Source: a virus. From it: a stretch of 64,000 bases of DNA. The notes under the pieces were generated by a model, which saw only the letters and a program-made list of their open reading frames with translations, did no database searches and was not told the origin of the DNA. Made by a program: the position numbers and the translations under genes. The stretch spans positions 7,926 to 71,925 of the IMG/VR virus record IMGVR_UViG_3300037515_000251. One strand, given 5' to 3'. Positions 1 to 64,000 of this stretch are shown in pieces; within the stretch, counting starts at the first letter, position 1, and each line of letters begins with the position of its first letter.

Positions 1-22
1 CGCCCACGTCAACACGACAGCA

Positions 23-688
23 TTGAGCCAATCTGTTCTGCACCGCAGCATCGCCCAAAATGGAACCATGGGAAGCGAGCAGGTGATTGACGCAGACGGC
101 AATGCGCCCGTACTTGGCGACAGCTATGATGCCGGGGGAGGCGTTGTAAAATTGGCGGTACCCTATCTGAGCGATAGGATTACAGGAGACAGGCATTACT
201 TCCGGGTTGCATTGGCCGACTCCGCCGTGGACCCATCGTGGGCCACTGAAACGCCGACCACCGATCCAGTGGTTAGACCCTTTGGACCCACGGAAGATGG
301 CCTTACTGGCAGTGGAGGGGAACGAGGGCCGGTGGCATGGCGCAATGGAGAACTTCACATGGCGATGAGCGCCATATTAGCAGCAAATCTTCCTGGAGTC
401 TTCACCGACCTGGACCTCTATCATGTCAGCCGGTCTGCTGCTGGCGTGTGGGGCGCGCCGACATTTCTTTACAGCTTGGATGAAACCGCCCCGCCTCATT
501 CCGAGGGAGTTTCAGGAGTTCGTATCACTAACATCGACAATGGGGTAGGGATTTTCTTCATGGGCAATGGAGCCGTTCTGTCTGATGACAACCTCATTCC
601 GTGGTATACAGAAGTCGCTTTTAGTGATGCCTGCAATCCGTGCCCGCCAGCGGCCGGCGTCAACCGGGCGTTCTTTTTCGGGAGATAG
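23..688 (+). CDS. hypothetical protein (first gene of virion-type plus-strand block; may extend upstream of window)
   Basis: 221-aa ORF, G/C-rich third positions, co-oriented and tightly spaced with following genes (stop 688 / start 692). Confidence 0.4.
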   Translation: MSQSVLHRSIAQNGTMGSEQVIDADGNAPVLGDSYDAGGGVVKLAVPYLSDRITGDRHYFRVALADSAVDPSWATETPTTDPVVRPFGPTEDGLTGSGGERGPVAWRNGELHMAMSAILAANLPGVFTDLDLYHVSRSAAGVWGAPTFLYSLDETAPPHSEGVSGVRITNIDNGVGIFFMGNGAVLSDDNLIPWYTEVAFSDACNPCPPAAGVNRAFFFGR

Positions 689-691
689 AGA

Positions 692-2431
692 GTGGCTGAA
701 GTAGAAATACTGCCGATCCCAAAGCCTAAATTGACGGCCAACGTCTTCAACGAGACGCCAATCCGTATCCAGACGCAAACCACTCACAGTTTCATAGACG
801 GAGAGGCGGTCTACGGATGTGGCCATAGTGGGAATACTTGCGCCGACGGAGGACCAAATTACAATCACTTTGTTGACGCCGATGAATTCAACCTGACGAC
901 CATAGGAGGATCGCCCATCGTGGGAACCAACCCGCCCTGTGGCGTCTACACCAGTGGAGGGATATACTCGGTTCACCGCGAAATTCAGATGAATGCGGCT
1001 GCTGCGAGCGGGCCGTGGGAGCATAACAACGCGCTGTATTATCTGATCGAAGATCATGCCGGTCTCTCGCAGGGCAGCGCGGCAGACCTCAACGATCAGT
1101 TGTCGATGATGAAACGCCAGCCTGGCGGGACGTGGCTCGCTCTCGACAATGCCAACGCACCTAGCCGCAACACGGGACTACCAGCTACCGAGCGCTTGCT
1201 GCTACTGGCGCATGGGGCGTTCAAGCGCGGGAACACGATCTGGGTTGCCGGAGTCGTCGATAATCCAACGGCGTCGATTGATTTCCAGGTATTCATCCAG
1301 CCATTCGACCTGACTTCCGAAATGTGGGGGGCGAAGATCAACGGCGGAACCGACATAGAAGGTTACAGCGGCGTGGTCGCTGGCGGGAACAGGGCGCAAG
1401 GAATCCGTTGCTGTGTTTCCGCGGATGGAACGAAGATTCTCGTGTTCTCCGCCGGGATTCGAGAAACGATTGCTAGTCAAGGATATGACCGCCCCTACGT
1501 CAGAATCTACGATACCGGCACGGGAACATGGTCCGCTCAAATCATGGCGTTCGGCTCCGCCGATCCCCGCTACTTTGGCCCTGCCGGGTGCGTTATCGAT
1601 GATTCCGACGTGGTTCACCTGTTCGCCCTAGTTGGACGCAACGATGTAACCGTGTTTCCGAACGGATCGGACTGGATCGACGAAGGAGAACTACTGCATC
1701 GCACGATTAGTTTGGCGGGAACCTTGGGTGGCGTGACGACACTGGCCCTTGGGGTTGTTGGCAGCATCAACGAAATCCCGGTTGGGCAGCCGATCTACTA
1801 TCACAACGGGACAGAGGGAAGGCTGGCGATCCCTTACACGAAGGGTTCCCCTGGAGGAACCCCAGGAACGGCCGACACCGCCCCGGTAGCATCGATCAGA
1901 CTTCTCACGGCGGCATCGGCGGTTCTTTCCTGGACGGATGAAGTAGTGACGGCCGATGTAGCTGTTCTTCCGCCGAAGGGCAGCTTACAGGTCAACGCCG
2001 GGATTGGATCGGCGGCAATCAATCCCGTGTACGAACCGGCAACAGGTGAAGTGTGGCTATTCTGGAGTACCGACCAGAATCTCGTAACAGGAGACAACCC
2101 AGCGGAAATTTATTATGCCAGAAGAGCGCCGGTCGCTACGTGGGCCGCTCCGGTGCTATGGAAAAGCGGAAATGGACTCGATCCTTTGTGGGCCACATCG
2201 AGCACAGCTACGATCTTCGAGCCTGGACCGCTCTGGTTCGGAAATCCGCAGCCTGTAGTGTTCGGCGGATTGGTTCAGGTAGCGTACAGCAGGTTCTTTC
2301 AGAACCAAGTTCGTGATTGCCAGACTAGCGGGACGGGAATTCCACAGACAAGAATTTTCGAATTCCCACACTTCGATTTCGTGAATCTCTGCCCCACCAT
2401 CGGCGAAGGCAACTACTCCTACTTCGACTGA
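692..2431 (+). CDS. BNR/Asp-box-like repeat protein, possible tail/receptor-binding beta-propeller protein
   Basis: 579 aa; Asp-box-like motifs S/T-x-D-x-G-x-T-W (YDTGTGTWS, SADGTKI); no catalytic residues verifiable. Confidence 0.4.
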   Translation: MAEVEILPIPKPKLTANVFNETPIRIQTQTTHSFIDGEAVYGCGHSGNTCADGGPNYNHFVDADEFNLTTIGGSPIVGTNPPCGVYTSGGIYSVHREIQMNAAAASGPWEHNNALYYLIEDHAGLSQGSAADLNDQLSMMKRQPGGTWLALDNANAPSRNTGLPATERLLLLAHGAFKRGNTIWVAGVVDNPTASIDFQVFIQPFDLTSEMWGAKINGGTDIEGYSGVVAGGNRAQGIRCCVSADGTKILVFSAGIRETIASQGYDRPYVRIYDTGTGTWSAQIMAFGSADPRYFGPAGCVIDDSDVVHLFALVGRNDVTVFPNGSDWIDEGELLHRTISLAGTLGGVTTLALGVVGSINEIPVGQPIYYHNGTEGRLAIPYTKGSPGGTPGTADTAPVASIRLLTAASAVLSWTDEVVTADVAVLPPKGSLQVNAGIGSAAINPVYEPATGEVWLFWSTDQNLVTGDNPAEIYYARRAPVATWAAPVLWKSGNGLDPLWATSSTATIFEPGPLWFGNPQPVVFGGLVQVAYSRFFQNQVRDCQTSGTGIPQTRIFEFPHFDFVNLCPTIGEGNYSYFD

Positions 2432-3216
2432 ACCGGCTTGATCTCCCCCGACCCCGGCACCGGCTTGATGGTGCCCACGTAGCCGACCCTGTTGCCCGCC
2501 GGCCCAACCTGCGGCGCCGCATTCATCGACACCTTGGCCCTCTGGCCGTCCTCGTGAACGCAGTAGAAGTCCGCGGCGAACGGCTCCCCGGCCTTGACCG
2601 CCTTGATCCAATCGTTGAATACCCGCTCGCGGTCGTTGGATTCGATTCTGATTTTCCAGCCGTGGTTGTTGACCTTCGGCGGGTATGCCCCGATGATCTC
2701 GCACAGCGGCTCGCTCACGCTGGTCCAGCCGCCATCCGGCCCGGCAACGAACGTGGCGATCTCGCTGTAGTCCTCGATGGTCCGCAGGCGCGCGCCGATC
2801 AGCAGCAGGTCGCCGTGCATCTGAGACTGCATTTCGAGTGACTTCTTGAGCAGGACCGGCCCCTGGGCGCAGAGTTTGCCGAAGTCCCAGAGCACCTTGA
2901 TGAACGCAAGCCCGCGTTGCTTGATGAGGTAGATCGACCCCATGAACGCCGCAATCCAAGCGATCGTCTCGGCAAACCCGATGAAGGTCTGCTTCTGGCG
3001 CTCCTGTACGAGTTCGTTTCTCAAGCGGTCCAAATCCTGCGGAGTAACCGACTGCGGGGCGGCGGTGATTGCGGCGAACAGTGCCCAGACTGCCGCCGTC
3101 GCCAGGTGCCGCTGTAGTCCATCTCCGTATTCAAGCAGCCATTCTCTTGTAACTCGCCGTACTCTCAGGCTCCAAAGCCAGATTCTCGCCAGCAGCCTCC
3201 ACGCCACTTTCTGCAT
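2419..3216 (-). CDS. membrane-anchored PAS-domain protein (lone opposite-strand gene, moron-like)
   Basis: two hydrophobic helices near N-terminus, C-terminal PAS-like fold (…NDWIKAVKAGEPFAADFYCVHEDGQRAKVSMNAAPQV…GYVGTIKPV); exact start uncertain. Confidence 0.4.
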   Translation of the reverse strand: MQKVAWRLLARIWLWSLRVRRVTREWLLEYGDGLQRHLATAAVWALFAAITAAPQSVTPQDLDRLRNELVQERQKQTFIGFAETIAWIAAFMGSIYLIKQRGLAFIKVLWDFGKLCAQGPVLLKKSLEMQSQMHGDLLLIGARLRTIEDYSEIATFVAGPDGGWTSVSEPLCEIIGAYPPKVNNHGWKIRIESNDRERVFNDWIKAVKAGEPFAADFYCVHEDGQRAKVSMNAAPQVGPAGNRVGYVGTIKPVPGSGEIKPVQSK

Positions 3217-3332
3217 TGGCTCGTCCTGTTCCTCATGTTTTCGGGAGCGGCCCCTCCCGCGTTGACGCCTATGATACCATTACTGTGAAAACCGCCTAAC
3301 AGGGGTTCCTCGCGGGCGACGAGGACACAACG

Positions 3333-4985
3333 ATGGCATCGTTCGCAAGCCCCCTGCTTCCTCCCGATTACAACTACTACGATCCGCCCCAGCTTCCCGA
3401 CACCCCGCGCAATCCGATCCCCTACAACAACTTCTGGGGAATCCAGGATGCGACGGTCCACGGCCGCCAGCGAGCGGCCGGCGCGGAAGACATGTACGCG
3501 CAGCGCTGGCGCGATCTGGATTACCCCTACTACCAACAGGAGCAGCGTGCCCGTGATATCGGCTACCAAGCCTACGAGCCGATCTTCCGCGGCCAGGGCG
3601 GGTACTCGCCACAAGAGCAGGAATCGTTGCGGCTTTCGCCGGGCGAAGAGCAGGGCATGTACCTGCAAGACTGGGAGCGAGCCGGAATCGAGGGCAACCC
3701 GGAGGAAGCATTCCGCTACTATAACCCCGGCTTGCTGTGGGGCAACGTGGGCGAGACCGAGGCCCGGATGCGCGAGGGGCTGAACGAAGGCGGCATGGGG
3801 ATTCGCGGCGCCTACGGCTACGGCGAAGCGGGCGAGCAAGCGGAATTGGCCCGGTTGCGCGGCGGCCTGGACGTGGCGATCGACCCGGAACGGCTGCGGC
3901 TGTCGGAAGGATTCCAGCAGGACTACCCGCTCAGCGACCAGGAAATTCAGCAGATGGCCGAGTTGTCTGGCCGGGCAGCGGGAATGCGTTATCAGTCCAG
4001 CTACGACGACATCGCCCGGCGGGCGGCTGCTAGTGGGACGACATCGCCGCTGGCGCTTGGAGCGCTGTCGAGCCGGATGACTCGCGAGGGCGCGATCGAG
4101 GGTTCGGACGCGCTGACACGGGCGAAGCTGGGCGGATTGGCCTTGCAGCGCGATCAGATGGCCGAAGGCGAGCGAATGCGCCTGGGGGCCGAACAGGGAC
4201 TCACCGACAGGCAGATCGACGCCGCGATGGGCTACGGAGGTTATGCGCTGAACACCTTCGGGCGCGGGGCCGATCGTAGGATTGGCGGCGAGACAACCCT
4301 GCTTGGCTCGCGGATGGGAGCCGAGAGCGATATTGGCGGGCTGAAGTCGCGGACCGGGGAGTATCTGACGAATCAGGGCATGGACTACCAGCGCTACGCT
4401 GAAGCCGAGCGGGCACGGCGGGCGCAGGACATGGCGTACAACCGCCAAGAGACGAGCCGCTACATTCCGAACGAGCGCTACCGCCGGAACGTGGACATCT
4501 ACGGCCAGCGCCGCGGCGACGAGCAGGAAGCCCGCGAGTATGCCCGCTGGCAGCAGCAGCAGCAGGGCCAGCAGTACCAGCGCGGGGCGGATCGGGATTT
4601 GCAGGCGTGGGGCGAGACAACCGCACGGCAGGGCGGAAACCTTGGTTTGCAGATTCAGAACCGGGGAACGGCGGGGCCGATTGAGAGAATCGGAAGGCAA
4701 TTGATTGCTACGGGCGGAGAAGTAGCCAAGGGATTCGAATTTGCCGAAGGTGGCGTAGTCACCGAGCCGACCGAGGCACTGATCGGCGAAGGTGGCGAAC
4801 CGGAGCTGGTGCTGCCGATGTCGAAGGTTGGCCCCGACGAGTTCAGCCGTTTGGCTGGAATGGTTGGGCCACCCGAGCCTCTGATGGAGACTTCGATTTA
4901 CGAAGAGAAGATCGAATGTCCGCAAAAGCCGACCGTGATGTATTCCGATTACCGCAGCCGGGCAAGCCAGCGGCCAAGCCTGTAG
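3333..4985 (+). CDS. hypothetical Q/R/G/Y-rich protein, likely virion internal protein
   Basis: 550-aa ORF with low-complexity RRxxQQQQGQQYQ segments, operon-like packing with neighbours; antisense 617-aa ORF 3165-5018 judged spurious. Confidence 0.5.
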   Translation: MASFASPLLPPDYNYYDPPQLPDTPRNPIPYNNFWGIQDATVHGRQRAAGAEDMYAQRWRDLDYPYYQQEQRARDIGYQAYEPIFRGQGGYSPQEQESLRLSPGEEQGMYLQDWERAGIEGNPEEAFRYYNPGLLWGNVGETEARMREGLNEGGMGIRGAYGYGEAGEQAELARLRGGLDVAIDPERLRLSEGFQQDYPLSDQEIQQMAELSGRAAGMRYQSSYDDIARRAAASGTTSPLALGALSSRMTREGAIEGSDALTRAKLGGLALQRDQMAEGERMRLGAEQGLTDRQIDAAMGYGGYALNTFGRGADRRIGGETTLLGSRMGAESDIGGLKSRTGEYLTNQGMDYQRYAEAERARRAQDMAYNRQETSRYIPNERYRRNVDIYGQRRGDEQEAREYARWQQQQQGQQYQRGADRDLQAWGETTARQGGNLGLQIQNRGTAGPIERIGRQLIATGGEVAKGFEFAEGGVVTEPTEALIGEGGEPELVLPMSKVGPDEFSRLAGMVGPPEPLMETSIYEEKIECPQKPTVMYSDYRSRASQRPSL

Positions 4986-4992
4986 GAGAACC

Positions 4993-6447
4993 ATGAGTCC
5001 AATTCCACGCATTCGCAATTACACCATGGATCGGCCGCCGTTTTCCTACGATCCGCTCGACCCCTATGCCAATCAGGAGTTCGGGCGGCCAGCGGTGCCG
5101 CCATCGCCTCCGCCGCCCGTTCCGCCGTCGCCAGTGACGCCCGTGAACCCGATGATTCAAGCCATCGAGGAAGGGCGCTTCGAGGAATACGAGCCGCCCA
5201 TTCCGCCGTCCCCGACAGGTGGATTCCAGTACGAAGAGCCTGCCAGCGTGAAGGCGCTCCGCGAGCACTCCCAGGCCATGCCCGAATACGAGAAACCGCC
5301 CTGGTGGAAGACGGCCGCCGGGCTGGCGCTGAGCACGATCAACGTCGCGCCAGCACAGATCGGCGCGCGCAAATTGCTCTACGGCGACTATCCGCGCGAG
5401 ATGGCCGAATGGGAAGCCAAGCGGGGAGCGCTCGAAAAGTCGGCAGGCGAAGAGGCCGGGCTGACCAAGGGCCGCATGACGTTCGAGCAGCAGCGGATGC
5501 AGGATGAATCCGATCTTGCCGAGAAGGGGCTGGTGCAGGTCGATATCAACGACCCCGAGTTCAAGCGTTCCGACTACGAGACGCTGACGACCGTGGGGAG
5601 CAAGGTCTGGGGCAAGCCGAAAGAGCGGGTGACGGCGAAGGAAGTAGCGAAGGATACCCGCCTTGTGCCGCGTTCGGTATTCAAGGCGGCTGGATTGGAG
5701 CATTTGCTTGGCCCGGAAGAACAGAGCCGCCGGATGTCGAACAAGGAAGCGGAGGAACTGTTCGGGTCGTACCTGGAGCAGATCAAGCCGATATCGCTTT
5801 CTCCTGGACAGGTTAGGGTTGGCGGGCCGGAAGGCAAGGAAACTGGCCGTGGATTGCCGCGCCAACAAGTGCTCTATCCAGGAGCGCAGGTAGCCGAAGA
5901 GACCCCAGGCAAAGGCTTGCAATTAACTGGAGTCAAAGTAGCACCGCTGCCGCGAAGGGCTGCCGGGACTACGGACCCATATCAATCGACCAGGAACCAG
6001 ATCGAAGCCGAGTTCCGCCGGAACGTGGAGCGGGTATTGCAGAGCAAAGAGGGCGAAGTTATCACATGGAATGGCATTGAAATCAGCGACGGCAGGGGTA
6101 TGTCCGAGGAAGAGAAGCAAGCGGCTATCCAACGTGCCATCGCCGCTCGCGACGTAGCCTACGAAATGCAGCTTCCAGGCCAAGTCGCCAAGCCGCTCCC
6201 CCCGCAATACCTGGAGATGCTGGGCGTGGAAGCACAGCCGGGAGCGCCAGCCGCTCCGCCACCCCCAGGACCGGCGGTTGGACCGCCCCCGCCGGGAGCG
6301 CAGGCTGGCGCAGAGCGCGTCACCGCCGAACAGGTCCAGTACGGGTTGAAGAATGATCCCGACGCACGGGGCATGACACTCGAACAGTACAAGCAGAAAA
6401 TACGCCGGGATGCGGCGGCGCAAGGCGTGACGGTCGTTTTCGAGTGA
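4993..6447 (+). CDS. hypothetical proline-rich protein
   Basis: 484 aa, PPSPPPPVPPSP and PPPPGPAVGPPPPG tracts; start 8 nt after previous stop. Confidence 0.5.
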   Translation: MSPIPRIRNYTMDRPPFSYDPLDPYANQEFGRPAVPPSPPPPVPPSPVTPVNPMIQAIEEGRFEEYEPPIPPSPTGGFQYEEPASVKALREHSQAMPEYEKPPWWKTAAGLALSTINVAPAQIGARKLLYGDYPREMAEWEAKRGALEKSAGEEAGLTKGRMTFEQQRMQDESDLAEKGLVQVDINDPEFKRSDYETLTTVGSKVWGKPKERVTAKEVAKDTRLVPRSVFKAAGLEHLLGPEEQSRRMSNKEAEELFGSYLEQIKPISLSPGQVRVGGPEGKETGRGLPRQQVLYPGAQVAEETPGKGLQLTGVKVAPLPRRAAGTTDPYQSTRNQIEAEFRRNVERVLQSKEGEVITWNGIEISDGRGMSEEEKQAAIQRAIAARDVAYEMQLPGQVAKPLPPQYLEMLGVEAQPGAPAAPPPPGPAVGPPPPGAQAGAERVTAEQVQYGLKNDPDARGMTLEQYKQKIRRDAAAQGVTVVFE

Positions 6448-6450
6448 TAG

Positions 6451-9400
6451 ATGCCGAACTCGCTGGAATTTATCCGAAGGGCCAAGCCGGAGCAACTACC
6501 GGTCGGCGCCGGGAATTCGCTCGATTTTATTCGCCAGGCGAAGCCGGGCAATTCCCTGGATTTTATTAAGTCGGCCAAAGCATCCGATCCCGTGTCAGTT
6601 TGGCACGGACAGCCCACGCCCGCAACCGCCGTCTCGACCACGCCCTCGCGCCGGGAACTCGGAGCCGAGCCGGAGGGTTTCTCAATCGGCCGCTTTGCCC
6701 GTGGTTTCTTTCGCCCGCCGGGGGATACACAGGAAGCCGAAAACGAGCGCATCAAACGCGCCGTCGTGGGCACGCCGGAGAAGCCGACATGGTTCACGCC
6801 GGAGACCCCGGAGCGCCCCACGACCCCGGCTGGCTACATGCGCCAAGCCTACCAGGAAGGAGGCGCCCTGGGTGCGGCTGGCGAAGTCGCCAAGATGGGC
6901 GTGCTCGGCCCGCTCTACGGCGCATTCAAGCAGCGCGACACGCCGCCGGTCCAGGCGGGCGAGCTATTCGAGCCGGGCACCGAGGCCCGCGGAATCGCTG
7001 AAGCCGTCTCGCATTTCGCCACGCCGACGAATGCCGCGATCATTGCCGGGGCCTCGACACTGACTGGCATACCCGCGATAGCCCTGAGCGCGTACTTCGC
7101 TACCGACATGGGCGTTGGAGCCTACCAGACTGCCGGGGAGATCGCCAAGGCCAAATCCGAGGGCCGGGAAGACGATGCGCGGGAACTCACCGGGCAGTTG
7201 ATGGTGATGATTCCGGCGGCGCTTGGCGCGGCGGGACATGCGGGCAAGAAAACCGTGGGGATCATCGGCGACCGGAGTGGACGAATCAGAAGCGGAGAGC
7301 CGACGACGCAGCCGCCGGAAATCACGTCGGTTGATGCGCCAGCGGTGCCGCCTTCGCCCATCGCCGCGCGTGCCGAGCCGTTGGCTGGAGAGATGACTGC
7401 TTCCCTCCAGGGTGGCCAGCGCACGCTGCCATTTGTAAGTGAAGCGGACCTTCGCCCTCCGCCGCCGCCAGCACCACCAGGAGTACCGCCGCAAGGTCCA
7501 GGCGGTCCCGCGGTTCCGCCCACGCCGCCGGGAGCGGGCCGTCTACCAGAATCCGAATCCTGGGTTCAGAAGCGCATTGATCTTGAAGACCGGCTCTATC
7601 CCGTCAAGGCGATGGAGAAGATGGCCCGTGACCCGCTGAGCATCGAGGAATCCGCCTACCACCGAATGCGGATGTACCCGGCCGTGTTCGCGCGCGCGCA
7701 AAGCCATCTCGAAACGCTCCGCAAGGGACTCAAGCCGATCCGCCAGACGTTCCGCGAGGATATCAAATCGTTCATCACCGACAAGAAGCCAGCCGATCTG
7801 GTGAGCGAGTTCGAACGCTACGCCACGAACGCCCATGAACTCGACGTGCAGCAGGTCTATCCCGAACGCCAGTTCTCGGGCGGACGCACCCGCGAGCAAA
7901 TCATCCAGGAACAACGCGATATTCAGCAGCGCCTTGGCCCGGACAAGATGGCTCGCCTCAATCAGGCGCAGCGGGCATACTCGGAGTTCGGCCACAGAAT
8001 GCTCGACGAGCTTGTGGACGCTGGCGCATTCAGCCGCGACGTGGCCGCCAGGCTCAAGCAGGCGTATCCGCGCTATGTTCCACTGGAGCGCGTGCTGGCG
8101 GAAGCGGAGGGCGTATTGAAGCACCCCGGAACCGGCGGCGGGAGATCCATGTCGGTTTCGACTCAGAACGTCGTCCGCAAACTCACCGAGCAGGGCAGCG
8201 AACTCGAAATCCAGCGAGCACTTGAAACCATGAGCCGTAAGGCGTTCGACGCATTCTCGCTAGCCGAGCGCAACCGGGCCTCACGGGCCGTCTACGATCT
8301 TGCCGGGAAGGAAGAGTTCGCCGGAACGGTAATCCGCCTGCGGCCGGAAGCCGATCCACCGCCGGGCATGGTGCGTTCGTCGGTGCTGATCGACGGCGTG
8401 CGGCACGATTACGCTGTACCACGGCAAGTCGGCGAAGCGATCCAGGGATTGACCAAAACCCAAGCGGACGTGGTGACGGAAATGGCAGGCAAGAGCGCCC
8501 AAGCCCTCCGCGCCGGTGCAACGACCTGGAGCCTGCCGTTCCTGGGTACGAACATCGCCCGCGATTACTACACGGCCTCGATGCGCTCGCCGGTCGGGTT
8601 CACGCCGCTCGACATGATCGCCGGGTTCTACCACGGCCTCAAGAAAGACGCCCTGTACCACGACTACCTGCGCTCGGGCGCCGCCATGTCGGGGTTCTTT
8701 GAGCAATTCAAGACGCCGCAGCGCGAAGCCCGCCATCTGGTCGAAAGCCAAGCGACCAGGAACATGAAGAAAATCCTGAACCCGTTCGAACTTATGTCCG
8801 AGATCGGCCAGGCTGGCGAGAATGCGGCCCGCATCGGTCTCTACCGGCGCGGCAAGCAGGCTGGACTATCCGAGATGGAAGCCGGTTGGCTCGGGCGCGA
8901 TACGACCGTGGACTTCGCCAAGTCCGGGCGGGTGATTCGCGTCCTGAACATCCTGACGCCGTTCATCAACGCCCGCATTCAGGGCAGCGGCAACATGCTG
9001 CGTACCTTCCGCGATAATCCAGGCGAGGCGAGTTTGACTTGGTGGGCATTGATCGGCGGGCCGTTGACGGCGCTCTACCTCTACAACACGCGCAATCACC
9101 CGGAAGCGTACCGGGACATGCAGCCGTACACCGAGGAAGCCTATTACCCGCTCATTACCGGAGACGAAAAAGACGAAGATGGCAGCTATCCTGGCTTCAA
9201 GTTCCCGATGGAAGAGTTCGGGCAACTCGGGGCGCGCAGTCTGCTGGCGGCCTTGCAGCATCTCGATGAGAACGACCCGGTGGCGCTCAATAAGCTGGCG
9301 AGCCGCATGGGCCTCAGCGGGCGCGAGCTTCAGCCGGGGGAAGGCAAGAAAGCGCCGAGCGCGGCCAAAGTTGCTTTCGAGACGGCGACTGGCCTGCTCC

Positions 9401-10194
9401 CGGTCGATGTCACCCCAGGCGGGGACGTTGGCCTGATGCCAGCCTTGCGCGGGACCGCCAGCGGCCTGCTACCGCCGATTGCCCGCGGAGCGCTCGAAGC
9501 GGGGACCGGAACGAGTTTCTTCACCGGACGCCCGATCGGCAAACTTCAGTCCATGCGCGATTTGCCGGAGGCCGAGAAGTACATCCGGGGCGAGACGCCG
9601 GAATGGCTGGTCAGCGTCGGCAAGTGGACCGACACATCCCCAGAACGGCTGAAGCACATCATCGAATCTCAGTTCGCCACGGTGGGGCGGCTGGCAACGC
9701 GCGGAGAAACGCCCACTGGACAGGTAGCCAAGCGGTTCAGCGGAATCCCCGGCGGGGCCGTCGAGAGCAAAGGCTTCCAGCGCACATCGGAATTGCGGGG
9801 CCAAGCCGCGATGGAGCGCATGGAAACCACCGCGCCGGCCGAACAGGCATTCAAGGAACTCAAGGCGATTCCGAAAGACCAGATGGCGGCGGCGTTCCGC
9901 GAGAAGATCGGGCAACTGCCGCGTGAGTCGCGGTTCGTCCTGCTCGATTTGATCGCCAAGGATGCTGGCGGCCTGACACGCGAGGAACAGAGCCTCAAGG
10001 CGCAGTTGATCGGAGTTCGGGCGAAGCGCCTGCTGGAGAAGATGCAGGAACTACCACAGGATCAGATTCAGGGGAACATCAACCGCTGGGCCAAGGGCGG
10101 CCTGCTCACCAAGGACACGCTCAGAATGATGCGCCAGATTCAAGCAGCGGAGGCTCAGGGGGTCGAGCCGAAGTTGCGTCAGCCGCGCCGGTAG
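6451..10194 (+). CDS. large (1247 aa) virion internal/DNA-ejection-like protein
   Basis: longest ORF in window; N-terminal triple repeat NSL(E/D)FI(R/K)xAKP; proline-rich linker; size and position typical of podovirus/siphovirus internal core or tape-measure-like proteins; no enzymatic motif confirmed. Confidence 0.5.
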   Translation: MPNSLEFIRRAKPEQLPVGAGNSLDFIRQAKPGNSLDFIKSAKASDPVSVWHGQPTPATAVSTTPSRRELGAEPEGFSIGRFARGFFRPPGDTQEAENERIKRAVVGTPEKPTWFTPETPERPTTPAGYMRQAYQEGGALGAAGEVAKMGVLGPLYGAFKQRDTPPVQAGELFEPGTEARGIAEAVSHFATPTNAAIIAGASTLTGIPAIALSAYFATDMGVGAYQTAGEIAKAKSEGREDDARELTGQLMVMIPAALGAAGHAGKKTVGIIGDRSGRIRSGEPTTQPPEITSVDAPAVPPSPIAARAEPLAGEMTASLQGGQRTLPFVSEADLRPPPPPAPPGVPPQGPGGPAVPPTPPGAGRLPESESWVQKRIDLEDRLYPVKAMEKMARDPLSIEESAYHRMRMYPAVFARAQSHLETLRKGLKPIRQTFREDIKSFITDKKPADLVSEFERYATNAHELDVQQVYPERQFSGGRTREQIIQEQRDIQQRLGPDKMARLNQAQRAYSEFGHRMLDELVDAGAFSRDVAARLKQAYPRYVPLERVLAEAEGVLKHPGTGGGRSMSVSTQNVVRKLTEQGSELEIQRALETMSRKAFDAFSLAERNRASRAVYDLAGKEEFAGTVIRLRPEADPPPGMVRSSVLIDGVRHDYAVPRQVGEAIQGLTKTQADVVTEMAGKSAQALRAGATTWSLPFLGTNIARDYYTASMRSPVGFTPLDMIAGFYHGLKKDALYHDYLRSGAAMSGFFEQFKTPQREARHLVESQATRNMKKILNPFELMSEIGQAGENAARIGLYRRGKQAGLSEMEAGWLGRDTTVDFAKSGRVIRVLNILTPFINARIQGSGNMLRTFRDNPGEASLTWWALIGGPLTALYLYNTRNHPEAYRDMQPYTEEAYYPLITGDEKDEDGSYPGFKFPMEEFGQLGARSLLAALQHLDENDPVALNKLASRMGLSGRELQPGEGKKAPSAAKVAFETATGLLPVDVTPGGDVGLMPALRGTASGLLPPIARGALEAGTGTSFFTGRPIGKLQSMRDLPEAEKYIRGETPEWLVSVGKWTDTSPERLKHIIESQFATVGRLATRGETPTGQVAKRFSGIPGGAVESKGFQRTSELRGQAAMERMETTAPAEQAFKELKAIPKDQMAAAFREKIGQLPRESRFVLLDLIAKDAGGLTREEQSLKAQLIGVRAKRLLEKMQELPQDQIQGNINRWAKGGLLTKDTLRMMRQIQAAEAQGVEPKLRQPRR
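6592..6606. repeat. genome-wide palindrome copy inside CDS
   Basis: within 5' region of 1247-aa gene. Confidence 0.85.
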
Positions 10195-10198
10195 AATC

Positions 10199-10217
10199 GG
10201 TGCCAAACTGACACCGA
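10199..10217. repeat. genome-wide palindrome copy (cgGTGCCAAACTGACACcg)
   Basis: between convergent gene ends 10194/10218. Confidence 0.9.
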
Positions 10218-10838
10218 TTACTCGTCGTCTTCCTCGTTCGCCAACTGGCGGCACCAGGGATGCAGGTTCGCGTCGGGGATGTCGATCCCGAGTTGTCTGG
10301 TCAGATAAATCTGAAACGTCGAGATCGTGTTGTGCGGGTTGAGCACGAACTTGGCTCCGGGGCCTTCCCAGTAGGGCACAGGCTCCCGCGTGTCGTCGGG
10401 CACGTAGGCGTCGGGGAACTTCGAAATCCAGCGCAGCTCGCCGCGGCCCGACTTGCGGCTGACATGCTGCACGGCGGCAAACTGAGGCAGCCCGGTCGTC
10501 GCCCAGGGATAGTTGCTGCCGTAGACCCGCGCGACTTGCAGGTATTGAAATTCGGTCATGCCCGGAGGAAGGCCCGCTTCGACGAAGTGCGCGTAGGAGT
10601 CGTCCCACTCGCCCTGGATGACATCGCCCTGCCGGTTGGAATAGCCCTTCGCGCGCAATTCCTCGTTGGTGGGCCGCTTGCCCCACAGCTTCTCGAAGGT
10701 CGCCCGGCCGGTGCCGCTGATGATGCCTATCGCGCTGACATCGAAGGTGCCGACTACCTCGGGCGGCTTGGGAGCGCCGCCTGCTGGTTCATTCTCTTCC
10801 ACTTCCGGGCCGAATGGGGTCTTGCGCTTTTTCGCCAT
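10218..10838 (-). CDS. hypothetical protein
   Basis: ORF 10218-10898 with probable start MAKKRKTPF at ~10838; convergent with gene ending 10194, palindromic motif between them. Confidence 0.4.
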   Translation of the reverse strand: MAKKRKTPFGPEVEENEPAGGAPKPPEVVGTFDVSAIGIISGTGRATFEKLWGKRPTNEELRAKGYSNRQGDVIQGEWDDSYAHFVEAGLPPGMTEFQYLQVARVYGSNYPWATTGLPQFAAVQHVSRKSGRGELRWISKFPDAYVPDDTREPVPYWEGPGAKFVLNPHNTISTFQIYLTRQLGIDIPDANLHPWCRQLANEEDDE

Positions 10839-11335
10839 GTTGATTACCTCTGCCCGATTGTAGCAAAAACTTCTCCGCAATATCGATCCTGGCGGCAACC
10901 AGCCGGTCCTTGAACGTATCCGACGCGAACGGATGCTCGGCCTCGACCAGATAGCGGATGAACTTGCCGAGCGTGACGATCTCGCGGGCCAGCGCCATGT
11001 CGCGCAGCGCGATCGGTATGCCGGGCGTCGAACCGTCCACCGGATCGGTCATGGCGACGGCGATCACGGGCTTGATGGGGTCACTCATCGCAAACGTCCT
11101 TTTCATAGTCGAGCGGCAGTTGCTCGCCGCTCAAGGTTAGCCCCGGCAGCAGGTCGATCAACTTGCCCATCCGCTGACGCAGCCTGTTGGCCTGTAGAGT
11201 GCGGCGCTCCAACTCCTGATCGGCCTTGACCAGCAGTGCCTCGAACGCTTCCCGGTCGGGGAACTTCTGGGCGTCCAGCAGGTGCAGGACATCCCGCGTG
11301 AGTATTTGACTCATCAGATTCAGCATGGTTTTCTC

Positions 11336-11791
11336 CTATTCCAATTCATCCAAATCGAACACCGCGCCCCGGCAGAATTTCTGCCCATCATCGTAGATCA
11401 TGAATGGAGCGTGCGGTGCCGTGGTGCGTATCTCCCAACATGCTTCGCTGTCGGGATTGTCGTCATTCTGTTGAGCAAAGTGCAGATCAACCCGATAGGC
11501 ACCCTCGCAGAGCTGCATGGCGGCGTGCAGTAGGCCATAGCGCTTCAGCGAGATCACGTCGTCGGGCAAGACCCACGGTGGCATCACCCGGCCATTCAGA
11601 AGTTTGAATATTATGCCGCCCGGCCCAGTTTCCAGAACATCGTCGATTGCGCCGCGCAGGATGCACCTGTCTTCATCCTGCCCAAACACCGCAACGAGTC
11701 GCGACCGGCGTGCCATGGAGGCTTCTTCGCTGGTAATTTCATGGCCCGGCTCGCGGGCATTTATGAGTCTTGCTAGTTCTTCTTTCAGCAT
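11336..11791 (-). CDS. hypothetical protein
   Basis: 151-aa ORF in co-oriented minus-strand array. Confidence 0.35.
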   Translation of the reverse strand: MLKEELARLINAREPGHEITSEEASMARRSRLVAVFGQDEDRCILRGAIDDVLETGPGGIIFKLLNGRVMPPWVLPDDVISLKRYGLLHAAMQLCEGAYRVDLHFAQQNDDNPDSEACWEIRTTAPHAPFMIYDDGQKFCRGAVFDLDELE

Positions 11792-11800
11792 CGTTTTCTC

Positions 11801-12270
11801 CTATCGAAACAACTCCATCTTCGGCGGGATCGCCCGCCGTAAATCGCCCGCATTGTCCAGCTTCCAGAACAGCGCCCCGTCCCGCCGGCAACGCTCGGCG
11901 AAATCCTTCTGTTCCGGCCGCAACTTCTCGCCCGGCCTCTTCGTCTCGATCCAGCCGATCCGCGCATGGGAGCACGTCTCGATCTCGCCGGTCAAGAAAT
12001 TACGCACTGGCCGGTTGGCCGGAATCATCAGCAGCACGTCGGCGGTGCCCTTGGGGGCGCCCTGGCCCCAACGGGTGCGCTTCTTGTCGTCCCCGTCTTT
12101 CTCATCGTCCCCGCCGGGGAACTTAAACAGCCCACAGACGATGTTCGCCCGCCAGATTCCTTCCCATTCCAAGTAGTCGAGCACCGCTTTCTTGAAATCG
12201 CCCTCAAGAGCTTTCGGCGCCCGCCATGGACGGCTGCCCCAGCGGGGCTTGCGGTTGGGGTTAGCGGCCA
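11801..12270 (-). CDS. VRR-NUC domain nuclease (PD-(D/E)xK fold)
   Basis: GTADVLLMIPANRPV…ETKRPGEKLRPEQKDF…GALFWKLDNAGDL matches VRR-NUC pattern (G-x-PD…E-hyd-K…Q); start taken at MAANPNRKPRW just after HNH stop. Confidence 0.55.
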
Positions 12271-12629
12271 TGCTGCTTCCCATGGCAAGGCTGGCAGCGC
12301 CCCTCGATATTGGCAACCCGATCATCCCGCCCATGACTGCGGAACCTCTTGTGATGGGCCTGCAACGGCTTCATTTCACCGCACCGCGCGCAACGCCAGC
12401 CCTGCTGCTCGAACACGAGCTCGGCATTGCGCTTCAGGTTCCAGTCCACGAACTCCTGCGCCATATCTTTCATCTGCTGCGGCGAAGTGCGCTTCGTGCA
12501 GCGCTTCTTGGTGAGTTCCTTCACCACATCGCCAGCATCGTCCAGGGCAGTCAGCGTGAGGCTATCCGGCGGCTGGAAGATGATCGCTATCTCGTATCCG
12601 GTGATCTGGCTGGCGTGGGAGAGAGTCAT
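12261..12629 (-). CDS. HNH endonuclease
   Basis: CxxC…AHHKRFRSHGRDD…N…CQPCH zinc-finger/HNH motif; palindromic motif 8 nt upstream of ATG. Confidence 0.65.
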   Translation of the reverse strand: MTLSHASQITGYEIAIIFQPPDSLTLTALDDAGDVVKELTKKRCTKRTSPQQMKDMAQEFVDWNLKRNAELVFEQQGWRCARCGEMKPLQAHHKRFRSHGRDDRVANIEGRCQPCHGKQHGR

Positions 12630-12636
12630 GGATTCC

Positions 12637-12651
12637 GTGTCAGTTTGACAC
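12637..12651. repeat. genome-wide palindrome copy (GTGTCAGTTTGACAC)
   Basis: 8 nt upstream of HNH ATG (minus strand). Confidence 0.9.
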
Positions 12652-13844
12652 TAGGTTTCGACGGCCGGCGCGTATTCCTGTTCGGTCATCCCCCAACTCG
12701 CGGCCAATGCCGCGCGCGCCGTGCGGTGTTGTGGATTCGCCCATAGAACGGTCGTCTTTCCGGTAGTGTGGCAAGTGACCGATAACAGGCCCCATCCCAC
12801 GTTGCCGCCAAGATCAAGGGTGTAGAGTTCCGCGAGATGCGCGGCATTCTGGTCGATCAACTTTAGGCGCTTCGAAGACAACAGCTTTCCCTTGCCGTAA
12901 CGCTCGATCATCACCCGCCGCACTTCCGCGTTCGGTTCGGCGAAGATGGCATCCTCGGTGATTGTTTCCGGCCTCTCGATCACGTCTTGCGGCACGCGAA
13001 CTCCGTGCCACGCCCAGATATTCCAGCCGTCGTTGAATTTCATTGCTGGCCCGGTCTCGCAATGCAGGCGGTTGATGCTGCGGTCATCAACCTCCGTATG
13101 GACTTCCGGCCGGGCGGACACAAAACACATATTCTCGAAGAAATAAACCCAGCCGCAAGAACGGCAGAGATCGGCCATGATGCAGAGCCTTGTGGACATC
13201 TCGGGTTCATAGCGGACGCCCAAGTGTTCGCAAAATTTGTAAAAGCACACCCAAAAGGAATCGTGCTGGCCCAAAAAATACGTGTCCCGAAGGCTGGCCC
13301 CAAGGCTGTCCCGAAGGCTGTCCCCAAGGTTGTCCCGAAGGTTGTCCCCAAGGCTGTCCAGAAGGCTGGCCCCAAGGCTGTCCCAAAGGCTGTCCCGAAG
13401 GCTGGCCCCAAGGCTGGCCCCAAGGCTGTCCCGAAGGCTGTCCCCAAGGCTGTCCAGAAGGCTGGCCCCAAGGCTGTCCAGAAGGCTGTCCCCAAGGCTG
13501 GCCCGAAGGCTGTCCCCAAGGCTGTCCCCAAGGCTGGCCCCAAGGCTGTCCCCAAGGCTGGCCCGAAGGCTGGCCCCAAGGCTGTCCCAAAGGCTGTCCC
13601 GAAGGCTGGCCCCTCGGATCGCCGCAATGCCAATCTGGCACGTCAGCGGAGAATCGCACCATACGATTACCGGTGGACCCTTTCCGATGGCGCGATAGGC
13701 CCGATTGATCGCGTCCCTGGCGAGAATTTGATCGCACGGGCCAGCCGCCATCCCAATTCGCAGCCACTCGTCGCGCCATTTGGGAATACTTGCTTCCTGC
13801 TCTGGCGTGAGGGCTTCAATCCGCAACGCTTTTAATGACGGCAT
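12651..13844 (-). CDS. tetrapeptide-repeat protein ((S-L-[GRWL]-[DA])n, ~30 copies) with unique N- and C-terminal domains
   Basis: 397-aa ORF; central ~356 nt is a 12-nt tandem DNA repeat (ggctgtccccaa-type) encoding SLGD/SLRA/SLWD units; overlapping plus-strand and other-frame ORFs are frame artefacts of the repeat. Confidence 0.55.
   Translation of the reverse strand: MPSLKALRIEALTPEQEASIPKWRDEWLRIGMAAGPCDQILARDAINRAYRAIGKGPPVIVWCDSPLTCQIGIAAIRGASLRDSLWDSLGASLRASLGDSLGASLGDSLGDSLRASLGDSLLDSLGASLLDSLGDSLRDSLGASLGASLRDSLWDSLGASLLDSLGDNLRDNLGDSLRDSLGASLRDTYFLGQHDSFWVCFYKFCEHLGVRYEPEMSTRLCIMADLCRSCGWVYFFENMCFVSARPEVHTEVDDRSINRLHCETGPAMKFNDGWNIWAWHGVRVPQDVIERPETITEDAIFAEPNAEVRRVMIERYGKGKLLSSKRLKLIDQNAAHLAELYTLDLGGNVGWGLLSVTCHTTGKTTVLWANPQHRTARAALAASWGMTEQEYAPAVET
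13265..13620. repeat. 12-nt tandem repeat array (~30 units) inside CDS 12651-13844
   Basis: ggctg(g/t)cccc(a/g)aa units repeated head-to-tail; period 12 = 4 codons. Confidence 0.8.
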
Positions 13845-14208
13845 CGGGGGTTTCCTCTGTCTGAATCCGTGCTTCCCAGATACCGTTGAAGCCGGGCACA
13901 GGGATGAGCAGCACGTCGCCCTGCCGCTGTATTGTTGGCCGCGCAGGATCTAGCAGTAACGGCCCATGCCGATCCTCTCCCGGCTCGACGGGAGCCAGAT
14001 TCGACGGGTCTTTGCCGTGGATGATCCGCACCGTCACGTCGTCGCCAACGACGCGGATCAGGGCGCGGGAATCGAGTTCGTACATCTCGACGAGATGTTC
14101 GTCTTGCGTAGCCACGGCGTGCATGTGGCCGGTGACTTCACCGAGGGCCAGCGGGCGCAAGGGAATGCGCTTGGCTCCAGGTGGTACGTGCGCTGAAGTG
14201 TTCTTCAT
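13816..14208 (-). CDS. hypothetical protein
   Basis: 130-aa ORF; palindromic motif and GGAGA-like SD ~20 nt upstream. Confidence 0.4.
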   Translation of the reverse strand: MKNTSAHVPPGAKRIPLRPLALGEVTGHMHAVATQDEHLVEMYELDSRALIRVVGDDVTVRIIHGKDPSNLAPVEPGEDRHGPLLLDPARPTIQRQGDVLLIPVPGFNGIWEARIQTEETPDAVIKSVAD

Positions 14209-14235
14209 GGTGTTCTCCTTTGTCTCAGATTAACG

Positions 14236-14250
14236 GTGTCAAACTGACAC
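14236..14250. repeat. genome-wide palindrome copy (GTGTCAAACTGACAC)
   Basis: ~27 nt upstream of minus-strand start at 14208. Confidence 0.9.
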
Positions 14251-14253
14251 CGG

Positions 14254-14502
14254 CTAACGGCGGTCCCCTGAAATGATCCTGGATACAAGACTCTGGCTGA
14301 CCCCATACGCTTCGGCGATGTCCGACTGGTTGTAGGATTCCGCCAGAATGCAGATTGCCTTTCGTTGGACGGCTGACAACATGCGTGGAGGCCCTGCCTG
14401 ATTGCGGCGTTGCCCCGAACGGTAACGTCCCCACAGCGCCCTCAACTCCTCATCACTGAGGGTTGTAGAGCAGTGGGGGCAGCGAGTGACCAGCAGCGGC
14501 AT
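14254..14502 (-). CDS. small Zn-ribbon/HTH DNA-binding protein
   Basis: CPHCS N-terminus, C-terminal HTH-like ICILAESYNQSDIAEAYGVSQSLVSRII (sigma-r4/LuxR-like). Confidence 0.4.
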   Translation of the reverse strand: MPLLVTRCPHCSTTLSDEELRALWGRYRSGQRRNQAGPPRMLSAVQRKAICILAESYNQSDIAEAYGVSQSLVSRIISGDRR

Positions 14503-14801
14503 TAACTAGCGAGTTGGGCTTCGATGGCCTCGATCTCTTTTCGCAGCGCAGTCTTCTTCTCGGTCGGCGTCTTGAGCAGTTCGAGTTGCTGCCGGGCCTG
14601 CCGCTGGTGCCGGATGAGATCGGCCCGAATGCGGGATTTGATTTCGACGTTCAGCGTCTCGACCGAATGCCCCACCCATTCGGGGGGATCGATCTTGAGG
14701 CGCTTATACTCGTCGGTAAGGCTCTTCGCAAACGCACTCAGGGACACCAAGCCGTCGAGTTCAAGGCGGTCAACATTGACCTGCCGGAGTTGTTCAAGCA
14801 T
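14502..14801 (-). CDS. hypothetical coiled-coil protein
   Basis: 99-aa ORF, start overlaps stop of upstream gene. Confidence 0.35.
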   Translation of the reverse strand: MLEQLRQVNVDRLELDGLVSLSAFAKSLTDEYKRLKIDPPEWVGHSVETLNVEIKSRIRADLIRHQRQARQQLELLKTPTEKKTALRKEIEAIEAQLAS

Positions 14802-16254
14802 ATGCCATCTCCTTTTTCGGTTGTTTCAACACGACTTCGAGCCGCAACAGCGGCGCGGCCATCACTTCGTCGATCAGGCTGTAGCGGTTGGTCCGCATGG
14901 TCTGAACGAGGTTCGGAATCGAATACTGATCGACTCGCTGGTTCGTCAGATCGAACATCTGAAGGTCCAATCCGGCGTGCTGCATGGCCGCTCCGAGATA
15001 GTTCGGGTCGCCCGCCAGCCGGTAGAGATATACCGGAACATCTTTGCCGGTTTTCTGCGAATACTTCTGGAACTCGACAGGGAACGCGGGGACGTTGTTC
15101 TCGCCGCCATCCGAAACGATGGCGATTCCGTCAATCTCTATCCCGCGCTCCATGATGTACTTCAACCCGCAGCCGATCGAGGTTCCGCCTTGCGCCGTGA
15201 CGAATCGCGTGAGGGTGTTGATCTCGTCGAGCGTCTTGCCGGTCACGTCGAGGTAGGTCGGCATCGTGTTGAAGAACACGAGATGGACCTTGCCGGCCGC
15301 CAGCCGTGCCAATACCCCGGCGATCTCGCGGGCGGCGGTAATCGCCGTGTGCATGGACGCGCTTTGATCGGCCAGTACAAGCCAGTCGCCCTCGACACTG
15401 GCTTTCGACAACTTCGCTTCCTGGACGGCCTTCACCTTCTCGCGCAATCCTTCGTCGTCGAGGGATTCGACCGCCTTGGTCAGCTTCAACGCCGACGATT
15501 TGCCGTCCCGCGCCTTCGACAGCGCAGCCTCAAGGGCGGAGCGCAGGGCCGGATTACTCTTGACGCCAAGCCGTTCCAGCATCTTCATGTTGTTGCCGAG
15601 CTCCGCCGGAGTCATCCGGTCGATCAGCGCAAGCAGAACATCGGTATCCTTCAGCCGCGGCCCGATCGCGCCGGCCGCGATCAGAAACGGGATACGGTGC
15701 TCGATAACGGTTGCCGCAGCTTCCGCCGGCGGAAGGTTCTTCAGGTTCGCAATGACGGCGAACACCGAGTTGGGCGGATACGAGCGCTCAAATAGAATCT
15801 TGGCCGCGAACGCCGCTGGCTTGACGTGCAGCATCGCGTAAAGCGACTTCAGGGCGGCCCGGTGCTGGACCGCTGTACGGTTCCATTGCTTGCGATCAGC
15901 TTCAAGAGAACGCAGGATTGATTCCCCGAGGCGCCGTAGCCGCCGGGACCATCGCGCTTTCGTGCCATCGCAACGCAGTGCCCGAATGAATTCGCGCGGC
16001 GGAAGCAACGCCAGATGCGCGGCGGCATTATCGGTGAATTCCGGCGCACTGGGAGATTCCAGCGCAACCAGCGGCAACGCCACCTTGCTGTCCCGCACGG
16101 TGCCCTTGATGCGGTTCCACGAGATCAGGTGAGCGTAGAACTCGGGATCGCTGGCGTGTGCTTCGCGGGCGATCGGGAAGTAGGATGCCAGATCGCGGTG
16201 AGACGACTTGGCGAGATTCGCAATGATTTGCTGCTTGGTGATGCCGGTTTCCAC
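14794..16254 (-). CDS. rsr: Ro60/Rsr-like protein (helical TROVE-like N-terminal region + C-terminal vWA domain with MIDAS motif)
   Basis: C-terminus LADQSASM…GGTSIGCGL…IVSDGGENN…YSQKTGKDVPVYLY parallels Ro60 vWA (ALDVSASM…GGTDCSLPM…FTDNETFAG…YRKKMDIPAKLIV); ~300-aa alpha-helical N-terminal domain; 486 aa. Confidence 0.55.
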   Translation of the reverse strand: METGITKQQIIANLAKSSHRDLASYFPIAREAHASDPEFYAHLISWNRIKGTVRDSKVALPLVALESPSAPEFTDNAAAHLALLPPREFIRALRCDGTKARWSRRLRRLGESILRSLEADRKQWNRTAVQHRAALKSLYAMLHVKPAAFAAKILFERSYPPNSVFAVIANLKNLPPAEAAATVIEHRIPFLIAAGAIGPRLKDTDVLLALIDRMTPAELGNNMKMLERLGVKSNPALRSALEAALSKARDGKSSALKLTKAVESLDDEGLREKVKAVQEAKLSKASVEGDWLVLADQSASMHTAITAAREIAGVLARLAAGKVHLVFFNTMPTYLDVTGKTLDEINTLTRFVTAQGGTSIGCGLKYIMERGIEIDGIAIVSDGGENNVPAFPVEFQKYSQKTGKDVPVYLYRLAGDPNYLGAAMQHAGLDLQMFDLTNQRVDQYSIPNLVQTMRTNRYSLIDEVMAAPLLRLEVVLKQPKKEMAYA

Positions 16255-16400
16255 GGGAACCCCCTTGGAGTTACGGAGAGTCGGGTCAGCGTTTTAGGCT
16301 TTGCAGGCGTGTAGGCTGTCCAGTATCCGTAAAATTAATTCGCGGAATGCCAGTAACCGCCAAACTTGATGCCGGGATGTCGATGAGCAGTTCCGCCTTG

Positions 16401-16472
16401 CGGCGTCGGCTGGATTTGAACCAGCTACCTAAAGTTTTCAAAACTTTCGCTCTACCAATGAGCTACGTGTAT
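16401..16472 (-). ncRNA. tRNA-like RNA (D-arm, anticodon-like arm with loop UUUGAAA, T-arm GCUGGUUCAAAUCCAGC) lacking a pairing acceptor stem; candidate Y RNA (YrlA-like tRNA mimic) or partial tRNA
   Basis: minus-strand sequence …ACACG-UA-GCUC-AUUGGUA-GAGC-G-AAAGU-UUUGAAA-ACUUU-AGGUA-GCUGG-UUCAAAU-CCAGC-CGACGCC-G; 5' heptamer AUACACG cannot pair with 3' CGACGCC; 3' tail forms CGCC-GCAA-GGCG GNRA hairpin; T-arm identical to tRNA at 46386. Confidence 0.5.
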
Positions 16473-16556
16473 GCTCAGCAGTGCCCGGCAAACCATTAAG
16501 TTACCACAACTGCATGATGCTGTCAAGCGCCGATGCAAAAATAATTTGGGGTCTTC

Positions 16557-16571
16557 GTGCCAAACTGACAC
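16557..16571. repeat. genome-wide palindrome copy (GTGCCAAACTGACAC)
   Basis: between gene end 16575 and tRNA-like RNA. Confidence 0.9.
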
Positions 16572-16574
16572 CGG

Positions 16575-17288
16575 CTAATTCCCGATTAAGTGCTGCCGCC
16601 GCGCCTCATCGACTTCGTTGAGGATCGCGCCTTTCATGCAGTCCACCTTGTTGTCGTGGCCGTCGCCGGAGAGTAGCGCGAGTTCGTCCGATTCCAGCAG
16701 GTCGGCGAACGCCTCCGCCGCGTCGGCACTCAGTTTCTTGGCGAACTCCGCGATCCTCTGGACGTGCGGGGCGGCTCCATTCTCGAGAACCCACACCCGC
16801 ACGCAAACCGGGATGTTCGCCCCGGCCGCTACGGCTAGTTGGTGGGTCGGCATGGTCTTCGCCTTCTCGATCAGGTCGGGCTTGATGTGGCCGTTGATCT
16901 GCTCGTGCCGGGCGAGAAAATTCCCATTCGAGACGCTGATCTCGCCGCGATCTTCGGGCGAGAGTTGCTGAAGCGCCTTGCTCGACGCCAGGAACATCGC
17001 CCGCCCGGCGGTGCCCTCGCTGATCCCGAAGTGAGCCAGCCCGGACTTGCGGAACTCGGTCCAGGTCTTGCAGCCGAGTCCCTCGTAGAGTCCGCGGTCC
17101 TGAATCAGCAGCAGCAGGTTGCCGAGCGCGACCCGCATGTTGATCTCGGCGGCCTGAAGGAACTTGTCGGCCTGGCCGAACGCAGTCAGGTAGTCGCGCG
17201 TGGCGGCGGCGTCGAGTTCGGGGATGTTCGCCGCATCCTGCCAGTGGCGGATGACATCGAGCGGTTGGGATTCGGTGAGTTCGGTCAT
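16575..17288 (-). CDS. hypothetical protein
   Basis: ORF 16575-17363, likely start MTELTESQ at ~17288. Confidence 0.4.
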   Translation of the reverse strand: MTELTESQPLDVIRHWQDAANIPELDAAATRDYLTAFGQADKFLQAAEINMRVALGNLLLLIQDRGLYEGLGCKTWTEFRKSGLAHFGISEGTAGRAMFLASSKALQQLSPEDRGEISVSNGNFLARHEQINGHIKPDLIEKAKTMPTHQLAVAAGANIPVCVRVWVLENGAAPHVQRIAEFAKKLSADAAEAFADLLESDELALLSGDGHDNKVDCMKGAILNEVDEARRQHLIGN

Positions 17289-18400
17289 TGGGGTAGTTGG
17301 TTGTGCTCCACGCCGTCGAGCAGGCGGCCGGCGGCGTGCTTGCCGACGCGCTCCATGAACCACGAATGGTCGTCTGGACGATAGATGTCTCCGCTATCTA
17401 CTTGTCCTGTTGGCGAGACACGCACCGTGCGATCCGGTTGAGCCTCAAAGAGAACTGATGGCGTAATGTTGTCCGTGAAAGAATCGGCGCAACCTACTGG
17501 CTGAAACTCGCCCCACTGTTTGAAAAAATGGGCCGTGCCAGCCACCTTGCACTGATCCCTGATACTTCTAAACCAGTCGGGATGCGCGGGCCGTGCGCCG
17601 GGGCCTGACTCGCCGCCGGAGATGATCCAGTCGAGGCGCGGCGGTAGAGCTTCGACGCAGAGATGATGATCCCCATGAGTTGCCGCATCCCTGGTGCCGT
17701 AGCCACACTTGGGGCAATAAAGGAATGCGCTGAAGTCCACCGGCCCCAAAGCTGGCTCGTAGCTCACGAACCGCACGGCAGCCGAGGTCTTCAGCAGCCA
17801 CGGGATACGCTCATCGGCGTACTTCTGGTTCTCGGCGGAAACGCCGAGCCAGACGTTCGGAAGGGGCCAGCCACCGGGAACCATGCCGTCCCGTTGCGTA
17901 GGAAGGATGGCCCCATAATGTGGTGATCCCAATAGCTGTTGTGCGGCTACGTTCAGATCGTGAAAGCGCTCTGCACCGTTTACCCCAGACGCCCATTTGT
18001 ACATCCGCTCCGCCCGCTTGGTCAGCACCATGTGGCGATGCTGCGGGGTGAGCGCCATCACGGCGAAACACTGGTCGATCCACTCGTCGGGCACGAGCGA
18101 CCAGAACATGTCCGTCATCGAGCACCAGAAGTACGCCGTGGGCTTGCGGCGGCGAAGCACCTGCTGAAGCACGGCTTGGTCAAGGTAAATCTCGATTTCC
18201 CCGTTCGTGTACTTCTCCGGGGCTTCGTCGAAACTGGGTAGCCCAAAGCGGTGCTGTTCGCGAGAGCTATAGCAGAACACGCAGCCCGGAGAAACCTTCG
18301 CGCAGGCATGGCCGGAGCGTTTGCCGTGCCTGCGGTCGGCCCATCGCGCCCGGATTGGGTTGATCGTGAACTGGGTCCACTCGATGCTTGATTTAGCCAT
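17285..18400 (-). CDS. DUF5131 / phage Gp37-Gp68 family protein
   Basis: N-terminus MAKSSIEWTQFTINP…SPGCVFCY resembles the conserved IEWT…NP…C..C start of the Gp37/Gp68 family. Confidence 0.5.
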   Translation of the reverse strand: MAKSSIEWTQFTINPIRARWADRRHGKRSGHACAKVSPGCVFCYSSREQHRFGLPSFDEAPEKYTNGEIEIYLDQAVLQQVLRRRKPTAYFWCSMTDMFWSLVPDEWIDQCFAVMALTPQHRHMVLTKRAERMYKWASGVNGAERFHDLNVAAQQLLGSPHYGAILPTQRDGMVPGGWPLPNVWLGVSAENQKYADERIPWLLKTSAAVRFVSYEPALGPVDFSAFLYCPKCGYGTRDAATHGDHHLCVEALPPRLDWIISGGESGPGARPAHPDWFRSIRDQCKVAGTAHFFKQWGEFQPVGCADSFTDNITPSVLFEAQPDRTVRVSPTGQVDSGDIYRPDDHSWFMERVGKHAAGRLLDGVEHNQLPQ

Positions 18401-18603
18401 TTGCCTTCCCCCTCAGCCGTCCGTCCATCGCCTGCCAGCCAGCCACCCAAGCATCGCGCAGGAACCTACTGGCGTACTCGTCCGGGGCCTTTGATTCGCT
18501 ATTCAGCCGTTCCTCGCAGCCGCACGTCCACCACACCCGCTCGATCCCGCCGGGAACGCCAGTGAACACTTCGCCGTTCGATGCCTTGTAGGGCGTGTTC
18601 TCG

Positions 18604-19026
18604 TCACGCGCCATGGGGTTCCCCCTTCAGCTTGCGGAGGGCGTCGCGGGCAGCCTCGAACGCAGAAAGCCCATCAGGTCCGACCAGGGGCCATCCTTCC
18701 AATTCGTTCCGAAAGAACTCTAGCTTCAGCGCCGCCTCCACCACGCGCTTCTCGGCGGCACCAACTTCCCTGTCCTTGGCTGCTCTGGCGTCTTGGGCGG
18801 CCCACTTTTCGCGCTTGGCGGCGTCCCGTTTGTCCCGCTTGGCCTTCACGGTCGGGGGATGGTGGAGTCCGCAGTACCACTTGCCCTTGTGCTGGAGGCT
18901 GGCATTATAGGCGCAGCGTTGATTGCCGAATCTGGAACTCCAGGCTTTGTGCTCGCACGTATGCTTCTCGCTCATGCCCCCTGCCCCTCCACCTTCGCCC
19001 GCAACTGCCCGTAGGGACAGCGGCAA
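18604..19026 (-). CDS. hypothetical Cys/His-rich protein
   Basis: 140-aa ORF; start uncertain. Confidence 0.3.
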   Translation of the reverse strand: MPLSLRAVAGEGGGAGGMSEKHTCEHKAWSSRFGNQRCAYNASLQHKGKWYCGLHHPPTVKAKRDKRDAAKREKWAAQDARAAKDREVGAAEKRVVEAALKLEFFRNELEGWPLVGPDGLSAFEAARDALRKLKGEPHGA

Positions 19027-19508
19027 TGGACAAGAGCCATGTACTCACGCACCCTGCCAGTCTCCACGTTGCGCTGGTGGAACTTCTTCGGCTCGCGCCC
19101 CAGTCCGTCGCAGAACTCGCAGTTCTCGGCCTCCCGGCGTAGCACGGCGAGCCGCGTCATGTCGCTTGCCGACCAAGCCTTTTCATCGGCAGCGGTGCGG
19201 ATGTCGAACTCGGTTGGGGTCCACTCCCCGGACGTGGCGAAGTGCTCGACGCAGGCTGCGATTGCCTCGGCATTGGTGCAGTAGCGTAGCACGGCATCGA
19301 TCAGCGTCTTGCGGATGGCGGGATCAGTGGGCCAGTTCTTGAGAGTAGCCCAACGGGTAATCCCATTGATCGCTTCCTGTTCGGCGGGACTGAGTTTGCG
19401 CTTCTCAGGCGCCGAGGCTTTGGATGTACTCGGCGATCCCGTCCGTCTTGCTTGGTTTGGCTTGGCGGCGCTGCTGTTCAGTAGTGAAGAAACACTCGAT
19501 AATGGCAT
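18972..19508 (-). CDS. hypothetical protein
   Basis: 178-aa ORF with CxxC…CxC cluster. Confidence 0.3.
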   Translation of the reverse strand: MPLSSVSSLLNSSAAKPNQARRTGSPSTSKASAPEKRKLSPAEQEAINGITRWATLKNWPTDPAIRKTLIDAVLRYCTNAEAIAACVEHFATSGEWTPTEFDIRTAADEKAWSASDMTRLAVLRREAENCEFCDGLGREPKKFHQRNVETGRVREYMALVHCRCPYGQLRAKVEGQGA

Positions 19509-20510
19509 CGGCTGAAACTCCTTTCATGTGATCGGCGGCATGTTTTTCGAACGTCCCAATCAACCTCGTCTCGAAACCTGGCTTGTCTTGCAGGTACATC
19601 GCTTCGAGCAGCGCGATCTTCCAGGCTGGCAGGTGAAGATCAACCCACTGCACAACACCGTTTCCGGGCGGCAATGCGCGTAAACGGCAGGCATTCACCA
19701 CCGAGATGATGACCCCGGCTTGCGGGCGCGGATCCAGCTTCGTGTCAGTTTGGCACCGATTGGGCCGGGAGAACGCCTCGGATGGCTGGCGCGATCTGGT
19801 AACCCCGCCATTCGGCCGACGCGGACGCCCTGGGACCCCGACCAGGGCCAGCACGTCGTCGGTCACATTCCCGCCGTCCCCGGAGCGCTCGTCGAGTAGC
19901 GCCGCGATCCGCTCCCGCAACTCCGGCGAATCAGCCTCGGTGAGCAGCCGCCGCTTCGACCCCGTGGTGATCCGTAGCGACAGCCCCAGGCTCCGCGCTT
20001 CGTCCGCCGCCCACTTGTCGATGGGGCGCTCCATTTCCGCGGAGTTCTGTTTTGGTAAGGGGGTAGGGGGATTATCTCTTTCTTTAGTATTTTCTTTAAG
20101 AGAAGAATCTATAAGGACGGGATCGGGGTTGACCGTCGCATGGGTGCGACTGTCACCGTCGCATGGGTGCGACTGTCGAGCGGAATCGACCGTCGCATGG
20201 GTGCGACTGTCGAACAGGATCGAGTAGCTGACTGGGAAGCCTCCGCCGTTCGGACTTTTGGCGATCAAGCCGCGCTCAATGAGTGAGTTTACTGCTCGGT
20301 GAAAGGTGGCGACGTTGATCTGCGACCACCCACAAATCGTGTCCCTGTCAACCGTGACGACTTGACGCTGGAACCCGATCGTGAGCCGGTAGATCGACAG
20401 GTAGACCTTCATCTCCGAGGACGATAAATCGCCCATGATCTGCTCGATGAAGTCGTGATTGAGTTGGCTGAAGTTGCCTGAAGGCGGCCGGTTCGGCCTG
20501 GATTTCATGG
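19405..20510 (-). CDS. replication-initiator-like protein (winged-helix N-terminus) with origin-like iterons inside its coding sequence
   Basis: probable start MKSRPNRPP at ~20510 (GAGG upstream); N-terminal MKVYLSIYRLTIGFQ…INVATFHRAVNSLIERGLI helix-turn-helix-like; ORF reads through palindromic motif at 19742 without a stop, so 3' boundary uncertain. Confidence 0.4.
19742..19756. repeat. genome-wide palindrome copy (GTGTCAGTTTGGCAC)
   Basis: inside/at 3' end of initiator-like ORF. Confidence 0.9.
20132..20211. repeat. three 23-bp direct repeats (accgtcgcatgggtgcgactgtc; iteron-like) next to an AT-rich patch (20075-20115): candidate origin of replication
   Basis: copies at 20132-20154, 20155-20177, 20189-20211; flanking ttatctctttctttagtattttctttaagagaagaatctataagg is strongly AT-rich for this genome. 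Confidence 0.6.
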
Positions 20511-20745
20511 CGTGCCTCGCTTTACGGAAGTGTTCTGTCGCCGGTACCCGCGGCAGACAGAGAACAGTGTACGCCAAGACGAGCGAGAACCGCAAGCCTA
20601 AAAGGGTGCGGCCCGGACTTGTGGGTACGCCGGGCCGCTGCGAACTTCCAGTAAAGGAGGTTGTTTTTGTCGGTTTGTGTCCTGAGTATAGCACGGCAGT
20701 CAAGGAAAAGTCCCGGCCCGGAGGAGAGACGGGCCGGGCACCGCA

Positions 20746-22629
20746 TCAGGCGGCGGGAGATACCGCTTTCACCGCCCCATCGGACAAAAAGAAAACCTTG
20801 GCCCCGTGGTTCAGCCAGCCATCGGGAACGTCAGCGACCACGCACTCGATCACCTGATGCCCGCTGGCCTGCAATTGGCACGAGATGTCGTAACGGAACG
20901 CATCCGTCATCGGCGCCAGATCGTCCACGGCCACGATGCCCACGCCGGTCACGGTCGCCACGGCAACCTTGAACGCGGCCTCGAACATCATTGCCTTCTG
21001 GCCGTCAGAGAGCAAGTCGGCTCCCCGGCCCGTGCAGACGAATCCGCCATCGAAGGTATACTCGACACCCTCAATCCCGAACGGCTCCAGGAACCCAGCC
21101 ATGATGCCCAGGAATTGCTCCAGCCGCCCGCCGACCATGGACTTGCGGAGTGCGAGCAGGTCGTCTACGATCTTGCGTTCCCGGTCGATTGCGGCGGCTT
21201 TGGCGGCCACGTTGTCGCGCCACTTGCGAACCGCTTCCGCCTTGGCTTGCCACTCCCGGTATCCCTCGACGGCCGTGGTGTGGGTGTCGCGCAACTGCTG
21301 GCACTTCTCGATGTCGGAGCTGATCTTGTCGCGCCGCGCGCGGGCTTCGTCCAGCGAGTTGCGGGCAGTGTCGGCTTCGGTGTGGATCGCGGCCAGCCGG
21401 TTGGCTTCGGTGTTCAGTTCACGCAGCTCACCGGACTTCAGTTCGAGGGTTTGCCGGGCCTTGATGGCAACCGCAAGGGATTCTTGGTGCTTGGCCGTCT
21501 TGAGGGCGAGGCTGTTTCGGTCAGTGGTGATCTCATCGCACTCGGATGTGAGTTGCGCCTGCTGTGATTCCAAGCCCAATATCTCGGTATCGGCCTGCTC
21601 AACGAGACGTTCGATGAGCGGACAAGCATCGGCTGGACACTTAATCTTCGGCCGCTCGGAGAGCTCGGCCATGCGCTGACAGATGGAGCGCAAGAGAGCC
21701 TGCTTGGCTTCGTATTTACCGCCAGATTCGCCGAGTAGGTTCATCCCGGTTTGGATTGCCCCGGAAATCTTTGCCTCCGTCTCCCGCGCAGCCTTCAGGT
21801 TCTCGGCGTTCTCGATGATCGCCTTCGTCAACGCCTCGGATTGTTCCGCCGTGGGCCGCGGCCCCGCCTGCTCCGCGCGCCGAATCCGTTCCTCGAACAT
21901 GCCGATGGCGGACGATACGGTTTGCAGTTCCTTGGTCAACGCGACGAACTTGGCATTTAGGCCGTCGAGCAGCTTCAGCCTCGCGTCAAGGTTCACGCCC
22001 TCCGGCTCTTCGCCAGGCTCTTCGGGCGGATGATCGTCGAGAGACTTGGCCTCGCGGTTGAGATCGCGCAGCGTGACCTCTTTGTGGTCCTTCAGCAGCG
22101 ATTCGATGTGCTCGATACCGGAGATCGTCGGAATTCCGGCGTCCAGCAGCGATTGCGGCACGGTGATCTTCGCCGGCCGCAGCACCCGCAGCAGCGCCGC
22201 CCGCTGGTCCTCGATGGGGCGCTCCAGCACGGGGATCGGGTCGAACATCGCCCAGATCGTTTCCGCTGGCAGTTGCAGAGCGTCGAGCAGGCGGGTCTCG
22301 TTGTCGCTCACCTTGTCGCCATCGGCCCATGAGAGCGTGAGCTTGTGCTTCTTGGCGCTCCGCGTGCGCTGGACGGTGCCGTGGGGGTCGAGCGTGAGGC
22401 TGATGGACGATTCGGCGGCGCCGGTGCGGATCAGGCGCTCGAATCCGCGGCCCCGCTTGTCGGTGAGATGGCAGGTTCCGGTGAGGGCGAGCGAGATGGC
22501 CCGCAGTACCGTGGACTTGCCGGAGCCGTTCGTCCCGACGATCAGATTGTGGCCGGGCGAGAACGCGAAGGTGACATCGGCGTGAGGGCCGATGTTCTGA
22601 ATGGTTAGGCGGGTGATTCTGAGTGGCAT
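20746..22629 (-). CDS. SbcC/Rad50-like SMC ATPase
   Basis: Walker A GTNGSGKST, long coiled-coil, CPADACP zinc-hook-like, signature LSDGQKAMM, Walker B IVAVDDL. Confidence 0.7.
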   Translation of the reverse strand: MPLRITRLTIQNIGPHADVTFAFSPGHNLIVGTNGSGKSTVLRAISLALTGTCHLTDKRGRGFERLIRTGAAESSISLTLDPHGTVQRTRSAKKHKLTLSWADGDKVSDNETRLLDALQLPAETIWAMFDPIPVLERPIEDQRAALLRVLRPAKITVPQSLLDAGIPTISGIEHIESLLKDHKEVTLRDLNREAKSLDDHPPEEPGEEPEGVNLDARLKLLDGLNAKFVALTKELQTVSSAIGMFEERIRRAEQAGPRPTAEQSEALTKAIIENAENLKAARETEAKISGAIQTGMNLLGESGGKYEAKQALLRSICQRMAELSERPKIKCPADACPLIERLVEQADTEILGLESQQAQLTSECDEITTDRNSLALKTAKHQESLAVAIKARQTLELKSGELRELNTEANRLAAIHTEADTARNSLDEARARRDKISSDIEKCQQLRDTHTTAVEGYREWQAKAEAVRKWRDNVAAKAAAIDRERKIVDDLLALRKSMVGGRLEQFLGIMAGFLEPFGIEGVEYTFDGGFVCTGRGADLLSDGQKAMMFEAAFKVAVATVTGVGIVAVDDLAPMTDAFRYDISCQLQASGHQVIECVVADVPDGWLNHGAKVFFLSDGAVKAVSPAA

Positions 22630-22952
22630 GAGGTCTCCTGCGGTTCGTAGTAGAGTTCGTTCGGCACCTTGATTTCGCAGCGCGTGGGCTTGTAGGCGTC
22701 CACCACGAGGGTCTTGCCGCGAAGTTTCATGGCGTAGTTCTGGATTGCTTCGTTGGGCGTGTGGCCATCGCCATACGCGCCACTCAGGAATGGACCTTCC
22801 TTTATCTCAGTGCCAGCGAACGAGGCGTGGTATCGCGAGGCTGGCGAGCACGGCATGGACCGCTCATCGACCACCAACTCCAAGCCGTGCTTGTCGGCGA
22901 ATTCCTGCAAGGAATCCGGCCCATCGCCGAAACGGTTGATGGTGACTTTCAT
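22605..22952 (-). CDS. hypothetical protein
   Basis: 115-aa ORF. Confidence 0.35.
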   Translation of the reverse strand: MKVTINRFGDGPDSLQEFADKHGLELVVDERSMPCSPASRYHASFAGTEIKEGPFLSGAYGDGHTPNEAIQNYAMKLRGKTLVVDAYKPTRCEIKVPNELYYEPQETSCHSESPA

Positions 22953-23182
22953 TTCCCGCCTCCCTCTTCCGGCTCCACCGCCTCGTAGCGGTAGCTGCCC
23001 TTGATCGACTGATTGAACTGACGGCCCGTGCTTGGGGCCAGGATGAGCTCCGCGTAAACGTCGGCGGGAACCTCGAAATACTGGTAGACCTTGCCGGTCT
23101 TGAACTCGATCTCCAGGATTCTCTTATCGGGGTCGTAGCCGACCGATGCGATCTGCGACGATTTCACTTCTGCTCGTTCCAT
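22949..23182 (-). CDS. KTSC-domain protein
   Basis: IASVGYDPDKRILEIEFKTGKVYQYFEVPADVYAELILAPSTGRQFNQSIKGSYRY fits KTSC domain pattern. Confidence 0.5.
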   Translation of the reverse strand: MERAEVKSSQIASVGYDPDKRILEIEFKTGKVYQYFEVPADVYAELILAPSTGRQFNQSIKGSYRYEAVEPEEGGGK

Positions 23183-23191
23183 GGGTTACTC

Positions 23192-23479
23192 CTATTGGAT
23201 AACACTTCGTTCTGAGTGATGCTGGCTGCTTAGCCGCAGACCTATTTCGTATCCGACATGAAGCGCCGTCAGAACCAACGCCTCAACTTCGCCCATCTTG
23301 CCTTTATATGGACGGGACACAGTAATACCCATCATTCGCCTGTCCCATTCACGTCCAAACGCTGATCGGGCTACGGCTTCAATAACATCCCCGGCATGCT
23401 TGGGAATGGCATCGCCAACTTCTTTGAGTGTTAGGTCAGCGTAGGTCTCGGAAACAATTTTGTCGAGATTATCTTTCAT
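23192..23479 (-). CDS. hypothetical protein
   Basis: 95-aa ORF. Confidence 0.35.
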   Translation of the reverse strand: MKDNLDKIVSETYADLTLKEVGDAIPKHAGDVIEAVARSAFGREWDRRMMGITVSRPYKGKMGEVEALVLTALHVGYEIGLRLSSQHHSERSVIQ

Positions 23480-23982
23480 TATGTCCCCTCAATGCCAAGG
23501 CCAGGCGTATAGACTAGCAGCGTGGTCCGGCCTGGATACCACCATGACGGGAAGCACAGATCATTCCCAAGCTGGTAGCCAATTCGGTATCGGAAACAGA
23601 GTTCCTCGGCGAGGTCGGTGACATGCGGCCAGTCGTATAAATGCACTGCAATAGCTGCTGGATGATACGGGCGCTGCCGCTCGCGGAAGTAAAATGGATG
23701 ATCCAAGACACTTGCGTGGCTGCCAAAAACTTCAAAGGTTTCGGTGTTGCGTTGTTGATTAGAACGCCGCCCAAGCTGTCCTGGATGAATCCATGTTCTT
23801 GTCAACTTCCAGTTATAGCGACTACCGAATTCAGTCGCCAAGAGTTTCTGTAGTATTGCGACTTCATGCTGTAGAATCTTGATGCGGGAGTGATGTCCTT
23901 TAGTGTTTGCCATCAATTCCGCGATCACCCTATCCGAGTCCATCATCTTCTCCACGATTTCGTGAACTTGATTGTCGGTCAT
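23479..23982 (-). CDS. hypothetical protein
   Basis: 167-aa ORF; motif + GGAGG SD upstream. Confidence 0.4.
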   Translation of the reverse strand: MTDNQVHEIVEKMMDSDRVIAELMANTKGHHSRIKILQHEVAILQKLLATEFGSRYNWKLTRTWIHPGQLGRRSNQQRNTETFEVFGSHASVLDHPFYFRERQRPYHPAAIAVHLYDWPHVTDLAEELCFRYRIGYQLGNDLCFPSWWYPGRTTLLVYTPGLGIEGT

Positions 23983-24000
23983 TTCTCGGCCTCCGGCTCC

Positions 24001-24015
24001 GTGTCAAACTGACAC
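24001..24015. repeat. genome-wide palindrome copy
   Basis: 19 nt upstream of minus-strand ATG at 23982. Confidence 0.9.
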
Positions 24016-25050
24016 GGGAAAACGTTTCATCGCGATGAGGTCCATTAGCAGTTCCTCGGCTACCTCGCGGCTCGGCTCCAGCGGCAGCATAGAACGGTCC
24101 CGAGCGGCCTTCGCCTCCGCGAACAATTCCTCGGCGCATTCTTTCACTGTCTCGATGGACCACTCCCCGCGCTTGATGGCGAGAAGTTCATCGGCATCCC
24201 GCTCGCGGTAGACGTTGAGCGTGCCCGAGTCGAGAAACTCCCGGCACATCCTCAGCAGCCGAATGCAATGAGCGGCGTGCTTGGTGTCGTATCCGCGCTC
24301 CAGGATCAGGCGCTTGCGCTTCTCACCCAGGTAGCCGAGATTCGAGTTCTTGGAATGAAACGCCTTCAACTTATCGCGGAGATGCTGATCTTCGTGGAAC
24401 GCGAAAATGGTGGTTTCCTCAACCGGGAACTTCTCGCCGCGATGCTGCGGATGAATCCCGCGTTGCTTCATCTCGGCAACGAGTTCAAGGTAGTCCTGCA
24501 ATGTCGCCCGGTCGAGGCATTCCATCCGTTCCAACTGCCCCGCCGCGTATCCGGCGAACGGCTTGTAGACATGGCGACCGATGAACAGCGCGCGATTCGC
24601 TATGAGCAAATTGCTGAGTGGGGAAGCGACAATCCGGTGTTCGGGCCTTGTCCACAGTGAGCTCATGATGTTGGGATTCCCGGCCAGCAGCAGCGAGAAA
24701 GCCTTGCGGAGTTCGTAGAACAACAGGTCGAACTTGCCCTGCTTGGTTTCCTTGGTGCCGCGAGAACCCCATTCGGTGAGGCCGATGTAGTGCGCTTTCG
24801 GGGCCACGGCAAACCCGATCACGTCCACGTCGTCCACCGAATGCGGATCGCTCTCGGGCAGATACATGCCGTGCGCCACTGAGCCTCGAAAGGCCGCGAA
24901 GATCACATCGTCCGGCAGGATTGCGCTGAACCCGTCCATGTGTGGGATAAACGCTCGGGTGCTGGCCCCGAGTCCAGGACTCGAACCTGGATTCTCCGGT
25001 CCACAGCCGGGTGTCTTAACCTGTTGAGACGAACTCGGGATTTCATTCAT
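24004..25050 (-). CDS. pol-beta superfamily nucleotidyltransferase (GS-x9-DxD) with helical C-terminal domain
   Basis: FRGSVAHGMYLPESDPHSVDDVDVIGF minimal NTase motif; palindromic motif + GGAGA SD 11 nt upstream of ATG at 25050. Confidence 0.55.
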   Translation of the reverse strand: MNEIPSSSQQVKTPGCGPENPGSSPGLGASTRAFIPHMDGFSAILPDDVIFAAFRGSVAHGMYLPESDPHSVDDVDVIGFAVAPKAHYIGLTEWGSRGTKETKQGKFDLLFYELRKAFSLLLAGNPNIMSSLWTRPEHRIVASPLSNLLIANRALFIGRHVYKPFAGYAAGQLERMECLDRATLQDYLELVAEMKQRGIHPQHRGEKFPVEETTIFAFHEDQHLRDKLKAFHSKNSNLGYLGEKRKRLILERGYDTKHAAHCIRLLRMCREFLDSGTLNVYRERDADELLAIKRGEWSIETVKECAEELFAEAKAARDRSMLPLEPSREVAEELLMDLIAMKRFPVSV

Positions 25051-25061
25051 GGTTTATCTCC

Positions 25062-25076
25062 GTGTCAAACTGACAC
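25062..25076. repeat. genome-wide palindrome copy
   Basis: 11 nt upstream of NTase ATG (25050), SD GGAGA between. Confidence 0.9.
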
Positions 25077-25078
25077 TG

Positions 25079-26305
25079 CTAAAACGGCGGTTCCTCTTCA
25101 AACTCTTCCGGCGGCTCGTCCCCCGGCTCCCGGCCCAGGAACCGCTCCGTCTCGGCTACCGGGTCCATGGCGTCCACGAACTCATCGGCGCTCTCGGCTT
25201 TCCCGCCCTGCGTGGCGACCGCCTTGCTCGCCGCGCCGTAGTCGTCGGGGTTGACGCCTTGGACGACATCGACCCAAGGATTAGCGGCCCGGACATGATC
25301 GGGGATTGGGGCGGAGTTGGCCTGCGGCGCCGGCGCGGGAGCCTGCGGCTTCGTGGCGGGCTGAGCGGGTGGCTCTGGTTCTGGTTCCGGCTTTGGAGCG
25401 CCCGCCATCTTGCGGGCCGTGGACTTCGCCTTGGCCGCGTCCCGGTTTTTCTTGTAGACTTCCAGCCACGGGTCCAGAATCTCGTTCACGGCTTTCTTTC
25501 GGCCCGCTTCGTCGAGTGAATCCCACTTGGCCGACAACTCGGCGATGTGTTTATTGGCGACCGCCTGCTCCACGTTGACCTTGTGGGAGGCGTCCCGAAT
25601 AGACTGCATGATCTCGGCGGGCACATTCGATTCCGGGGCGGTGAGCACCGCCGTCGCCATGCGCTGCTGGAGGACTTCGGGCGGCGCATCGTTGTCCATC
25701 TGGTGCAACTCTTCGGCGATGTAGAGGCCGCGCAGGTTGCGCGGGAATGCGCGGCGCAATCCGCCTGCTTCAGCGCATTTGGCGATCTGTCCCTCCGGCA
25801 TTGTGTTCCAGAGACCGGCAGGTTCGCGCCGGTTCGTCTGCCTATTGAAATACGATTGGCAATAACTCGAAAATTTAACGGTATGAACCAGTGGTTCGGT
25901 GAACCCGTGACGCAGGATTTCAATTTTGGCGGCGGCGGGAGCCTCGTCTTGAAGCCACACGTCTTTCCAGACGCCATCTTTGCCGCACCAGAACGGCCCG
26001 CGCTGGCCCGCGTACTGGCCCGTGCTTTCGGCCTGTGTGCGTAGGCCGTCAATGCCAACTTGGATTGTCGGAACATCCCGCTGCTCCTTGGCGCTGAACC
26101 GTTTGACAAGATGGATTTCCCGCCGGAAGGGATCGAACCCAGTGGCCTTGCAGACCGCCAGGAAATAGTCCAGTTCTTCATCGGTCGCACCCTTGGCGAT
26201 GGTGTCCTTGATGACCTGAACCTGCTTCGGGGTAAAGCTGAGTTCGACTGGCTTGGATACGGCTTGCGGCTGGATCACCGCGACTGCTTTCGTTTCTTTG
26301 CTCAT
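25079..26305 (-). CDS. recT: RecT-family single-strand annealing recombinase
   Basis: FLAVCKATGFDPFRREIHLV…IQVGIDGLRTQAESTGQYAG core typical of RecT/Bet; acidic proline-rich C-terminal tail. Confidence 0.65.
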   Translation of the reverse strand: MSKETKAVAVIQPQAVSKPVELSFTPKQVQVIKDTIAKGATDEELDYFLAVCKATGFDPFRREIHLVKRFSAKEQRDVPTIQVGIDGLRTQAESTGQYAGQRGPFWCGKDGVWKDVWLQDEAPAAAKIEILRHGFTEPLVHTVKFSSYCQSYFNRQTNRREPAGLWNTMPEGQIAKCAEAGGLRRAFPRNLRGLYIAEELHQMDNDAPPEVLQQRMATAVLTAPESNVPAEIMQSIRDASHKVNVEQAVANKHIAELSAKWDSLDEAGRKKAVNEILDPWLEVYKKNRDAAKAKSTARKMAGAPKPEPEPEPPAQPATKPQAPAPAPQANSAPIPDHVRAANPWVDVVQGVNPDDYGAASKAVATQGGKAESADEFVDAMDPVAETERFLGREPGDEPPEEFEEEPPF

Positions 26306-26315
26306 AAATGGTCCG

Positions 26316-26735
26316 TCAAACCTCGTCTTCGATGCTTTCTTTCGGTGACTCTGGCAAGGTTTCCAGATAGGCTATTGTTTGGTTAATATAATCACGCAAG
26401 TCTCGCAGATGCCTAACAACATGTCCCGACACATTTGCTGATGATGGATGTCTTCCGTAGGGGCTATCATCGCTTGGTTCCCCGCCGAGTTCATCCCATA
26501 TCACCTGCTCAATCCCCCCTCGGAACGTGCAGCATTCGTACAACTCAACATCCTCATCCTGCCACGGATCATCCAGCCAATCGTTGTTCAGTCTGGTATA
26601 GAAGTGGATTCCTTGCGTCGGAGAACAGAGAACAGAGAGTTGAGAGTGCTTTATCCATGAAGGCCGCTCTACTTTATTCCCGTTTCCATCGTCTAGCCAG
26701 TGGGTGTCATCGAAGAGGTCTGCGTTGTCGGCCAT
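26316..26735 (-). CDS. hypothetical protein
   Basis: 139-aa ORF. Confidence 0.35.
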   Translation of the reverse strand: MADNADLFDDTHWLDDGNGNKVERPSWIKHSQLSVLCSPTQGIHFYTRLNNDWLDDPWQDEDVELYECCTFRGGIEQVIWDELGGEPSDDSPYGRHPSSANVSGHVVRHLRDLRDYINQTIAYLETLPESPKESIEDEV

Positions 26736-26747
26736 ATTGTTTTTCCC

Positions 26748-27584
26748 CTAAACCTCGATCAATCTGGTAGCGACATCCTGGCTCGACACGATCACCGCGT
26801 CGAGCCGCTTGCGGCGCCGGGCGTTCGCCTCGGCCATGATGCGCCGCACGAGCTCGGGGTCGTTGTTCTCGCCCGACAGGTGCAGGGCCACGACCGTATG
26901 CGCCGTTTCCGGCAAACTCTGGATCGCCAGCGCCGCTTGGTCGTTGTTGACATGCGTTGACCACGTCCGCTGATTCACCGTCTCGGGCCTGTCTGGGTTC
27001 TCCAAGCACGCCGTCTGATCGTGGTTCATCTCGATTCCGTACACCTGCGCCCCGAGGCCCGCCTTCCACATTTCGGCCGTGATCTTGCCAGTCTCGTTCC
27101 AGATCGCTATCTTGCGGCCGGAGTAATTCTTCAGGCAGAACGTCATCGCGCCTTCGGAGTTGTGCTCGCAGGCCAGCCCGATGCCCGTGAACAGCTTGGC
27201 ATGGTCCCGGCTGAGTGCAAATGGCTTACCGAACTCGACGGCGCGCGCATCGCCGGGGAACGGTTTCTTCTCGCCGAGCTTGTCGCGCATTGTCTTGAGC
27301 GTGGCCGCGTGGGCGTAGACGATTGCGCTGGGACAGTGTTTCCAGAACGGCAGCAGCGATTGCCAGTGATCGCCGTGGGCGTGCGAGATGAGGATCGCCT
27401 TCACATCGGCCGGGGCCATCTTGAACTGTTTGAGGTCGGCGGCGATGTTTGCCGCGGCGAGGCCGCAGTCGATCAGCACGGCCCAGGGCAGCGGCCAAGG
27501 CTGGTTGTTGGCGGCGAGCGGAGCAGGCTCCCAGATCAGGATGGCGTTGCCCTTGGAGCCGGAGCCGAGTACGCAGAGGTTCAT
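26748..27584 (-). CDS. metallo-beta-lactamase-fold hydrolase
   Basis: VLGSGSKGNA…ILISHAHGDHWQSL (HxHxDH motif). Confidence 0.6.
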   Translation of the reverse strand: MNLCVLGSGSKGNAILIWEPAPLAANNQPWPLPWAVLIDCGLAAANIAADLKQFKMAPADVKAILISHAHGDHWQSLLPFWKHCPSAIVYAHAATLKTMRDKLGEKKPFPGDARAVEFGKPFALSRDHAKLFTGIGLACEHNSEGAMTFCLKNYSGRKIAIWNETGKITAEMWKAGLGAQVYGIEMNHDQTACLENPDRPETVNQRTWSTHVNNDQAALAIQSLPETAHTVVALHLSGENNDPELVRRIMAEANARRRKRLDAVIVSSQDVATRLIEV

Positions 27585-27789
27585 TAGATGTAATCCCTGT
27601 CAACCTGCACGATGGAACGTCTGTCGCAGTGCTCAATTAAGCCGTTGGCGCGTGTATAGGCTGGTTCCCCGGCTGCAAGCCAGTCAACATCGGTGATTTC
27701 GAAAGCCGTTGTGTCGCCGAAGCCGACGGCCATGCAGGCTGTCGCGTCCAGCGGGAACGCTTGGAGTTTGTCAATCAACTGTTCAACCG

Positions 27790-28077
27790 TCATAGCTGCT
27801 CCCCAAACACAGACTTGACGAAAGCCAGCAAGCGCCCCGGCTTGACCTTGCCTTTCCTGCCGGTCATAGAATGGTGGTAATTCCGCCAAGATGGGTAGAA
27901 GTTCAGCACGCCGTTGATCTGGTAATGATACTCGGTACACTTCTTCACCGTGAAACCAGCGTCCTCCACGGCCTTGATCTCCGCCCCGACTTTGGCCAGA
28001 CGCGCATCGCGGCGCACGGCGGCTTCTTGTTTCCGCATTCGGGAGATGGCGATTACATCGTCGAGCGATTCACCCAT
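27790..28077 (-). CDS. hypothetical protein
   Basis: 95-aa ORF, ATGA overlap with downstream small ORF 27584-27793. Confidence 0.3.
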   Translation of the reverse strand: MGESLDDVIAISRMRKQEAAVRRDARLAKVGAEIKAVEDAGFTVKKCTEYHYQINGVLNFYPSWRNYHHSMTGRKGKVKPGRLLAFVKSVFGEQL

Positions 28078-28092
28078 TTGGTTGCTCCTTCG

Positions 28093-28371
28093 TCATCTCC
28101 CCAATCCCTCCAGTTCCTCGACTTCCCGAATCGCCTTGCCGAGGTGAATGCCGACGAACAAACCCCGGCAGAGCGAACGGCTAGCGAGCGCCAGCATGGG
28201 TGGAGTTTCAGGAAGCGCGGAAAATTCCGTCGTGATTTCATCGAACATTCTCGTTTTCCTCAACGCTTCCAGGAAATGCGGTATGCCAGCGAAATCGGCG
28301 GATCGCCCCGCCGGTTGATCTATCTCATCCCACACCTTGTCGATGATGGCGGCGAGTTCGGGGGCGGTCAT
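28093..28371 (-). CDS. hypothetical protein
   Basis: 92-aa ORF. Confidence 0.3.
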   Translation of the reverse strand: MTAPELAAIIDKVWDEIDQPAGRSADFAGIPHFLEALRKTRMFDEITTEFSALPETPPMLALASRSLCRGLFVGIHLGKAIREVEELEGLGR

Positions 28372-28553
28372 TCGGGATCTACCTTTGGCGCAGGTTGTGT
28401 GCTGGATGGGGAATCCACGAGTTGCCAGACACCGACTGAAATTACGACTCCGGCGTTAAACGAAACGTCCCCGCTCACGATGGTCGCGATGATAGAGCCG
28501 ACCAGCAAGGTTAGGCGGCATTTTCCTGCGATGGTCACTGGCAAATTCTCTCC

Positions 28554-28568
28554 GTGTCAAACTGACAC
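28554..28568. repeat. genome-wide palindrome copy
   Basis: upstream of small minus-strand membrane ORF. Confidence 0.9.
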
Positions 28569-29168
28569 TGAAATTTCAGATTCCGTTTGGGTCATCGCCA
28601 CATCCGGATAACCCCGATAACCCAGGAGCCGAAGATGCACCCAAGGGCGAACGCAAGCCACCAGCGAAGTCTATCGCAGCGCCGGTGCAACGCCTTGATT
28701 TCCTTCATCGCCGGGTAGAGGATATCCCACTTGTCGAGCCGAATACCGTCGCCCTGATCGGGCATGTTGGGCATTCCACGGGCCATCTCGTATCTGAACT
28801 GCTCACGTTCCTTGTCGGTCATCGTTTCACCTTCGGCCATTCCTTCTCGATCCAGGCGCCCATGTCGGGGTGCTGGCTGCACGACCAATCCCTATCGCAG
28901 CTTTCATTCAAATTCACGCGACTTGGTACCGGCACAAACTGGCAACTCCCGGTCTGAGGCGGCGTGTCTTCGCCCTCCGGCAACTCTACCCAGTGCGGGC
29001 ACGTCCCGCACGTTGGGCGCGGGGCAGGGGGATCGTGCCTGCACTCAATCTCTAGCGCTTCCTCCGCTGTGTACTGACGTAGGTAGTCCCAGTGCCAATA
29101 CAGGCCAGACGTGTGTTGCTTCCAGCCCTTCTCCCGTAGAATGTCTTCCGTTGTTCGCGCCGTCATCT

Positions 29169-29660
29169 TCATCGCTTCCCCCTGTCAAGGTTGCAGACGG
29201 CGCGGACCCGATCTGCCAACGTCTGAAGCATCAGGGCAAGCCTGATTATTTCGCAAGCGGGATCGACGGCGATTGCATTTGCCCCTTCCATCGCGTCCTC
29301 GCAGTGCTTCAGCAGCCGCGACTTCCGGTACTCCCATCCGTCCAGGTCGTAGGCTCTGGCAAGGCAGGCGGTGGAGCATACGCCCGCATTCTGGAGCGGT
29401 TCGAACCTGAGCGCCGATTGAGCGCAATCGACGAACGAAACCACGCCGGCCGCGGCCATCTCGACACAGCAATTCTCACAGAGCGCTTCTCCGCAGACCT
29501 TGCACACGAGCCAATTCTGAGCGACGGCGTTTTCCTCGAATAGTTCCGCCCGGCAGCCCTTGCAGGTCCAGAACGGGCGCTTCTCTTCCGCCGCCTCATG
29601 GGCACGGAGATCGGCGGCAACGCGGTCGGGAGTTTCGCTCATATCGTCCCCCTCTGCCAC
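29169..29660 (-). CDS. Cys-rich putative zinc-binding protein
   Basis: multiple CxxC pairs (CKGCRAELFEEN…CKVCGEALCENCC). Confidence 0.35.
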   Translation of the reverse strand: MAEGDDMSETPDRVAADLRAHEAAEEKRPFWTCKGCRAELFEENAVAQNWLVCKVCGEALCENCCVEMAAAGVVSFVDCAQSALRFEPLQNAGVCSTACLARAYDLDGWEYRKSRLLKHCEDAMEGANAIAVDPACEIIRLALMLQTLADRVRAVCNLDRGKR

Positions 29661-30037
29661 TTGGTCTGATTATTGTGGTTCCGCTCGTGGGTCAGAATGT
29701 GATTGACCCACTTCGGCTCCGTCTTGCCGCACATCCGGCAGCGGTACAGGCCGTCCGGGTCCAGCCGCCACATCGTGCGGTCGCTCTTGAGCATGGCGAT
29801 GTCCCGGTACTGCCCGGCGAACAGGCGCCGGTCGAACTCTTCCGGCTCCAAGCCGACCGCGTAGGCAAGGTCGGCCCGGAACCCCGGCGTGGCGTGCCGC
29901 TTCAGTTCGAGCACTTCGTAGATGCCCGGCTGGCCGTGTCCCGTGGCTTTTGCCAGGTCGTTCGAACCCCACGGCTCGCGGACCCTGGTAATCAGCCCTC
30001 CGTCTGGCCTGAATCGCACGATTTCAAGGTAGCACGC
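29639..30037 (-). CDS. hypothetical protein with C-terminal CxxC
   Basis: ORF 29639-30115, likely start MACYLEIV ~30037. Confidence 0.3.
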   Translation of the reverse strand, partial: ACYLEIVRFRPDGGLITRVREPWGSNDLAKATGHGQPGIYEVLELKRHATPGFRADLAYAVGLEPEEFDRRLFAGQYRDIAMLKSDRTMWRLDPDGLYRCRMCGKTEPKWVNHILTHERNHNNQTKWQRGTI

Positions 30038-30134
30038 CATAATCCGGCCTGTCAACACTAATGTTGCATTATTTTCGTTTGCTACACTGTGGACGATGCG
30101 AAGGTCGCTACCCAAGAGACGTTCGAAATGCGAG

Positions 30135-30797
30135 ATGCACCCGCAGGTGGAAGCCCTGTTTCAAGCTGTGACCGAGGGCGAGCCGATGAATTCGATCCTG
30201 CGCTGGCTCGATCCGCCGGTTTCCCGGCCGACGCTGACGAGATTCAGGGACGACGTATTGGGGAACCGGATCAAGACACAGGGGTTGGGGCGGGCGGAAC
30301 CGGCCAAGGCCGCGGAGATGGTGCCCGCGCGGCAACTGTCGATGAGCGCGCCGCGGAGCCGGGAAGCGATGGTTGGCCCGCCCGAACGCGCATTCGATGT
30401 GGAAGTCGAGCCGCAGCGGTTGGCGGCTGTGCGGCGCCGGGTCGAATTGGTCGAGCGTTTCTACGAGGACAGGGCGCTGACGGTCCATGAGGAGCAGCTC
30501 GGCGCGGTGCGGCAGTTGACCGGGATGGCGGCGGACCCGGCTTGCGATCCAGTCCAGCGCGTGAAGTTGCTCGAACAGGCCACGAAGCTGCTCAACGGTG
30601 GGGCGTTGGAGCGGTCGCTAGGGGAAGCGGCCAGCTATGCCAACGTGCAGCGCAGCCAGTCGAAGCAAGGCGGCGGGCGGTCGCTGATCGAGATGAATTA
30701 CATGGTGATGCCAGCCGCGCAGGTGCCGATCAACCACACGCTGCCGATGCCAAGACCAGCACCGGCCCTGATTGAGTCAGAGCCGGTGAAAAAGTAG
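30135..30797 (+). CDS. hypothetical protein (plus-strand moron inside minus-strand block)
   Basis: ORF 30096-30797, probable start MHPQ at 30135; AT-rich divergent spacer 30037-30135; palindromic motif at its 3' end. Confidence 0.4.
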   Translation: MHPQVEALFQAVTEGEPMNSILRWLDPPVSRPTLTRFRDDVLGNRIKTQGLGRAEPAKAAEMVPARQLSMSAPRSREAMVGPPERAFDVEVEPQRLAAVRRRVELVERFYEDRALTVHEEQLGAVRQLTGMAADPACDPVQRVKLLEQATKLLNGGALERSLGEAASYANVQRSQSKQGGGRSLIEMNYMVMPAAQVPINHTLPMPRPAPALIESEPVKK

Positions 30798-30802
30798 CGG
30801 CG

Positions 30803-30817
30803 GTGTCAGTTTGGCAC
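30803..30817. repeat. genome-wide palindrome copy
   Basis: between convergent genes 30797/30822. Confidence 0.9.
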
Positions 30818-30821
30818 GGAA

Positions 30822-31488
30822 TCACGGTTCGCCGGGTTCCCCTTGTACCGCGACCATCGCATTGAAGTCGAGCACAAACGAGCACGGCCCTGGACGGTAG
30901 GGCCGGTAATCGTCCTCGTGGCCGTGCTCTTCGCGCCATTCGCGGATCGGGATGCCCCTGGACTCGGCCCACTCGTCCCAGGCCATCGCCCATTCGTCCA
31001 TCGGCTCGTTGTACATCCCGGCGTCAAGCCCGCTGATTACGATTTGCGGAAGAGAGCCAACCGGGATGCGTGCAATGTCGTCGTAGCTGTCGTCTCGCAG
31101 GACGATTCCAAGTTCTTCGGGTGATGTCCAACACCCGTATGGCTTCACGTCGAAGCTGTATTCGCTCTTCGGAAAGCCCATCCGTTCCTGGTTATGCCAC
31201 AGCGCTTGGGCGATGGCGCACTGGCTGCAACTGCGGGCCTCGCCGTCGCTGATGTGCTTGCGCGTGACCCGGATGGCGAACAGGCAATGCGATTCGAGTG
31301 CCTTGATCCGCTTCGCGGCTGCTGCCCTGGCGGCGCGGGCGAGAACCGTATCGCGGTCTGGCCCCAACTCGATTCCGGCCACTCGCCCGCCGTGGCGCAT
31401 GATGATCTGGTACTGGGCGAAAGATCGGCCGTCACCGTAACGGATACGGCCGATCTCGGTTTCGAATGTGATTCTGTCTGGCTTCATG
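30822..31488 (-). CDS. hypothetical protein
   Basis: ORF 30822-31574, likely start MKPDRITF. Confidence 0.4.
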
Positions 31489-31752
31489 CTCCCACCGCCT
31501 CTCTTCGGAACGCAACCCGGCGGCTGGCCCGGATGCGCGGGATATTCGCTTCGACCACTTGCGCGTGGAGCCATGACCCGGCCACGCTGACTTGCCTGCG
31601 CTGAGTCGGCAGGCCCTTGGGGTAGACGTAGGCCACGCCATCCCAGATTTCCAGGATGACAGGCCGGTTTTTACCGCTGGCGAACACGGTTTCGGCGAGT
31701 TCGCGGCGGGTACGTGATTTCGTGATTGGCATTGGTTTCGCTCCTGTGTTCG

Positions 31753-31767
31753 GTGTCAGTTTGGCAC
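31753..31767. repeat. genome-wide palindrome copy
   Basis: between 31732 start and 31775 end. Confidence 0.9.
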
Positions 31768-31774
31768 TGCCATA

Positions 31775-32026
31775 TCAGTTGGCAGGCAGGTTTCGCCCGT
31801 AGTATTCGAGAATGCTGCGGGCGGCGGTGATGGAGAACTCAGGGACGCGCGAACCAAGCCGGACCATCTGTTCGGCCCGGTTCACGATGTCCTCCGGTTT
31901 CCCCTTGTCGGCGATGATGACATTCCGGCTGACCGGGTAGCCCTCGTCGTCGGTTTTGACGGGGCCGCGCACGATGTGCCCGGCCCTGGTTGGGTGAGTC
32001 GCTGAGTAGACGTAGATAAAGTCCAT
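31775..32026 (-). CDS. hypothetical protein
   Basis: 83-aa ORF; palindromic motif just upstream (31753). Confidence 0.35.
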   Translation of the reverse strand: MDFIYVYSATHPTRAGHIVRGPVKTDDEGYPVSRNVIIADKGKPEDIVNRAEQMVRLGSRVPEFSITAARSILEYYGRNLPAN

Positions 32027-32098
32027 GGGTGCTCCTGGGGAAATCCCCGCCTGTGGCCGGAGCGGTGGTCTGCCCCGGCCCTGGGCGCGAATGTCCGG

Positions 32099-33154
32099 TT
32101 AGGCGACTGCCTCAACCTCGATCGGCGCCGGTTCCGCAGGCCCGGCGGTTGCCTGCTTTGCTTTCCGCAGCTCGTCAAGTACCCAGTTCCGCTCAGCCTG
32201 AAGGTTGCGGTATTCCCTGAGTTCCCCGGCCCAGTCCCGATGACGGTCGCTGACACCCCAGCCGTACAACTGGCCGTGGTACTCATCGAGTTTCGGCGGT
32301 CGGCTCTGCCCGCCCGCGAATCGCCAGAGTTGGCGGACGTACCCGGCCAAGCTCAGATAGCGGTCGTTATTGGAGCGTGAGCGGCCCTGCTTCGCTTCGC
32401 CCATGGTCGTCACGCTGAACCCGGCGGCCCGCAGCATATTGTACAGTTTCGCTTCGGACTTCCCGCCCGTCGAAAGCCAGGCCCGCCAGATTCGGCCCAA
32501 CTGCCGGCGCGCCGGTTTCCCCTTGCGCCAAGCGGACCATGATTGCCGGTCGCTGTCGTCGAATGTCCCGCGTTCGCGCCGCGGCCAAAGCCGTTCGGGA
32601 AACTTCAGCGGGTCGTAAGTCCGCTCCCATTGCTTCTCGATGCGCTTTAGGTGAGCGGTCCAGGTCTTTTCGGCCGGGGTCATCTTGGCGATGACTTTCA
32701 CCTTGCGGCGGCTCTCGCCCCACTTGGCATTACCTACCAGCACGCCGCCCATGTTGCGCTCGAAATGGCGGCGATTGCCCCATCCGGCCTTGTGGACGTT
32801 GCCCCAGTTATAGCCCGCCGCGGCTTGAGTGAAGCGGTAGACCGCGTAACCCGGCCAGCGAACGCCTTGCCGGTAGCCCTTGACGACCAGCCTGGTAGCG
32901 GCTTCATTCTGTGGCATTGTGCCGCGCCAATTGCCCGGCGGCCCGTCGTCAGCGGCTTCGAACCCGATACTCGTGATGGTTAGCCCTTCCAGCGCGATTG
33001 ACGCGCGCCCGGAATCGACTACCCAGGGATGCTCCCCCGGCCTTGGGATACCCAGGACCGGCGGACAGCCGCGCCCGTTGCGCTTGAGCGCTTGGACGAA
33101 ACCGCGAAAGCCCGTTGGGGCTTCGCCTTGAATTGCGAGGGGATCATTCAGCAT
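32099..33154 (-). CDS. hypothetical protein
   Basis: 351-aa ORF, W/R-rich, no recognisable motif. Confidence 0.4.
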   Translation of the reverse strand: MLNDPLAIQGEAPTGFRGFVQALKRNGRGCPPVLGIPRPGEHPWVVDSGRASIALEGLTITSIGFEAADDGPPGNWRGTMPQNEAATRLVVKGYRQGVRWPGYAVYRFTQAAAGYNWGNVHKAGWGNRRHFERNMGGVLVGNAKWGESRRKVKVIAKMTPAEKTWTAHLKRIEKQWERTYDPLKFPERLWPRRERGTFDDSDRQSWSAWRKGKPARRQLGRIWRAWLSTGGKSEAKLYNMLRAAGFSVTTMGEAKQGRSRSNNDRYLSLAGYVRQLWRFAGGQSRPPKLDEYHGQLYGWGVSDRHRDWAGELREYRNLQAERNWVLDELRKAKQATAGPAEPAPIEVEAVA

Positions 33155-33737
33155 GGCCGGTCCCTCCGCTGTTCAGCGTGCCAAGCAGTTCAATCGCCCG
33201 GTTCAGTGACGATCCGGGGTTGCTGTCGTCCAACTCATCGCTGAGTGCAAGCAGACCCGCCACGATATCGCCGATGTTGGCTGGTAGCGGATCAGGCCCG
33301 CAGTTCAGCCGTTCGCAGAGAACGTCGATCTGCTTGGTTGAGGGGCAAAGCACACTCTCCCCGATGAAATGATCCCAAGCGGTAGACATCGCGCCAGGGC
33401 CGTAGCGCTCAACGTCGCGCTGAAGCATTCGCAGGCCGACCAGCACGGCCGCGAATTCCTGCTTGGTGAGGTTGAGCGGTCCGTGGGCGAGGTCTTCGGG
33501 GTCGGCTGGCTCGGCTTCGATGAAATACCGCATATCGCTCACGCGGGCGTAAGCGTGGGTGCCTTCGCAGATGGCGCGGTCAGGGCCTTCACTCGTAATG
33601 GGGAATTGCTTGCTCCATGCCGGGTAATTGAGCCGGAGCGCGTCTGCGGCGTTCTCGGCTGTCACGGTGTCGCGGGCGAGCTCGGTATGCTCGGCTCCGG
33701 GGCCTTCGGTGTACTCGATGACGTTGTAGGCTTTCAT
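33144..33737 (-). CDS. hypothetical protein
   Basis: 197-aa ORF overlapping next gene start. Confidence 0.4.
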   Translation of the reverse strand: MKAYNVIEYTEGPGAEHTELARDTVTAENAADALRLNYPAWSKQFPITSEGPDRAICEGTHAYARVSDMRYFIEAEPADPEDLAHGPLNLTKQEFAAVLVGLRMLQRDVERYGPGAMSTAWDHFIGESVLCPSTKQIDVLCERLNCGPDPLPANIGDIVAGLLALSDELDDSNPGSSLNRAIELLGTLNSGGTGHAE

Positions 33738-33834
33738 GGTCTGGTATCTCCCTTGCCGCGCTCAGCGTTACCCATCCTCACCACTTGGCGGTGGCGGCTT
33801 TGAGGACTGGCCCGGATTGTCCGGGCCGATTCAA

Positions 33835-34278
33835 CTACAACCACTCATGCCGGAAAGCGTATCCGCCGTCGGAATGCCAATGGGGATTGCTCTTGCTGTG
33901 CTGCACGCGGCTAAGGTCGCCGTTTGTGTGGTCGTTTGATTGGTAGTTTTCGCCAGAGCACCCAACACCTTTGGGATACAGCGTGCGGCCAAGATTGTAA
34001 ACGATTTTGAAGCCCATATCCATACCGCAATCGCCGATTTTGATCCCCTCGGGGCGGCCCGTGCTGAAGGTGAATCCGCAGGCTTTCGCAATCCAGTACG
34101 AGAGCCAGGACCGCTCAACCTTGCCGCGTTTCGCCCGGAAGTGGTAAACGTCAATCACGCGGCTCATGCCGGTACGTGAAACTTGCCGGAGCACGGTGTG
34201 GAGCGTGTCGCCAGGTTTCAGCGTCGCGCGAAGTTTCGAGATGTACTCGTCCCGTTCGGACTGCTGTTTTTTGTTCAT
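33835..34278 (-). CDS. hypothetical protein
   Basis: 147-aa ORF. Confidence 0.4.
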   Translation of the reverse strand: MNKKQQSERDEYISKLRATLKPGDTLHTVLRQVSRTGMSRVIDVYHFRAKRGKVERSWLSYWIAKACGFTFSTGRPEGIKIGDCGMDMGFKIVYNLGRTLYPKGVGCSGENYQSNDHTNGDLSRVQHSKSNPHWHSDGGYAFRHEWL

Positions 34279-34722
34279 GGTTCCCTCACTTGCCGGGTTG
34301 ACCGGCCTGCGTCCCCGTGGACCGCTTGCGCGGTGGCCGCCTACGCCTTCGCACGGCCTTATCTGGGGTTTCGGCCCAGCGTATCGCCCTGGGCCTGCCC
34401 GGCGCGCATCGCCGGGAGCGCTCCACCGCGAGATGGAGTGCGGGGGAGGTCACAGGATTTTTGTCGCCACGCCTTGCTCGTCTTGGTAATAGAGTGGCAG
34501 TCCCTCGATTTTGGCGAGCTTCCTGCCCGACGCTTCGGCATCTTTCCGGTGCTCGAAAATTGCGATAGTGTCGCTCGATTCATCGTCGCGGCTGACGATC
34601 CAAGCGGGTCCCGCGAAAGCATCACCAGGCATTGTGTCATCCGGCCATACCGTGATTCTTTTTTCTGTTTTCATCTCCATCTCCTGCCGGGGGCTGCCCG
34701 GCTAAAACAAGTACTCCGTCGT

Positions 34723-34737
34723 TTGTTCCGCCGTGTC
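34723..34737. repeat. genome-wide palindrome copy
   Basis: intergenic 34680-34751. Confidence 0.9.
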
Positions 34738-34750
34738 AAACTGACACGGG

Positions 34751-35026
34751 TTAAAAGTGGATGTCCTGCTTCGGATAGGTGAATCCGATTGCCTTGCGGA
34801 CCTTGGCGGCCTGCTTGTTCTGATGCTTCACGGCCGCCGCGTGTCCATCATCTCCGCAGCCGTCGCCGGAACGCCTCATCAGATAGGCGGCCATGCGGAC
34901 GGCCCGCACTGCGATTGCGTCAAGCTCTTGCGCCGTCTCGTCCAATTCAGACGCCTTGCGGCGTTTGCAATAGGCGTCAAGGTCGGCAAGCGCCTTTGTG
35001 TTCAGCAGGGTAAAAGCCTTTTTCAT
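34751..35026 (-). CDS. hypothetical protein
   Basis: 91-aa ORF, motif at 34723 immediately downstream. Confidence 0.35.
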   Translation of the reverse strand: MKKAFTLLNTKALADLDAYCKRRKASELDETAQELDAIAVRAVRMAAYLMRRSGDGCGDDGHAAAVKHQNKQAAKVRKAIGFTYPKQDIHF

Positions 35027-35854
35027 GCTGCAACCTCCATGTCCGCCGGTTCCCCGGTCAGTCCGTCGATGATCCGCGTCGCGGCCCGATAGATCGCGCT
35101 CAGCGAGTCGCTGAGGGCTTTCGGGTCGCCAGCCATGTGGATGTAATCGGCGCTATTCGCCCCGCACTCCACGCCGGCCGCCGCGCAAACCGCCGCAGCC
35201 ACAGCCTGAGCCTCAGTTTCCTTTAGCGCCGCGGTCATCTCCCGGCGCCGCTCCAGCGGGTGTAATAGCTCATGGCCGAGCTCATGCGCCAGCACGTCAA
35301 ACTCGTAAGCAGGCTCAAGGCCCGGTTTGATGGTGATGCGCCCGCCGGCGGACGTTCCGAGTGTGCCCGAGACGTGCTGATAAACGATCTCGATTCCCTG
35401 AGCCACGGTCCACGCCTTGAGCCGTTCCAGCAGTTCGCCGGGTTCCCCTTGGGGCTTGGCGATCTGGGGTAGTGGTTCGCCTTCGGTTTGGGTCACGTCG
35501 AACACGTAGACGCCGCGAAAGAACGTCACCCGCTCCGGTTCGCCTTGCTCGGGTTCGCCCGTTTCCCCGTCCGATTCGCCCTTGACCTTGCAGAGCATCG
35601 GGGCGAGAATGAGAATACCGTGCTCGCCCTTGCGGACGTGGCGGCCAAGCTGCAACCAGGTCCGAAAACCCGCCACGTTCGTAGCGCCCGGACATTGCAT
35701 GGCAATCATCATGCAATTGCGCCACGAGTAGCGCCTGAAACGGCGCATCGTTTCGAGATAGGCCGTGAGCCGTTCAGACTTGCCGGCCGCAAGGTCCGCG
35801 CTCAGCTCCCGGAGAGCTTGCGCGGCACGTTCTTTGGCATCGGCGGGGGTCATC
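35023..35854 (-). CDS. ArdC-like antirestriction protein (N-terminal ssDNA-binding domain + C-terminal HExxH zinc metallopeptidase)
   Basis: N-terminal ERLTAYLETMRRFRRYSWRN…AGFRTW pattern; C-terminal LAHELGHELLH; start taken at MTPADAKERAAQ. Confidence 0.55.
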
Positions 35855-36367
35855 GGGTCACCTTCCGGCTTCCGGTGACGGCGCACGAACCGAGGCGGTT
35901 CCCGTTGATATCGTGGATACTCCAATTGTCGGAAGGCGTCAGATGATTCAAACGATCTTCGTCCAGAGTTGCGAGTTGCGTTGCAACGTTGCGCAATACT
36001 CTGGCGATATCCTCGCCGGTTCGCATCGCATCGATTTCGATCTCAAGTGTGAATTTCATGGTCGGTATCTCCAGGGGAAACGTCCCCGCAAGGGGAACGG
36101 ACGGCGCCCGCCCGCTCCCTATGCGCGAAGGTCTCAGTTTTGGGCGCCAGCCAAAGCCACAACCGCCCGTGCCAATCGGCGAACCTCCGCCGCGCGATCG
36201 TCCACCACGGCAACCAGTGGCTTCAGGTCTGTTTCGCCCGCGTGCCAAGCATCGCGCCAACGCATGACGGCAGAGCACAACGCGGATTGTGCGCGATCAA
36301 GATCAAACCGCGAACAGGCTAACTCGAATTTTGTATCTGATTGATTCAGCATGGTTTACTCAGTTTC

Positions 36368-36382
36368 GTGTCAGTTTGACAC
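36368..36382. repeat. genome-wide palindrome copy
   Basis: edge of control region. Confidence 0.9.
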
Positions 36383-36879
36383 GGGGTTAAATCAGCTTGT
36401 CAGTGGAACGATGCGGCCTAACTCTCCGCTCCGTCCCTACCATTGCCAGCGAGAACGCCAGCACGATAACTGCGGTCAGCGGGTCATCCGTATTCAGGAT
36501 CGCCACCACCGCCGCCACGATTGAGAGGGGGATTAGGGTCGTCATCTGGAAACCTCGTCGCTGGTCCAGAGGTCTGTCCCAGCCTCGTAGAGCCGTACCC
36601 TGATTCGCTCCAGTAAATTCCATGCTCTGTGCTTGGCCCCACGTTGCAGGCGGTCCACGATGTAGAGCGCCTGAGCCGTAGCCGATTCACGATTGATGAA
36701 TTGTGGTTGAGCTTTCATGGCATCTCCTTTGGTTTCAACGGCTTTGGTAGCATAGAGCCTCGGCTCATCGGATCGTCTCGGCGAAACGGCCGGCCCAGCG
36801 TTCGTCCCGCCTGCCAGCCTCTTACCACCGATTGATCCGCCACCCATACCGCTACATCCCGGCGAGCCATTCGAACCGC

Positions 36880-37700
36880 TATGCTCGCCAGTCATAATGC
36901 AATACTAGCATTGCATTTCGGGGCTAGTCAAGCGGATTATGATAATTATTGGCGATTCGGCGAAGATTTTACAATTAGTACACTCGTGTTGACAGTAGAG
37001 TGTCAGAAAAATCTGACAGGTGTCAGAAAAATCTGACAGTTTGGGGATTACGACTGTAAGGATTTATGACAGTCGGAGGTCTTTCCCTTGGGGTGTGAGA
37101 CACTCGTTAGACACTTTATGGCGCAAAGTGTCTCATGTGAGACAGTCTATTGCTCGGCCCTCCGAATCAGCACTATCGGCGCCGCCGGCAGCAGTGATGG
37201 CAGGCCCGCCGCAGCGTCAGGACCGCACCAGGTCGAATCGCTGGCAGGGTTGATAATGTCGTATAACATGTATTGTGTAAACTTCTGAAATCGAAACTAA
37301 CTACTGTGCTGTCATACAGATACAGCGATATGCCGGAATTATGGAACACCCAGGAAAATAGGCAACCACAACATGTTGTGGTCAGTGCTACTGGTGGAGT
37401 GCTGCTGGTCGAGCGGTCGAGCGCGTGGCCGGAGCTGGTGGAAGTGGACGAGTCGCGGCCCGTGCGGTGGGTGTGGTGGCCAGGCTCGGTCGGTGGCGCG
37501 GCTGGCAGTGGTGGACCTCGTGCGCGACCCCCATGCCCCCTTTTCACAGGAATGGGTTCCCATCTGCCCGTGGTATCACGATTCTCCGTCCACATACATC
37601 CCGATTCCTGCGACCATGGTACACGAGTTGTATTTTCAACGACTTACGGGAGGCAAAAACATGGTGCGATTATGGTACGGGTTTATGCGATAATGGTAGA
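36880..37700. promoter_or_regulatory. low-GC divergent control region between minus-strand early block and plus-strand regulator block; contains TTGACA box and several operator-like palindromes
   Basis: AATGCAAT-N6-ATTGCATT (36886-36907); TTGACA (36999-37004); tandem TGTCAGA-AAAA-TCTGACA at 37011-37028 and 37031-37048; GTGAGACAC … GTGTCTCA … TGAGACAG inverted set (37095-37145); no convincing ORF across 36900-37690. Confidence 0.6.
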
Positions 37701-38113
37701 AGTATGGATGAATTTAGCCAAGAATCGTTGACGCCGTTCCAGGAGATCGCGATGTGGAGACATAAGGGGAAGGATGGGCGGCTAATGAGCCGGGAGAGGC
37801 GGTCGGCGGTGATGCGGGAGTTGGGGAAGCTGAGGCGGGGGCGTGGAGGGCGGGAGGCGACGGTGTTGCACGCGCCTGGGCCGAGAGGGGGGTGTCGGTG
37901 TGCGGAGTGCCGGCGGGGAGGTGGGTCGGCGGACAGGGGGAAGGGGAAAGAGCATGCCCCTGGGAGCGCCGGGCAGGCGCAGAAGCCGGTTTCGGTGGAG
38001 TTCGAGCGGGCGGCGGAGGGGGAATGGGAGTGAAGCCGCTGGCGCGGTACATCGCGAGGGCGTTTCGGCCGGGTTGACAGGGACGGGCCGGTTATGCAAC
38101 ACTGCTGTTGACA

Positions 38114-38784
38114 TGGCGGATGGTGCCAGACTGACACGGCGGGACGGGCGGATCGTGGAGATGCGGGCCGGGGGGATGACCTTGGCGGCGATTGGGCTTG
38201 AGTTTGGGGTAACGCGGCAGCGGGTGCGGCAGATAATCGAGAAGGCGTGCAGGGGCCGGCTGTGCGTGCGGTGCCGGCTGCCGGATGGGCGGCTGGACGG
38301 GGACGGGCTGTGCGGGAAGTGCGTGCGGCTGCTGGAGATCGTGGCGGACGATTCGCTGGCTTGCGAGGAAGCAGGCCAGAAGGCGGGTGTTTCTGGTGCG
38401 GTTGTTCAGCAGACTCGCCGGAAGTTCGGGATTCGGCATCAGTACCGGAAGCATTTCAGGGACGGTGTGCCGGAGGATGTATTCGATCCGCGGGCGAGCG
38501 CGTTGGCGCTGACACGCAAATACGGAGTTGGCAAGGGCGTTATTCAACACTTGCGAAAGAAGGCTGGGCTGGCTGGCCTACAGCGGAAGAAGCTGTTCCC
38601 ACAAAAAAGCTGGACGACTGACGAAGATCGTGTGCTTGTGGAGATGCGCCGGGCTGGCAAGACCTGGGCGGAGATTGGGGAGAGCCTGGGGCGGTCGCCT
38701 CAGGCGTGCCGGACAAGGCAGATCAACCAGCGGCGGAAGGGGATCGAAATGGGCGCGTGGCCGGAGGTCGCGGCGCCGTGCTGA
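38114..38784 (+). CDS. multi-HTH transcriptional regulator (sigma-r4-like HTH + SANT/Myb-like C-terminal repeat)
   Basis: LAAIGLEFGVTRQRVRQI HTH; C-terminal WTTDEDRVLVEMRRAGKTWAEIGESLGRSPQACRTRQ Myb-like; variant of the genome-wide palindrome (GTGCCAGACTGACAC) overlaps codons 4-8. Confidence 0.45.
38123..38137. repeat. variant palindrome copy (GTGCCAGACTGACAC)
   Basis: overlaps start of regulator gene 38114. Confidence 0.7.
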
Positions 38785-38848
38785 TCGAGGCGAACCCGGA
38801 GTACGTCAGGCTGATCCGCAAGCGCCTGGCGCAGGAGGTTTTGTTCGG

Positions 38849-39613
38849 ATGAAAGAGCACCCCATGATTTGTGCCGACGCCGAAATGCGGGCCTTCCTGG
38901 ATGGCCGAAAGACTCAGCACCGGCAGATCATCTCCGCCAAGAACTCCACGGTGAACGGGGAAATCCCGAATACCAGCCGCTCGGCGAAGGAGTTCACGGA
39001 CGGCTGGCGCGATCTCGATTTTGAGGGAACCGGCGGACTACGCCCTTACGCCGATGGACACCAGAGCGAATGCCCGTGCGGATCGTACTTGCATGTGCCG
39101 TTGGCCGGTTACGGCGTGGATGGCGATCATCGAGTCTTCAGGGTACGCTCGCGGGTTGAACCCGGCGACTTGATCTGGTGCCGGGAGAACGGATGGGAAC
39201 GCCCATTTAGGACCGCCACGGACATGCGGGAAGGTGCCGACACATGGGAGAAATTCTACTACGATGCGGACGGTTTAACTGAATCTGATCGGGACGATTT
39301 CAAGCGCTGGCGATTCAAGCGACGCCACTCCACCCAGATGCCCAAGTGGGCTTCGCGCTGCCGTCTCCGCGTGCTCAGCGTGCGCCCAGAACGCGTCCAG
39401 GACATCAGCGAAGAGGATGCACGGGCGGAAGGTATCAGGATGTTCGACAACTCCGGCATGTATGCCGGTAGAAGGGGGCCGGGACGCAAGGTAACGCCCT
39501 GGTGGACGGCCCGCGAAGCATTCACCGATCTATGGGACACCCGCCACGGCAGTGGCGCATGGCTGCGTAACGACTGGGTTTGGCTCTACGAGTTCGAGAA
39601 GGTGGAACCATGA
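38849..39613 (+). CDS. hypothetical protein (possible ASCH/PUA-like N-terminus)
   Basis: start MKEHPMICADAEMRAFLDGRKTQ; weak resemblance only. Confidence 0.3.
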   Translation: MKEHPMICADAEMRAFLDGRKTQHRQIISAKNSTVNGEIPNTSRSAKEFTDGWRDLDFEGTGGLRPYADGHQSECPCGSYLHVPLAGYGVDGDHRVFRVRSRVEPGDLIWCRENGWERPFRTATDMREGADTWEKFYYDADGLTESDRDDFKRWRFKRRHSTQMPKWASRCRLRVLSVRPERVQDISEEDARAEGIRMFDNSGMYAGRRGPGRKVTPWWTAREAFTDLWDTRHGSGAWLRNDWVWLYEFEKVEP

Positions 39614-41475
39614 AAAAACGACAGACCAAAACCGAGAAGATTGAAGCCGAGAAGTCGGCGTTGCGGCTGAGGCTGTACGATCTGGCTTGCGGGGCGTTCG
39701 GGCAGGGATTCACTGAAGACAGCCTGGATGACCTTGGCGGAGAGCTGATTCACATCACCGACATCGAAGGCTTCGGTCGCTGGCTGTGCGCCATCAGGGA
39801 AGTTTTCGAGCTAAACGACAGCGTCGAAGGCCAGCACAAGGCGTACATGACGCATCCGCAGTGCCTTCACAAGTTCGCCACGCTCGACTCGGCAACGGAA
39901 TTCCTGTACGAGCGTGGCATCCGGGCAACGGACTGAAAGGGTGAAATGACTGACCTTCGGAAGATGACGCTGCGGGAGTTGATCTCCAGGATTCCGTCCC
40001 ATGCTGGTGCGTTGCCAGAGTTACAGCGCCGTGCCCCGATGCTTGAGGCGGCGGTGGAGCTGGCGGAAGAAGTCTCCAAAAAGGATGGGGCCGGTTACAA
40101 CTTTGACGACCATACCTGGATAGACCATATCTGTACTTTGGGTGATGCCTTCCGCAACGCCAAGGAGCAATCCGATGACGCAAAGTGAGATCGACTCGGC
40201 TAACGAGGCCGTATTGTATTGGGTGAGTCTGGCTGGCGCGTCAATTCCACCTACGCAAAGTGGGATGGATGAAGCGGAAGAAGCTGGACGGGAAGCCCTC
40301 GAACGCCTCTGCGAAGCCGCCAAGCCCGCCGAGGATTTGGTGGGGCGGATTGGCCGATGGGAAAATGGTGATCGATCCAAGTTTGAGATCATCGCCGGAG
40401 ATGGGACATGGTTTGTCGTGCGACCCTTTGGGACAGATATGCGTGAGGTCGCATCGCGTGGCGACTTCGACCTTCTCCCCGACGCCCCGGAAGACGAACG
40501 GAGGGAGCCATGTGGACCATAAGGGTTAGTCGCAATTTCGGCGGTAGGCGGCCCCATTGGGAGGTGCTGCCTGGCCGGGGAGCGAACGGGCCGTGGGTGA
40601 TCCAGAAGGCTTGGCCGGATGAGCACGGCTATCGGTACGATCCGCCGATTCACAAGAACATCAAAACAAAGCGGGAAGCCATGGAGATCAAGAGGACGTT
40701 GCCATGAGAGATCCGGACAAGATTGACGAAGGCGGATTCGCCACTTTCGGCGATTTCATAATCAGCAACGGGTACGTGCTGCTGTCGTTTGCGGTTCCCC
40801 GCATCATGCGAATCGATAAAGCCCGCAAGCTCCACGCCGATCTCGGAGCAGCGCTTGAGCGGGCCGACGCGTTGGCGAAGGAAGGTAAGGAATGAACGCT
40901 CTTGAGATCGTGCGCGAACACTTGAAGGCCAACGGCTACGACGGCCTGTTCAACTGTAGGGGCGATTGCGGCTGCGAACTGAGCGGCCTGTCTCCTGGCA
41001 ACTGCCTGACTGAGTATTGCGCTCCGGGCTACAAGGTGCCTTGTGACCCGGAAGATTGCCCCGCAGAGGGGCAGTGTGAATGGCACATTGCCCCTCAGAA
41101 GGTGAGGAATGACCCCCGCTGAAACCACCACCGACCGCACCCCCGAGCAGTGGGCCGAGTTCTGCGCCCGCGAGGTCATGGGGTGGGAGCAACGAGACGG
41201 ACAGTGGTGGGCGAAAGGGTCACTAGATTTTTCGGTTCATGTGCGGTATGTCTGCGACTGGTCCCCAATCGACAACCTCGCCGACGCGCGGGTAGTACTG
41301 GAGAAGCTGGCGCAAAGGAAATGCATCGGCGAATGGTACATCTACCACCAATCCGAGGGCTTTTTCGGGGTAGTTCTGGGGCCGATGGAGGCGGATTCGC
41401 CCTGGGCTGAGGCTACCGGCCCCCACGAAGGCCCGGCGATTTGCGAGCTAGCCGAGAAGATTCTAGGAGCAAACC

Positions 41476-41850
41476 ATGCACAAAACCAAGGAAGTATCTA
41501 AACTGACCGGCCTCAGCGTCCGGCAACTCCAATACTGGGATGAGCACGGCTACGTCGTCCCCAAAATCGAGCGGCACCGCAGGCTCTACGACGACCGGCA
41601 GTTGCGCGGGCTGATGGTCATCGCCGCCCTGAAGCGCCGGGGAGTCAGTCGCAACGACGTGCTCGCCCAGGTCAACGAGGGGTTCTGGAGATTCATTGGG
41701 TACATTCAACTGGAAGCAGGTGGCTGGCTGCTGTGGGACCACTATGGCGGCGCTGAGCCGCTACGGTGGTGCCCCACCGAGAAGTTGCTGGCCGATGTCG
41801 CGGCAAAAGCCGAAGGCCCCGTGACCATCGTGGAGTTCAAGGCCGCATGA
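41476..41850 (+). CDS. MerR-family HTH regulator
   Basis: MHKTKEVSKLTGLSVRQLQYWDEHGYVVP N-terminal MerR-type HTH. Confidence 0.55.
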   Translation: MHKTKEVSKLTGLSVRQLQYWDEHGYVVPKIERHRRLYDDRQLRGLMVIAALKRRGVSRNDVLAQVNEGFWRFIGYIQLEAGGWLLWDHYGGAEPLRWCPTEKLLADVAAKAEGPVTIVEFKAA

Positions 41851-42117
41851 TCGACACGTCGAAACTCAATTCCGGCTGCATCGGCCGCAAGGTGGCGGTG
41901 AAAATTGTCACCCGCGAACCGGCTACCGGCGCCGCTGTCGGTGTCTCGACGACGGTTTACCGGCTGGCGGATTGGGATGAACGGGAAGTGTGCGTGCTCG
42001 ACGACTCGGTTCCCGGCGGCGAACGCTGGATCGACAAGGAATCCGTCGAGCCGTTCGAGCCGTTCCCGAAGACGCTCCCGCCGGAGCCGCGGAAGAAGAG
42101 GTTTTGGACGTAGAGCG

Positions 42118-42132
42118 GTGTCAGTTTGACAC
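42118..42132. repeat. genome-wide palindrome copy
   Basis: upstream of XRE-like gene. Confidence 0.9.
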
Positions 42133-42205
42133 GGGGCCACAACACGGACGTTGACAGGATGAATCGCCATGAGCAATACTGGTGTTGCATGACCAAGGAC
42201 TGCCG

Positions 42206-42436
42206 ATGAACATTACCGAAGCGCTTCGCCAGGCCCGCCGGTCGGTTCCCCGGAGTCTCGCGGGCGTGGCCGAAAAGATGGGCGCGACCACCCAGGCCGC
42301 CAGCCGCATCGAGCGGGACGCCGGGCGGGCGAACTTGCTGACGCTGGCGAAGTACGTCAAGGCGCTCGGCGGGAAGCTGATTGTCGAGATCAGGATGCTG
42401 GGCAAGGACGAGCGGACGTTCCGGGGGGATGTATGA
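42206..42436 (+). CDS. XRE-family HTH regulator
   Basis: MNITEALRQARRSVPRSLAGVAEKMGATTQAASRIERDAG HTH_3-like; motif ~75 nt upstream. Confidence 0.45.
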   Translation: MNITEALRQARRSVPRSLAGVAEKMGATTQAASRIERDAGRANLLTLAKYVKALGGKLIVEIRMLGKDERTFRGDV

Positions 42437-42619
42437 CTATTTTCCTGCGGGTTGCGGCGACGGTAATTCTGGTTCTGGTCAGCCTGCGGCTTGCATCCGT
42501 AGCGGCCGAATTGATGACGATGGCCGAGGACATGGCCGTTCTCGCAGGCGTGGCGATTCTTCTCGGAATAGTCGCGGCATGGGTGTTCACAGTCAGAGTC
42601 TTTACAAGGAGACAGAAGG

Positions 42620-43477
42620 ATGCTGAAGACAATTTGTATCGCCGTTGGGGTGCTGTTCGGCCTCATCGTGTTGACCCAAAGCTGTACTCGCGTGGACGTT
42701 GGACATGTGGGGATCAAGGTCAACTACGCTGGTAGCGACAGGGGCGTTGACGACTATCCCCCGACAACCGGGTGGGTGTTTTTCAACCCATTCACATCAA
42801 CCGTGCTGGAGTACCCGACGTTCATGCAAACAGCACAGTGGACCGCTGGAGAGGACGAAGGCTCCACGGCCAACGAGGAACTATGCTTCAACTCGAAAGA
42901 GGGCTTAGTGGTTTGCGGCGACATCTCGCTGAGTTACCAACTCAGGGACGATAAAGTGCCGGCTTTTTACGTGAAATTCCGCAACGATGACCTGCGCGTG
43001 TTCACGCATGGGTTTCTGCGGAATATCGCCAGGGATTCGTTCAACGAAGTCGCGTCCACCTTCCCCGTGGATGAGCTCTACGGACAGCGCAAGGAAGAGT
43101 TTTTGAACGCAGTGAGGTCCAGAGTAAACGCCGAAGTGGCCGCGATTGGAGTACAGGTCGAGCAATTTGGTTTCATTGGGGCAATGCGGTTGCCGCAGGG
43201 TGTGGTGGATGCTCTCAATTCGAAGATCGCCGCAACGCAGAGGGCGATCCAAGCCGAGAATGAATTACGGCAAGCTGAAGCTGAAGCGCAGAAAGCGATT
43301 GCCAAGGCCAGGGGCGAGGCCCAATCGAACGAAATTTTGACGAAATCGCTGACATCCTCGCTGTTGGAATGGCGCCAACTGGAAATCCTAGACAAGAAAT
43401 GGAACGGCGCATACCCGCTCTACGTGGGCGGTGGTGGATCGCCAGTGCCGATGATTCAACTTCAGAGTGGACGATAG
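42620..43477 (+). CDS. SPFH/band-7 (stomatin/prohibitin-like) membrane protein
   Basis: N-terminal TM helix then VDVGHVGIKVNYAGS…GDISLSYQL…coiled-coil AENELRQAEAEAQKAIAKARGEAQS typical of SPFH domain proteins. Confidence 0.55.
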   Translation: MLKTICIAVGVLFGLIVLTQSCTRVDVGHVGIKVNYAGSDRGVDDYPPTTGWVFFNPFTSTVLEYPTFMQTAQWTAGEDEGSTANEELCFNSKEGLVVCGDISLSYQLRDDKVPAFYVKFRNDDLRVFTHGFLRNIARDSFNEVASTFPVDELYGQRKEEFLNAVRSRVNAEVAAIGVQVEQFGFIGAMRLPQGVVDALNSKIAATQRAIQAENELRQAEAEAQKAIAKARGEAQSNEILTKSLTSSLLEWRQLEILDKKWNGAYPLYVGGGGSPVPMIQLQSGR

Positions 43478-44223
43478 CATGAAATCCGAAGCCGCCATCC
43501 GCAAGCTGCACGACCGGCTGGACAAATTCATGGTATCCGGTGACGTCAAGGGACTCAGTGCGAACGACCCGGAGTTGTGGAGCAAGATGCTCGGTGTCTG
43601 GGTGACGCTTAAATGGGTGCTCGACATCCGTACATCCTGGTATCAGTACTGGGGCATCAGCGCGTTGCGCCGGATCGCGCGGAGGAAGAAATGAGCGGAT
43701 CGCGGACCAAACTACTCCGAAAGGCGTTCAGGCTGGCCCACGGCCAAGCGCCGACCAAGCGCGAGTGGCTGCTGTGGAAGCGCGAGGCGAACAGGCGGCG
43801 CGTCACGGCCCTGGAGCCGTCGAAGGTGCGTTCCATCGCCACGGCTGGCCGCAAGCGGGCCGAGCGCATCAAGCTCAGGATGGTGGAGCGCAAGCGGCTG
43901 GAGGCTGGCAAGAAATGAGCATTCGCAACAGTTTAGAGGACTGGCAAGTCGGCGAACGGGCCGACTACAAGGAAGGTGCGGACATCTTCCGTGTCGAGAT
44001 TCTGGAGAAGAAGATTGGGCCGCTGAAGGAAATCATGCCGCGCTACACGAAGGACGAGAGAAGGTTTATCAAGTTTCGATTGCGGAATCTCAGGATGGGT
44101 AGCGAGTTCGATGTGTACTCATCGCTTGAACCGCTGGACCAAAGCTGCATTATCTGGCGCTTGTTTCAAGAAGGCGATTACACGCTGATGGATGAGAGTT
44201 ACCCGGAAATCGGAGGCAAGGCG

Positions 44224-44238
44224 GTGTCAAACTGACAC
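44224..44238. repeat. genome-wide palindrome copy
   Basis: overlaps stop of 43917-44235 ORF, upstream of ligase-like gene. Confidence 0.9.
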
Positions 44239-44379
44239 GGACATCGAAGCAGGCGGACCGTGGGCATGAATCGCACGGTGGTTCGACGACTAACCGGCGT
44301 CCGCGGCCCGTCTGCTTGGGCGTCCAGCCCGGACCCCTGAATCCGGGCGCGGCTGGCAGAGCACGGGCGCCCAACTGAA

Positions 44380-45102
44380 ATGAACGAATCGGTCAAACCG
44401 CTCGGCAAAAAGGCTTACGGCAGCATCCCGCACCTGCCGGGTAGCCGCCGTGGGCCTGGCGACCATCACTGCCATGAGGGCCAGGCGCTCATCTGCACCG
44501 AGAAGACGCGCGACAAGCACGATATCGTCAGCGTGACCGTCAAACTCGATGGCTCATGCGTGGCTGTGGCCAAAATCAATGGCCAGATCGTGGCGCTCGG
44601 CCGCGCTGGCTGGCCGGCGCAATCGTCACCCTACGAGCAGCACCAGTTGTTCGCCCACTGGGTCAGGCAGCATCACGATCGATTCAGCGGCCTGCTTGCC
44701 GAGGGGATGCGCGTCTGCGGCGAGTGGCTGGCTCAGGCCCATGGGACGCGGTATGAGTTGAATGGGCGTCAGCCGTTCGTTGCGTTTGACGTGTTCAGCC
44801 GGGATAACGAGCGGTTGCCAACGGAACATGCGCTCGACTTGATTCTGTCGTCCGGGTTGGCCGTTCCCAAGCGGCTTCAACTCTCGAATGATCCCTTGTC
44901 GATCGATGCCGCGATGGCTCTGATCGCAAACGAGTACCGCCGTGGCTATGGAGAACTCGACGAAGTAGAGGGCGCGGTCTGGCGCGTGGAGCGCCGCGGG
45001 AAGTTCGATTTTCTCGCCAAGTACGTTCGCCCAGACAAGATTGACGGGTTGTACCTGCCTGAGATTTCCGGCCAGGAACCGATTTGGAATTGGCGTCCAT
45101 GA
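44380..45102 (+). CDS. ATP-dependent RNA/DNA ligase-like nucleotidyltransferase (KxDG motif I)
   Basis: VTVKLDGSCVAV motif I; downstream EGAVWRVERRGKFDFLAKYVRPD motif V-like lysines; 240 aa fits minimal RNA-ligase size. Confidence 0.5.
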   Translation: MNESVKPLGKKAYGSIPHLPGSRRGPGDHHCHEGQALICTEKTRDKHDIVSVTVKLDGSCVAVAKINGQIVALGRAGWPAQSSPYEQHQLFAHWVRQHHDRFSGLLAEGMRVCGEWLAQAHGTRYELNGRQPFVAFDVFSRDNERLPTEHALDLILSSGLAVPKRLQLSNDPLSIDAAMALIANEYRRGYGELDEVEGAVWRVERRGKFDFLAKYVRPDKIDGLYLPEISGQEPIWNWRP

Positions 45103-45793
45103 AACTGACCGAGCACACCCCGGAAGTTCCGAATTCCCCATGGCGGACGGCGCTCTGCTACCTTTTCGGGCCGCTCTACGGCCTGATCGGCGCGATGGAC
45201 GACATCGGCGGCATCGTGGGCTTCGTGCTCGGAGCGCTGGCGATGGCGGTATTTGCAATGTGGATGCTCGGATGAGCCAGTGCCCGAAATGCGCTGGATT
45301 CGACGGGTTCCACTGGCTCGGCTGCCCGAAACTGTTCGAACAGCCTGCGCCGCATCCCGATGGAGCCGTGCTCGACGGCCCGGCTGGGCTGGTGCGGTTC
45401 CGGCAAGGAGTGAAACCGGATGAAACTCGAATGGCCGATCCTATTAGCGATTGTCGGTGCCATGTTAATCGGCTTGGCGCTGGGCGTGGTCACGGGGAGA
45501 CGTTTCCCAAAGCAGAACAAGTCGGCTCAATCAGACTGCAAAATCGAGGCCATGAACCGATTGGGAACGATCGTCGTCCGGCTCGACCAACCAGCCCCCT
45601 GCGACCCGGCCGCGATGGCAATCGAGGCTGGCACCGCCGTTAAGGCGGCGACGGAGGAATCCCAGTGAAAGCCTACAACGGATTCTATTTCGACATTCTC
45701 TGTGCTGTGGCCGCCATCGGAGGGCTTTGGCTGGCGGTGTTCGGGTGGTTGGTTGGCCTCAAGGTAGCGATGTAATTTTTCAAAAGGAGCAAC

Positions 45794-46378
45794 ATGTCAC
45801 GTAAAACACCTATCACCACAACAGTGACCGACCCCACGGGCCGCGTCCTCGCCGAAGACAAGGGCGACGGGCAGGGACTCCAGGAAGTCGGCGACAACCT
45901 CAAACAGAGCATGGCCGAGATGGTTGGCTTGCCCACCAGGTGGGTACTCTACGACGAGCACGGTGGAGAAATACTCGTACCCACCGGCCAGGACGGGAAG
46001 ATCGTCTTCAACCGCACCGGCACCGAGATGCTGAAGCACGATTTCAGCGACAAGGAACGCGCCGAGTTGTCGGCGCGCGCCGGTCAGATCGACAAGAACG
46101 CTTCCGAGTTGGAGGCGCGGCTGTCGTCACTCAAAAAGCAGATGCAGGGAGAGATCGACTCCGACCGTGCCGAAGTCTCGAATATCCTCCAGAAGTGCCG
46201 CGACGGCTACGAGTTCCGTGATTTCAGGACCGGCACGATCCTGCACTGCCCGACGAAGGGCAAGAAGATCATCGTTCGGCTGGATAACGAGCAGGTCGTC
46301 AAGGTGCTCGACATGGCTCCGCACGAGTTCCAGACGGAGATGTTCGCCGAGACGCCCGCTGAGGGTGTGGGAGAATAA
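45794..46378 (+). CDS. hypothetical protein
   Basis: 194-aa ORF immediately upstream of tRNA pair. Confidence 0.4.
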   Translation: MSRKTPITTTVTDPTGRVLAEDKGDGQGLQEVGDNLKQSMAEMVGLPTRWVLYDEHGGEILVPTGQDGKIVFNRTGTEMLKHDFSDKERAELSARAGQIDKNASELEARLSSLKKQMQGEIDSDRAEVSNILQKCRDGYEFRDFRTGTILHCPTKGKKIIVRLDNEQVVKVLDMAPHEFQTEMFAETPAEGVGE

Positions 46379-46385
46379 AGGTCTT

Positions 46386-46466
46386 CGGGGCGTAGCTCAG
46401 TCAGGCCGAAGGAGCGCTCGGTTTGGGACCGAGAGGCCGCTGGTTCAAATCCAGCCGCCCCGACCA
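46386..46466 (+). tRNA. tRNA, anticodon UGG (Pro) predicted, genomically encoded CCA, unusually long D-loop
   Basis: CGGGGCG-UA-GCUC-(13-nt loop)-GAGC-G-CUCGG-UUUGGGA-CCGAG-AGGCC-GCUGG-UUCAAAU-CCAGC-CGCCCCG-A-CCA; 7/7 acceptor pairs. Confidence 0.65.
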
Positions 46467-46476
46467 TTCGATGTAC

Positions 46477-46547
46477 TGCGGGGGCGGTGGTCGCAGCCGA
46501 GACCCATAATCTCAGCATCGCCGGTTCGATTCCGGCCCCCGCTACCA
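46477..46547 (+). tRNA. tRNA-like gene with CAU anticodon loop (Met/Ile2-like), non-canonical 5' half, encoded CCA
   Basis: T-arm GCCGG-UUCGAUU-CCGGC, 3' CCCCGCU-A-CCA, anticodon arm CGAGA-CCCAUAA-UCUCA; I could not fit a canonical D-arm/acceptor by eye. Confidence 0.4.
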
Positions 46548-46774
46548 ATCCCGTGGTAGGATATAACTTCGGCATGAAATTTGATGCCAATGATCGCGGC
46601 GAAAGCCCGGCAGCCTGAGAAGAGCGAGCGCGCCCACTACGAGAAATCGTAGCGCCACACGGCGACCCGTGGCCGGGGCGTGGAAAAGTCACAGCCAGCA
46701 ATGGTCGGCCATGTCGCCTAACCGGGTAACTGTGGGGGCTGCCGCCAAACTTTCCGGCCTACGAGACCAACCCC

Positions 46775-46789
46775 GTGTCAAACTGACAC
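46775..46789. repeat. genome-wide palindrome copy
   Basis: between tRNAs and structural block. Confidence 0.9.
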
Positions 46790-46999
46790 CGGATGTGCTA
46801 GGCTGGACTCAAGAATCGGCATTCACATGCTGGTTTCCTCCCAACGAATCAGAGTACATCGCCAAATGGCCCGGCCCACCAGCCGGGCCTATTTTTTGGT
46901 AGGATTGGAATGCACGTAAAGTCTCCTCGATAAAAACGGGACTCTGGGCCGTGGTTGTAGACGAGATCGCGATCGGCCGCGGCCCAGAACCAACAGACC

Positions 47000-47401
47000 A
47001 TGACCGGCGACCAGATCACCGACCAGGCGGCATTGGCGGTATTCTTCACCTGGGCTTTCCAGCACATCAAGGCCGCGCCGTGGGCCTCGTTCGTCGGCGA
47101 TCACGCCCCAGGCATGAGCCGTGCGCTCTCGACGGCGTTCGCCGCGCTGGTCGGTGCGGGCTTCACCTACGAGTGGACCGGCAGCGCGGAGGCGGGCTGG
47201 ACAGGATCGATCTACATCCCGCCGCTGGCCGTGCTGACGCAGTTCGGGACAACTTTCGCGATCCAGTGGTTCGGCCAGAAGGGCGCCTACAAGATCATGT
47301 ACGGGATTCCGGGCAAGCCGGAGCTGCCGAAACCCCCCGAACAGCCCAAGCAGCCGATGATTATCACCACGACGGGAGCGGCCATTCCATCGCAGCCTTG
47401 A
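47000..47401 (+). CDS. hypothetical hydrophobic protein (possible membrane/holin-like)
   Basis: 133 aa with hydrophobic segments; overlapping longer ORF 46951-47457 in other frame. Confidence 0.3.
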   Translation: MTGDQITDQAALAVFFTWAFQHIKAAPWASFVGDHAPGMSRALSTAFAALVGAGFTYEWTGSAEAGWTGSIYIPPLAVLTQFGTTFAIQWFGQKGAYKIMYGIPGKPELPKPPEQPKQPMIITTTGAAIPSQP

Positions 47402-47554
47402 CACCGCCGCCCGGCGGTGTTACCTTCATCGATAAGGACTCCCAACCGGCGGGATAGTTCGGGGCGGAACCCTCCAAGTAACACGCCTGCCGGGTCCGGT
47501 AAGCGCTTAGCACGAATTCCTGTAGCCCTTCGGGGCACGTAGGAGGCAAGCGCC

Positions 47555-47917
47555 TTGGGAGCAAACAACACGGGCCGTCACACGGTCGATGTCACGATCC
47601 CGATCAACACCGCCCTCTCGAACGCCATCCAAATCACCTTCACCGACATCGTTGGCTTCTACATGCCCGCCGCTTGGACGGCCGCCGACATCGGATTCGA
47701 GGTTTCGCACGATGGCGTAACCTACTACATCGTCAGCGATTCGGCTGGCGCCCTCGTCACGATTCCCGTTGCCGCCGACGACTTTATCACCCTGCCGGAC
47801 GGCTTCGTTCAGGGCAATAAATGGTGCCGCGTGCGGTCTCAGAACGGCGGGACTGGAGCGGCAGTCAATCAACTCGCCGCACGCACAATCAAACTCGTGA
47901 AGCGCGATCTGCGGTAG
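47555..47917 (+). CDS. hypothetical protein
   Basis: 120-aa ORF preceding large fibre-like gene. Confidence 0.35.
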   Translation: MGANNTGRHTVDVTIPINTALSNAIQITFTDIVGFYMPAAWTAADIGFEVSHDGVTYYIVSDSAGALVTIPVAADDFITLPDGFVQGNKWCRVRSQNGGTGAAVNQLAARTIKLVKRDLR

Positions 47918-47926
47918 GAGAACGCC

Positions 47927-50668
47927 TTGAAACGACTGCTTGCCGCTGTTCTCCTGATCGCCGGTAGCCTGTTCGGGCAGAACCCGAACGACGCCCAATA
48001 CCCCGACTCGGTGCTCACCGAGCTTCAGGCCACGATTCAGTCGAACGAGGTCGTCACCGGCCAGATGGCGCTTTCGGCCGGCCACAACTCGACCGCGCTG
48101 ACGATTTCGCTGGTGGACGCCACGAACCTGATCGTGCCGTCGTCTATCCAGGTTGGCAACGAGATCATCCTGATTCAGTCGAAGGCGGCGAACGATCTGA
48201 CCGTGTTTTCGTCGTCGCTGACGGCGAACGACTGCACCAACGCAACGCCGATCGTGGTCACTACGACCACGGCGCACGCGCTGACCGGGCGGGAGCGGGT
48301 GACGATTACCGGCGTTACCGGCAACACGAACTGCAACGTGACGGCCAACGCCATCGCTGTGCTTTCGACGACCACCTTCTCGCTGACCGGCGTGAACGGC
48401 AATGGAGCCTACCTCGCGGGCGGCGCCGTGACGGCCACGGGGCGCGGCTTCGACGGCTCAACCCCGGCCTCGCACGTCACCGGGGCGCTGGTCGAGCCGA
48501 ATATCGTGGCTCATCATGTCAACCAGCACACCGCAGAGATTCGGGCGATGCAGTCCGAACTCGGTGTCAGTTTGGCCAACGTGGCCGTGCTGAATCGGTC
48601 GAATGTGTTTACCGGGGTGCAGCAGACCTTTACATCGTCGGCCACGCGCGCGGCGGCGAGAATCCTGTGCGCGGCGCTGCCATCGGCCCCGGAAACCGGC
48701 GACGTGGCCTGCGATTCGGGGGATTCGAACATCTTCAAGGTGTGGAACGGGTCTGCATGGGTTTCCCTTGGCGGAGCATCGACCCACGATTTGCTCAGCG
48801 CTACCCACACCGATACAGCCGTGGGCACGGTGGTTCGCGGCGATCTGATTACCGGACAGACGGCCACACCGGCATGGACCAGGCTGGCGATCGGGGCGGC
48901 GAACCGTTATCTGTCTTCCGATGGAACGGATGTAGCTTGGGGACAGGTGGCTTTCTCGCAGCTTTCCGGGGCTGCAACCCTCTCGCAATTGCCGTTCGGG
49001 ACGGCGAACCAGGTTCTCGGCACCAACGCCGGGGCGACTGCTCAGGAGCACAAGACGCTCGGCGTGGGCACTACCGGGACCGACTTTGCCATCGCCCATG
49101 CCGCGAACTCGATTGTCTTCAACCTGCCGACCGCCAGCGCCTCGAATCGCGGGGCACTTTCCACGGCGGACTGGAGCACGTTCAACGCCAAGGCCGCTGG
49201 AACCCACGCCAGCCAGCACACGGCGGGCGGGGCCGATATCGTCACGGTCGATGGCACCGACGCCGGGGCTGGAACGACGCGGACGGCATGGAACCCGATC
49301 AAGATCTCGCGCCACGATACCGACTGCACATCCCTGACGGATGGAGCGGCTGGCGAGCCGTGCTACGAAGAGGACGCCGACACGCTTTATGTCTGCGAGC
49401 CTACGGCTGGCGGCTGTGACACGGCGGCGGAATGGCGGCTGGTAAGCGGGGCTGGATCGGCCATCGACGTTCAAAACAGCGACGTATCGATCTCGAACCC
49501 GGCCTCGGTGCTCGATTTCTCAGCCGAGTTCACCGTGACCGAATCGCCCGCCGGAGAGGCGAATATCGCGCTTGCTGGCGGCGGAATCGGAAACACCCGC
49601 AACTATACGACACTGTTCACTTCGACGACCAGCGTCACGGTCACCGGAACGGCCCATGGATTCAATCATGGGGCCATCATCGTCCAGTGCTACGACCAGG
49701 CGGTTCCGAAAGCGAAAGTAGAACCGAACACGGTTACCATCGCTCCGGCGACCTACAACGTCACGATCACGTTCTCGACGGCCCAGTCTGGCGAGTGCAT
49801 CCTGGCGGCCTCGGGGGGTGGCACGGCGGATTCAGCCTATGCCGGACTCTACATCTCGACCCCCGCCGCTACGGGACCGTTTGCCGCTGGAACTTACGTC
49901 AAACTCGCCGGAACGTACTCGAATCTGAGCGCCGGGCCGGATGACTTCGATGAACCCGTGGATGGGCGCCTGCGCTACATCGGGGCACGCACCCTGGTCT
50001 TCAACGCCTACGTGTCGGTCTCGTTGTCGATCGATGCGGCGGCCACAGTCAGCGTCCGCCTGGCCCGCAACGGAACCACGATCGCCGATTCCCAGCAAGA
50101 CGTGAACATGGCCACGGCCAGTGTGGCCTATCCGATTTCGCTGCATACCCAGGTGGGCTTGGCGACGAACGACTACCTCGAAGTATTTGTCGATCACGAC
50201 TCGGGTTCCGCCAAGACCGTAACCGCCGAACTGCTGACGATGACGGCGACCCCGGCCACCGGAGTCGCGAACAACGAAGGCAACCCCTGCTGGCAGAAAT
50301 ACACGATCGACGAGACGGCGCTGACCGACGCGGACACGAGCGAGGACGAGACGCTGTTCACCTGCTCGCAGTTCTGCAAGATTCGCGGCGCGGTCGTCAA
50401 GCACTCGGAGGCATTCACCGGCGGAACGCTTTCGGCTATGACGGTCAGCGTGGGAACCACTGGCACGCCAACGAGGTATACGAGCGCATTCGATATTTTC
50501 CAGGCGGCTGCCGACACGACCTTTCAGGACACCGACCTGATGAAATCGGAGACGATGGCGGCGGCGGGGCACAGCGTGATCGCTCAGTTCGTTTCGACCG
50601 GCGATAACGTGGTGAATGCGACGGCCGGGAGTGTCGATATCTGGGTTTGCTCGGAGACAATCCAGTGA
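47927..50668 (+). CDS. tail-fibre-like / receptor-binding protein (913 aa) with signal-peptide-like N-terminus
   Basis: MKRLLAAVLLIAGSLFGQ hydrophobic N-terminus; T/S/A/G-rich beta-rich composition typical of fibres; N-terminus paralogous to 51093 gene. Confidence 0.4.
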   Translation: MKRLLAAVLLIAGSLFGQNPNDAQYPDSVLTELQATIQSNEVVTGQMALSAGHNSTALTISLVDATNLIVPSSIQVGNEIILIQSKAANDLTVFSSSLTANDCTNATPIVVTTTTAHALTGRERVTITGVTGNTNCNVTANAIAVLSTTTFSLTGVNGNGAYLAGGAVTATGRGFDGSTPASHVTGALVEPNIVAHHVNQHTAEIRAMQSELGVSLANVAVLNRSNVFTGVQQTFTSSATRAAARILCAALPSAPETGDVACDSGDSNIFKVWNGSAWVSLGGASTHDLLSATHTDTAVGTVVRGDLITGQTATPAWTRLAIGAANRYLSSDGTDVAWGQVAFSQLSGAATLSQLPFGTANQVLGTNAGATAQEHKTLGVGTTGTDFAIAHAANSIVFNLPTASASNRGALSTADWSTFNAKAAGTHASQHTAGGADIVTVDGTDAGAGTTRTAWNPIKISRHDTDCTSLTDGAAGEPCYEEDADTLYVCEPTAGGCDTAAEWRLVSGAGSAIDVQNSDVSISNPASVLDFSAEFTVTESPAGEANIALAGGGIGNTRNYTTLFTSTTSVTVTGTAHGFNHGAIIVQCYDQAVPKAKVEPNTVTIAPATYNVTITFSTAQSGECILAASGGGTADSAYAGLYISTPAATGPFAAGTYVKLAGTYSNLSAGPDDFDEPVDGRLRYIGARTLVFNAYVSVSLSIDAAATVSVRLARNGTTIADSQQDVNMATASVAYPISLHTQVGLATNDYLEVFVDHDSGSAKTVTAELLTMTATPATGVANNEGNPCWQKYTIDETALTDADTSEDETLFTCSQFCKIRGAVVKHSEAFTGGTLSAMTVSVGTTGTPTRYTSAFDIFQAAADTTFQDTDLMKSETMAAAGHSVIAQFVSTGDNVVNATAGSVDIWVCSETIQ

Positions 50669-51092
50669 GAGACACAAGAACCACCTTTCAAGAAAAACGA
50701 CGGCCGCGACTTTTCTGGAAAGTCGTGCTTGTGATTATCGGCACGGCGGCTGCCCTGGCGCTGCTTGACGCGATTCTGCCGAAGGCTCCCGGCCAGCGCT
50801 CGGAAATCAGCAACCTGGATAACGCCTTGCGCGGGGGCATGGGAGCCGAGTTGGCGAGCGCAACGACGATCATTCCGACGAATCAAGTCCACGCGGTTAG
50901 CGGGATCGCGGCGATCAGCACAATCACCGCTCCATCCGGCATAAGGCCCGGAGATGTTCTGATCCTTATCCCCAAGGGCTTAATCACCTTTACTGCGACT
51001 GGCAACATCGCAATTGGAGTTACGGCCGTCGTCAATAGGGCTTTGATTCTGGTGTGGGATGGTACGGACTGGATTCCGAGTTATTTGCTATG

Positions 51093-51908
51093 AGATACGC
51101 ACGGTTCATCGCTCTTTTGTTGTTCGGTGTCAGTTTGGCACCAGGTCAGGCGGTCATCAACGGAGCGCGGGTGATGCCGGAGATCAGCTCTCCGTCCAGC
51201 CCGGCGGCGAACAGCTTGGCGGTTTACGTCTGCGACGACGCGGGAACCACGAAACTCTGCTCGAAGGATTCGGCGGGGACCGTGTCGATTGGCATCGGCA
51301 CTGGCGGAAATGGCGTGGCGCAGGGAGGCACCGGCCAGACCAGTTATACCAAGGGCGACCTGCTGTGCGCCACGGGGGCGACGACGCTCGCTAAACTTGC
51401 CGTTGGCACGGACGACCAGGTGCTTACCGCCGACAGCGCCGAAGCCTGCGGGGTGAAATGGGCGGCGGCGGCGGGCGGTGGCGCACAAACAGCCCAGCGG
51501 GCGACCATGTGGGCCGATGAGTTCACTCCGGGGGCTAGCTGTGCATCCATTACTACAACAATAGACGCGGCGCAGAATTATGCCTTTTATTCAAACTGTG
51601 CCGACAATGCCGATGGAGACGATTTCACAACATCATTTTCATTGGCTGCTGGCACCTACACAGTTTATGTGCTCGGCGTGACTTTCAATAATCGGGCGAT
51701 ACTCGACTGGGAAGTGGACGACGTATCGGTAGAGACGGGACAGGATTGGTATTCTGCTGGAGTTGTAGCTGGTGCCGTCAAAACATTCCCGATCACCGTA
51801 ACTGACGGATATCACAAACTCGAAGGAATCGTGAACGGCAAGAACGCATCGTCCTCGGCATTCATTGTCACACTTACAAAGATTTGGATCAAACCAGCAG
51901 CGGATTAG
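51093..51908 (+). CDS. tail-fibre-like protein with signal-peptide-like N-terminus
   Basis: MRYARFIALLLFGVSLAPGQA; G/T/A-rich; C-terminal ~90 aa has a frameless paralogue immediately downstream. Confidence 0.4.
   Translation, partial: RYARFIALLLFGVSLAPGQAVINGARVMPEISSPSSPAANSLAVYVCDDAGTTKLCSKDSAGTVSIGIGTGGNGVAQGGTGQTSYTKGDLLCATGATTLAKLAVGTDDQVLTADSAEACGVKWAAAAGGGAQTAQRATMWADEFTPGASCASITTTIDAAQNYAFYSNCADNADGDDFTTSFSLAAGTYTVYVLGVTFNNRAILDWEVDDVSVETGQDWYSAGVVAGAVKTFPITVTDGYHKLEGIVNGKNASSSAFIVTLTKIWIKPAAD
51127..51141. repeat. genome-wide palindrome copy inside CDS
   Basis: within signal-peptide-like coding region of 51093 gene. Confidence 0.9.
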
Positions 51909-51935
51909 GATTACATTATTATGCTCAAACCTGAA

Positions 51936-52212
51936 GACTTAGCACCAGTACAGCGCCGGGAACCTACGAGTTTTCGGCTCTCGGGCCACAGTTCACCAAT
52001 CGCGGAATCATCGATTGGTACATCGACGACGTACTGATCGGAACACAGGATTGGAATGGGGGCTTGGCATACAACGTCGTCAAGACCATCGGAGGCGTTG
52101 CACTCGAAGGTGGACGGCACACGCTCAAGGGAGTCATTAACGGCAAAAACGAAGCGTCGTCTGGGTTCGCGATGACGCTCACGAAATACTGGCTTCTTCG
52201 GACTGGTGATTG
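51936..52212 (+). pseudogene. start-less paralogous copy of the C-terminal domain of gene 51093-51908 (alternative fibre-tip cassette or gene remnant)
   Basis: translation GTYEFSALGPQFTNRGIIDWYIDDVLIGTQDWNGG…GVINGKNEASSGFAMTLTKYWLLRTGD aligns with …GTYTVYVLGVTFNNRAILDWEVDDVSVETGQDWYSAG…GIVNGKNASSSAFIVTLTKIWIKPAAD; in-frame stop at 51933-51935 and no ATG. Confidence 0.5.
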
Positions 52213-52275
52213 ATCGGTGAATGCCCTACCAGCACACGACCTGGCCCACCCTGAAGATAGCGCTGCCCGATAGCA

Positions 52276-53103
52276 ATGCACTATGACACCGACCGCCTGC
52301 GTGAGCAGATCGCCGCCCGCCGCGAGGCGAAGCAGAGGTTGTTCGTGCGGCGCGTCGTTTTCGTGGGCTTGATGACCTTGTTTGCATTGGCGTTGCTCTA
52401 CTTCTGGCCGCCGCGAGCGCTTGGGGCCGACCTCACATTCTCGTTCCACCGCCAGCCCGACGAGGAAAAGCACACGCCCTGGTATCTCTGCGTCGAGAAC
52501 CTGTCTCCCGAACCGGCCCGCGTGCGGCTGGCGGACATCTACCGGGCGGCTGGCGGAAACGTGGCGCTCTACGACCCCGGCAAGCTGTCGAACGTTATGC
52601 GCCACAAGCCGCGGGCGAAGTGGCTCAGGGCGCTTGGGATCGCCGGGGCCGCGGCCTCGATTGTGATTCCGCTGGCCGGGGTGAAGGAAATCGGCGTCAA
52701 CCTGATTGGGCCGGCCCTGAGCGGCGGAACCGCCATCGCCGTCCCGGCCATTGAGGCAAACCAGCGCTTTGAAGTCGGGATTGAGGGCTACTGGACGACC
52801 GATCACCTGCTCGACGCCCGCGAGGCCCGCTGCTCTCGCGTAATGTCGGCACGGTCGAAGGATACTCTGGCGACGTTCACATTCGAGAGCCGGGATGTGC
52901 GGGCGGAAATGTTCCACGAAGCACAACACGAGCAGGATGAATTGATTCCATTCAGCAGCCTGAAGGTGGAGCACGGCGGGGCCTACACATTGCCCGGCGA
53001 TTGTGTTTCGTGCCAAACTGACACTGCCATGTTACAGCCGCCGTGCAGGCCGTCCGCCGTGGTTGAAGAGGATGGAGTCGAGCCGTGCGCTTGGGTAGAC
53101 TAG
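52276..53103 (+). CDS. hypothetical membrane-anchored protein
   Basis: 275 aa, TM helix near N-terminus, strong GC3 bias (antisense 350-aa ORF rejected); palindromic motif lies inside its 3' end. Confidence 0.4.
   Translation: MHYDTDRLREQIAARREAKQRLFVRRVVFVGLMTLFALALLYFWPPRALGADLTFSFHRQPDEEKHTPWYLCVENLSPEPARVRLADIYRAAGGNVALYDPGKLSNVMRHKPRAKWLRALGIAGAAASIVIPLAGVKEIGVNLIGPALSGGTAIAVPAIEANQRFEVGIEGYWTTDHLLDAREARCSRVMSARSKDTLATFTFESRDVRAEMFHEAQHEQDELIPFSSLKVEHGGAYTLPGDCVSCQTDTAMLQPPCRPSAVVEEDGVEPCAWVD
53010..53024. repeat. genome-wide palindrome copy inside CDS 3' end
   Basis: within 52276-53103. Confidence 0.9.
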
Positions 53104-53107
53104 CGGT

Positions 53108-53614
53108 ATGCCCCAGAACCCAGCCACGTTTTCCGGCACGCCCTACGGCCCGCTGGCGGAAATCGGGAACACGATCCCGCAAGGCAGGCTGGCCCTAGCC
53201 CCGAACGCGATCATTCCCTACGGTGTACTCGCCATGCCAGATTCCGGCAACTACCTCCACATGACCAGGGGAGACGGCTTCCCGATCCCGATCGACGTTT
53301 GGATCGGCGTGGACTCCTATGATCTCACTGCGCACGATATCTGGGCGACGTTCAAGAGCGATCTGCTGCTGACCGACGCCCAGGCCGAGATTCAGAAGAC
53401 GCTTGGCGCCGGGATCGCGGTCTCGACCAACGTGGATACGCAGGTCGATCAGCGGCTCACGATCACGCTGGTCGAGGCCGACACGAACCAGTTGCCGAAC
53501 GTGGACACCTACCTGCACATGGACGTACAGATCAAGCAGCCGGGCAGCGACGATCCCTGGACGATCTATCGGGGCATTCTGGAAATCCGCTCGGAAGTGA
53601 CGCTGAGTTCGTAG
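53108..53614 (+). CDS. hypothetical protein
   Basis: 168-aa ORF. Confidence 0.4.
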   Translation: MPQNPATFSGTPYGPLAEIGNTIPQGRLALAPNAIIPYGVLAMPDSGNYLHMTRGDGFPIPIDVWIGVDSYDLTAHDIWATFKSDLLLTDAQAEIQKTLGAGIAVSTNVDTQVDQRLTITLVEADTNQLPNVDTYLHMDVQIKQPGSDDPWTIYRGILEIRSEVTLSS

Positions 53615-54091
53615 ATGAACAAGCCGATCGACACCATTGAAGCCCGTGGTAGTTTAGGGGGGCAACCTTTTCACGGCAATGAATCTGGGCTTTGCTGGCT
53701 GATTGAAGACGCCACGGGAGAGTGCCGGATCGCCCACAAGCCGTGCCGGTTTCACCGTGGCGGTGGATATCACGGTGGGGTACTGCCTGAATTCTGCCCG
53801 CTCCGCGAGGGGCCGGTAACAATTTCTCTTCATTCCTGGCACTACGATGAGACTGTCCAGCGGGACAACCCAACCGTGGAGCAACGCATCGCGGCGATCC
53901 CAATCGAAGCGCAAATCGACGAGGCTACGGAGGCTGAGTTGCGTAAGGCCGGAAATCCGTTTTGGCGGCTGGACGACGAGTTGGAGAGGGAAGGCAAGTA
54001 CGCGCAATTCGCCGCCGAAACCAGACACAAGGTTGCCTGCGGCCTCCATGACCGCAACCTGGAGCAGTTGATCTCAAAGAGTGCCGTCTAA
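53615..54091 (+). CDS. hypothetical protein
   Basis: 158-aa ORF abutting terminase gene. Confidence 0.4.
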   Translation: MNKPIDTIEARGSLGGQPFHGNESGLCWLIEDATGECRIAHKPCRFHRGGGYHGGVLPEFCPLREGPVTISLHSWHYDETVQRDNPTVEQRIAAIPIEAQIDEATEAELRKAGNPFWRLDDELEREGKYAQFAAETRHKVACGLHDRNLEQLISKSAV

Positions 54092-56366
54092 GCCTAAATA
54101 CCGCGCCGAGAAGCTGTCCGCCGATGGGGTCCGTAAGCGGCAGGCGTGGACGCGCCCGCCAGAGGCGATCGTTCTCGACTCGCTCACCTACGACTCGCTC
54201 AAGCACGAACTCCACAACAAGCCAGTCTGGGAAGCGAACGCCTGCTACCTCTGCACAGGCCATCAGGTTCTTTCCCGCTACACGGCGCTGCTCCATTTCC
54301 AGTGGATGCACATCGACATCCTCAACGGCGGCCCGGCCACGCCCGAGGACGAAGCCGGTATCCGCAAGCTGGTAGGGGCGATCCGGCAGGAGTATGGGGT
54401 CGATGCGCCCTGGCCGAAGGGCGATCCGGTGATCTGTCCGGCCTGCGGAGGGACCGGGAAGGGGCCGCAGCATTTGGCGCTGACGACGTTGGCGGATGAA
54501 ATCTTCTTCGGCGGCGAAAAGGGCGGCGGCAAGACGTCCGCCATGACCTTTTGGATGGTCCACGGCAACCCGGATCAGCCGCAGTATGACGACCAGGGAC
54601 GGGCGATCTGGCACAACCAGGCGTATTATCATCACCCGGCGTACCGCGGCTTGGTGGTCCGCAAAAACCAGGAGGATTTGAGCGGCTGGCTGAAATACGC
54701 CATCCCGTTCTACCAGAAACTCGGGGCGGAATACCTGAAAGCCGAGGGCACATTTGAATGGGCTTCGGGCGCCGTGATCTGGACCGGACACCTGGCGGAC
54801 GCCAAATCGTATCAGAAGTACATGGGCAAGCCCGAGCTTCACCGGCTGGCTATCGAGGAAATCACGCAGTTGCCAGAGGAAGAGTTGTACGAGCAGATGC
54901 GCTCGAACGTGCGGACGACGCACCCGGAGTTGCACCCGCAGATTTTCAACTCGGCGAACCCGATCGGACCAGGTAAGCAGTGGGTCGCCGACCGTTTCGT
55001 GCGGATGAAAGACGAAAACGGCAATCGCATTCCGCGCAAGACGCTGGCGACATTCTTCGTGCCTAACCCGTTCACCGGCAAGAAAATGCCCCGCACGCGC
55101 ATCTTCATCCCGGCCGGCCTGCGCGACAACCCGCACATCGACAAGGGCTATCTGGGCGTGCTGGCCGGCCTGTCGCCGCGGCTGCAAAAAGCGTACCTCC
55201 AGGGCGATTGGGAGTCGATGGAAGGGCAATACTTCCACACGTTCCGCGATCCAGATGCACAGAACTTGGCTGCATACAACGAACCCGAGAATGCCTGCCA
55301 TGTGATTAAGCGCCGCAAGGAACCGCCGTTCTACCCGAAACTGGACCACTGGTGGGCGCGGCAAATGGGCGGCGACTGGGGTAGCGAGCATGAAGCATCG
55401 TACCACTGGGGCTGCCGCGATCCGTACACGTCCCGGCTGCACGTCTACCGGGAGTTTGTGTGCTCGAAGACGACAGCGGTATCGCAGGGCGTCCGCATTG
55501 CCGAGTTGAGCCGCGACGACCTGGAGCGGCTACCGGATCACTCGATGACGCTGTGGTACTCGCGAGATGCCTTCATTCAGCGTTCGAACGACGAAGGAAT
55601 GACCAGTCTGGTCGAATTGCTTGCTCGTGGAATCGCCATGGTGCTCGGCCCGGACGCGATCTCGGTTCCGGGATTACAGCAGCTTGCGGCCAGCACCCAA
55701 GATTATTCCTGGGACGACCGGCCCCGGTTCCGCCAGGAATTCAATGAGTTTCAGCAGTCGTTGGCAATCCAGAAGAGTTCGGGCATCACAATCCGCATGT
55801 GCAATTCCAACCGCGTACTCGGCTGGAACTACATTCGGGAAGGTTTCGAGTGGCTGGACCCCGTGGCGGCCGATGGCGAGTACAGCCAGGAGCTTGAGCT
55901 GAAGATCAGCCGCGAGTTCGGCATGGTCGAGGCCGAGCGCTACCGCAACCGCTTCAACCGCCAGAAGGTAGTTCGCCCGTGGCTTCAGATTTGGGATACC
56001 TGCCCGCGGCTGCGGGCGGCCATTCCGCGTGCGCAAGCTGACGACCGCAACCCCGAGGATGTGAGCAAGAAGCACTTCACGGGGGCCGACGTCATCGATA
56101 GTTTTCGCTACCTTGTAGTTGGCTTCCGCGACGACCCTTCGCCGATTCCGCCGGAAGTCCAGAAGATGCACGCGATCGATGCGTTCAAGGCGACTAATCC
56201 GAACCACACCTTCGATGACCTGGTGCGGTTCAACGAAGCATTGGAGCGGGCCGAAAAAGCGACTGGCGGGCCGTTGCATTATGCTACATTAGGACGCAGG
56301 GCGACCATGGCGGGCCGGATTCTGAAGCAGGCATGGGGCCGCCGGCCGCAAGGGAGTTTGCAGTGA
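54081..56366 (+). CDS. terL: terminase large subunit (ATPase + nuclease) with N-terminal Zn-ribbon extension
   Basis: Walker A-like GGEKGGGKTSAM, Walker B LAIEEITQL, RNaseH-like C-terminal half (…DVIDSFRY…); CPACGGTG upstream of ATPase. Confidence 0.65.
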   Translation: MPSKPKYRAEKLSADGVRKRQAWTRPPEAIVLDSLTYDSLKHELHNKPVWEANACYLCTGHQVLSRYTALLHFQWMHIDILNGGPATPEDEAGIRKLVGAIRQEYGVDAPWPKGDPVICPACGGTGKGPQHLALTTLADEIFFGGEKGGGKTSAMTFWMVHGNPDQPQYDDQGRAIWHNQAYYHHPAYRGLVVRKNQEDLSGWLKYAIPFYQKLGAEYLKAEGTFEWASGAVIWTGHLADAKSYQKYMGKPELHRLAIEEITQLPEEELYEQMRSNVRTTHPELHPQIFNSANPIGPGKQWVADRFVRMKDENGNRIPRKTLATFFVPNPFTGKKMPRTRIFIPAGLRDNPHIDKGYLGVLAGLSPRLQKAYLQGDWESMEGQYFHTFRDPDAQNLAAYNEPENACHVIKRRKEPPFYPKLDHWWARQMGGDWGSEHEASYHWGCRDPYTSRLHVYREFVCSKTTAVSQGVRIAELSRDDLERLPDHSMTLWYSRDAFIQRSNDEGMTSLVELLARGIAMVLGPDAISVPGLQQLAASTQDYSWDDRPRFRQEFNEFQQSLAIQKSSGITIRMCNSNRVLGWNYIREGFEWLDPVAADGEYSQELELKISREFGMVEAERYRNRFNRQKVVRPWLQIWDTCPRLRAAIPRAQADDRNPEDVSKKHFTGADVIDSFRYLVVGFRDDPSPIPPEVQKMHAIDAFKATNPNHTFDDLVRFNEALERAEKATGGPLHYATLGRRATMAGRILKQAWGRRPQGSLQ

Positions 56367-56670
56367 GCGAAGTCTGGAAGACGACGATTCCCGATCTGAT
56401 TCTTTGGCAGGTGGTCAAGCCAGGAGAGGTCGCCGAAGTATCGGTGTCGGTGCATCGCGACGCGCTGACAGGGAAGCGCTCGATCTCGGTACAAATCAAC
56501 GAACGTGATATGGCGTTCGATCTTGATGATGGCAAACCCCTTGGTTCTGGGATTGCCGTGTACTGGGGGCCATCGAAGGACTGGGCGCGTGAATTCGACA
56601 GAGTTAATCAGGGAGCTACTGGAATCGAACCGATTCGAAGCGGTACAAGATTGTCAGGGGGCCTCCGATA

Positions 56671-57072
56671 ATGTGGTTCCAGCGCGACGACACGGTTTAC
56701 CGGGAACGGGAAGAATTGCGGGCACGCAACGCCGAACTGCACGCCGCGAACGGGCAACTGCGCGAAACCATCGAAGGCTTGCGCCAGCAGGTTGCCGAGT
56801 TGCAAGGGCGGATTATTGAGGATAACCACCGCATCATCGATCACTTCGCCATGCGGGCCACGAACAGCCCGGTATTCGCCAACCCGCCGGAGCAGCCGGC
56901 GCCGGTCATGCAGGCCGACCCCAGGCCGCGGCTTGAAGATATCGCCGAGCGGGAAACGCGCAAGTTTTACCAGAACCACCGGATTGCCGGGCTTGGCCTT
57001 CCGCTGACCCCCCAGGTAGCGCCGGCCGATATGAACGCCAGAATGGCCGACCCCATAGCACAGGAGCAATAG
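56671..57072 (+). CDS. hypothetical coiled-coil protein
   Basis: 133-aa ORF. Confidence 0.35.
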   Translation: MWFQRDDTVYREREELRARNAELHAANGQLRETIEGLRQQVAELQGRIIEDNHRIIDHFAMRATNSPVFANPPEQPAPVMQADPRPRLEDIAERETRKFYQNHRIAGLGLPLTPQVAPADMNARMADPIAQEQ

Positions 57073-57076
57073 AAGA

Positions 57077-57490
57077 ATGCGTACCAGGCGTGAAATGTTC
57101 ACAATTCCAGCACTCTCGATCGCTGCGGGAACGATGGTGATCGCTCAAAATACGGTAAAATCACCAGAGACAGCCCATCTTTACGAGTCATTCGACGCAC
57201 AAGATTGGGCCAAGGCGTTCGTCTCGATCGCAAAGGCCAATCCGTCCGTGCCGTTCGATGAAGAAACTATGGTGACATGGTTCGCCAGCGCGCTGATGCG
57301 AGGCTACGATGAGCACGCTAGCGAGGTGGAAGCGCAGGCCAGGATCGCCGGAAAGAGCGTTCACGAACACCTATCTCAGATCGAGCTTCGCGGCCGCGTT
57401 GCTCAGGGATGGTGCTCGGAGAAGAATTCCCACAAGGTGATGGACGGCGACTTGGCTGAGGCAATCGTTGAGCGTTTGATGGATGCCTGA
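57077..57490 (+). CDS. hypothetical protein
   Basis: 137-aa ORF. Confidence 0.35.
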   Translation: MRTRREMFTIPALSIAAGTMVIAQNTVKSPETAHLYESFDAQDWAKAFVSIAKANPSVPFDEETMVTWFASALMRGYDEHASEVEAQARIAGKSVHEHLSQIELRGRVAQGWCSEKNSHKVMDGDLAEAIVERLMDA

Positions 57491-59937
57491 TGACCCCGCA
57501 ATCTCCGCTCAGTCCGCTACTCAACGCCCTGACGCCGAACAGGTTCGGGGCCGATAACGCCACGGGACTCGATGGCGATCTCACCGATCTTTCCCCCGAA
57601 CAATTCCTGGAACGGGCCGAGCCTGAACTGAAGCGGCTGATCCAGGAACACATCAACGAGCAAGTCGAGCCGGAAAAGCTGGAGCAGTACGCCAACATCA
57701 GGCGCAATGACGCCTACTGGCGTAACCGCAAACTCCAGATTCCGATGCTCACCGAGCAGGGGTTCCTCGATTTCATCCCCGTGAACGGTGGGATGCTGCC
57801 GCGCTCGAACGAGGGCGCGGAGGGCGATACCGGCTTCGACGACTACGACACGGCCATCTTCAAGGGCGAGCTCCGCAAGCTGATCGCGGTAATCGGACAA
57901 CGCTCGCCGGGAGTGACGGCCGCCGCATTGCGACCCTCCGATGAAGAGCAGATCGCGCGCGCGAACAAGGCCGATGAGATCGCTGGCCTGCTGCGGGCGG
58001 TGTGGATCGCCGACAAGCGCAACCGCCAGATCACGCTGAAGCTCGGAAAGAACGGCGTGGTCTTCGTGCGGACCCGCTTTGTCACCGATTCGAGCACCTA
58101 TGGGCTACATGAAGAGCCGATTCTGCGCGAGGTCGAGCGTGAGATACCTGGAACCGGAGTGGGCACCTGCCCCGGCTGCGGGAAGCAATCCGCGGAAGAG
58201 TTCGGGACGGACGAGCTTGGATCGCTGATCTGCGAAGAGTGCGGCATGACGATCCCGCCCGAGATGGTCAAGCGGGAGAAGTATACCGATGTCGAGCAGG
58301 ACGGCTCGCGGTTCTACGCCCGAGGCAATGTCGAGATCAAGATCAAATCCGCCCTGGAAGTCACCACGCCAGGAGGGATCGAAGACCTTTCGGAAGCCGA
58401 TTGGCTGCGGGATGAATACGAGGTCAGCAAGGGCAAGGCGCTGGCGGCCTATCCGATCCTTCGGGAGAAGAACCCGGACAGCGGCTCGGGGACCTACCTG
58501 TCGAGCAGTGCCGAGTACGGCGCCGAAGTCCGCGAGCAGGTCAAGTCGTTCGCGCTCTATCAGTCGAACTACCGGCTGAATCGCTGGCGGGCGACCGATA
58601 TCTGGATTCGCCCCTGGATGTTCGAGTTGATCGAGTGGGAGAAGCCGCAAAGCCCGCTGCGGGATGCGTTCAAGGACCGCTTCCCGATGGGCGTCAAGAT
58701 CACCGCCATCGGCAACGTGCTGTGCCAGGTGGAGCATGAATGTCTTGACGAGGTTTGGACCGCGATCTCGCCCGAGGAAGGCGAGTCGATGTACACCGAC
58801 CCGTACCTCGACACGATGATCGAGGGCGACGACAAGACGAACATGCTGATGAACATCGCCTCCGAGAGCGCGGAGAAGTCGGTGCCCATCACGATCGCCG
58901 ACCCGCAGATTATCGACCCGCGCTCGGTGAAGCGAATCGGCCGCAATATCGCCGAGATGCTGTTTTCGAACCCCGGCAAGGGAGCGCAATTCGCCCATGG
59001 GTTCTACAAGTTGCAGCACACCGAGCCGCGCCCGGACCTGATGCAGTTGGCCCGCGAGGAATTGGACATCCAGCGCTCGATTTCCGGGCTGACGGACCCC
59101 GTGGTGGGATTGGGTGGGCCGTATCAGACCTTGGGCGAGGCCGAGATGGCCCGCAATCAGGCGCTGCTCGTGCTCGGGCCGCTGTGGTCGCGGATCGGCG
59201 AAGGATGGGAAGGCGTCTACTACCGGGCGGTGATGCAGTTCTGCAAGCACTCGCCCGATGGACGTTTCGTGATTCCGCTGCCGACCCGCACCGGCCAGCA
59301 GATTATCGAGATGGGCGATGTTTCGGAATTGCTTCTGGGGGGCTGGTATTTCAAGGCCGAGGAAGCTATGCCGATGGCCCCGAACCAGATACGGGCATAC
59401 CTGAACGAATTGCTCACCCAGTCGAACCCAGAAGTGCAGAGCGTGCTTGGCATTCTCGATCCGGCGAACGGCGAGCGGTTCTCGAAGGCGCTTGGCATTC
59501 CGGGCTGGAAGATTCCCGGCAACGACCAGCGCAAGGCGATCCAGGGATTGATTCGCGAACTAACGAAGGGCCAGCCGATGCAGCAACTCGACCCCTTCGG
59601 AATGCCCTTCATGGCCCCATCGATTCCGCCCGATCCGTTCTTGCATGACCCGATGCTGGCAGCGAATACTGTCAAGGATTGGGCGAACTCCGAGGAAGGA
59701 ATGCAGTTGCAGGGCACGCCGGGCTACGAGAACGTGTACCTGTGGGGCAAGGCGAACTTCGACATCGCGCAGGCGCAAATGGCCGGAGGCCCGCCGCCGC
59801 CGGAGGGCGGAGGGGAAGAGCCGCTACCGCCGGGACCGCCGCCCACGGGTGAGGGGATTCCGGGCGAAGGCGGGCCGCCGCCGCTGCCGGGATCTCCGCC
59901 GGAGGGCTTGCCGGAAGGCGCGGGGATGATTCAGTGA
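57490..59937 (+). CDS. portal-like protein (815 aa) with internal Zn-ribbon and C-terminal G/P-rich tail
   Basis: position after terL, size; CPGCGKQ…CEECG; C-terminal GGPPPPEGGGEEPLPPGPPPTGEG; portal assignment by synteny only. Confidence 0.4.
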   Translation: MTPQSPLSPLLNALTPNRFGADNATGLDGDLTDLSPEQFLERAEPELKRLIQEHINEQVEPEKLEQYANIRRNDAYWRNRKLQIPMLTEQGFLDFIPVNGGMLPRSNEGAEGDTGFDDYDTAIFKGELRKLIAVIGQRSPGVTAAALRPSDEEQIARANKADEIAGLLRAVWIADKRNRQITLKLGKNGVVFVRTRFVTDSSTYGLHEEPILREVEREIPGTGVGTCPGCGKQSAEEFGTDELGSLICEECGMTIPPEMVKREKYTDVEQDGSRFYARGNVEIKIKSALEVTTPGGIEDLSEADWLRDEYEVSKGKALAAYPILREKNPDSGSGTYLSSSAEYGAEVREQVKSFALYQSNYRLNRWRATDIWIRPWMFELIEWEKPQSPLRDAFKDRFPMGVKITAIGNVLCQVEHECLDEVWTAISPEEGESMYTDPYLDTMIEGDDKTNMLMNIASESAEKSVPITIADPQIIDPRSVKRIGRNIAEMLFSNPGKGAQFAHGFYKLQHTEPRPDLMQLAREELDIQRSISGLTDPVVGLGGPYQTLGEAEMARNQALLVLGPLWSRIGEGWEGVYYRAVMQFCKHSPDGRFVIPLPTRTGQQIIEMGDVSELLLGGWYFKAEEAMPMAPNQIRAYLNELLTQSNPEVQSVLGILDPANGERFSKALGIPGWKIPGNDQRKAIQGLIRELTKGQPMQQLDPFGMPFMAPSIPPDPFLHDPMLAANTVKDWANSEEGMQLQGTPGYENVYLWGKANFDIAQAQMAGGPPPPEGGGEEPLPPGPPPTGEGIPGEGGPPPLPGSPPEGLPEGAGMIQ

Positions 59938-59946
59938 TGTAAACTC

Positions 59947-59961
59947 CGTGTCAAACTGACA
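59947..59961. repeat. genome-wide palindrome copy
   Basis: between portal-like and scaffold-like genes. Confidence 0.9.
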
Positions 59962-60080
59962 CCGACTTGCCTTTACATGTAAAAAAAGCGTACAGTATCA
60001 GTGAGCCGGATATCCCGTATTCCGTACCCCGTAGGGCCGACAGGCCCATGTAGGCTCCCGATGAGATACCGAGAGAACAC

Positions 60081-61622
60081 ATGGGCGCTTCGCCATCCGC
60101 AATTCCAGCCGGGGCACCGGCTACCCCCCCGTCGCCGGTAATTCCCCCAGACTCCACTCAGGGAGCCGCACCGGCCGACGTTCTGAGCACCCTGGAATCG
60201 CTACTCCAGGAAGACGATCATCCCTCTCCAGGAACTCCCGAACCGGAACCGCCGGCCGCCGAGCCACCAGCGGAAACCAAGCCAGCGGCGGACGCCGGCC
60301 CGGAGTTCCCGCCCGACGACGAGAAGAAAGCAGCGCCGGAACTGCCCGACGAGATCACCTTCCCCGGCGAGGAGCCCGAAGGCGAAGCCGATGGCAACAA
60401 GGCCGAGCCGGAAGACAAGCATCTCGACGGACTCACAAAGCAGCGCGACGAGCTTGCCGCCAAGGGTCAGACCGACAAAGACCTGGACGACAAAATCCGC
60501 GGCGCGTTCCTGAGCAAACCGCGCGGCCAGCGCATGATGGAGCGGGACAAATACGCCCGCGAACTGCAATCCGAGTTTGGCCAACTCCCTGAAATCAAAG
60601 ACCTCAAGGAAATCCGCCAGAAGGCCGATGCCGTCGAACGGATGCTCGACGACTTCCATGAGGCCGACGAATCGCCCGGCAACGCGCAGACGTTTCTCGA
60701 ATACTGGTTGACGCCGGTAGTTGAGGAAGGCCGCCAGCCGGAATTGCGGCCCGGCGCGGTGAGCGTCATTCGGACGCTGCCGGGATTTCTGGCGGCGAAT
60801 CCAGCCACGCAGCAATTGTGGTATCGCGAGATTGTGCCTTCGGTGGCGATGAGCCTTTCCGATGCGTTCTACGCCATGTCGCGTAAGGCTACCAGCGACC
60901 GCGAGAAGGCCGGGATGCACGCCACGGCGCAATGGCTCGACCAGCATTTTCTCGGCAAGGTCCGCAGCCAGGCGCTCGATGAGCCGCCGAAGTCGCGCGT
61001 GAACGGATCGGACGGCAAGCCCGACCCGGAAATGCAGCGCATCGTGGCCGAGCGCGATCAACTCAAGCAGCGCTTGGGATGGCAGGAAACTAATCGCTTC
61101 AACAGCTTTGTCGGCACGGTGATGAATGCCGCCGACCGGCACATCGAAGCCGATATCGAGCATGTGTTCAAAGAGATTCGGGGACAGGTTGCTCCCCGCT
61201 TGTTCAAGAGCTTCACCAAGGATTTACAGGCCGAGATCGCCAGCGCCCTGGCCGGGGACGACGATTTCTACCGCAATTTCGAGCGCGGGGTTCGTGGCGC
61301 TCACAAAGCACCACCAGGGGATCAAGGGGCTGCCATTGATCGACTGAGCAAGTCCTACCGCGACAAGGCGCGCGCGTATGTTCGGAAGAACTACCAAACG
61401 CTGAGAGCGGACCTCGTGGGCGGCACTTCCGCCAACGGGATTTCGGCGGCTTCCCAAAAGGTCGCCGATTCGGAAAAGCGGCACGCGGCGCACGCCAAGG
61501 CGCAAGAGCGGAAGGGGCCGGAGGGCGGAACCGCCACGCCCGGTATCCGCATGGCGCCCGTAAGCGACCGCCGCCCAGGGGAATCCAAAGAGGACTACCT
61601 GCTGCGTGAAATGAGCAGTTAA
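60081..61622 (+). CDS. scaffold-like acidic protein
   Basis: 513 aa, acidic/proline-rich N-terminus, helical; position between portal-like and capsid-like genes. Confidence 0.3.
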   Translation: MGASPSAIPAGAPATPPSPVIPPDSTQGAAPADVLSTLESLLQEDDHPSPGTPEPEPPAAEPPAETKPAADAGPEFPPDDEKKAAPELPDEITFPGEEPEGEADGNKAEPEDKHLDGLTKQRDELAAKGQTDKDLDDKIRGAFLSKPRGQRMMERDKYARELQSEFGQLPEIKDLKEIRQKADAVERMLDDFHEADESPGNAQTFLEYWLTPVVEEGRQPELRPGAVSVIRTLPGFLAANPATQQLWYREIVPSVAMSLSDAFYAMSRKATSDREKAGMHATAQWLDQHFLGKVRSQALDEPPKSRVNGSDGKPDPEMQRIVAERDQLKQRLGWQETNRFNSFVGTVMNAADRHIEADIEHVFKEIRGQVAPRLFKSFTKDLQAEIASALAGDDDFYRNFERGVRGAHKAPPGDQGAAIDRLSKSYRDKARAYVRKNYQTLRADLVGGTSANGISAASQKVADSEKRHAAHAKAQERKGPEGGTATPGIRMAPVSDRRPGESKEDYLLREMSS

Positions 61623-61652
61623 CGCTTTTCCGGCTGACAGGAGATCGCCACA

Positions 61653-62999
61653 ATGGCCGTGACCGCAGTAATCTCCACCCATCTCGAAAAGGTGGAGCCG
61701 AAACTTCAGGTTCTCTACGACAAAACCGACATGACGCTGGCCTCTCGGATCAAGCCGAGCAAAAAGGTCCAGCCGGTCAATCGGTATCTGTACCGCATTC
61801 CGCTGGAGTTGTTCCCGGCGGGCGCGTTCCACAAGTACAGCGCCAACGGTTCGAGCCTCGGGCGCGGATCGACGCTTTCGACGACCCACATGACCGCCGG
61901 TTACATCTACGCCACGCTGGCATACGAGATGACCGACGAGGAACTGGATACCACCAAGGGCGGCGCCGGCGCGGTGATCGACGTGCTCAACAAGGCCCTG
62001 GCGGAAGCCATCCCGGTCTACCAGGAGCACGACAACATCACCCTGCACACGGACGGGACGGGCACGCTGACGGCCGATTCGACCGCGAGCGCGGCCAACT
62101 CGCTGACTTTCACCGACACCGCCCTGGGCGTGAACCGCTTGCGCGAGGGCATGGAAGTTGACGTTTGGGCCTCGGGCGGCGCGACGAAGCGCGCCTTGGC
62201 GGTTGGCGCTCCGCTGCTGATTACGCGAATCAACTACGCAACCGGGCTGGTGACGTTCAACCAGAACGTGACCGCCATCGCCACGACCGATTTCCTGGCA
62301 TTCGCCGGACTGGACGCCTATGGTCCTGCCGCGCTGACCTCGTTCAGCGCAACGTGGCCGCCGTCGCCGGAGACATCGGTTGCGGCCGGGCTGGGCGGAG
62401 ACTCGTTCCGGCACGGGCTGTACTACGCGAACGACTTCACGGCCGCCAATTACCATCTTGGCGTCCAGAAGTCCACGGTGCCGCAACTGCTGGCCGAGCA
62501 GGTGGATGCCTCCGATGCGCTGAATTTCGCGCACGGGCTGAAACTGGCGGAGCAGCTTCTTCAGCGTATGCCCGAGGAAAGCATCAAGGGGATGCGCTGG
62601 GTCTTCCATATGAAGCAGATCCGGCAGGTGTTCAACATCGGCATGGGTTCGGTGAACATCGACGTGAACGGCGGCTCGTTCGGGCGGATGCCCGACCTGG
62701 CTCCCGACCGCGTGGACCGTAGCGGAACGCTGACCTTCGCCGGGTTCCCGGTGGACGTTTCCAAGCGCCAGTACAACAACCGCGTCGATGCCTGGATTCC
62801 CGAGAATTGGGGCCGGGCCGTGGCTCGCGATCTGAGTTTCTACGACGACGGCAATGGCGGCAAAATCTTCAAGGGCCGCAGCATCACCGATGGCACCGTG
62901 ACCAGCGTGAACAACTTCTATGTTCGCGCCGCCATGGACTTTTTCTGCAAAAACCCCGGCATGGGCGGGGCAATCACCAACCTGGACATCCCGGCCTAA
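61653..62999 (+). CDS. major capsid-like protein
   Basis: 448 aa, position after scaffold-like gene; by synteny/size only. Confidence 0.4.
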   Translation: MAVTAVISTHLEKVEPKLQVLYDKTDMTLASRIKPSKKVQPVNRYLYRIPLELFPAGAFHKYSANGSSLGRGSTLSTTHMTAGYIYATLAYEMTDEELDTTKGGAGAVIDVLNKALAEAIPVYQEHDNITLHTDGTGTLTADSTASAANSLTFTDTALGVNRLREGMEVDVWASGGATKRALAVGAPLLITRINYATGLVTFNQNVTAIATTDFLAFAGLDAYGPAALTSFSATWPPSPETSVAAGLGGDSFRHGLYYANDFTAANYHLGVQKSTVPQLLAEQVDASDALNFAHGLKLAEQLLQRMPEESIKGMRWVFHMKQIRQVFNIGMGSVNIDVNGGSFGRMPDLAPDRVDRSGTLTFAGFPVDVSKRQYNNRVDAWIPENWGRAVARDLSFYDDGNGGKIFKGRSITDGTVTSVNNFYVRAAMDFFCKNPGMGGAITNLDIPA

Positions 63000-63074
63000 G
63001 CGGGTGTCTGAAACAGCGGACGGGGCCGGAGGGACGCGGGAGTTCAACCGGCCCCGCCGTCAAGGAGAAACGAG

Positions 63075-63803
63075 ATGGCCTATGGATCGTTCCAGTCCGA
63101 CAGCGCGGGCATGAAGCCGCGAACCGAGATGGTGAAGCCTCCCAACCCATTCGAGCAGCGCTTGCTCCAGCCGGAACCGGCCCCGGCACAGCATCCCGGC
63201 CTCAATCCGGCGTCGTTCCGCTCGAATCCATTCGCCAGGATGGGCGGCATGGGAGCGCGTGCCGCGATGGGCGGAGGGCAGCCGCAGCCACCGCCGCAGG
63301 CTCCGGCGTATGGGCTGCGGGAACGTTTATCAGGGGGGATGCGCGGGCTGCCGCCGATGATGGATCGCGGCGGCGGTGGTTACAACCCGAACGCGCCAAG
63401 CCCGGATATGCAGCGGCGAATGCGAATGCCGGAGGATTATCGACGCGGGGCGGACGAAGCGTTTTCCCGTGCCAGTTTGGCACCGCCGCCGACTGGAATG
63501 CCCGGCGGAATCATGGGCGAGCGTAGCGGCATGGACCGGCTGCGAGCCGCTGGCGGACAAATGCAGGGAATGCCCACCGACCCGATCCGGCAACGCCTGA
63601 TGGCACAACGCGGCGGTGGAATGCCGCCGCCACAGCCAGCGCCGCCAGCTTGGGCTGGCGGCGATCCGAGATTTCCGCCGCAAGGACGGCCTGGATCGGC
63701 CAATCCATTCTTCGATCGCCTGTACGCCCAGGATCAGCCGTCGCTTCAGCGGCCAGCGCCAATGCAACAAAACTGGAACCTGCCTCCGGAGATGTACCAG
63801 TAG
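63075..63803 (+). CDS. low-complexity P/G/M/Q-rich protein
   Basis: 242-aa ORF, repeats of MGG/PPP/QRP; contains a palindromic motif copy at 63469. Confidence 0.3.
   Translation: MAYGSFQSDSAGMKPRTEMVKPPNPFEQRLLQPEPAPAQHPGLNPASFRSNPFARMGGMGARAAMGGGQPQPPPQAPAYGLRERLSGGMRGLPPMMDRGGGGYNPNAPSPDMQRRMRMPEDYRRGADEAFSRASLAPPPTGMPGGIMGERSGMDRLRAAGGQMQGMPTDPIRQRLMAQRGGGMPPPQPAPPAWAGGDPRFPPQGRPGSANPFFDRLYAQDQPSLQRPAPMQQNWNLPPEMYQ
63469..63483. repeat. genome-wide palindrome copy
   Basis: inside 63075-63803 ORF. Confidence 0.85.
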
Positions 63804-64000
63804 CCCATGCGAACCATCGGAGAGTTGAATAATCTGCTGCGCCGGGAACTCGGCGAACGCGATCATTGTCATGCCTGGATGCGCATGGACGATGAGCGCC
63901 TGCTGATCCCCATGCAGCAGTTTCAGTTCGTGGACGGCAGGAGCATCCCGGTCTACGACTATTTCTGCGTCTGTGGGAAAAATGTGCAAATCCACCGGCC

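What the first reader, a model, noticed from the sequence alone, without database searches (positions are those of the whole stretch)
16395..16480. tRNA-like RNA without a functional acceptor stem immediately upstream of the Ro60-like gene: candidate Y RNA (YrlA-type tRNA mimic)
On the minus strand the element has a canonical D-arm (UA-GCUC-AUUGGUA-GAGC), an anticodon-like arm (AAAGU-UUUGAAA-ACUUU), a 5-nt variable loop, and a T-arm GCUGG-UUCAAAU-CCAGC that is identical to the T-arm of the tRNA at 46386. The 5' heptamer (AUACACG) cannot pair with the 3' heptamer (CGACGCC). Instead the 3' segment folds into a CGCC-GCAA-GGCG GNRA hairpin, and the flanks show partial complementarity (GCCGGG / CCCGGC, GUAAC / GUUAC) that could form a long imperfect helix. 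Bacterial YrlA-type Y RNAs are tRNA mimics encoded next to rsr. This pairing, same strand and ~150 nt upstream of the Ro60-like ORF, fits that arrangement. Alternatives are a partial tRNA left at a former attP site or a decayed tRNA gene.
Basis: partly seen in the sequence, partly recalled or inferred. Interest (0 to 1): 0.85.

Follow-up and report, generated by a model that had tools for sequence, protein, structure and literature searches.

The report
Phage Y-like RNA with tRNA mimic
A 121-base structured RNA gene sits just upstream of a highly diverged Ro60-type gene in a phage genome. It carries an almost complete tRNA look-alike on a conserved stem and belongs to a large, undescribed metagenomic family related to bacterial Y RNAs.

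Summary
Window 16467-16407 (-) matches the Rfam tRNA model at 52.6 bits, but only over positions 6-65, and ARAGORN calls no tRNA there. The full element is 16490-16370 (-). It has a 7-bp terminal stem (P1), a conserved internal loop (N-ACUG opposite CGACU) and a second stem (P2). A UACAYG junction follows, then D, anticodon, variable and T arms in normal tRNA order. The acceptor is only 2 bp and is capped by a GNRA hairpin.

The 486-aa gene downstream folds as Ro60 (TROVE ring plus vWA), although Pfam TROVE does not detect it. The same RNA design lies upstream of its homologues in 48 of 61 non-duplicate related loci, always on the gene's strand. Covariation is strong: 96.7% of cells paired and a score of 0.86, against 0.19 for shuffles, on 24 sequences not used to build the model.

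A second, 62-nt module without a tRNA domain lies at 16332-16271. A conserved 99-aa gene follows the Ro60-like gene.

I read the element as a Y-RNA-type partner of the Ro60-like protein. It is not a YrlA member in the strict sense. It lacks the GNCGAA motif, is not circularly permuted and keeps an anticodon arm. I rate it a new variant of a known kind. Binding and function are inferred, not shown.

The parts
16498..16526 (-). Promoter-like sequence: TTGACA (16526-16521), 17-nt spacer ending in TGG, then TAACTT (16503-16498). The -10 element ends 7 nt before the first base of the RNA stem.
   Evidence: Read. The consensus scan did not call it, because only 3 of 6 positions match in the -10. Similar hexamers precede the first module in several related loci. 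This part is inference only.
16370..16490 (-). Module 1, the whole element (121 nt). In order: P1, internal loop, P2, UACACG junction, tRNA-like body, GNRA hairpin, P2', CGACAU, P1'.
   Evidence: The minimum-free-energy fold equals the comparative structure, z = -3.19, with 0 of 200 shuffles as stable. Model R1 scores 110.7 bits (this sequence was in the training set). Covariation is shown.
16484..16490 (-). P1 5' strand, UGCCGGG. It pairs with 16376-16370 (CCCGGCA).
   Evidence: All 7 P1 pairs show changes on both sides. P1 is 98.8% paired in 24 independent homologues. There are 88 distinct P1 strands among 102 modules.
16479..16483 (-). 5' side of the conserved internal loop, C-ACUG.
   Evidence: ACUG occurs in 82 of 102 non-redundant modules. 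The variants ACUUG and ACUUU co-vary with CAGACU and AAGACU on the 3' side.
16472..16478 (-). P2 5' strand, CUGAGCA. It pairs with 16389-16383 (UGCUCAU): 6 bp plus one C-U mismatch.
   Evidence: P2 pairs carry compensatory changes.
16466..16471 (-). Conserved junction UACACG. Its last two bases (C16467, G16466) pair with C16408 and G16407 as a 2-bp acceptor remnant.
   Evidence: UACAUG occurs in 72 of 102 modules and UACACG in 25 of 102, across all module classes. The Rfam alignment pairs model positions 6-7 with 64-65.
16407..16467 (-). tRNA-like body: U8-A9, D arm (16463-16449), anticodon-like arm (16447-16431, loop UUUGAAA, 'anticodon' UGA), 5-nt variable loop, T arm (16425-16409).
   Evidence: Rfam RF00005 scores 52.6 bits over model positions 6-65. 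ARAGORN makes no call. Positions 15:48 co-vary across homologues, U:A 20, A:U 10 and G:C 3 of 47.
16394..16405 (-). GNRA-capped hairpin, CGCC-GCAA-GGCG. It stands where the outer acceptor stem and CCA end would be.
   Evidence: A stem of at least 3 bp closed by GNRA follows the T arm in 28 of 47 class A homologues, with many different stem sequences.
16377..16382 (-). 3' side of the conserved internal loop, CGACAU (family consensus CGACUY).
16351..16364 (-). Orphan 5' half of a module (UUUGGCGGU-U-ACUG). It has no UACAYG junction and no 3' partner.
   Evidence: Read. The same 'AAGUUUGGCGNN-ACUG' lead begins many intact modules in other loci. R1 does not match it as a module.
16271..16332 (-). 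Module 2 (62 nt). It has the same P1 / ACUG / P2 / UACACG ... CCGACUC / P1' core but no tRNA-like domain. It ends 16 nt before the start codon, abutting the AAGGGGG ribosome-binding site.
   Evidence: R1 scores 33.8 bits, E 1.7e-6, over model positions 1-121 with the tRNA part deleted. It was not in the training set. Short modules of this kind occur in 19 other places.
14794..16254 (-). Ro60-like protein gene (486 aa, GTG start): helical-repeat ring plus a C-terminal vWA domain with an intact MIDAS motif.
   Evidence: The AlphaFold2 model has pLDDT 82. The top 13 Foldseek PDB hits are all Ro60/TROVE over the full length, E 5e-10 to 1e-6. The family profile hits the phage phiLo TROVE protein at E 1.9e-4. 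Pfam detects only VWA_CoxE. D295, S297, S299, T357 and D381 are invariant.
14502..14801 (-). Conserved 99-aa helical protein gene. It overlaps the Ro60-like stop codon by 8 nt.
   Evidence: tblastn finds it directly downstream of the Ro60-like gene in 58 of 69 loci, often overlapping it. It has no hit in Pfam, PHROGs or NCBIfam.

Best explanation
Window 16490-16370 (-) encodes a small structured non-coding RNA of the Y-RNA kind. It is the partner of the Ro60-like ring protein encoded 116 nt downstream.

The 5' and 3' ends pair into a long stem (P1 plus P2). The stem is interrupted by a conserved asymmetric internal loop, 5'-N-A-C-3' opposite 5'-A-C-U-Y-3', closed by a U-G pair. A conserved single-stranded UACAYG follows.

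I infer that this invariant core is the docking site for the Ro60-like protein. It is the only part shared by all module classes, and in known Y RNAs the Ro60 site lies in the stem formed by the two ends.

The distal 'head' is an L-shaped tRNA mimic with D, anticodon, variable and T arms and a conserved 15:48 tertiary pair. Its acceptor helix is reduced to 2 bp and capped by a GNRA hairpin. It therefore has no free CCA end. It cannot be charged and is a poor RNase P substrate.

The head would present a tRNA shape to tRNA-binding factors while tethered to the ring protein. Candidates are modification enzymes, nucleases and possibly host anticodon nucleases. It could act as an adaptor or as a decoy.

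A second, head-less module (16332-16271) and a conserved 99-aa protein complete the cassette. The RNAs are probably transcribed from a promoter just upstream of module 1. They may be made as one precursor with the mRNA.

Shown: the sequence, the fold, covariation, linkage to the gene, and the Ro60 fold of the protein.
Inferred: transcription, protein binding, and the role of the tRNA mimic.
For: - tRNA-like body without an acceptor stem: Rfam tRNA 52.6 bits over positions 6-65, with no ARAGORN call.
- The MFE fold equals the comparative structure, z = -3.19.
- Neighbouring protein: full-length structural matches to Ro60 from Deinococcus, Xenopus, human and phage phiLo. The family profile hits the phiLo TROVE protein, E 1.9e-4.
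- Conservation: model R1 finds 190 matches in 61 related loci, all on the gene's strand. Window-type modules scoring at least 65 bits occur in 48 of 61 loci.
- Covariation in the 25 training sequences: 93.5% paired, score 0.67 against 0.17 in shuffles.
- Covariation in 24 sequences not used for training: 96.7% paired, score 0.86 against 0.19 in shuffles and 0.07-0.13 with slid partners.
- Test selected only on the 5' motif: 115 of 115 hits lie upstream of the gene on its strand, with none on the other strand. 80 of 115 have a perfect 7-nt complement anchored after the 3' motif, against 5-10 in controls.
- The Levitt pair co-varies and the GNRA cap recurs.
- Module 2 was found independently by the model.
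- Literature: bacterial and phage Ro60 genes have two or more Y RNAs just upstream on the same strand. One carries a tRNA-like domain with a loop-closed acceptor and no CCA (PMC4201824; 10.1101/312249; PMC12135203).
Against: - There is no expression or binding data of any kind.
- The known Ro60-binding motifs (GGUCCGA in animals, GNCGAAN0-1G in bacteria) are absent, so binding to the stem is argued by analogy.
- The consensus scans found no sigma-70 promoter or intrinsic terminator.
- Module 2 abuts the ribosome-binding site. Part of the array may therefore act in cis on the mRNA and not as a free RNA.
- Some relatives of module 1 carry a complete acceptor stem followed by NCCA. The stem may have a role in tRNA biogenesis and not only in tethering.
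Confidence: 0.8

Rival explanations
1. The element is a cis-acting leader. The stem-loop modules are part of the 5' UTR of the Ro60-like mRNA. They serve as operators through which the protein, or a tRNA-binding factor, controls translation or stability of its own message. On this view they are not free trans-acting RNAs.
For: - Module 2 ends 16 nt before the GTG start, directly against the AAGGGGG ribosome-binding site.
- No terminator lies between the modules and the gene.
- In about 12 of 42 loci the last detected module ends 16-60 nt from the start codon.
- M. smegmatis YrlA and YrlB are also processed from one precursor upstream of rsr (PMC4201824).
Against: - In many loci the modules lie 0.2-1.6 kb upstream, separated from the gene by ordinary tRNA genes or other modules.
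- Each module is an autonomous unit closed by its own stem.
- Arrays reach six or more modules, more than an operator needs.
- This reading does not exclude the Y-RNA reading.
Confidence: 0.25
2. The element is a tRNA-handling cassette. The conserved leader-trailer duplex is a processing or storage signal for an embedded tRNA. The window copy would be a degenerate member whose tRNA has lost its acceptor end.
For: - 14 of 49 window-type modules in other loci have an acceptor stem of at least 6 of 7 bp.
- About 7 of these are followed by a discriminator base plus CCA, for example in L041, L016, L009, L023 and L062. ARAGORN calls many of them tRNAs.
- M. smegmatis YrlA is cut by RNase P and receives CCA (PMC4201824).
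Against: - The acceptor-less, GNRA-capped form is the majority (28 of 47). Its hairpin stems co-vary, so it is maintained and not decaying.
- Head-less and permuted modules share the same core, so the core has a function independent of any tRNA.
- The window copy has 2 of 7 acceptor pairs and no CCA.
Confidence: 0.1
3. The element is a decayed tRNA gene, or the tRNA-derived half of a former phage attachment site, with no function of its own.
For: - Its T arm and D stem are identical to those of the phage's own tRNA-Pro at 46386-46466.
- It lacks an acceptor stem.
Against: - The non-tRNA flanks are conserved and co-vary in dozens of phages that share only about 50% protein identity in the neighbouring gene.
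- The element always lies on the strand of, and upstream of, the Ro60-like gene.
- attP sites typically retain the 3' end of a tRNA including the acceptor strand, which is exactly the part missing here (general knowledge).
- All four helices of the tRNA-like body are intact.
Confidence: 0.02

Closest known systems
YrlA RNAs of bacteria and mycobacteriophages (S. Typhimurium, M. smegmatis; Chen et al. 2014, PMC4201824; structure 10.1101/312249)
   Same: - Encoded just upstream of, and on the same strand as, a Ro60-type gene.
- Long stem formed by the 5' and 3' ends.
- A tRNA-like head with T and D arms and tRNA tertiary nucleotides.
- A loop-closed acceptor helix and no free CCA.
- Accompanied by a second, simpler Y RNA.
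- A U-A-C junction after the stem resembles the conserved YUAY.
   Different: - No GNCGAAN0-1G motif. Both strands of a different internal loop are conserved here (ACUG / CGACU), whereas only the 5' strand is conserved in YrlA.
- The head is in normal tRNA order with a real anticodon arm. The stem leaves from the acceptor position, whereas YrlA is circularly permuted with the stem replacing the anticodon stem.
- The partner protein is too diverged for Pfam TROVE to detect.
Deinococcus radiodurans Yrn1
   Same: It is a Y RNA whose effector domain can be drawn as a tRNA-like cloverleaf with a T arm and an anticodon-like arm (PMC4201824).
   Different: - Yrn1 has only partial D-loop features, a 6-nt 'anticodon' loop and no variable arm. 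It carries the animal-type Ro60-binding helix.
- The window RNA has a full D arm, a 7-nt anticodon loop with U33, a 5-nt variable loop and a different stem motif.
Thermus phage phiLo Ro60 with Yrl1/Yrl2 (PMC12135203; PDB 9KOP, 9L5Y)
   Same: - A phage-encoded Ro60 with two Y-like RNAs immediately upstream.
- It is the best structural and profile match to the window protein.
   Different: - The phiLo RNAs were identified by the CGAA motif, and the paper does not mention a tRNA-like domain.
- Model R1 finds nothing in the phiLo locus.
- Sequence identity between the proteins is about 17%.
YrlB / Yrn2-type short Y RNAs
   Same: Module 2 (16332-16271) is a short stem-loop RNA. It sits between the tRNA-like Y RNA and the Ro60-type gene and shares the stem motif of its larger neighbour.
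   Different: The motif sequence differs, and nothing is known about its loop.
Tandem YrlA-like modules upstream of the canonical TROVE gene of Xanthomonas phage Alcala (seen here, L073 1186-1800)
   Same: - An array of four stem-enclosed modules on the gene's strand, three of them with T arm, closed acceptor and D arm.
- The same UUAC junction follows the stem.
   Different: - The stem motif is GGUG(U/A)AG... / ...UGUUCCCC, not ACUG / CGACU.
- All tRNA-like heads are of the permuted type.
- R1 matches only the tRNA-like part, at 20 bits.

Membership tests
Y RNA (Ro60-associated non-coding RNA, general class) | Encoded close to a Ro60 orthologue and on its strand (the rule in bacteria and phages) | tested here: met
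   The 3' end lies 116 nt upstream of a gene whose product has the Ro60 fold. The same linkage holds in 48 of 61 related loci, and all 190 model matches are on the gene's strand.
Y RNA (Ro60-associated non-coding RNA, general class) | Long stem formed by pairing of the 5' and 3' ends, containing a conserved bulge or internal loop | tested here: met
   P1 and P2 both show compensatory changes. The conserved loop is N-ACUG / CGACUY.
Y RNA (Ro60-associated non-coding RNA, general class) | Known Ro60-recognition sequence in the 5' strand (GGUCCGA in animals, GNCGAAN0-1G in bacteria) | tested here: not met
   Neither motif is present in the stem of 16490-16370 (sequence). The 5' strand reads GCCGGGCACUGCUGAGCA.
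Y RNA (Ro60-associated non-coding RNA, general class) | Physically bound and stabilised by Ro60 | not testable with these tools
   This needs co-immunoprecipitation or a gel-shift assay.
YrlA subfamily | T and D arms with tRNA tertiary-interaction nucleotides | tested here: met
   The Rfam tRNA alignment shows U8, A14, G18-G19 and the T loop UUCAAAU. Positions 15:48 co-vary across homologues.
YrlA subfamily | Circularly permuted order (V, T arm, closed acceptor, D arm), with the Ro60-binding stem continuing as the anticodon stem | tested here: not met
   The order here is D, anticodon arm, V, T, capped hairpin. Permuted modules do occur in other loci of the same family.
YrlA subfamily | Acceptor helix closed by a loop; no free CCA end | tested here: met
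   A 2-bp remnant plus CGCC-GCAA-GGCG, and no CCA.
YrlA subfamily | Conserved YUAY at the exit of the stem | tested here: inconclusive
   The window has AUAC (A, not a pyrimidine, at the first position). Relatives have UUAC, CUAC, AUAC or GUAC within UACAYG.
tRNA (Rfam RF00005) | D, anticodon and T arms of the cloverleaf | tested here: met
   52.6 bits against a gathering score of 29.
tRNA (Rfam RF00005) | Seven-base-pair acceptor stem with discriminator base (and CCA) | tested here: not met
   The match covers model positions 6-65 only. Two of 7 positions pair. ARAGORN makes no call.
Ro60 / TROVE protein (the neighbouring gene) | Ring of helical repeats followed by a vWA domain | tested here: met
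   The model has pLDDT 82. The top 13 PDB matches are Ro60 proteins over about 485 aligned columns, TM 0.51-0.59.
Ro60 / TROVE protein (the neighbouring gene) | MIDAS motif in the vWA domain (DxSxS ... T ... D) | tested here: met
   D295, S297, S299, T357 and D381 are invariant in 35 homologues.
Ro60 / TROVE protein (the neighbouring gene) | Sequence match to the Pfam TROVE domain | tested here: not met
   Pfam gives only VWA_CoxE, 28 bits. NCBIfam gives nothing. Only the family profile reaches the phiLo TROVE protein, E 1.9e-4.

The most novel reading that the evidence does not exclude
The cassette is a phage ribonucleoprotein 'display rack'. It comprises the module array, the diverged Ro60 ring and the 99-aa protein. 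One conserved docking stem carries interchangeable heads. These heads are capped tRNA mimics with varied anticodon loops, permuted tRNA mimics, apparently complete tRNAs with CCA (some with stop-codon-reading anticodons), and non-tRNA hairpins.

On this reading the phage would decoy or redirect host tRNA-targeting enzymes, such as anticodon nucleases and modification or repair enzymes. Alternatively it would store and release tRNAs under the control of the ring protein. That would be a use of Ro60 not described for any system.
Probability: 0.2. Interest if true: 0.8.

Novelty: new variant of a known kind. Interest (0 to 1): 0.62.

Why it matters
Ro60 and Y RNAs are conserved from bacteria to humans, yet what the tRNA-like domain of bacterial Y RNAs does is still unknown.

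This family is large. It has 389 clusters at 50% identity with E <= 1e-30. It is almost absent from cultured phages, with 2 weak hits among 50,697 GenBank records. Annotation does not see it, because Pfam TROVE misses the protein and Rfam sees only a partial tRNA.

The family offers a natural series of head designs on one conserved docking stem:
- complete tRNA;
- capped tRNA mimic;
- permuted mimic;
- no head.

That series could show which features of the tRNA shape matter and what they recruit.

It also gives a second, independent solution for attaching a tRNA mimic to a Ro60-binding stem, at the acceptor and not the anticodon. In addition, the docking motif is new.

On the practical side, such elements will be miscalled as tRNA genes or pseudogenes in phage genomes. 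ARAGORN calls many of the relatives as tRNAs.

Tried and rejected
1. Rfam at E <= 10 over 15800-17000 returned only tRNA. No described Y RNA family or other family matches.
2. Sequence search of the protein against PDB chains gave nothing useful. The fold search and the profile search were needed.
3. The sigma-70 and terminator consensus scans found nothing in 16100-16700. The promoter I list is read by eye.
4. blastn of 14000-19000 against GenBank phages hit only the unrelated DUF5131 gene.
5. The genome collection gave only 7 loci, all metagenome-assembled genomes of mixed phyla. No host can be inferred.
6. The word-indexed search for the 99-aa protein found only near-identical copies.
7. 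Model R1 on four canonical TROVE phage loci matched only ordinary tRNAs with broken stems. I therefore rejected the idea that this is simply the known YrlA family.
8. Apparent full-length R1 matches to ordinary tRNAs downstream of the gene in related loci are forced alignments with many non-pairs. I rejected them as modules.
9. Six of the 13 IMG/VR matches to an RNA-only pattern had no Ro60-like gene, and R1 did not confirm them. I treat them as chance matches.
10. An early acceptor-stem count was off by one base in register. I redid it.
11. The neighbours DUF5131, the 262-aa ORF, DUF6745 and the HTH gene are not conserved with the cassette.
Full report
**1. The observation**

On the minus strand the window reads as follows:

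UGCCGGG-C-ACUG-CUGAGCA-UACACG-UA-GCUC-AUUGGUA-GAGC-G-AAAGU-UUUGAAA-ACUUU-AGGUA-GCUGG-UUCAAAU-CCAGC-CG-A-CGCC-GCAA-GGCG-GAAC-UGCUCAU-CGACAU-CCCGGCA

This covers 16490 to 16370.

- Rfam's tRNA model matches 16467-16407 at 52.6 bits, against a gathering score of 29. The match covers model positions 6-65 only.
- ARAGORN finds only the tRNA-His at 24963-25039 and the tRNA-Pro at 46386-46466.
- No other Rfam family matches the region, even at E <= 10.
- The T arm is identical to that of the tRNA-Pro.
- Only 2 of 7 acceptor positions can pair.
- Folded alone, the 121-nt RNA gives P1, P2, D, anticodon and T arms and the GNRA hairpin as its minimum-energy structure. The z-score is -3.19, and none of 200 shuffles is as stable.

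The proposed GUAAC/GUUAC extension has no comparative support.

**2. The neighbouring gene**

ORF 16254-14794 (-) encodes 486 aa. Its sequence-level matches are weak:

- Pfam sees only a weak VWA_CoxE match.
- PHROGs gives 'RNA-binding protein' at 1e-7, over the C-terminal part only.
- NCBIfam and a PDB sequence search give nothing.

An AlphaFold2 model built from 35 homologues has mean pLDDT 82. Its 13 best Foldseek matches in the PDB are all Ro60/TROVE proteins aligned over the full length. They include phage phiLo, Deinococcus Rsr, Xenopus and human Ro60, with E from 5e-10 to 1e-6.

A profile of the family reaches the phiLo TROVE protein by sequence at E 1.9e-4. The MIDAS residues of the vWA domain are invariant. 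The gene is therefore a strongly diverged Ro60.

The family is large:

- 754 or more proteins in the word-indexed search.
- 389, 683 and 1225 clusters at 50% identity with E <= 1e-30, 1e-10 and 1e-3.

It is almost confined to metagenomes:

- 2 weak hits among 50,697 GenBank phage records.
- 7 metagenome-assembled genomes among 185,579 species genomes.

The window itself is a phage. It encodes a terminase, RecT and an O-like replication protein. It comes from JGI metagenome 3300037714, where no gene is called in the 320-nt intergenic region.

**3. Comparative evidence for the RNA**

I fetched 62 viral loci that encode homologues of about 40-52% identity. A simple scan showed that the space upstream of the gene is filled with units of one design:

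P1 (7 bp) / N-ACUG / P2 (usually 7 nt per strand) / UACAYG / variable insert / P2' / CGACUY / P1'

*A test that selects only on the 5' motif.*
- All 115 non-redundant hits lie upstream of the gene on its strand. None lies downstream or on the other strand.
- 80 of 115 have a perfect 7-nt complement anchored just after the 3' motif.
- The controls give 5 (shuffled 7-mers) and 10 (reversed 7-mers).

*Covariation in the training alignment.* An alignment of 25 window-type units (A2) gave a consensus structure with 27 pairs. Of these, 23 show double changes. The alignment is 93.5% paired, with a covariation score of 0.67 against 0.17 for shuffles and 0.10-0.13 for slid partners.

*Search with the model.*
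- The covariance model built from A2 finds 190 matches in 61 loci, all on the gene's strand.
- Window-type units of at least 65 bits occur in 48 of the 61 loci.
- The 24 best units from loci not used in training are 96.7% paired. Their covariation score is 0.86, against 0.19 for shuffles and 0.07-0.13 slid. P1 is 98.8% paired, and all seven P1 pairs change on both sides.

*The core across 102 non-redundant units.*
- ACUG occurs 82 times.
- The variants ACUUG and ACUUU co-occur with CAGACU and AAGACU. This fits a closing U-G pair plus inserted pairs, leaving a 3-by-4 internal loop N-A-C / A-C-U-Y.
- UACAUG occurs 72 times and UACACG 25 times.
- There are 88 different P1 strands.

*The tRNA-like head.*
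- Positions 15 and 48 co-vary: U:A 20, A:U 10 and G:C 3 of 47. This argues that the L-shaped tertiary fold is kept.
- A stem of at least 3 bp capped by GNRA follows the T arm in 28 of 47 units, with many different stem sequences.

**4. What else is in the window**

- The model finds a second unit at 16332-16271 (33.8 bits, E 1.7e-6). It has the same core but no tRNA domain, and it ends 16 nt before the GTG start.
- Between the two units lies an orphan 5' half (16364-16351).
- A TTGACA-17-TAACTT promoter-like sequence ends 7 nt before the first base of P1. The consensus scan did not call it. Similar hexamers precede first modules elsewhere.
- A 99-aa helical protein gene overlaps the stop codon of the Ro60-like gene. 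It is present in 58 of 69 loci. No other neighbour is conserved.

**5. Diversity of the family**

The inserts fall into classes:
- A: tRNA-like in normal order, the window type.
- B: permuted, with T arm, closed acceptor and D arm, sometimes followed by an anticodon arm.
- Short, head-less units.
- Other hairpins, many of them with a C-rich/G-rich stem.

My regex detects one to six units per locus, which is a lower bound. Class A is most often the first unit, in 20 of 42 loci.

Class A is itself graded:
- 14 of 49 units have an acceptor stem of at least 6 of 7 bp.
- About 7 of these are followed by a discriminator base and CCA, for example in L041, L016, L009, L023 and L062. Rfam scores L041 at 67 bits over positions 1-71.
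- The majority, including the window copy, have a 2-4 bp remnant plus the GNRA cap.
- Anticodon loops keep U33 and a 7-nt size, but the 'anticodon' varies widely.

**6. Comparison with what is known**

Bacterial and phage Ro60 genes are known to have Y RNAs just upstream on the same strand. Usually one has a tRNA-like domain (YrlA) and one is a simpler hairpin (YrlB) (PMC4201824). YrlA is a circularly permuted tRNA mimic. Its acceptor stem is closed by a loop, it has no CCA, and the Ro60-binding stem continues as the anticodon stem. Only the 5' strand motif GNCGAAN0-1G is conserved (PMC4201824; 10.1101/312249). Phage phiLo Ro60 binds two upstream Y-like RNAs that were identified by the CGAA motif (PMC12135203).

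The window RNA shares:
- the genomic arrangement;
- the terminal stem;
- the tRNA mimicry;
- the closed acceptor;
- the short companion RNA.

It differs in:
- the docking motif, which here is conserved on both strands;
- the topology, which is not permuted and has an anticodon arm, with the stem attached at the acceptor;
- the partner protein.

My model finds no such stems in four canonical TROVE phage loci. Xanthomonas phage Alcala has four tandem YrlA-like units with yet another stem motif, but with the same UUAC junction. This suggests a common origin with diverged docking sites.

I found no paper in the searchable library that describes this family.

**7. Mechanism and rivals**

Best reading (confidence 0.8): this is a Y-RNA-type partner of the Ro60-like protein. 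The invariant core is the docking site. The capped tRNA mimic is an effector-binding or decoy head.

Transcription, binding and the role of the head are inferred. I rate docking on the core at about 0.7, and I cannot yet choose between tether and decoy.

Rivals:
- A cis-acting autoregulatory leader (0.25, not exclusive). It is suggested by module 2 abutting the ribosome-binding site.
- A tRNA-handling cassette of which the window copy is a capped derivative (0.1).
- A decayed tRNA or attP remnant (0.02). The covarying non-tRNA flanks and the strict linkage to the gene contradict this.

**8. Verdict**

The element is not a strict YrlA member. It represents an undescribed, widespread phage variant of the Ro60/Y RNA system.

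Noticed in passing
window 16271-16332 (-): A second, 62-nt module has the same P1 / ACUG / P2 / UACACG ... CCGACUC / P1' core but no tRNA-like head. It directly abuts the ribosome-binding site of the Ro60-like gene. It is analogous to YrlB.
   Followed up: yes
window 16351-16364 (-): An orphan 5' half of a module (UUUGGCGGU-U-ACUG) has no junction motif and no 3' partner. It is probably the remnant of a deleted module.
   Followed up: partly
window 14502-14801 (-): A 99-aa helical protein gene overlaps the stop codon of the Ro60-like gene. It is conserved in 58 of 69 loci and has no hit in any family library. It is a likely third component of the system, with unknown fold and role.
   Followed up: partly
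window 46386-46466 (+) compared with 16407-16468 (-): The phage's tRNA-Pro(UGG) shares CGUAGCUCA, GAGCG and the 19-nt GCUGGUUCAAAUCCAGCCG with module 1. The tRNA-like head may have been copied from, or homogenised with, a phage tRNA gene.
   Followed up: partly
L041:1118-1244, L016:2682-2807, L009:1909-2037, L023:1381-1508, L062:2631-2754, L028:1625-1761: Window-type modules in other phages contain an apparently complete tRNA, with a 6-7 bp acceptor stem, a discriminator base and an encoded CCA. The tRNA is enclosed by the conserved stem. They look like tRNAs with a Y-RNA-like leader-trailer duplex.
   Followed up: partly
L023:1405-1475 and L066:1973-2044: ARAGORN reads the embedded tRNA-like heads as having anticodons UCA and UUA, which would read the UGA and UAA stop codons. 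The L023 copy has a near-complete acceptor stem and ACCA, so it could be a suppressor tRNA.
   Followed up: no
L073 (Xanthomonas phage Alcala, MW822537.1) 1186-1800: Four tandem, unannotated YrlA-like modules lie upstream of a canonical TROVE gene that is annotated only as hypothetical. Their stem motif (GGUG(U/A)AG... / ...UGUUCCCC) differs both from GNCGAA and from the window family.
   Followed up: partly
L065, L025, L019, L041 and other related loci: The Ro60-like cassette usually sits inside or beside large phage tRNA gene clusters, with up to 22 tRNA genes in 7.5 kb. The canonical Ro-like genes of Arthrobacter phage Atuin and Gordonia phage Trax are placed the same way.
   Followed up: no
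related loci, e.g. L017:2214-2334, L011:1711-1849, L014:1211-1344: A recurrent non-tRNA head carries a long C-rich/G-rich hairpin (CCCCCUCCACC ... GGGGGG), often followed by a GCAA-capped hairpin. It is a separate module class of unknown nature.
   Followed up: no
window 16498-16526 (-): A perfect -35 hexamer TTGACA is followed by a 17-nt spacer ending in TGG and a weak -10 TAACTT. This places a likely transcription start at the first base of the RNA stem. The consensus scan did not call it.
   Followed up: partly

Follow-up and report, generated by a model that had tools for sequence, protein, structure and literature searches.

In theta plasmids of the Rep_3/RepA type (pPS10, F and R6K) a winged-helix initiator binds direct repeats (iterons) of ~22 bp beside an AT-rich unwinding element, and these iterons are phased by helical turns. 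In phage SPP1 the repeats of oriL that are bound by the initiator likewise adjoin an AT-rich region. This origin is embedded in gene 38, which encodes the initiator G38P (PMC5737612). In phage lambda the origin, ori-lambda, combines four 18/19-bp iterons with an AT-rich tract of 38 bp, situated midway along gene O (PMC3349717, PMC7466680). Dimers of O on neighbouring iterons form the O-some (PMC3985674), and two iterons, along with the AT-rich tract, are enough for unwinding (Dodson 1986, as cited in PMC7466680).

Here we analysed a 64-kb stretch of DNA (the window hereafter, referring to the whole of the 64,000 nucleotides), which derives from a phage that, unlike lambda, is uncultivated and has a GC content of 61%. 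Three palindromic iterons and an adjoining AT-rich tract, both inside an O-like initiator gene, very probably form the theta-type, lambda-type replication origin of this phage, as judged from the sequence comparisons described below. Such a layout is already well known and in that sense ordinary; what is new is a lambda-type origin in the O-like gene of an uncultivated, GC-rich phage.

The candidate origin resembles ori-lambda in several respects. Both are found mid initiator gene, directly past the N-terminal winged helix and at an aligned position. Both the window and ori-lambda and its counterparts in lambdoid and Stx phages have dyad-symmetric iterons of 18-23 bp, spaced by approximately two helical turns. 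An AT-rich tract of ~40 bp with a purine-rich sense strand comes next in the gene direction (in lambda, AAAGAAAAAAGAAAAGATTATT). In both systems the origin segment encodes a linker, and iteron specificity goes with the N-terminal domain. An earlier note on this DNA had proposed a lambda O/ori-lambda-like arrangement, a proposal that is supported by the aligned position, by the succession of iterons and AT-rich tract and by the retention of this layout in relatives.

There are also clear differences. The window has three iterons, in contrast to four or six in lambda and lambdoid phages. Its iteron is rich in GC and has CCCA/TGGG (4 bp) at the centre, where lambda has an A-tract instead, and its spacing is unlike that of lambda in that two copies abut and the third stands at 34 bp. 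In lambda a 28-bp palindrome follows the AT-rich tract; in the window this place is taken by a conserved C-run. Rep_3/RepA plasmids differ more strongly, as their iterons are found beyond the borders of rep, whose promoter contains inverted half-repeats that serve autoregulation. By contrast, the window iterons are intragenic, with none near the promoter and none elsewhere in the 64 kb, and the window protein matches Phage_rep_O and not Rep_3, which argues against a Rep_3-type iteron origin. SPP1 oriL shares with the window the position of a phage origin inside the initiator gene, a likeness in layout. However, genes for a phage helicase and its loader (G40P and G39P) stand beside the initiator in SPP1, and neither was found in the window.

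The initiator gene, its product and its upstream region

The O-like replication initiator gene is located on the minus strand at 20508..19405, with an ATG at 20508 and a TGA at 19405-19407, and encodes a protein of 367 amino acids. The N-terminal domain matched PHROG 678 ('replication initiation O-like') with an E-value of 1.8e-12. With the Pfam family Phage_rep_O (PF04492) the window protein scored 22.5 bits, under the cut-off of 28.7. When a profile of the window protein and two relatives was compared with lambda O using hhalign (E 7e-5), residues 11-105 aligned with residues 27-121 of O. In both genes this alignment stops where the iterons start, at codon 100 here and at codon 117 in lambda. 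An exhaustive profile search recovered 2129 relatives, nearly all via the N-terminal domain, and among the best 148 of these 2129 a Phage_rep_O match was present in 139. On the basis of these homologies we assign the N-terminal domain to the phage replication protein O family, in agreement with the earlier description of the product as a winged-helix initiator-like protein. An antisense plus-strand ORF at 19706-20227 was discarded as a high-GC artefact; the minus-strand ORF has homologues and family matches.

In an AlphaFold model, residues ~18-97 are predicted to fold as a winged helix and residues 160-367 as a helical C-terminal domain, with a disordered segment between them (100-159, pLDDT <50). 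Since the origin-like DNA coincides with the disordered segment, it would encode a linker between the two folded domains. Foldseek and PDB sequence searches returned generic winged-helix regulators only, with weak E-values. These matches support the predicted winged-helix fold, not the family.

For the C-terminal domain there was no Pfam or PHROG match and, by hhalign, no similarity to lambda O. The O-family C-terminal domain that binds a P-type helicase loader therefore has no recognizable counterpart in the window protein and, unlike in lambda, no P-like loader gene follows. As C-terminal domains vary within the O family, this limits the statement that the protein works exactly like lambda O, and not its membership of the family. 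None of the early genes was recognized as encoding a helicase, a helicase loader (P or DnaC/DnaB-like), a primase or a polymerase.

The region upstream of the gene (20529..20640, minus strand) is conserved in the two full-length relatives described below, where it corresponds to 6690-6800 of L001 and 9865-9985 of L005. It contains a terminator-like hairpin at 20638-20608 (GCGGCCCGG...CCGGGCCGC) that displays compensatory changes across the three loci. This is followed by a promoter-like TTGCGG-18 nt-TACACT at 20595-20566, conserved in all three loci, and by a leader hairpin at 20566-20529. A consensus promoter scan called no promoter at 20529-20640; we infer that the TTGCGG-18-TACACT element is one. 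Transcription from this putative promoter would cross the origin ~360 nt downstream, likewise to lambda, where pR transcription passes through the origin, and might contribute to origin activation.

Iterons and AT-rich tract

The sequence ACCGTCGCATGGGTGCGACTGTC occurs in three exact 23-bp copies, at 20132-20154, 20155-20177 and 20189-20211. The first two abut and an 11-bp spacer precedes the third, exactly as the earlier note had reported, and the chance expectation from 100 shuffles was 0 matches. The second and third of these copies are alike across the 11-bp spacers too, forming 34-bp units of 91% identity. Each copy contains a 16-bp palindromic core, GTCGCA-N4-TGCGAC, which confers dyad symmetry. 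Searching the whole 64 kb revealed no further copies of ACCGTCGCATGGGTGCGACTGTC with up to three mismatches, no GTCGCA-N4-TGCGAC beyond the three iterons, and no fourth or degenerate iteron or iteron near the initiator promoter. As in lambda-type origins, direct repeats with internal dyad symmetry are thus found within the initiator gene, past the DNA-binding domain.

Numbered in the gene direction, iteron 1 (20189..20211, core 20192-20207) is the most distant from the AT-rich tract and encodes DSRTHATV. Iteron 2 (20155..20177) begins 34 bp from iteron 1, start to start, and is read in a different frame, giving RQSHPCDG. Iteron 3 (20132..20154) abuts iteron 2 with a period of 23 bp, is nearest to the AT-rich tract and again encodes DSRTHATV. 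Copies offset by 23 bp necessarily fall into different reading frames. What is kept exactly is the DNA repeat, whereas the peptide repeat is broken (DSRTHATV, RQSHPCDG, DSRTHATV). Selection on this segment accordingly acts on DNA and not on protein.

The AT-rich tract at 20071..20115 is the candidate DNA-unwinding element. It is separated from the nearest iteron by 17 bp and lies downstream of it in the gene direction, as in a lambda-type origin. The tract encodes LKENTKERD, and its sense strand is purine-rich (AAAGAAAATACTAAAGAAAGAGATAA). Its GC content is 0.22, compared with 0.61 for the window, and it represents both the lowest-GC 30-bp and the lowest-GC 45-bp stretch of the 64 kb. In duplex stability, the 41-bp minimum of the 64 kb also falls on this tract, with a nearest-neighbour ΔG of -42.4 kcal/mol. 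Given a mean of -62.0 and a standard deviation of 4.0 kcal/mol over the 64 kb, this makes it a 4.9-sd outlier.

The earlier note had described a strongly AT-rich tract of 40 bp inside the gene. Its location and composition were correct, but the sequence quoted there spans 45 bp (20073-20117). It had also placed the iterons after the tract. Tract and iterons do adjoin; since the gene is on the minus strand, however, the iterons come first and the AT-rich tract second in the gene direction, the same order as in ori-lambda.

On its other side the tract is bounded by the C-run CCCCCTACCCCC (sense strand, 20059..20070), which encodes PPTP and is kept in all three loci for which DNA was obtained. 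Junction motif GATCCCGTCCTTATAGA, AT-rich tract and C-run together make up a block of 74 bp (20053..20126). An exact scan of viral, metagenome and genome contigs with the 27-nt core of the AT-rich tract gave no match.

Three contigs from three JGI samples (L002, L003 and L004) correspond to window positions 20222-19013, 20148-19097 and 20191-19250, respectively. They are near-identical to the window, two at 100% and one at 99.9%. All of them end inside the iteron array, which probably reflects an assembly break at the repeats, and the gene caller reported only the C-terminal 209 amino acids, starting MERPIDKW.

Related loci and the O family

Only two full-length relatives with DNA were present in the collections searched, L001 (ENA, 8.2 kb) and L005 (Logan, a 53-kb contig). 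Word-indexed protein searches yielded two full-length relatives and one fragment. There was no match by tblastn against 50,697 phage records, and none of the related-locus pattern matches in viral and metagenome contigs was confirmed by tblastn. L001 and L005 belong to syntenic phages with ~70% DNA identity that have the upstream SMC-like ATPase, KTSC and RecT genes in common, and their initiators are 37% identical to that of the window.

Both relatives carry iterons at the same place in the gene, with a spacing of 23 + 22 bp. The repeat is TAGCTCAAAATGAGCTACCCCC in L001 and GGTAGGTCAAAATGACCTACC in L005, three times each, with a diverged middle copy in L005. These iterons are palindromic as well, but unrelated to the window iteron, and each iteron type is restricted to its own locus. 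The relatives' iterons (TAGCTCAAAATGAGCTA) resemble the lambda iterons (TCCCTCAAAACGAGGGA) in form. Neighbouring iterons of L001 are also read in different frames, as AQNELPP and LKMSYP.

The divergence of the iterons parallels that of the N-terminal domains. Between L001 and L005 these domains are 62% identical, and the iterons differ by one symmetric base change per half-site (AGCTCA versus AGGTCA). The N-terminal domain of the window is 34-37% identical to those of L001 and L005, and its iteron is unrelated. A fourth lineage available as protein only (P0004) has a different N-terminal domain, with the repeat SVHPQNGE / PFTHRTE / SVHPQNGE followed by VLIDDIKGNTKETDNPQTPLE. In this small sample of three DNA loci and one protein-only lineage, iteron sequence thus appears to follow the N-terminal domain; as few relatives were found, the link is drawn from three to four lineages.

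A different pattern was seen for the C-terminal domains, where the window is nearer to each relative than L001 is to L005, indicating that the gene is a mosaic. The first 70 C-terminal residues of the window and L001 are 64% identical, compared with only 34% for the N-terminal domains. The 74-bp block is 100% identical in DNA between the two. At positions encoding the same residue in the window and L001, 24/24 codons are identical inside the block, in contrast to 53/113 (47%) outside it (P ~1e-8). The succession of GATCCCGTCCTTATAGA, an A-rich tract and CCCCCTACCCCC is common to the window, L001 and L005. In L005 the junction and the C-run are retained and the tract has diverged, although it is still A-rich.

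We then extended the comparison to the best 148 of the 2129 relatives. Exact repeated 5-mers within 40 residues were present in 61 of the 148, compared with 1.0 expected from shuffling. In most of these 61 proteins the repeats are found directly past the winged helix. The distances between them cluster at 11, 15 and 22 amino acids, equivalent to 33, 45 and 66 nt, which are multiples of approximately one helical turn. TK[ED] followed by a K/E/N-rich stretch occurs in 32 of the 61 and starts at a median of one residue past the last copy; at the corresponding point lambda O reads TKDTITKEKRKD. Given this recurrence of the same layout among O-like relatives, the arrangement in the window is the usual one for the O family.

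Alternative explanations, proposed mechanism and neighbouring features

Origin function is not the only role that can be envisaged for these elements. The repeats could be sites at which the initiator or another protein exerts regulation (autorepression, copy control or exclusion of related phages), with initiation taking place elsewhere. Iterons of lambda placed on plasmids do also act in replication silencing (PMC3349717). The window has a single other candidate origin, an AT-rich intergenic region between divergent genes (36.9-37.3 kb). This region holds several of the next-lowest-GC stretches and, at 37000-37039, two exact tandem 20-bp palindromic units (2 x GTGTCAGAAAAATCTGACAG). No initiator gene is located next to these repeats, however, and they directly follow a TTGACA between divergent transcription units, a typical operator position, which suggests that they are operators of the early/late switch. 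Moreover, the iterons at 20 kb border on the one stretch of the genome with the lowest duplex stability, no iteron copy is found near the initiator promoter, and iterons followed by an A-rich tract recur throughout the O family. We consequently regard a purely regulatory role as very unlikely. An even smaller probability is given to the 74-bp block being mainly a recombination junction for swapping modules of N-terminal domain plus iterons, with its identity to L001 reflecting recent exchange. This would fit the mosaic gene (100% identity in the block, 64% in the first 70 C-terminal residues and 34% in the N-terminal domains, relative to L001), the diverged tract of L005, and the lambda record NC_001416 (L006), in which two recombination junctions are annotated just past the AT-rich tract, at 39157-39166. 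Such a junction is compatible with origin function, though, and while it accounts for the identity, it leaves unexplained the iterons, the extreme instability of the tract and the layout seen across the family.

Two further explanations were weighed for the repeats themselves. If their dyad symmetry served to form hairpins in mRNA or single-stranded DNA (for pausing, processing or priming) rather than dimer sites, one would expect the strand to fold accordingly, and it does fold into three hairpins (z = -7.6 versus shuffles). Pairing is also kept between L001 and L005, as both half-sites have changed (AGCTCA/TGAGCT versus AGGTCA/TGACCT). A symmetric change is, however, equally expected for a dimer on two half-sites. 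The copies within a locus are in addition identical in the loop and the non-palindromic flanks, which a protein needs and a hairpin does not, and the repeat sequence follows the DNA-binding domain. In lambda, O dimers bind iterons of the same dyad form (PMC3985674). Loop and flank identity and the match to the DNA-binding domain therefore favour recognition by protein, and hairpin function is rated lower again than the recombination junction. The least probable explanation is that repeats and AT-rich tract are a feature of the protein only, a repetitive low-complexity linker without a role at the DNA level. The segment does encode a disordered linker, and such linkers tolerate repeats and odd composition. 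Yet an offset of 23 bp shifts the frame between copies, with the result that the peptide repeat is lost where the DNA repeat is exact, and all three copies are 100% identical in DNA. The codon identity to L001 (24/24 in the block versus 47% elsewhere) and the 4.9-sd outlier in duplex stability likewise speak against it. On the grounds of reading frame and codon identity we reject the protein-repeat reading.

For the preferred reading, a lambda-type origin, we propose the following mechanism. Dimers of the O-like protein would bind the three palindromic iterons through the N-terminal winged helix. Two iterons suffice in lambda, so three should be enough here. The resulting nucleoprotein complex would destabilize the adjacent 45-bp AT-rich tract, predicted to be the easiest site of the genome to melt. 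The C-terminal domain would then recruit the replicative helicase, probably that of the host, either directly or via a small phage protein that escaped recognition. Helicase recruitment is the weakest step of this mechanism, as no helicase, loader, primase or polymerase gene was recognized nearby to support what follows unwinding. GC skew, a check proposed by the earlier note, lends no support to this reading: there is no inflection at 20 kb, and the only turn, at ~36 kb, falls where transcription direction and coding strand switch.

A more far-reaching reading, which we hold only tentatively and consider rather unlikely, is that the segment of junction, A-rich tract and C-run constitutes a portable sequence-specific module, or that the host helicase is loaded via the new C-terminal domain without a P-type loader. 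As a module, the segment could be recognized as single-stranded DNA by the initiator or the host helicase machinery, and it could also be the crossover point for swapping domain-plus-iteron modules. In favour of a module are the 100% identity between phages whose initiators are 37% identical, and the purine-strand signature (TK[ED] and a K/E/N-rich stretch) past the iterons in many O-like initiators.

Returning to the lambda-type origin, its assignment provides an uncultivated 61% GC phage lineage, which has almost no database relatives, with a probable origin and initiator. This is useful for annotation and for plasmid or vector design for the host of the phage. The three loci also amount to a natural swap experiment, in which iterons and matching DNA-binding domains vary beside an identical or similar unwinding element, and which could serve the study of initiator specificity. 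Our understanding of how such origins work is unchanged.

A number of other features were noted in the window. The early block on the minus strand extends over 10.9-36 kb. It includes genes for a VRR-NUC-like nuclease (11801-12334), a DUF5131 protein (17285-18400), an SMC-like ATPase (20746-22629), RecT (25079-26305), a metallo-beta-lactamase-fold protein (26748-27584) and an ArdC-like anti-restriction protein (35023-35925). At 13283-13613, within a DUF6745 gene (12651-13844, minus strand), there are 27.6 tandem copies of the 12-bp unit TGTCCCCAAGGC, which give a four-residue protein repeat. GAGACAC/GTGTCTC palindromes are found at 37094-37147, near the tandem repeats of the divergent intergenic region. 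The first large gene of the plus-strand block (37843-38784) encodes two sigma-70 region-4/Myb-like helix-turn-helix motifs, and its product may be a phage transcription regulator or a small-terminase-like protein. Two tRNA genes were detected, tRNA-Pro(TGG) at 46386-46466 (plus strand) and tRNA-His(GTG) at 24963-25039 (minus strand). The latter overlaps the first 29 codons of an ORF for an RlaP-like nucleotidyltransferase (24004-25050), which suggests that this gene probably starts further downstream.

What the first reader, a model, noticed from the sequence alone, without database searches (positions are those of the whole stretch)
36880..37700. Low-GC divergent switch region with multiple distinct operator-like palindromes sharing a TGTCA half-site with the genome-wide motif
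An ~800-bp stretch of clearly lower GC lies between the leftward early block and the rightward regulator block and has no convincing ORF. It carries these elements:
- A perfect inverted repeat AATGCAAT-N6-ATTGCATT at 36886-36907.
- A consensus TTGACA box at 36999-37004.
- Two tandem copies of the palindrome TGTCAGA-AAAA-TCTGACA at 37011-37028 and 37031-37048.
- A GAGACAC / GTGTCTC inverted set at 37095-37145.
The TGTCAGA/TCTGACA arms contain the same TGTCA/TGACA core as the dispersed GTGTCA-N3-TGACAC sites, but with 8 rather than 3 bp between cores. This suggests related recognition helices or one protein with two binding modes. The overall arrangement looks like a lysis/lysogeny or early/late genetic switch.
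Basis: seen in the sequence. Interest (0 to 1): 0.7.

Follow-up and report, generated by a model that had tools for sequence, protein, structure and literature searches.

The report
Phage early divergent promoter-operator region
This is the non-coding control region between the two divergently transcribed gene blocks of an uncultured 72-kb phage; a related phage keeps its palindromes, so they are probably real regulator binding sites, but nothing marks it as a lysis/lysogeny switch.

Summary
The elements exist, but three of the four lie 10 nt below the stated coordinates. They are AATGCAAT-N6-ATTGCATT (36896-36917), TTGACA (36989-36994) and an exact tandem 20-mer GTGTCAGAAAAATCTGACAG x2 (37000-39). 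The window is a metagenomic phage. The region 36719-37703 is the only point where its leftward and rightward gene blocks diverge, and no ORF inside it looks coding.

One syntenic relative (L059; genes about 50-75% aa identical, flanking genes mosaic) keeps:
- the arms of the first palindrome, with a diverged spacer;
- a 33-nt block holding TTGACA and a leftward CTGTCA-18-TAAAAT promoter-like pair;
- both tandem palindromes (18/18 and 17/18);

The GAGACAC set is not conserved.

No integrase or CI/Cro-like gene was detected. Iterons lie inside the Rep gene elsewhere. L059 keeps the tandem sites but uses a different dispersed motif, so one protein reading both is unlikely.

Verdict: a real early promoter/operator region, an ordinary kind of element in a new lineage. 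Binder and promoters are only inferred.

The parts
36542..36718 (-). First leftward gene (58 aa, strong RBS AAAGGAGAT). Alternative start at 36895 (117 aa) or 36847 (JGI call).
   Evidence: Codon score is borderline at -0.08. No Pfam/PHROG hit.
36896..36917 (.). Palindrome A, AATGCAAT-N6-ATTGCATT. It overlaps -10-like hexamers on both strands.
   Evidence: In L059 the arms ATGCAAT/ATTGCAT are identical and the spacer differs at 3 of 6 positions. It resembles promoter-proximal dyads at 42171, 38093 and 30052.
36902..36931 (-). Candidate leftward promoter: TTGACT (36931-36926), 18-nt spacer, TAGTAT (36907-36902), with TG upstream. The ATG at 36895 lies 6 nt after the -10.
   Evidence: Consensus scan. 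The L059 counterpart is weaker, TTGCGC-18-AATAGT at 7/12. Inferred only.
36964..36996 (.). Conserved block B, AGATTTTACAATTAGTACACTCGTGTTGACAGT. It contains the TTGACA box (36989-36994).
   Evidence: 29 of 33 positions are identical in L059.
36966..36995 (-). Leftward promoter-like pair: CTGTCA (36995-36990), 18-nt spacer, TAAAAT (36971-36966). Predicted start about 36959.
   Evidence: It is the only -35/-10 pair with identical hexamers and spacing in both phages, 9/12 in each. Function is inferred.
36979..36991 (+). Candidate rightward -10 (TACACT) plus CGTGTTG. No -35 at 17-18 nt.
   Evidence: The same -10/discriminator motif, A(A/C/T)ACT-NN-TGTTG, lies at 38099, 42176, 30055, L056 1527 and L059 2672. 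It reads TGGTACACT in L059. Inferred.
37000..37019 (.). Tandem operator-like palindrome O1 (TGTCAGA-AAAA-TCTGACA at 37001-37018).
   Evidence: It is 18/18 identical in L059.
37020..37039 (.). Tandem operator-like palindrome O2 (37021-37038).
   Evidence: It is 17/18 identical in L059, with start-to-start spacing of 19 there and 20 here.
37095..37146 (.). GAGACAC repeats and a 9-bp hairpin, AGACACTTT-N7-AAAGTGTCT (37109-37133).
   Evidence: Not conserved in L059, so function is doubtful.
37255..37285 (.). Conserved blocks AATGTCGTATAA (37255-37266) and ATTGTGTAAACTTC (37272-37285).
   Evidence: 12/12 and 13/14 positions identical in L059. Unexplained.
37361..37382 (.). GGCAACCACAACATGTTGTGGT, an 18-nt perfect palindrome. 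The outer ACCAC/GTGGT arms and the GGCA prefix are conserved.
   Evidence: On the - strand it scores as terminator-like in the window only.
37526..37600 (.). Block F, the most conserved stretch of the region (core 37552-37579, ATGGGTTCCCATCTGCCCGTGGTATCAC).
   Evidence: 88% identity over 76 nt and 28/28 in the core. No Rfam hit. Folding of 37250-37610 is no better than shuffles. No compensatory pairs. ORFs across it score as non-coding. Not found in three public collections.
37609..37699 (+). Three TGCGAnnATGGTA copies (37609, 37665, 37686). The last reads TGCGATAAT, an extended -10-like element, 9 nt before the ATG at 37704.
   Evidence: The same -10-to-ATG distance (8-9 nt) occurs at 38098-38103/38113 and 42175-42180/42189. 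Inferred proximal rightward promoter.
37704..38033 (+). First rightward gene (109 aa, unknown).
   Evidence: No family hit.
38113..38784 (+). 223-aa regulator with an N-terminal sigma-70 region-4.2-like HTH and a C-terminal Myb-like repeat. Candidate reader of TGACA half-sites.
   Evidence: Pfam Sigma70_r4 at 2.9e-10 and Myb at 3e-6. PDB 1ku3/1ku7 and c-Myb matches. 43% identity to RpoD region 4.2 over 46 aa.

Best explanation
The stretch 36719-37703 is the early transcription-control region of a phage with no detected lysogeny genes.

It lies between the leftward early block (small genes, ArdC, recombination and replication genes) and the rightward block (regulators, then packaging and structural genes).

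Palindrome A and the two tandem TGTCAGA-N4-TCTGACA palindromes are most likely operators for dimeric helix-turn-helix regulators.

They bracket a conserved 33-nt block. That block carries a leftward sigma-70-type promoter-like pair (CTGTCA-18-TAAAAT). It overlaps an oppositely oriented -10-like element (TACACT-CGTGTTG).

Possible effects of a bound regulator:
- At O1/O2 it would lie just upstream of the leftward -35, with centres at about -50 and -70.
- For a rightward transcript starting near 36991, O1/O2 would lie at about +10 to +48.
- At palindrome A it would cover a second leftward -10, or block the leftward transcript at about +42 to +63.

The first rightward gene probably has its own proximal extended -10 promoter (TGCGATAAT, 37686-37694) giving a nearly leaderless mRNA.

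Status of each step:
- Shown: the elements exist, the region is non-coding, and selected blocks are conserved.
- Inferred: which promoters fire, which protein binds, and the sign of regulation.
For: Position and coding status:
- It is the only divergence point of the two gene blocks.
- No ORF in it looks coding.

Conservation in L059, the only relative that covers this region:
- L059 was identified through its ArdC homologue (74% identical). Its shared proteins are about 50-73% identical.
- The genes next to the region are not homologous between the two phages.
- Even so, these survive: the palindrome arms with a diverged spacer, block B at 29/33, and O1/O2 at 18/18 and 17/18.
- An 8-bp insertion between block B and O1 shows the palindromes are a separate module.
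- CTGTCA-18-TAAAAT is the only promoter-like pair identical in both phages.

Other support:
- The -10/discriminator motif recurs at four other intergenic or gene-start sites in the window and in L056.
- Early-type anti-defence genes flank the region in both phages.
- Tandem TGTCAG-N6-CTGACA pairs lie just upstream of regulator genes in more than 200 unrelated loci. That is the position expected of autoregulatory operators.
- TGACA half-site density is the highest of the window here.
Against: - No transcription or binding data exist.
- Only one relative covers the region, so conservation rests on a pairwise alignment.
- The perfect TTGACA has no acceptable -10 at 16-19 nt on the + strand in either phage.
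- The 8-bp insertion in L059 changes the helical phase of O1/O2 relative to the leftward promoter. That argues against a phase-dependent activator role.
- In other genomes such tandem sites sit 2-30 nt from the regulator's start codon. Here the nearest genes are about 280 and 665 nt away.
- No candidate binder is shown to be shared by both phages.
- The one shared candidate, the 220-aa protein at 30135-30797, gave no family hit or fold match.
- About 650 nt of the region (37040-37690), including the best-conserved block, is not explained by this model.
Confidence: 0.6

Rival explanations
1. It is a lambda-like immunity (lysis/lysogeny) switch. A repressor and an anti-repressor encoded on either side compete for the tandem operators.
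For: - Divergent layout with multiple palindromes next to overlapping, oppositely oriented promoter-like elements.
- Small genes of unknown function on both sides.
- The leaderless-type geometry at 36895 recalls lambda cI transcribed from PRM (own knowledge).
Against: - No integrase, excisionase or partition gene in the precomputed Pfam hits for the stretches covered (window about 218-20,800 and 28,849-69,900).
- The flanking 58-aa, 72-aa and 109-aa proteins have no HTH hit, and are not conserved in L059 although the operators are.
- The first rightward gene of L059 is an Acb2/Tad1-like anti-defence gene.
Confidence: 0.08
2. The operators are read by a host regulator, not a phage one, so that the phage couples early transcription to host state.
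For: - The palindromes are nearly invariant between two phages whose neighbouring genes differ.
- The L059 palindrome TGTCAGATATTTCTGACA is identical to one of two tandem palindromes that precede a chromosomal HipB-HipA-like gene pair in a Longimicrobium MAG.
- Many bacterial chromosomes carry such tandem sites.
Against: - The host is unknown.
- Chromosomal sites have mostly G+C-rich centres, unlike AAAAAT here.
- The half-site is used by several protein families, so sequence identity to one locus may be coincidence.
Confidence: 0.15
3. The right two-thirds (about 37250-37600) encodes a non-coding RNA or a long cis-acting leader. Block F would be an RNA element, for example for antitermination or processing. 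The palindromes would control that transcript.
For: - Blocks at 37255-37285, 37361-37382 and 37526-37600 are conserved more strongly than the aligned coding DNA (88% against 65-76%).
- No coding signal.
- A -10-like TATAAC (TATAAT in L059) lies at 37262.
Against: - No Rfam match at E up to 1.
- Folding energy is no better than shuffles on either strand (z +0.58 and +0.39).
- No compensatory pair in the two-sequence alignment.
- No -35 element for the TATAAC.
Confidence: 0.25
4. It is the replication origin: an AT-rich unwinding region plus repeats acting as iterons.
For: - The lowest GC of the neighbourhood and the minimum of cumulative GC skew lie at about 36750-36900.
- It contains direct and inverted repeats.
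Against: - Three 23-34-nt iterons lie inside the RepO-like gene at 20132-20222. L059 has two 25-nt repeats inside its homologue, as in lambda.
- The skew switch coincides with the switch of transcription direction.
- The GAGACAC repeats are not conserved.
- There are only two copies of the palindrome.
Confidence: 0.07

Closest known systems
Lambdoid immunity regions (OR/OL with PR/PRM; own knowledge)
   Same: A non-coding region between divergent transcription units. It holds several dyad-symmetric sites next to closely spaced, oppositely oriented promoters.
   Different: No CI/Cro-type genes flank it and no integration module was detected. There are two identical sites, not three graded ones. 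Most of the 1-kb region is something else.
Cluster A mycobacteriophage repressor with operator plus dispersed stoperators (PMC9283540)
   Same: A site at the early promoter region shares sequence with many sites spread through intergenic regions of the genome.
   Different: Stoperators are asymmetric, oriented with transcription, and identical in type to the operator. Here both site types are dyads. The dispersed one occurs in both orientations. The spacing differs (3 against 8 bp between cores). L059 uncouples the two.
Cluster O mycobacteriophage 17-bp dyad repeats, TGTTCGG-NNN-CCGAACA (PMC4351075)
   Same: This applies to the dispersed motif only. Arms of 6-8 bp around a 3-bp centre, more than 20 copies in a genome of about 70 kb, either orientation, a phage not obviously temperate, and function unknown.
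   Different: Different sequence and an unrelated phage. It says nothing about the tandem palindromes.
Tandem TGTCAG-N6-CTGACA palindromes upstream of small HTH, ArsR-type and HipB-like genes, mostly in Actinomycetota; Cmr site TGTCAGCGTGCTGACA (PMC5499769)
   Same: The same half-sites, an 18-bp palindrome, and two copies in tandem 0-10 bp apart.
   Different: Those sites abut the regulator's own start codon and mostly have G+C-rich centres. Here the centre is AAAAAT and no gene abuts the sites. Several protein families are involved, so the site does not name the binder.
Sigma-70 region 4.2 bound to the -35 element (PDB 1ku7)
   Same: The neighbouring 223-aa protein carries a region-4.2-like HTH. 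Its recognition helix VTRQRVRQI compares with VTRERIRQI in RpoD. The half-site TGACA is the core of TTGACA.
   Different: The protein has no other sigma regions and carries a Myb-like repeat. Binding to any site here is untested. Its homologues co-occur with the dispersed 15-mer, not with the tandem sites.

Membership tests
Lambda-type lysis/lysogeny immunity switch | Repressor and anti-repressor (CI/Cro-type HTH) genes flank the operators divergently. | tested here: not met
   The flanking 58-aa, 72-aa and 109-aa products have no Pfam, PHROG or NCBIfam match. They are not conserved in L059.
Lambda-type lysis/lysogeny immunity switch | An integration or plasmid-maintenance module lies elsewhere in the genome. 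| tested here: not met
   No integrase, Xis or ParAB family appears in the precomputed Pfam hits for window about 218-20,800 and 28,849-69,900. The stretch 20.8-28.8 kb was judged only from the annotation of its L059 homologues. About 2 kb at the other contig end was not seen.
Lambda-type lysis/lysogeny immunity switch | Operators overlap two opposed promoters, so that occupancy chooses between them. | tested here: inconclusive
   Overlapping opposed promoter-like elements lie in block B. O1/O2 lie beside them rather than over them. No start sites are known.
Cluster A stoperator system | Asymmetric 13-14-bp sites oriented with transcription, of the same type at the early promoter and at dispersed positions. 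| tested here: not met
   Both site types are dyads. The dispersed sites occur in both orientations within each gene block. The core spacing is 3 against 8 bp.
Autoregulatory tandem TGTCAG-N6-CTGACA operators | Two 18-bp palindromes with these half-sites, 0-10 bp apart. | tested here: met
   37001-37018 and 37021-37038, 2 bp apart.
Autoregulatory tandem TGTCAG-N6-CTGACA operators | The sites lie directly upstream (about 2-30 nt) of the regulator's own start codon. | tested here: not met
   The nearest gene starts are 36718 and 37704. In the other loci the gap is mostly 2-30 nt.
Sigma-70-type promoter | -35 and -10 hexamers at 16-19 nt, and a mapped start site. | tested here: inconclusive
   Five promoter-like sites on the - strand against 1.0 expected. 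One pair is conserved in L059. No start-site data exist.
Phage replication origin (iterons, AT-rich region, initiator) | At least three initiator-binding repeats next to or inside the initiator gene. | tested here: not met
   Iterons lie inside the RepO-like gene at 20132-20222. The repeats in this region are not conserved.
Known RNA families (Rfam 15) | A match to a covariance model. | tested here: not met
   No match at E up to 1 in 35500-39000. None at gathering score in L059.
Invertible promoter switch (fimS/hin type) | Flanking inverted repeats and a nearby site-specific recombinase. | tested here: not met
   L059 has a perfect 26-bp inverted repeat around its region. The window has none longer than 17 nt at 76%. 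No recombinase family was detected.

The most novel reading that the evidence does not exclude
The free-standing sigma-70 region-4.2 mimic fused to a Myb repeat (38113-38784) reads -35-like TGACA half-sites. These would be the tandem palindromes beside the early promoters and the 21 hairpin-palindromes that mostly follow stop codons. The phage would then run a '-35 mimicry' regulon that combines early-promoter control with stoperator-like roadblocks. The 76-nt ultraconserved block F would be a further, undescribed cis element of this control cassette.
Probability: 0.1. Interest if true: 0.7.

Novelty: new member of a known kind. Interest (0 to 1): 0.35.

Why it matters
It gives a first annotated control region for an uncultured phage lineage. 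Its closest cultured relatives share only about 25-27% terminase identity.

It supplies three things that can be tested directly:
- Defined DNA probes: 36890-37045 and 37520-37605.
- A short list of candidate binders: the gene products of 38113-38784, 42206-42436, 41476-41850 and 30135-30797.
- A comparison (L059) that already separates conserved from dispensable elements.

The side observation may be of wider use. Tandem TGTCAG-N6-CTGACA sites accompany an unnamed family of about 70-aa HTH proteins in hundreds of actinobacterial loci. As a phenomenon, though, a divergent early promoter/operator region is expected in a phage.

Tried and rejected
- DNA search of the region against 50,697 phage records found no match.
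- Single-protein searches of IMG/VR with three neighbouring proteins found no relatives.
- The exact 18-mer in IMG/VR gave 11 loci in about 5 unrelated groups. None shares proteins with the window. Only L002/L006 carry tandem copies.
- The exact 15-mer in IMG/VR gave 39 single, chance-like hits.
- The block F core gave nothing in the metagenome, viral or genome collections.
- All contigs carrying the exact 254-aa protein are 100% identical in this region, so they are useless for comparison.
- The regulator has only two homologues, on contigs under 2.3 kb with a different upstream context.
- The 220-aa protein has only four homologues, none reaching the region.
- Its AlphaFold model (pLDDT 67; N-terminal three-helix unit plus a helical bundle) has no significant PDB fold match. 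It stays an unassigned candidate.
- Coding readings of block F were rejected. One frame shows two synonymous changes and an ATG/GTG start. However, the similarity is limited to about 25 codons, the tails are unrelated, and the codon score is -0.26.
- Sigma-54, ECF, DnaA-box and IHF readings of block F were checked by eye and rejected, because the key positions are not conserved.
- The TTGACA box was rejected as a rightward -35. There is no usable -10 at 16-19 nt in either phage, and the distance to O1 changes by 8 bp.

Full report
**What the window is.** The window matches a 71.8-kb JGI metagenome contig at 100% identity, and the same phage was assembled from several other samples. It encodes a large terminase, a tape-measure-like protein, an LPD38 polyvalent protein, RecT, an SbcC-like ATPase, a RepO-like initiator, ArdC, an RNA ligase and two tRNAs. 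The closest cultured phages share only about 25-27% terminase identity. Genes run on the + strand at 68-10194 and 37704-64000, and mainly on the - strand at 10218-36718. The stretch 36719-37703 is therefore the single divergence point of the genome.

**Checking the observation.**
- All four elements exist, but three are reported 10 nt too high:
  - AATGCAAT-N6-ATTGCATT lies at 36896-36917.
  - TTGACA lies at 36989-36994.
  - The two palindromes lie at 37001-37018 and 37021-37038, inside an exact 20-nt tandem duplication.
- The GAGACAC set is where stated. It also contains a 9-bp hairpin at 37109-37133.
- Low GC (0.47-0.51) covers only about 36750-37350.
- No ORF in the region looks coding on the phage's own codon usage. 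Scores are -0.14 to -0.32 per codon, against +0.19 for genes and -0.30 for off-frames.
- The tandem palindrome is far beyond chance (3 found against 0.03 expected). TGACA/TGTCA density is the highest of the window here.
- Palindrome A and the TTGACA box are not statistically unusual on their own.

**Comparative evidence.** Only one relative covers the region. This is L059, the first 16.7 kb of a 53-kb Logan contig, found through its ArdC homologue (74% identical).
- It is syntenic over about 17 kb. Shared proteins are about 50-73% identical (ArdC, RecT, a metallo-beta-lactamase fold protein, the SbcC-like ATPase; the Rep protein only 35%) and aligned DNA is 65-76% identical.
- The genes directly flanking its divergence point are not homologous to those of the window.
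- The alignment of the two control regions shows sharply bounded conserved blocks:
  - ATGCAAT/ATTGCAT arms with a spacer differing at 3 of 6 positions.
  - A 33-nt block (36964-36996), identical at 29/33 positions, that includes the TTGACA box.
  - Both tandem palindromes (18/18 and 17/18), separated from that block by an 8-bp insertion in L059.
  - AATGTCGTATAA and ATTGTGTAAACTTC (37255-37285).
  - GGCAACCAC...GTGGT (37361-37382).
  - A 76-nt block (37526-37600) at 88% identity, with a 28/28 core.
- The GAGACAC set and the G-rich stretch 37380-37520 are not conserved.
- Conserved arms with a variable centre are what an operator would show.

**Promoters (inferred).**
- The consensus scan finds five promoter-like sites, all on the - strand, against 1.0 expected.
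- Only CTGTCA-18-TAAAAT (-35 at 36995-36990, -10 at 36971-36966) has identical hexamers and spacing in L059.
- TTGACT-18-TAGTAT, whose -10 lies inside palindrome A, has only a weak L059 counterpart.
- The perfect TTGACA has no usable + strand -10 in either phage.
- Block B does contain TACACT-CGTGTTG. The same -10/discriminator motif follows TTGACA-N18 at 38074 and 42151 in the window and at L056 1527. There an ATG follows 8-9 nt after the -10, which suggests nearly leaderless mRNAs.
- The first rightward gene shows the same geometry behind TGCGATAAT (37686-37694).
- Block B thus looks like two overlapping, opposed promoters with O1/O2 on one side and palindrome A on the other. The sign and target of regulation remain open.

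**Who binds.**
- The neighbouring 223-aa protein has a sigma-70 region-4.2-like HTH and a Myb-like repeat. It is 43% identical to RpoD region 4.2, which I supplied from memory, and the recognition helix is nearly the same.
- TGACA is the core of the -35 hexamer that region 4.2 reads (own knowledge; PDB 1ku7).
- However, its two homologues sit on contigs where, in L056/L057, the dispersed 15-mer flanks the gene.
- L059 keeps O1/O2, yet no homologue from its contig appeared in the regulator search, and it has no 15-mer in 16.7 kb. It carries CTGGCCAGACTGGCCAG several times instead.
- The two site types therefore behave as separate systems. The regulator fits the dispersed motif better than the tandem sites.

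**The same tandem pattern elsewhere.**
- A scan for TGTCAG-N6-CTGACA twice within 10 bp found over 120 metagenome loci, 92 genome loci (mostly Actinomycetota) and 3 viral loci. My arithmetic gives a chance expectation of about 0.02 for the genome collection.
- The commonest neighbour is an unnamed 68-77-aa protein with a C-terminal HTH (GWSWEQIADALGVTRQSVHRKY) that starts 2-3 nt after the sites.
- ArsR-type genes and a HipB/HipA pair also occur.
- A profile of the small family picks the 223-aa regulator as the best hit in the window, weakly (E = 4.7e-4).
- Because several families are found next to this half-site, and the CRP/FNR-family regulator Cmr binds it (PMC5499769), it does not identify the binder.
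- The one regulator-like protein shared with L059 (30135-30797; opposite orientation to its neighbours; 59.5% identical) has an N-terminal three-helix unit. It has no family or fold match.

**Alternatives.**
- *Lysogeny switch:* no integrase, Xis, ParAB or CI/Cro-type gene was detected. The early genes on both sides are of the anti-defence type (ArdC; Acb2/Tad1-like in L059).
- *Replication origin:* iterons lie inside the RepO-like gene in both phages.
- *RNA element:* there is no Rfam hit, no excess folding stability and no covariation. With two sequences this cannot be excluded, and block F remains unexplained.

**Verdict.** This is a real and partly conserved early promoter/operator region. 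The 'switch' label is too specific, and the proposed link to the dispersed motif through one protein is disfavoured. It is a new member of a familiar kind of element, with one truly unexplained conserved block.

Noticed in passing
window, 21 sites (e.g. 10200, 12637, 24001, 25062, 34733, 36368, 42118, 59948): The dispersed motif GTGTCA-GTT/AAC-TGACAC often extends to CCG...CGG and contains a TTGACA. It usually lies 3-30 nt after a stop codon and occurs in both orientations. L059 uses CTGGCCA-GAC-TGGCCAG instead: the same 3-nt centre with different arms. This resembles the Cluster O 17-bp repeats (PMC4351075).
   Followed up: partly
window 38113-38784: A chimeric regulator with a sigma-70 region-4.2-like HTH, several further HTH-like segments and a Myb-like repeat. 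Only two homologues turned up among 5.8 billion proteins.
   Followed up: partly
loci L063-L274 (metagenome and genome collections): Hundreds of loci, mostly Actinomycetota, carry two TGTCAG-N6-CTGACA palindromes directly upstream of an unnamed 68-77-aa HTH protein. It has no NCBIfam model.
   Followed up: partly
L059 1821-1846 and 2764-2789: A perfect 26-bp inverted repeat brackets the control region of L059. It includes the RBS and first three codons of both divergent first genes. A second 29-nt inverted repeat (86%) lies inside. The window has no counterpart.
   Followed up: no
window 33751-33823: A non-coding stretch upstream of the gene 33144-33737 is about 90% identical to L059, higher than the coding DNA. 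It contains hairpin-forming segments.
   Followed up: no
window 20132-20222: Three direct repeats, ACCGTCGCATGGGTGCGACTGTC, lie inside the RepO-like gene and are probably origin iterons. L059 has two 25-nt repeats in its homologue.
   Followed up: partly
window 38074-38115, 42151-42191, 37686-37706: Promoter-like elements have their -10 only 8-9 nt upstream of an ATG. This suggests leaderless or nearly leaderless mRNAs.
   Followed up: partly
window 42206-42436: A 76-aa XRE-type HTH gene sits behind a 15-mer and a TTGACA-18-AATACT promoter. It is 72% identical to a gene next to the regulator homologue in L056.
   Followed up: partly
window 13283-13613: A 12-nt unit repeated 27.6 times inside the gene 12651-13844 encodes SLGD/SLRA-type four-residue repeats.
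   Followed up: no
L002 and L006 (about 12005-12046 and 2345-2405): Unrelated viral contigs of 44% GC carry two and a half tandem copies of TGTCAGAAAAA(T/C)CTGACA. They share no proteins with the window.
   Followed up: partly
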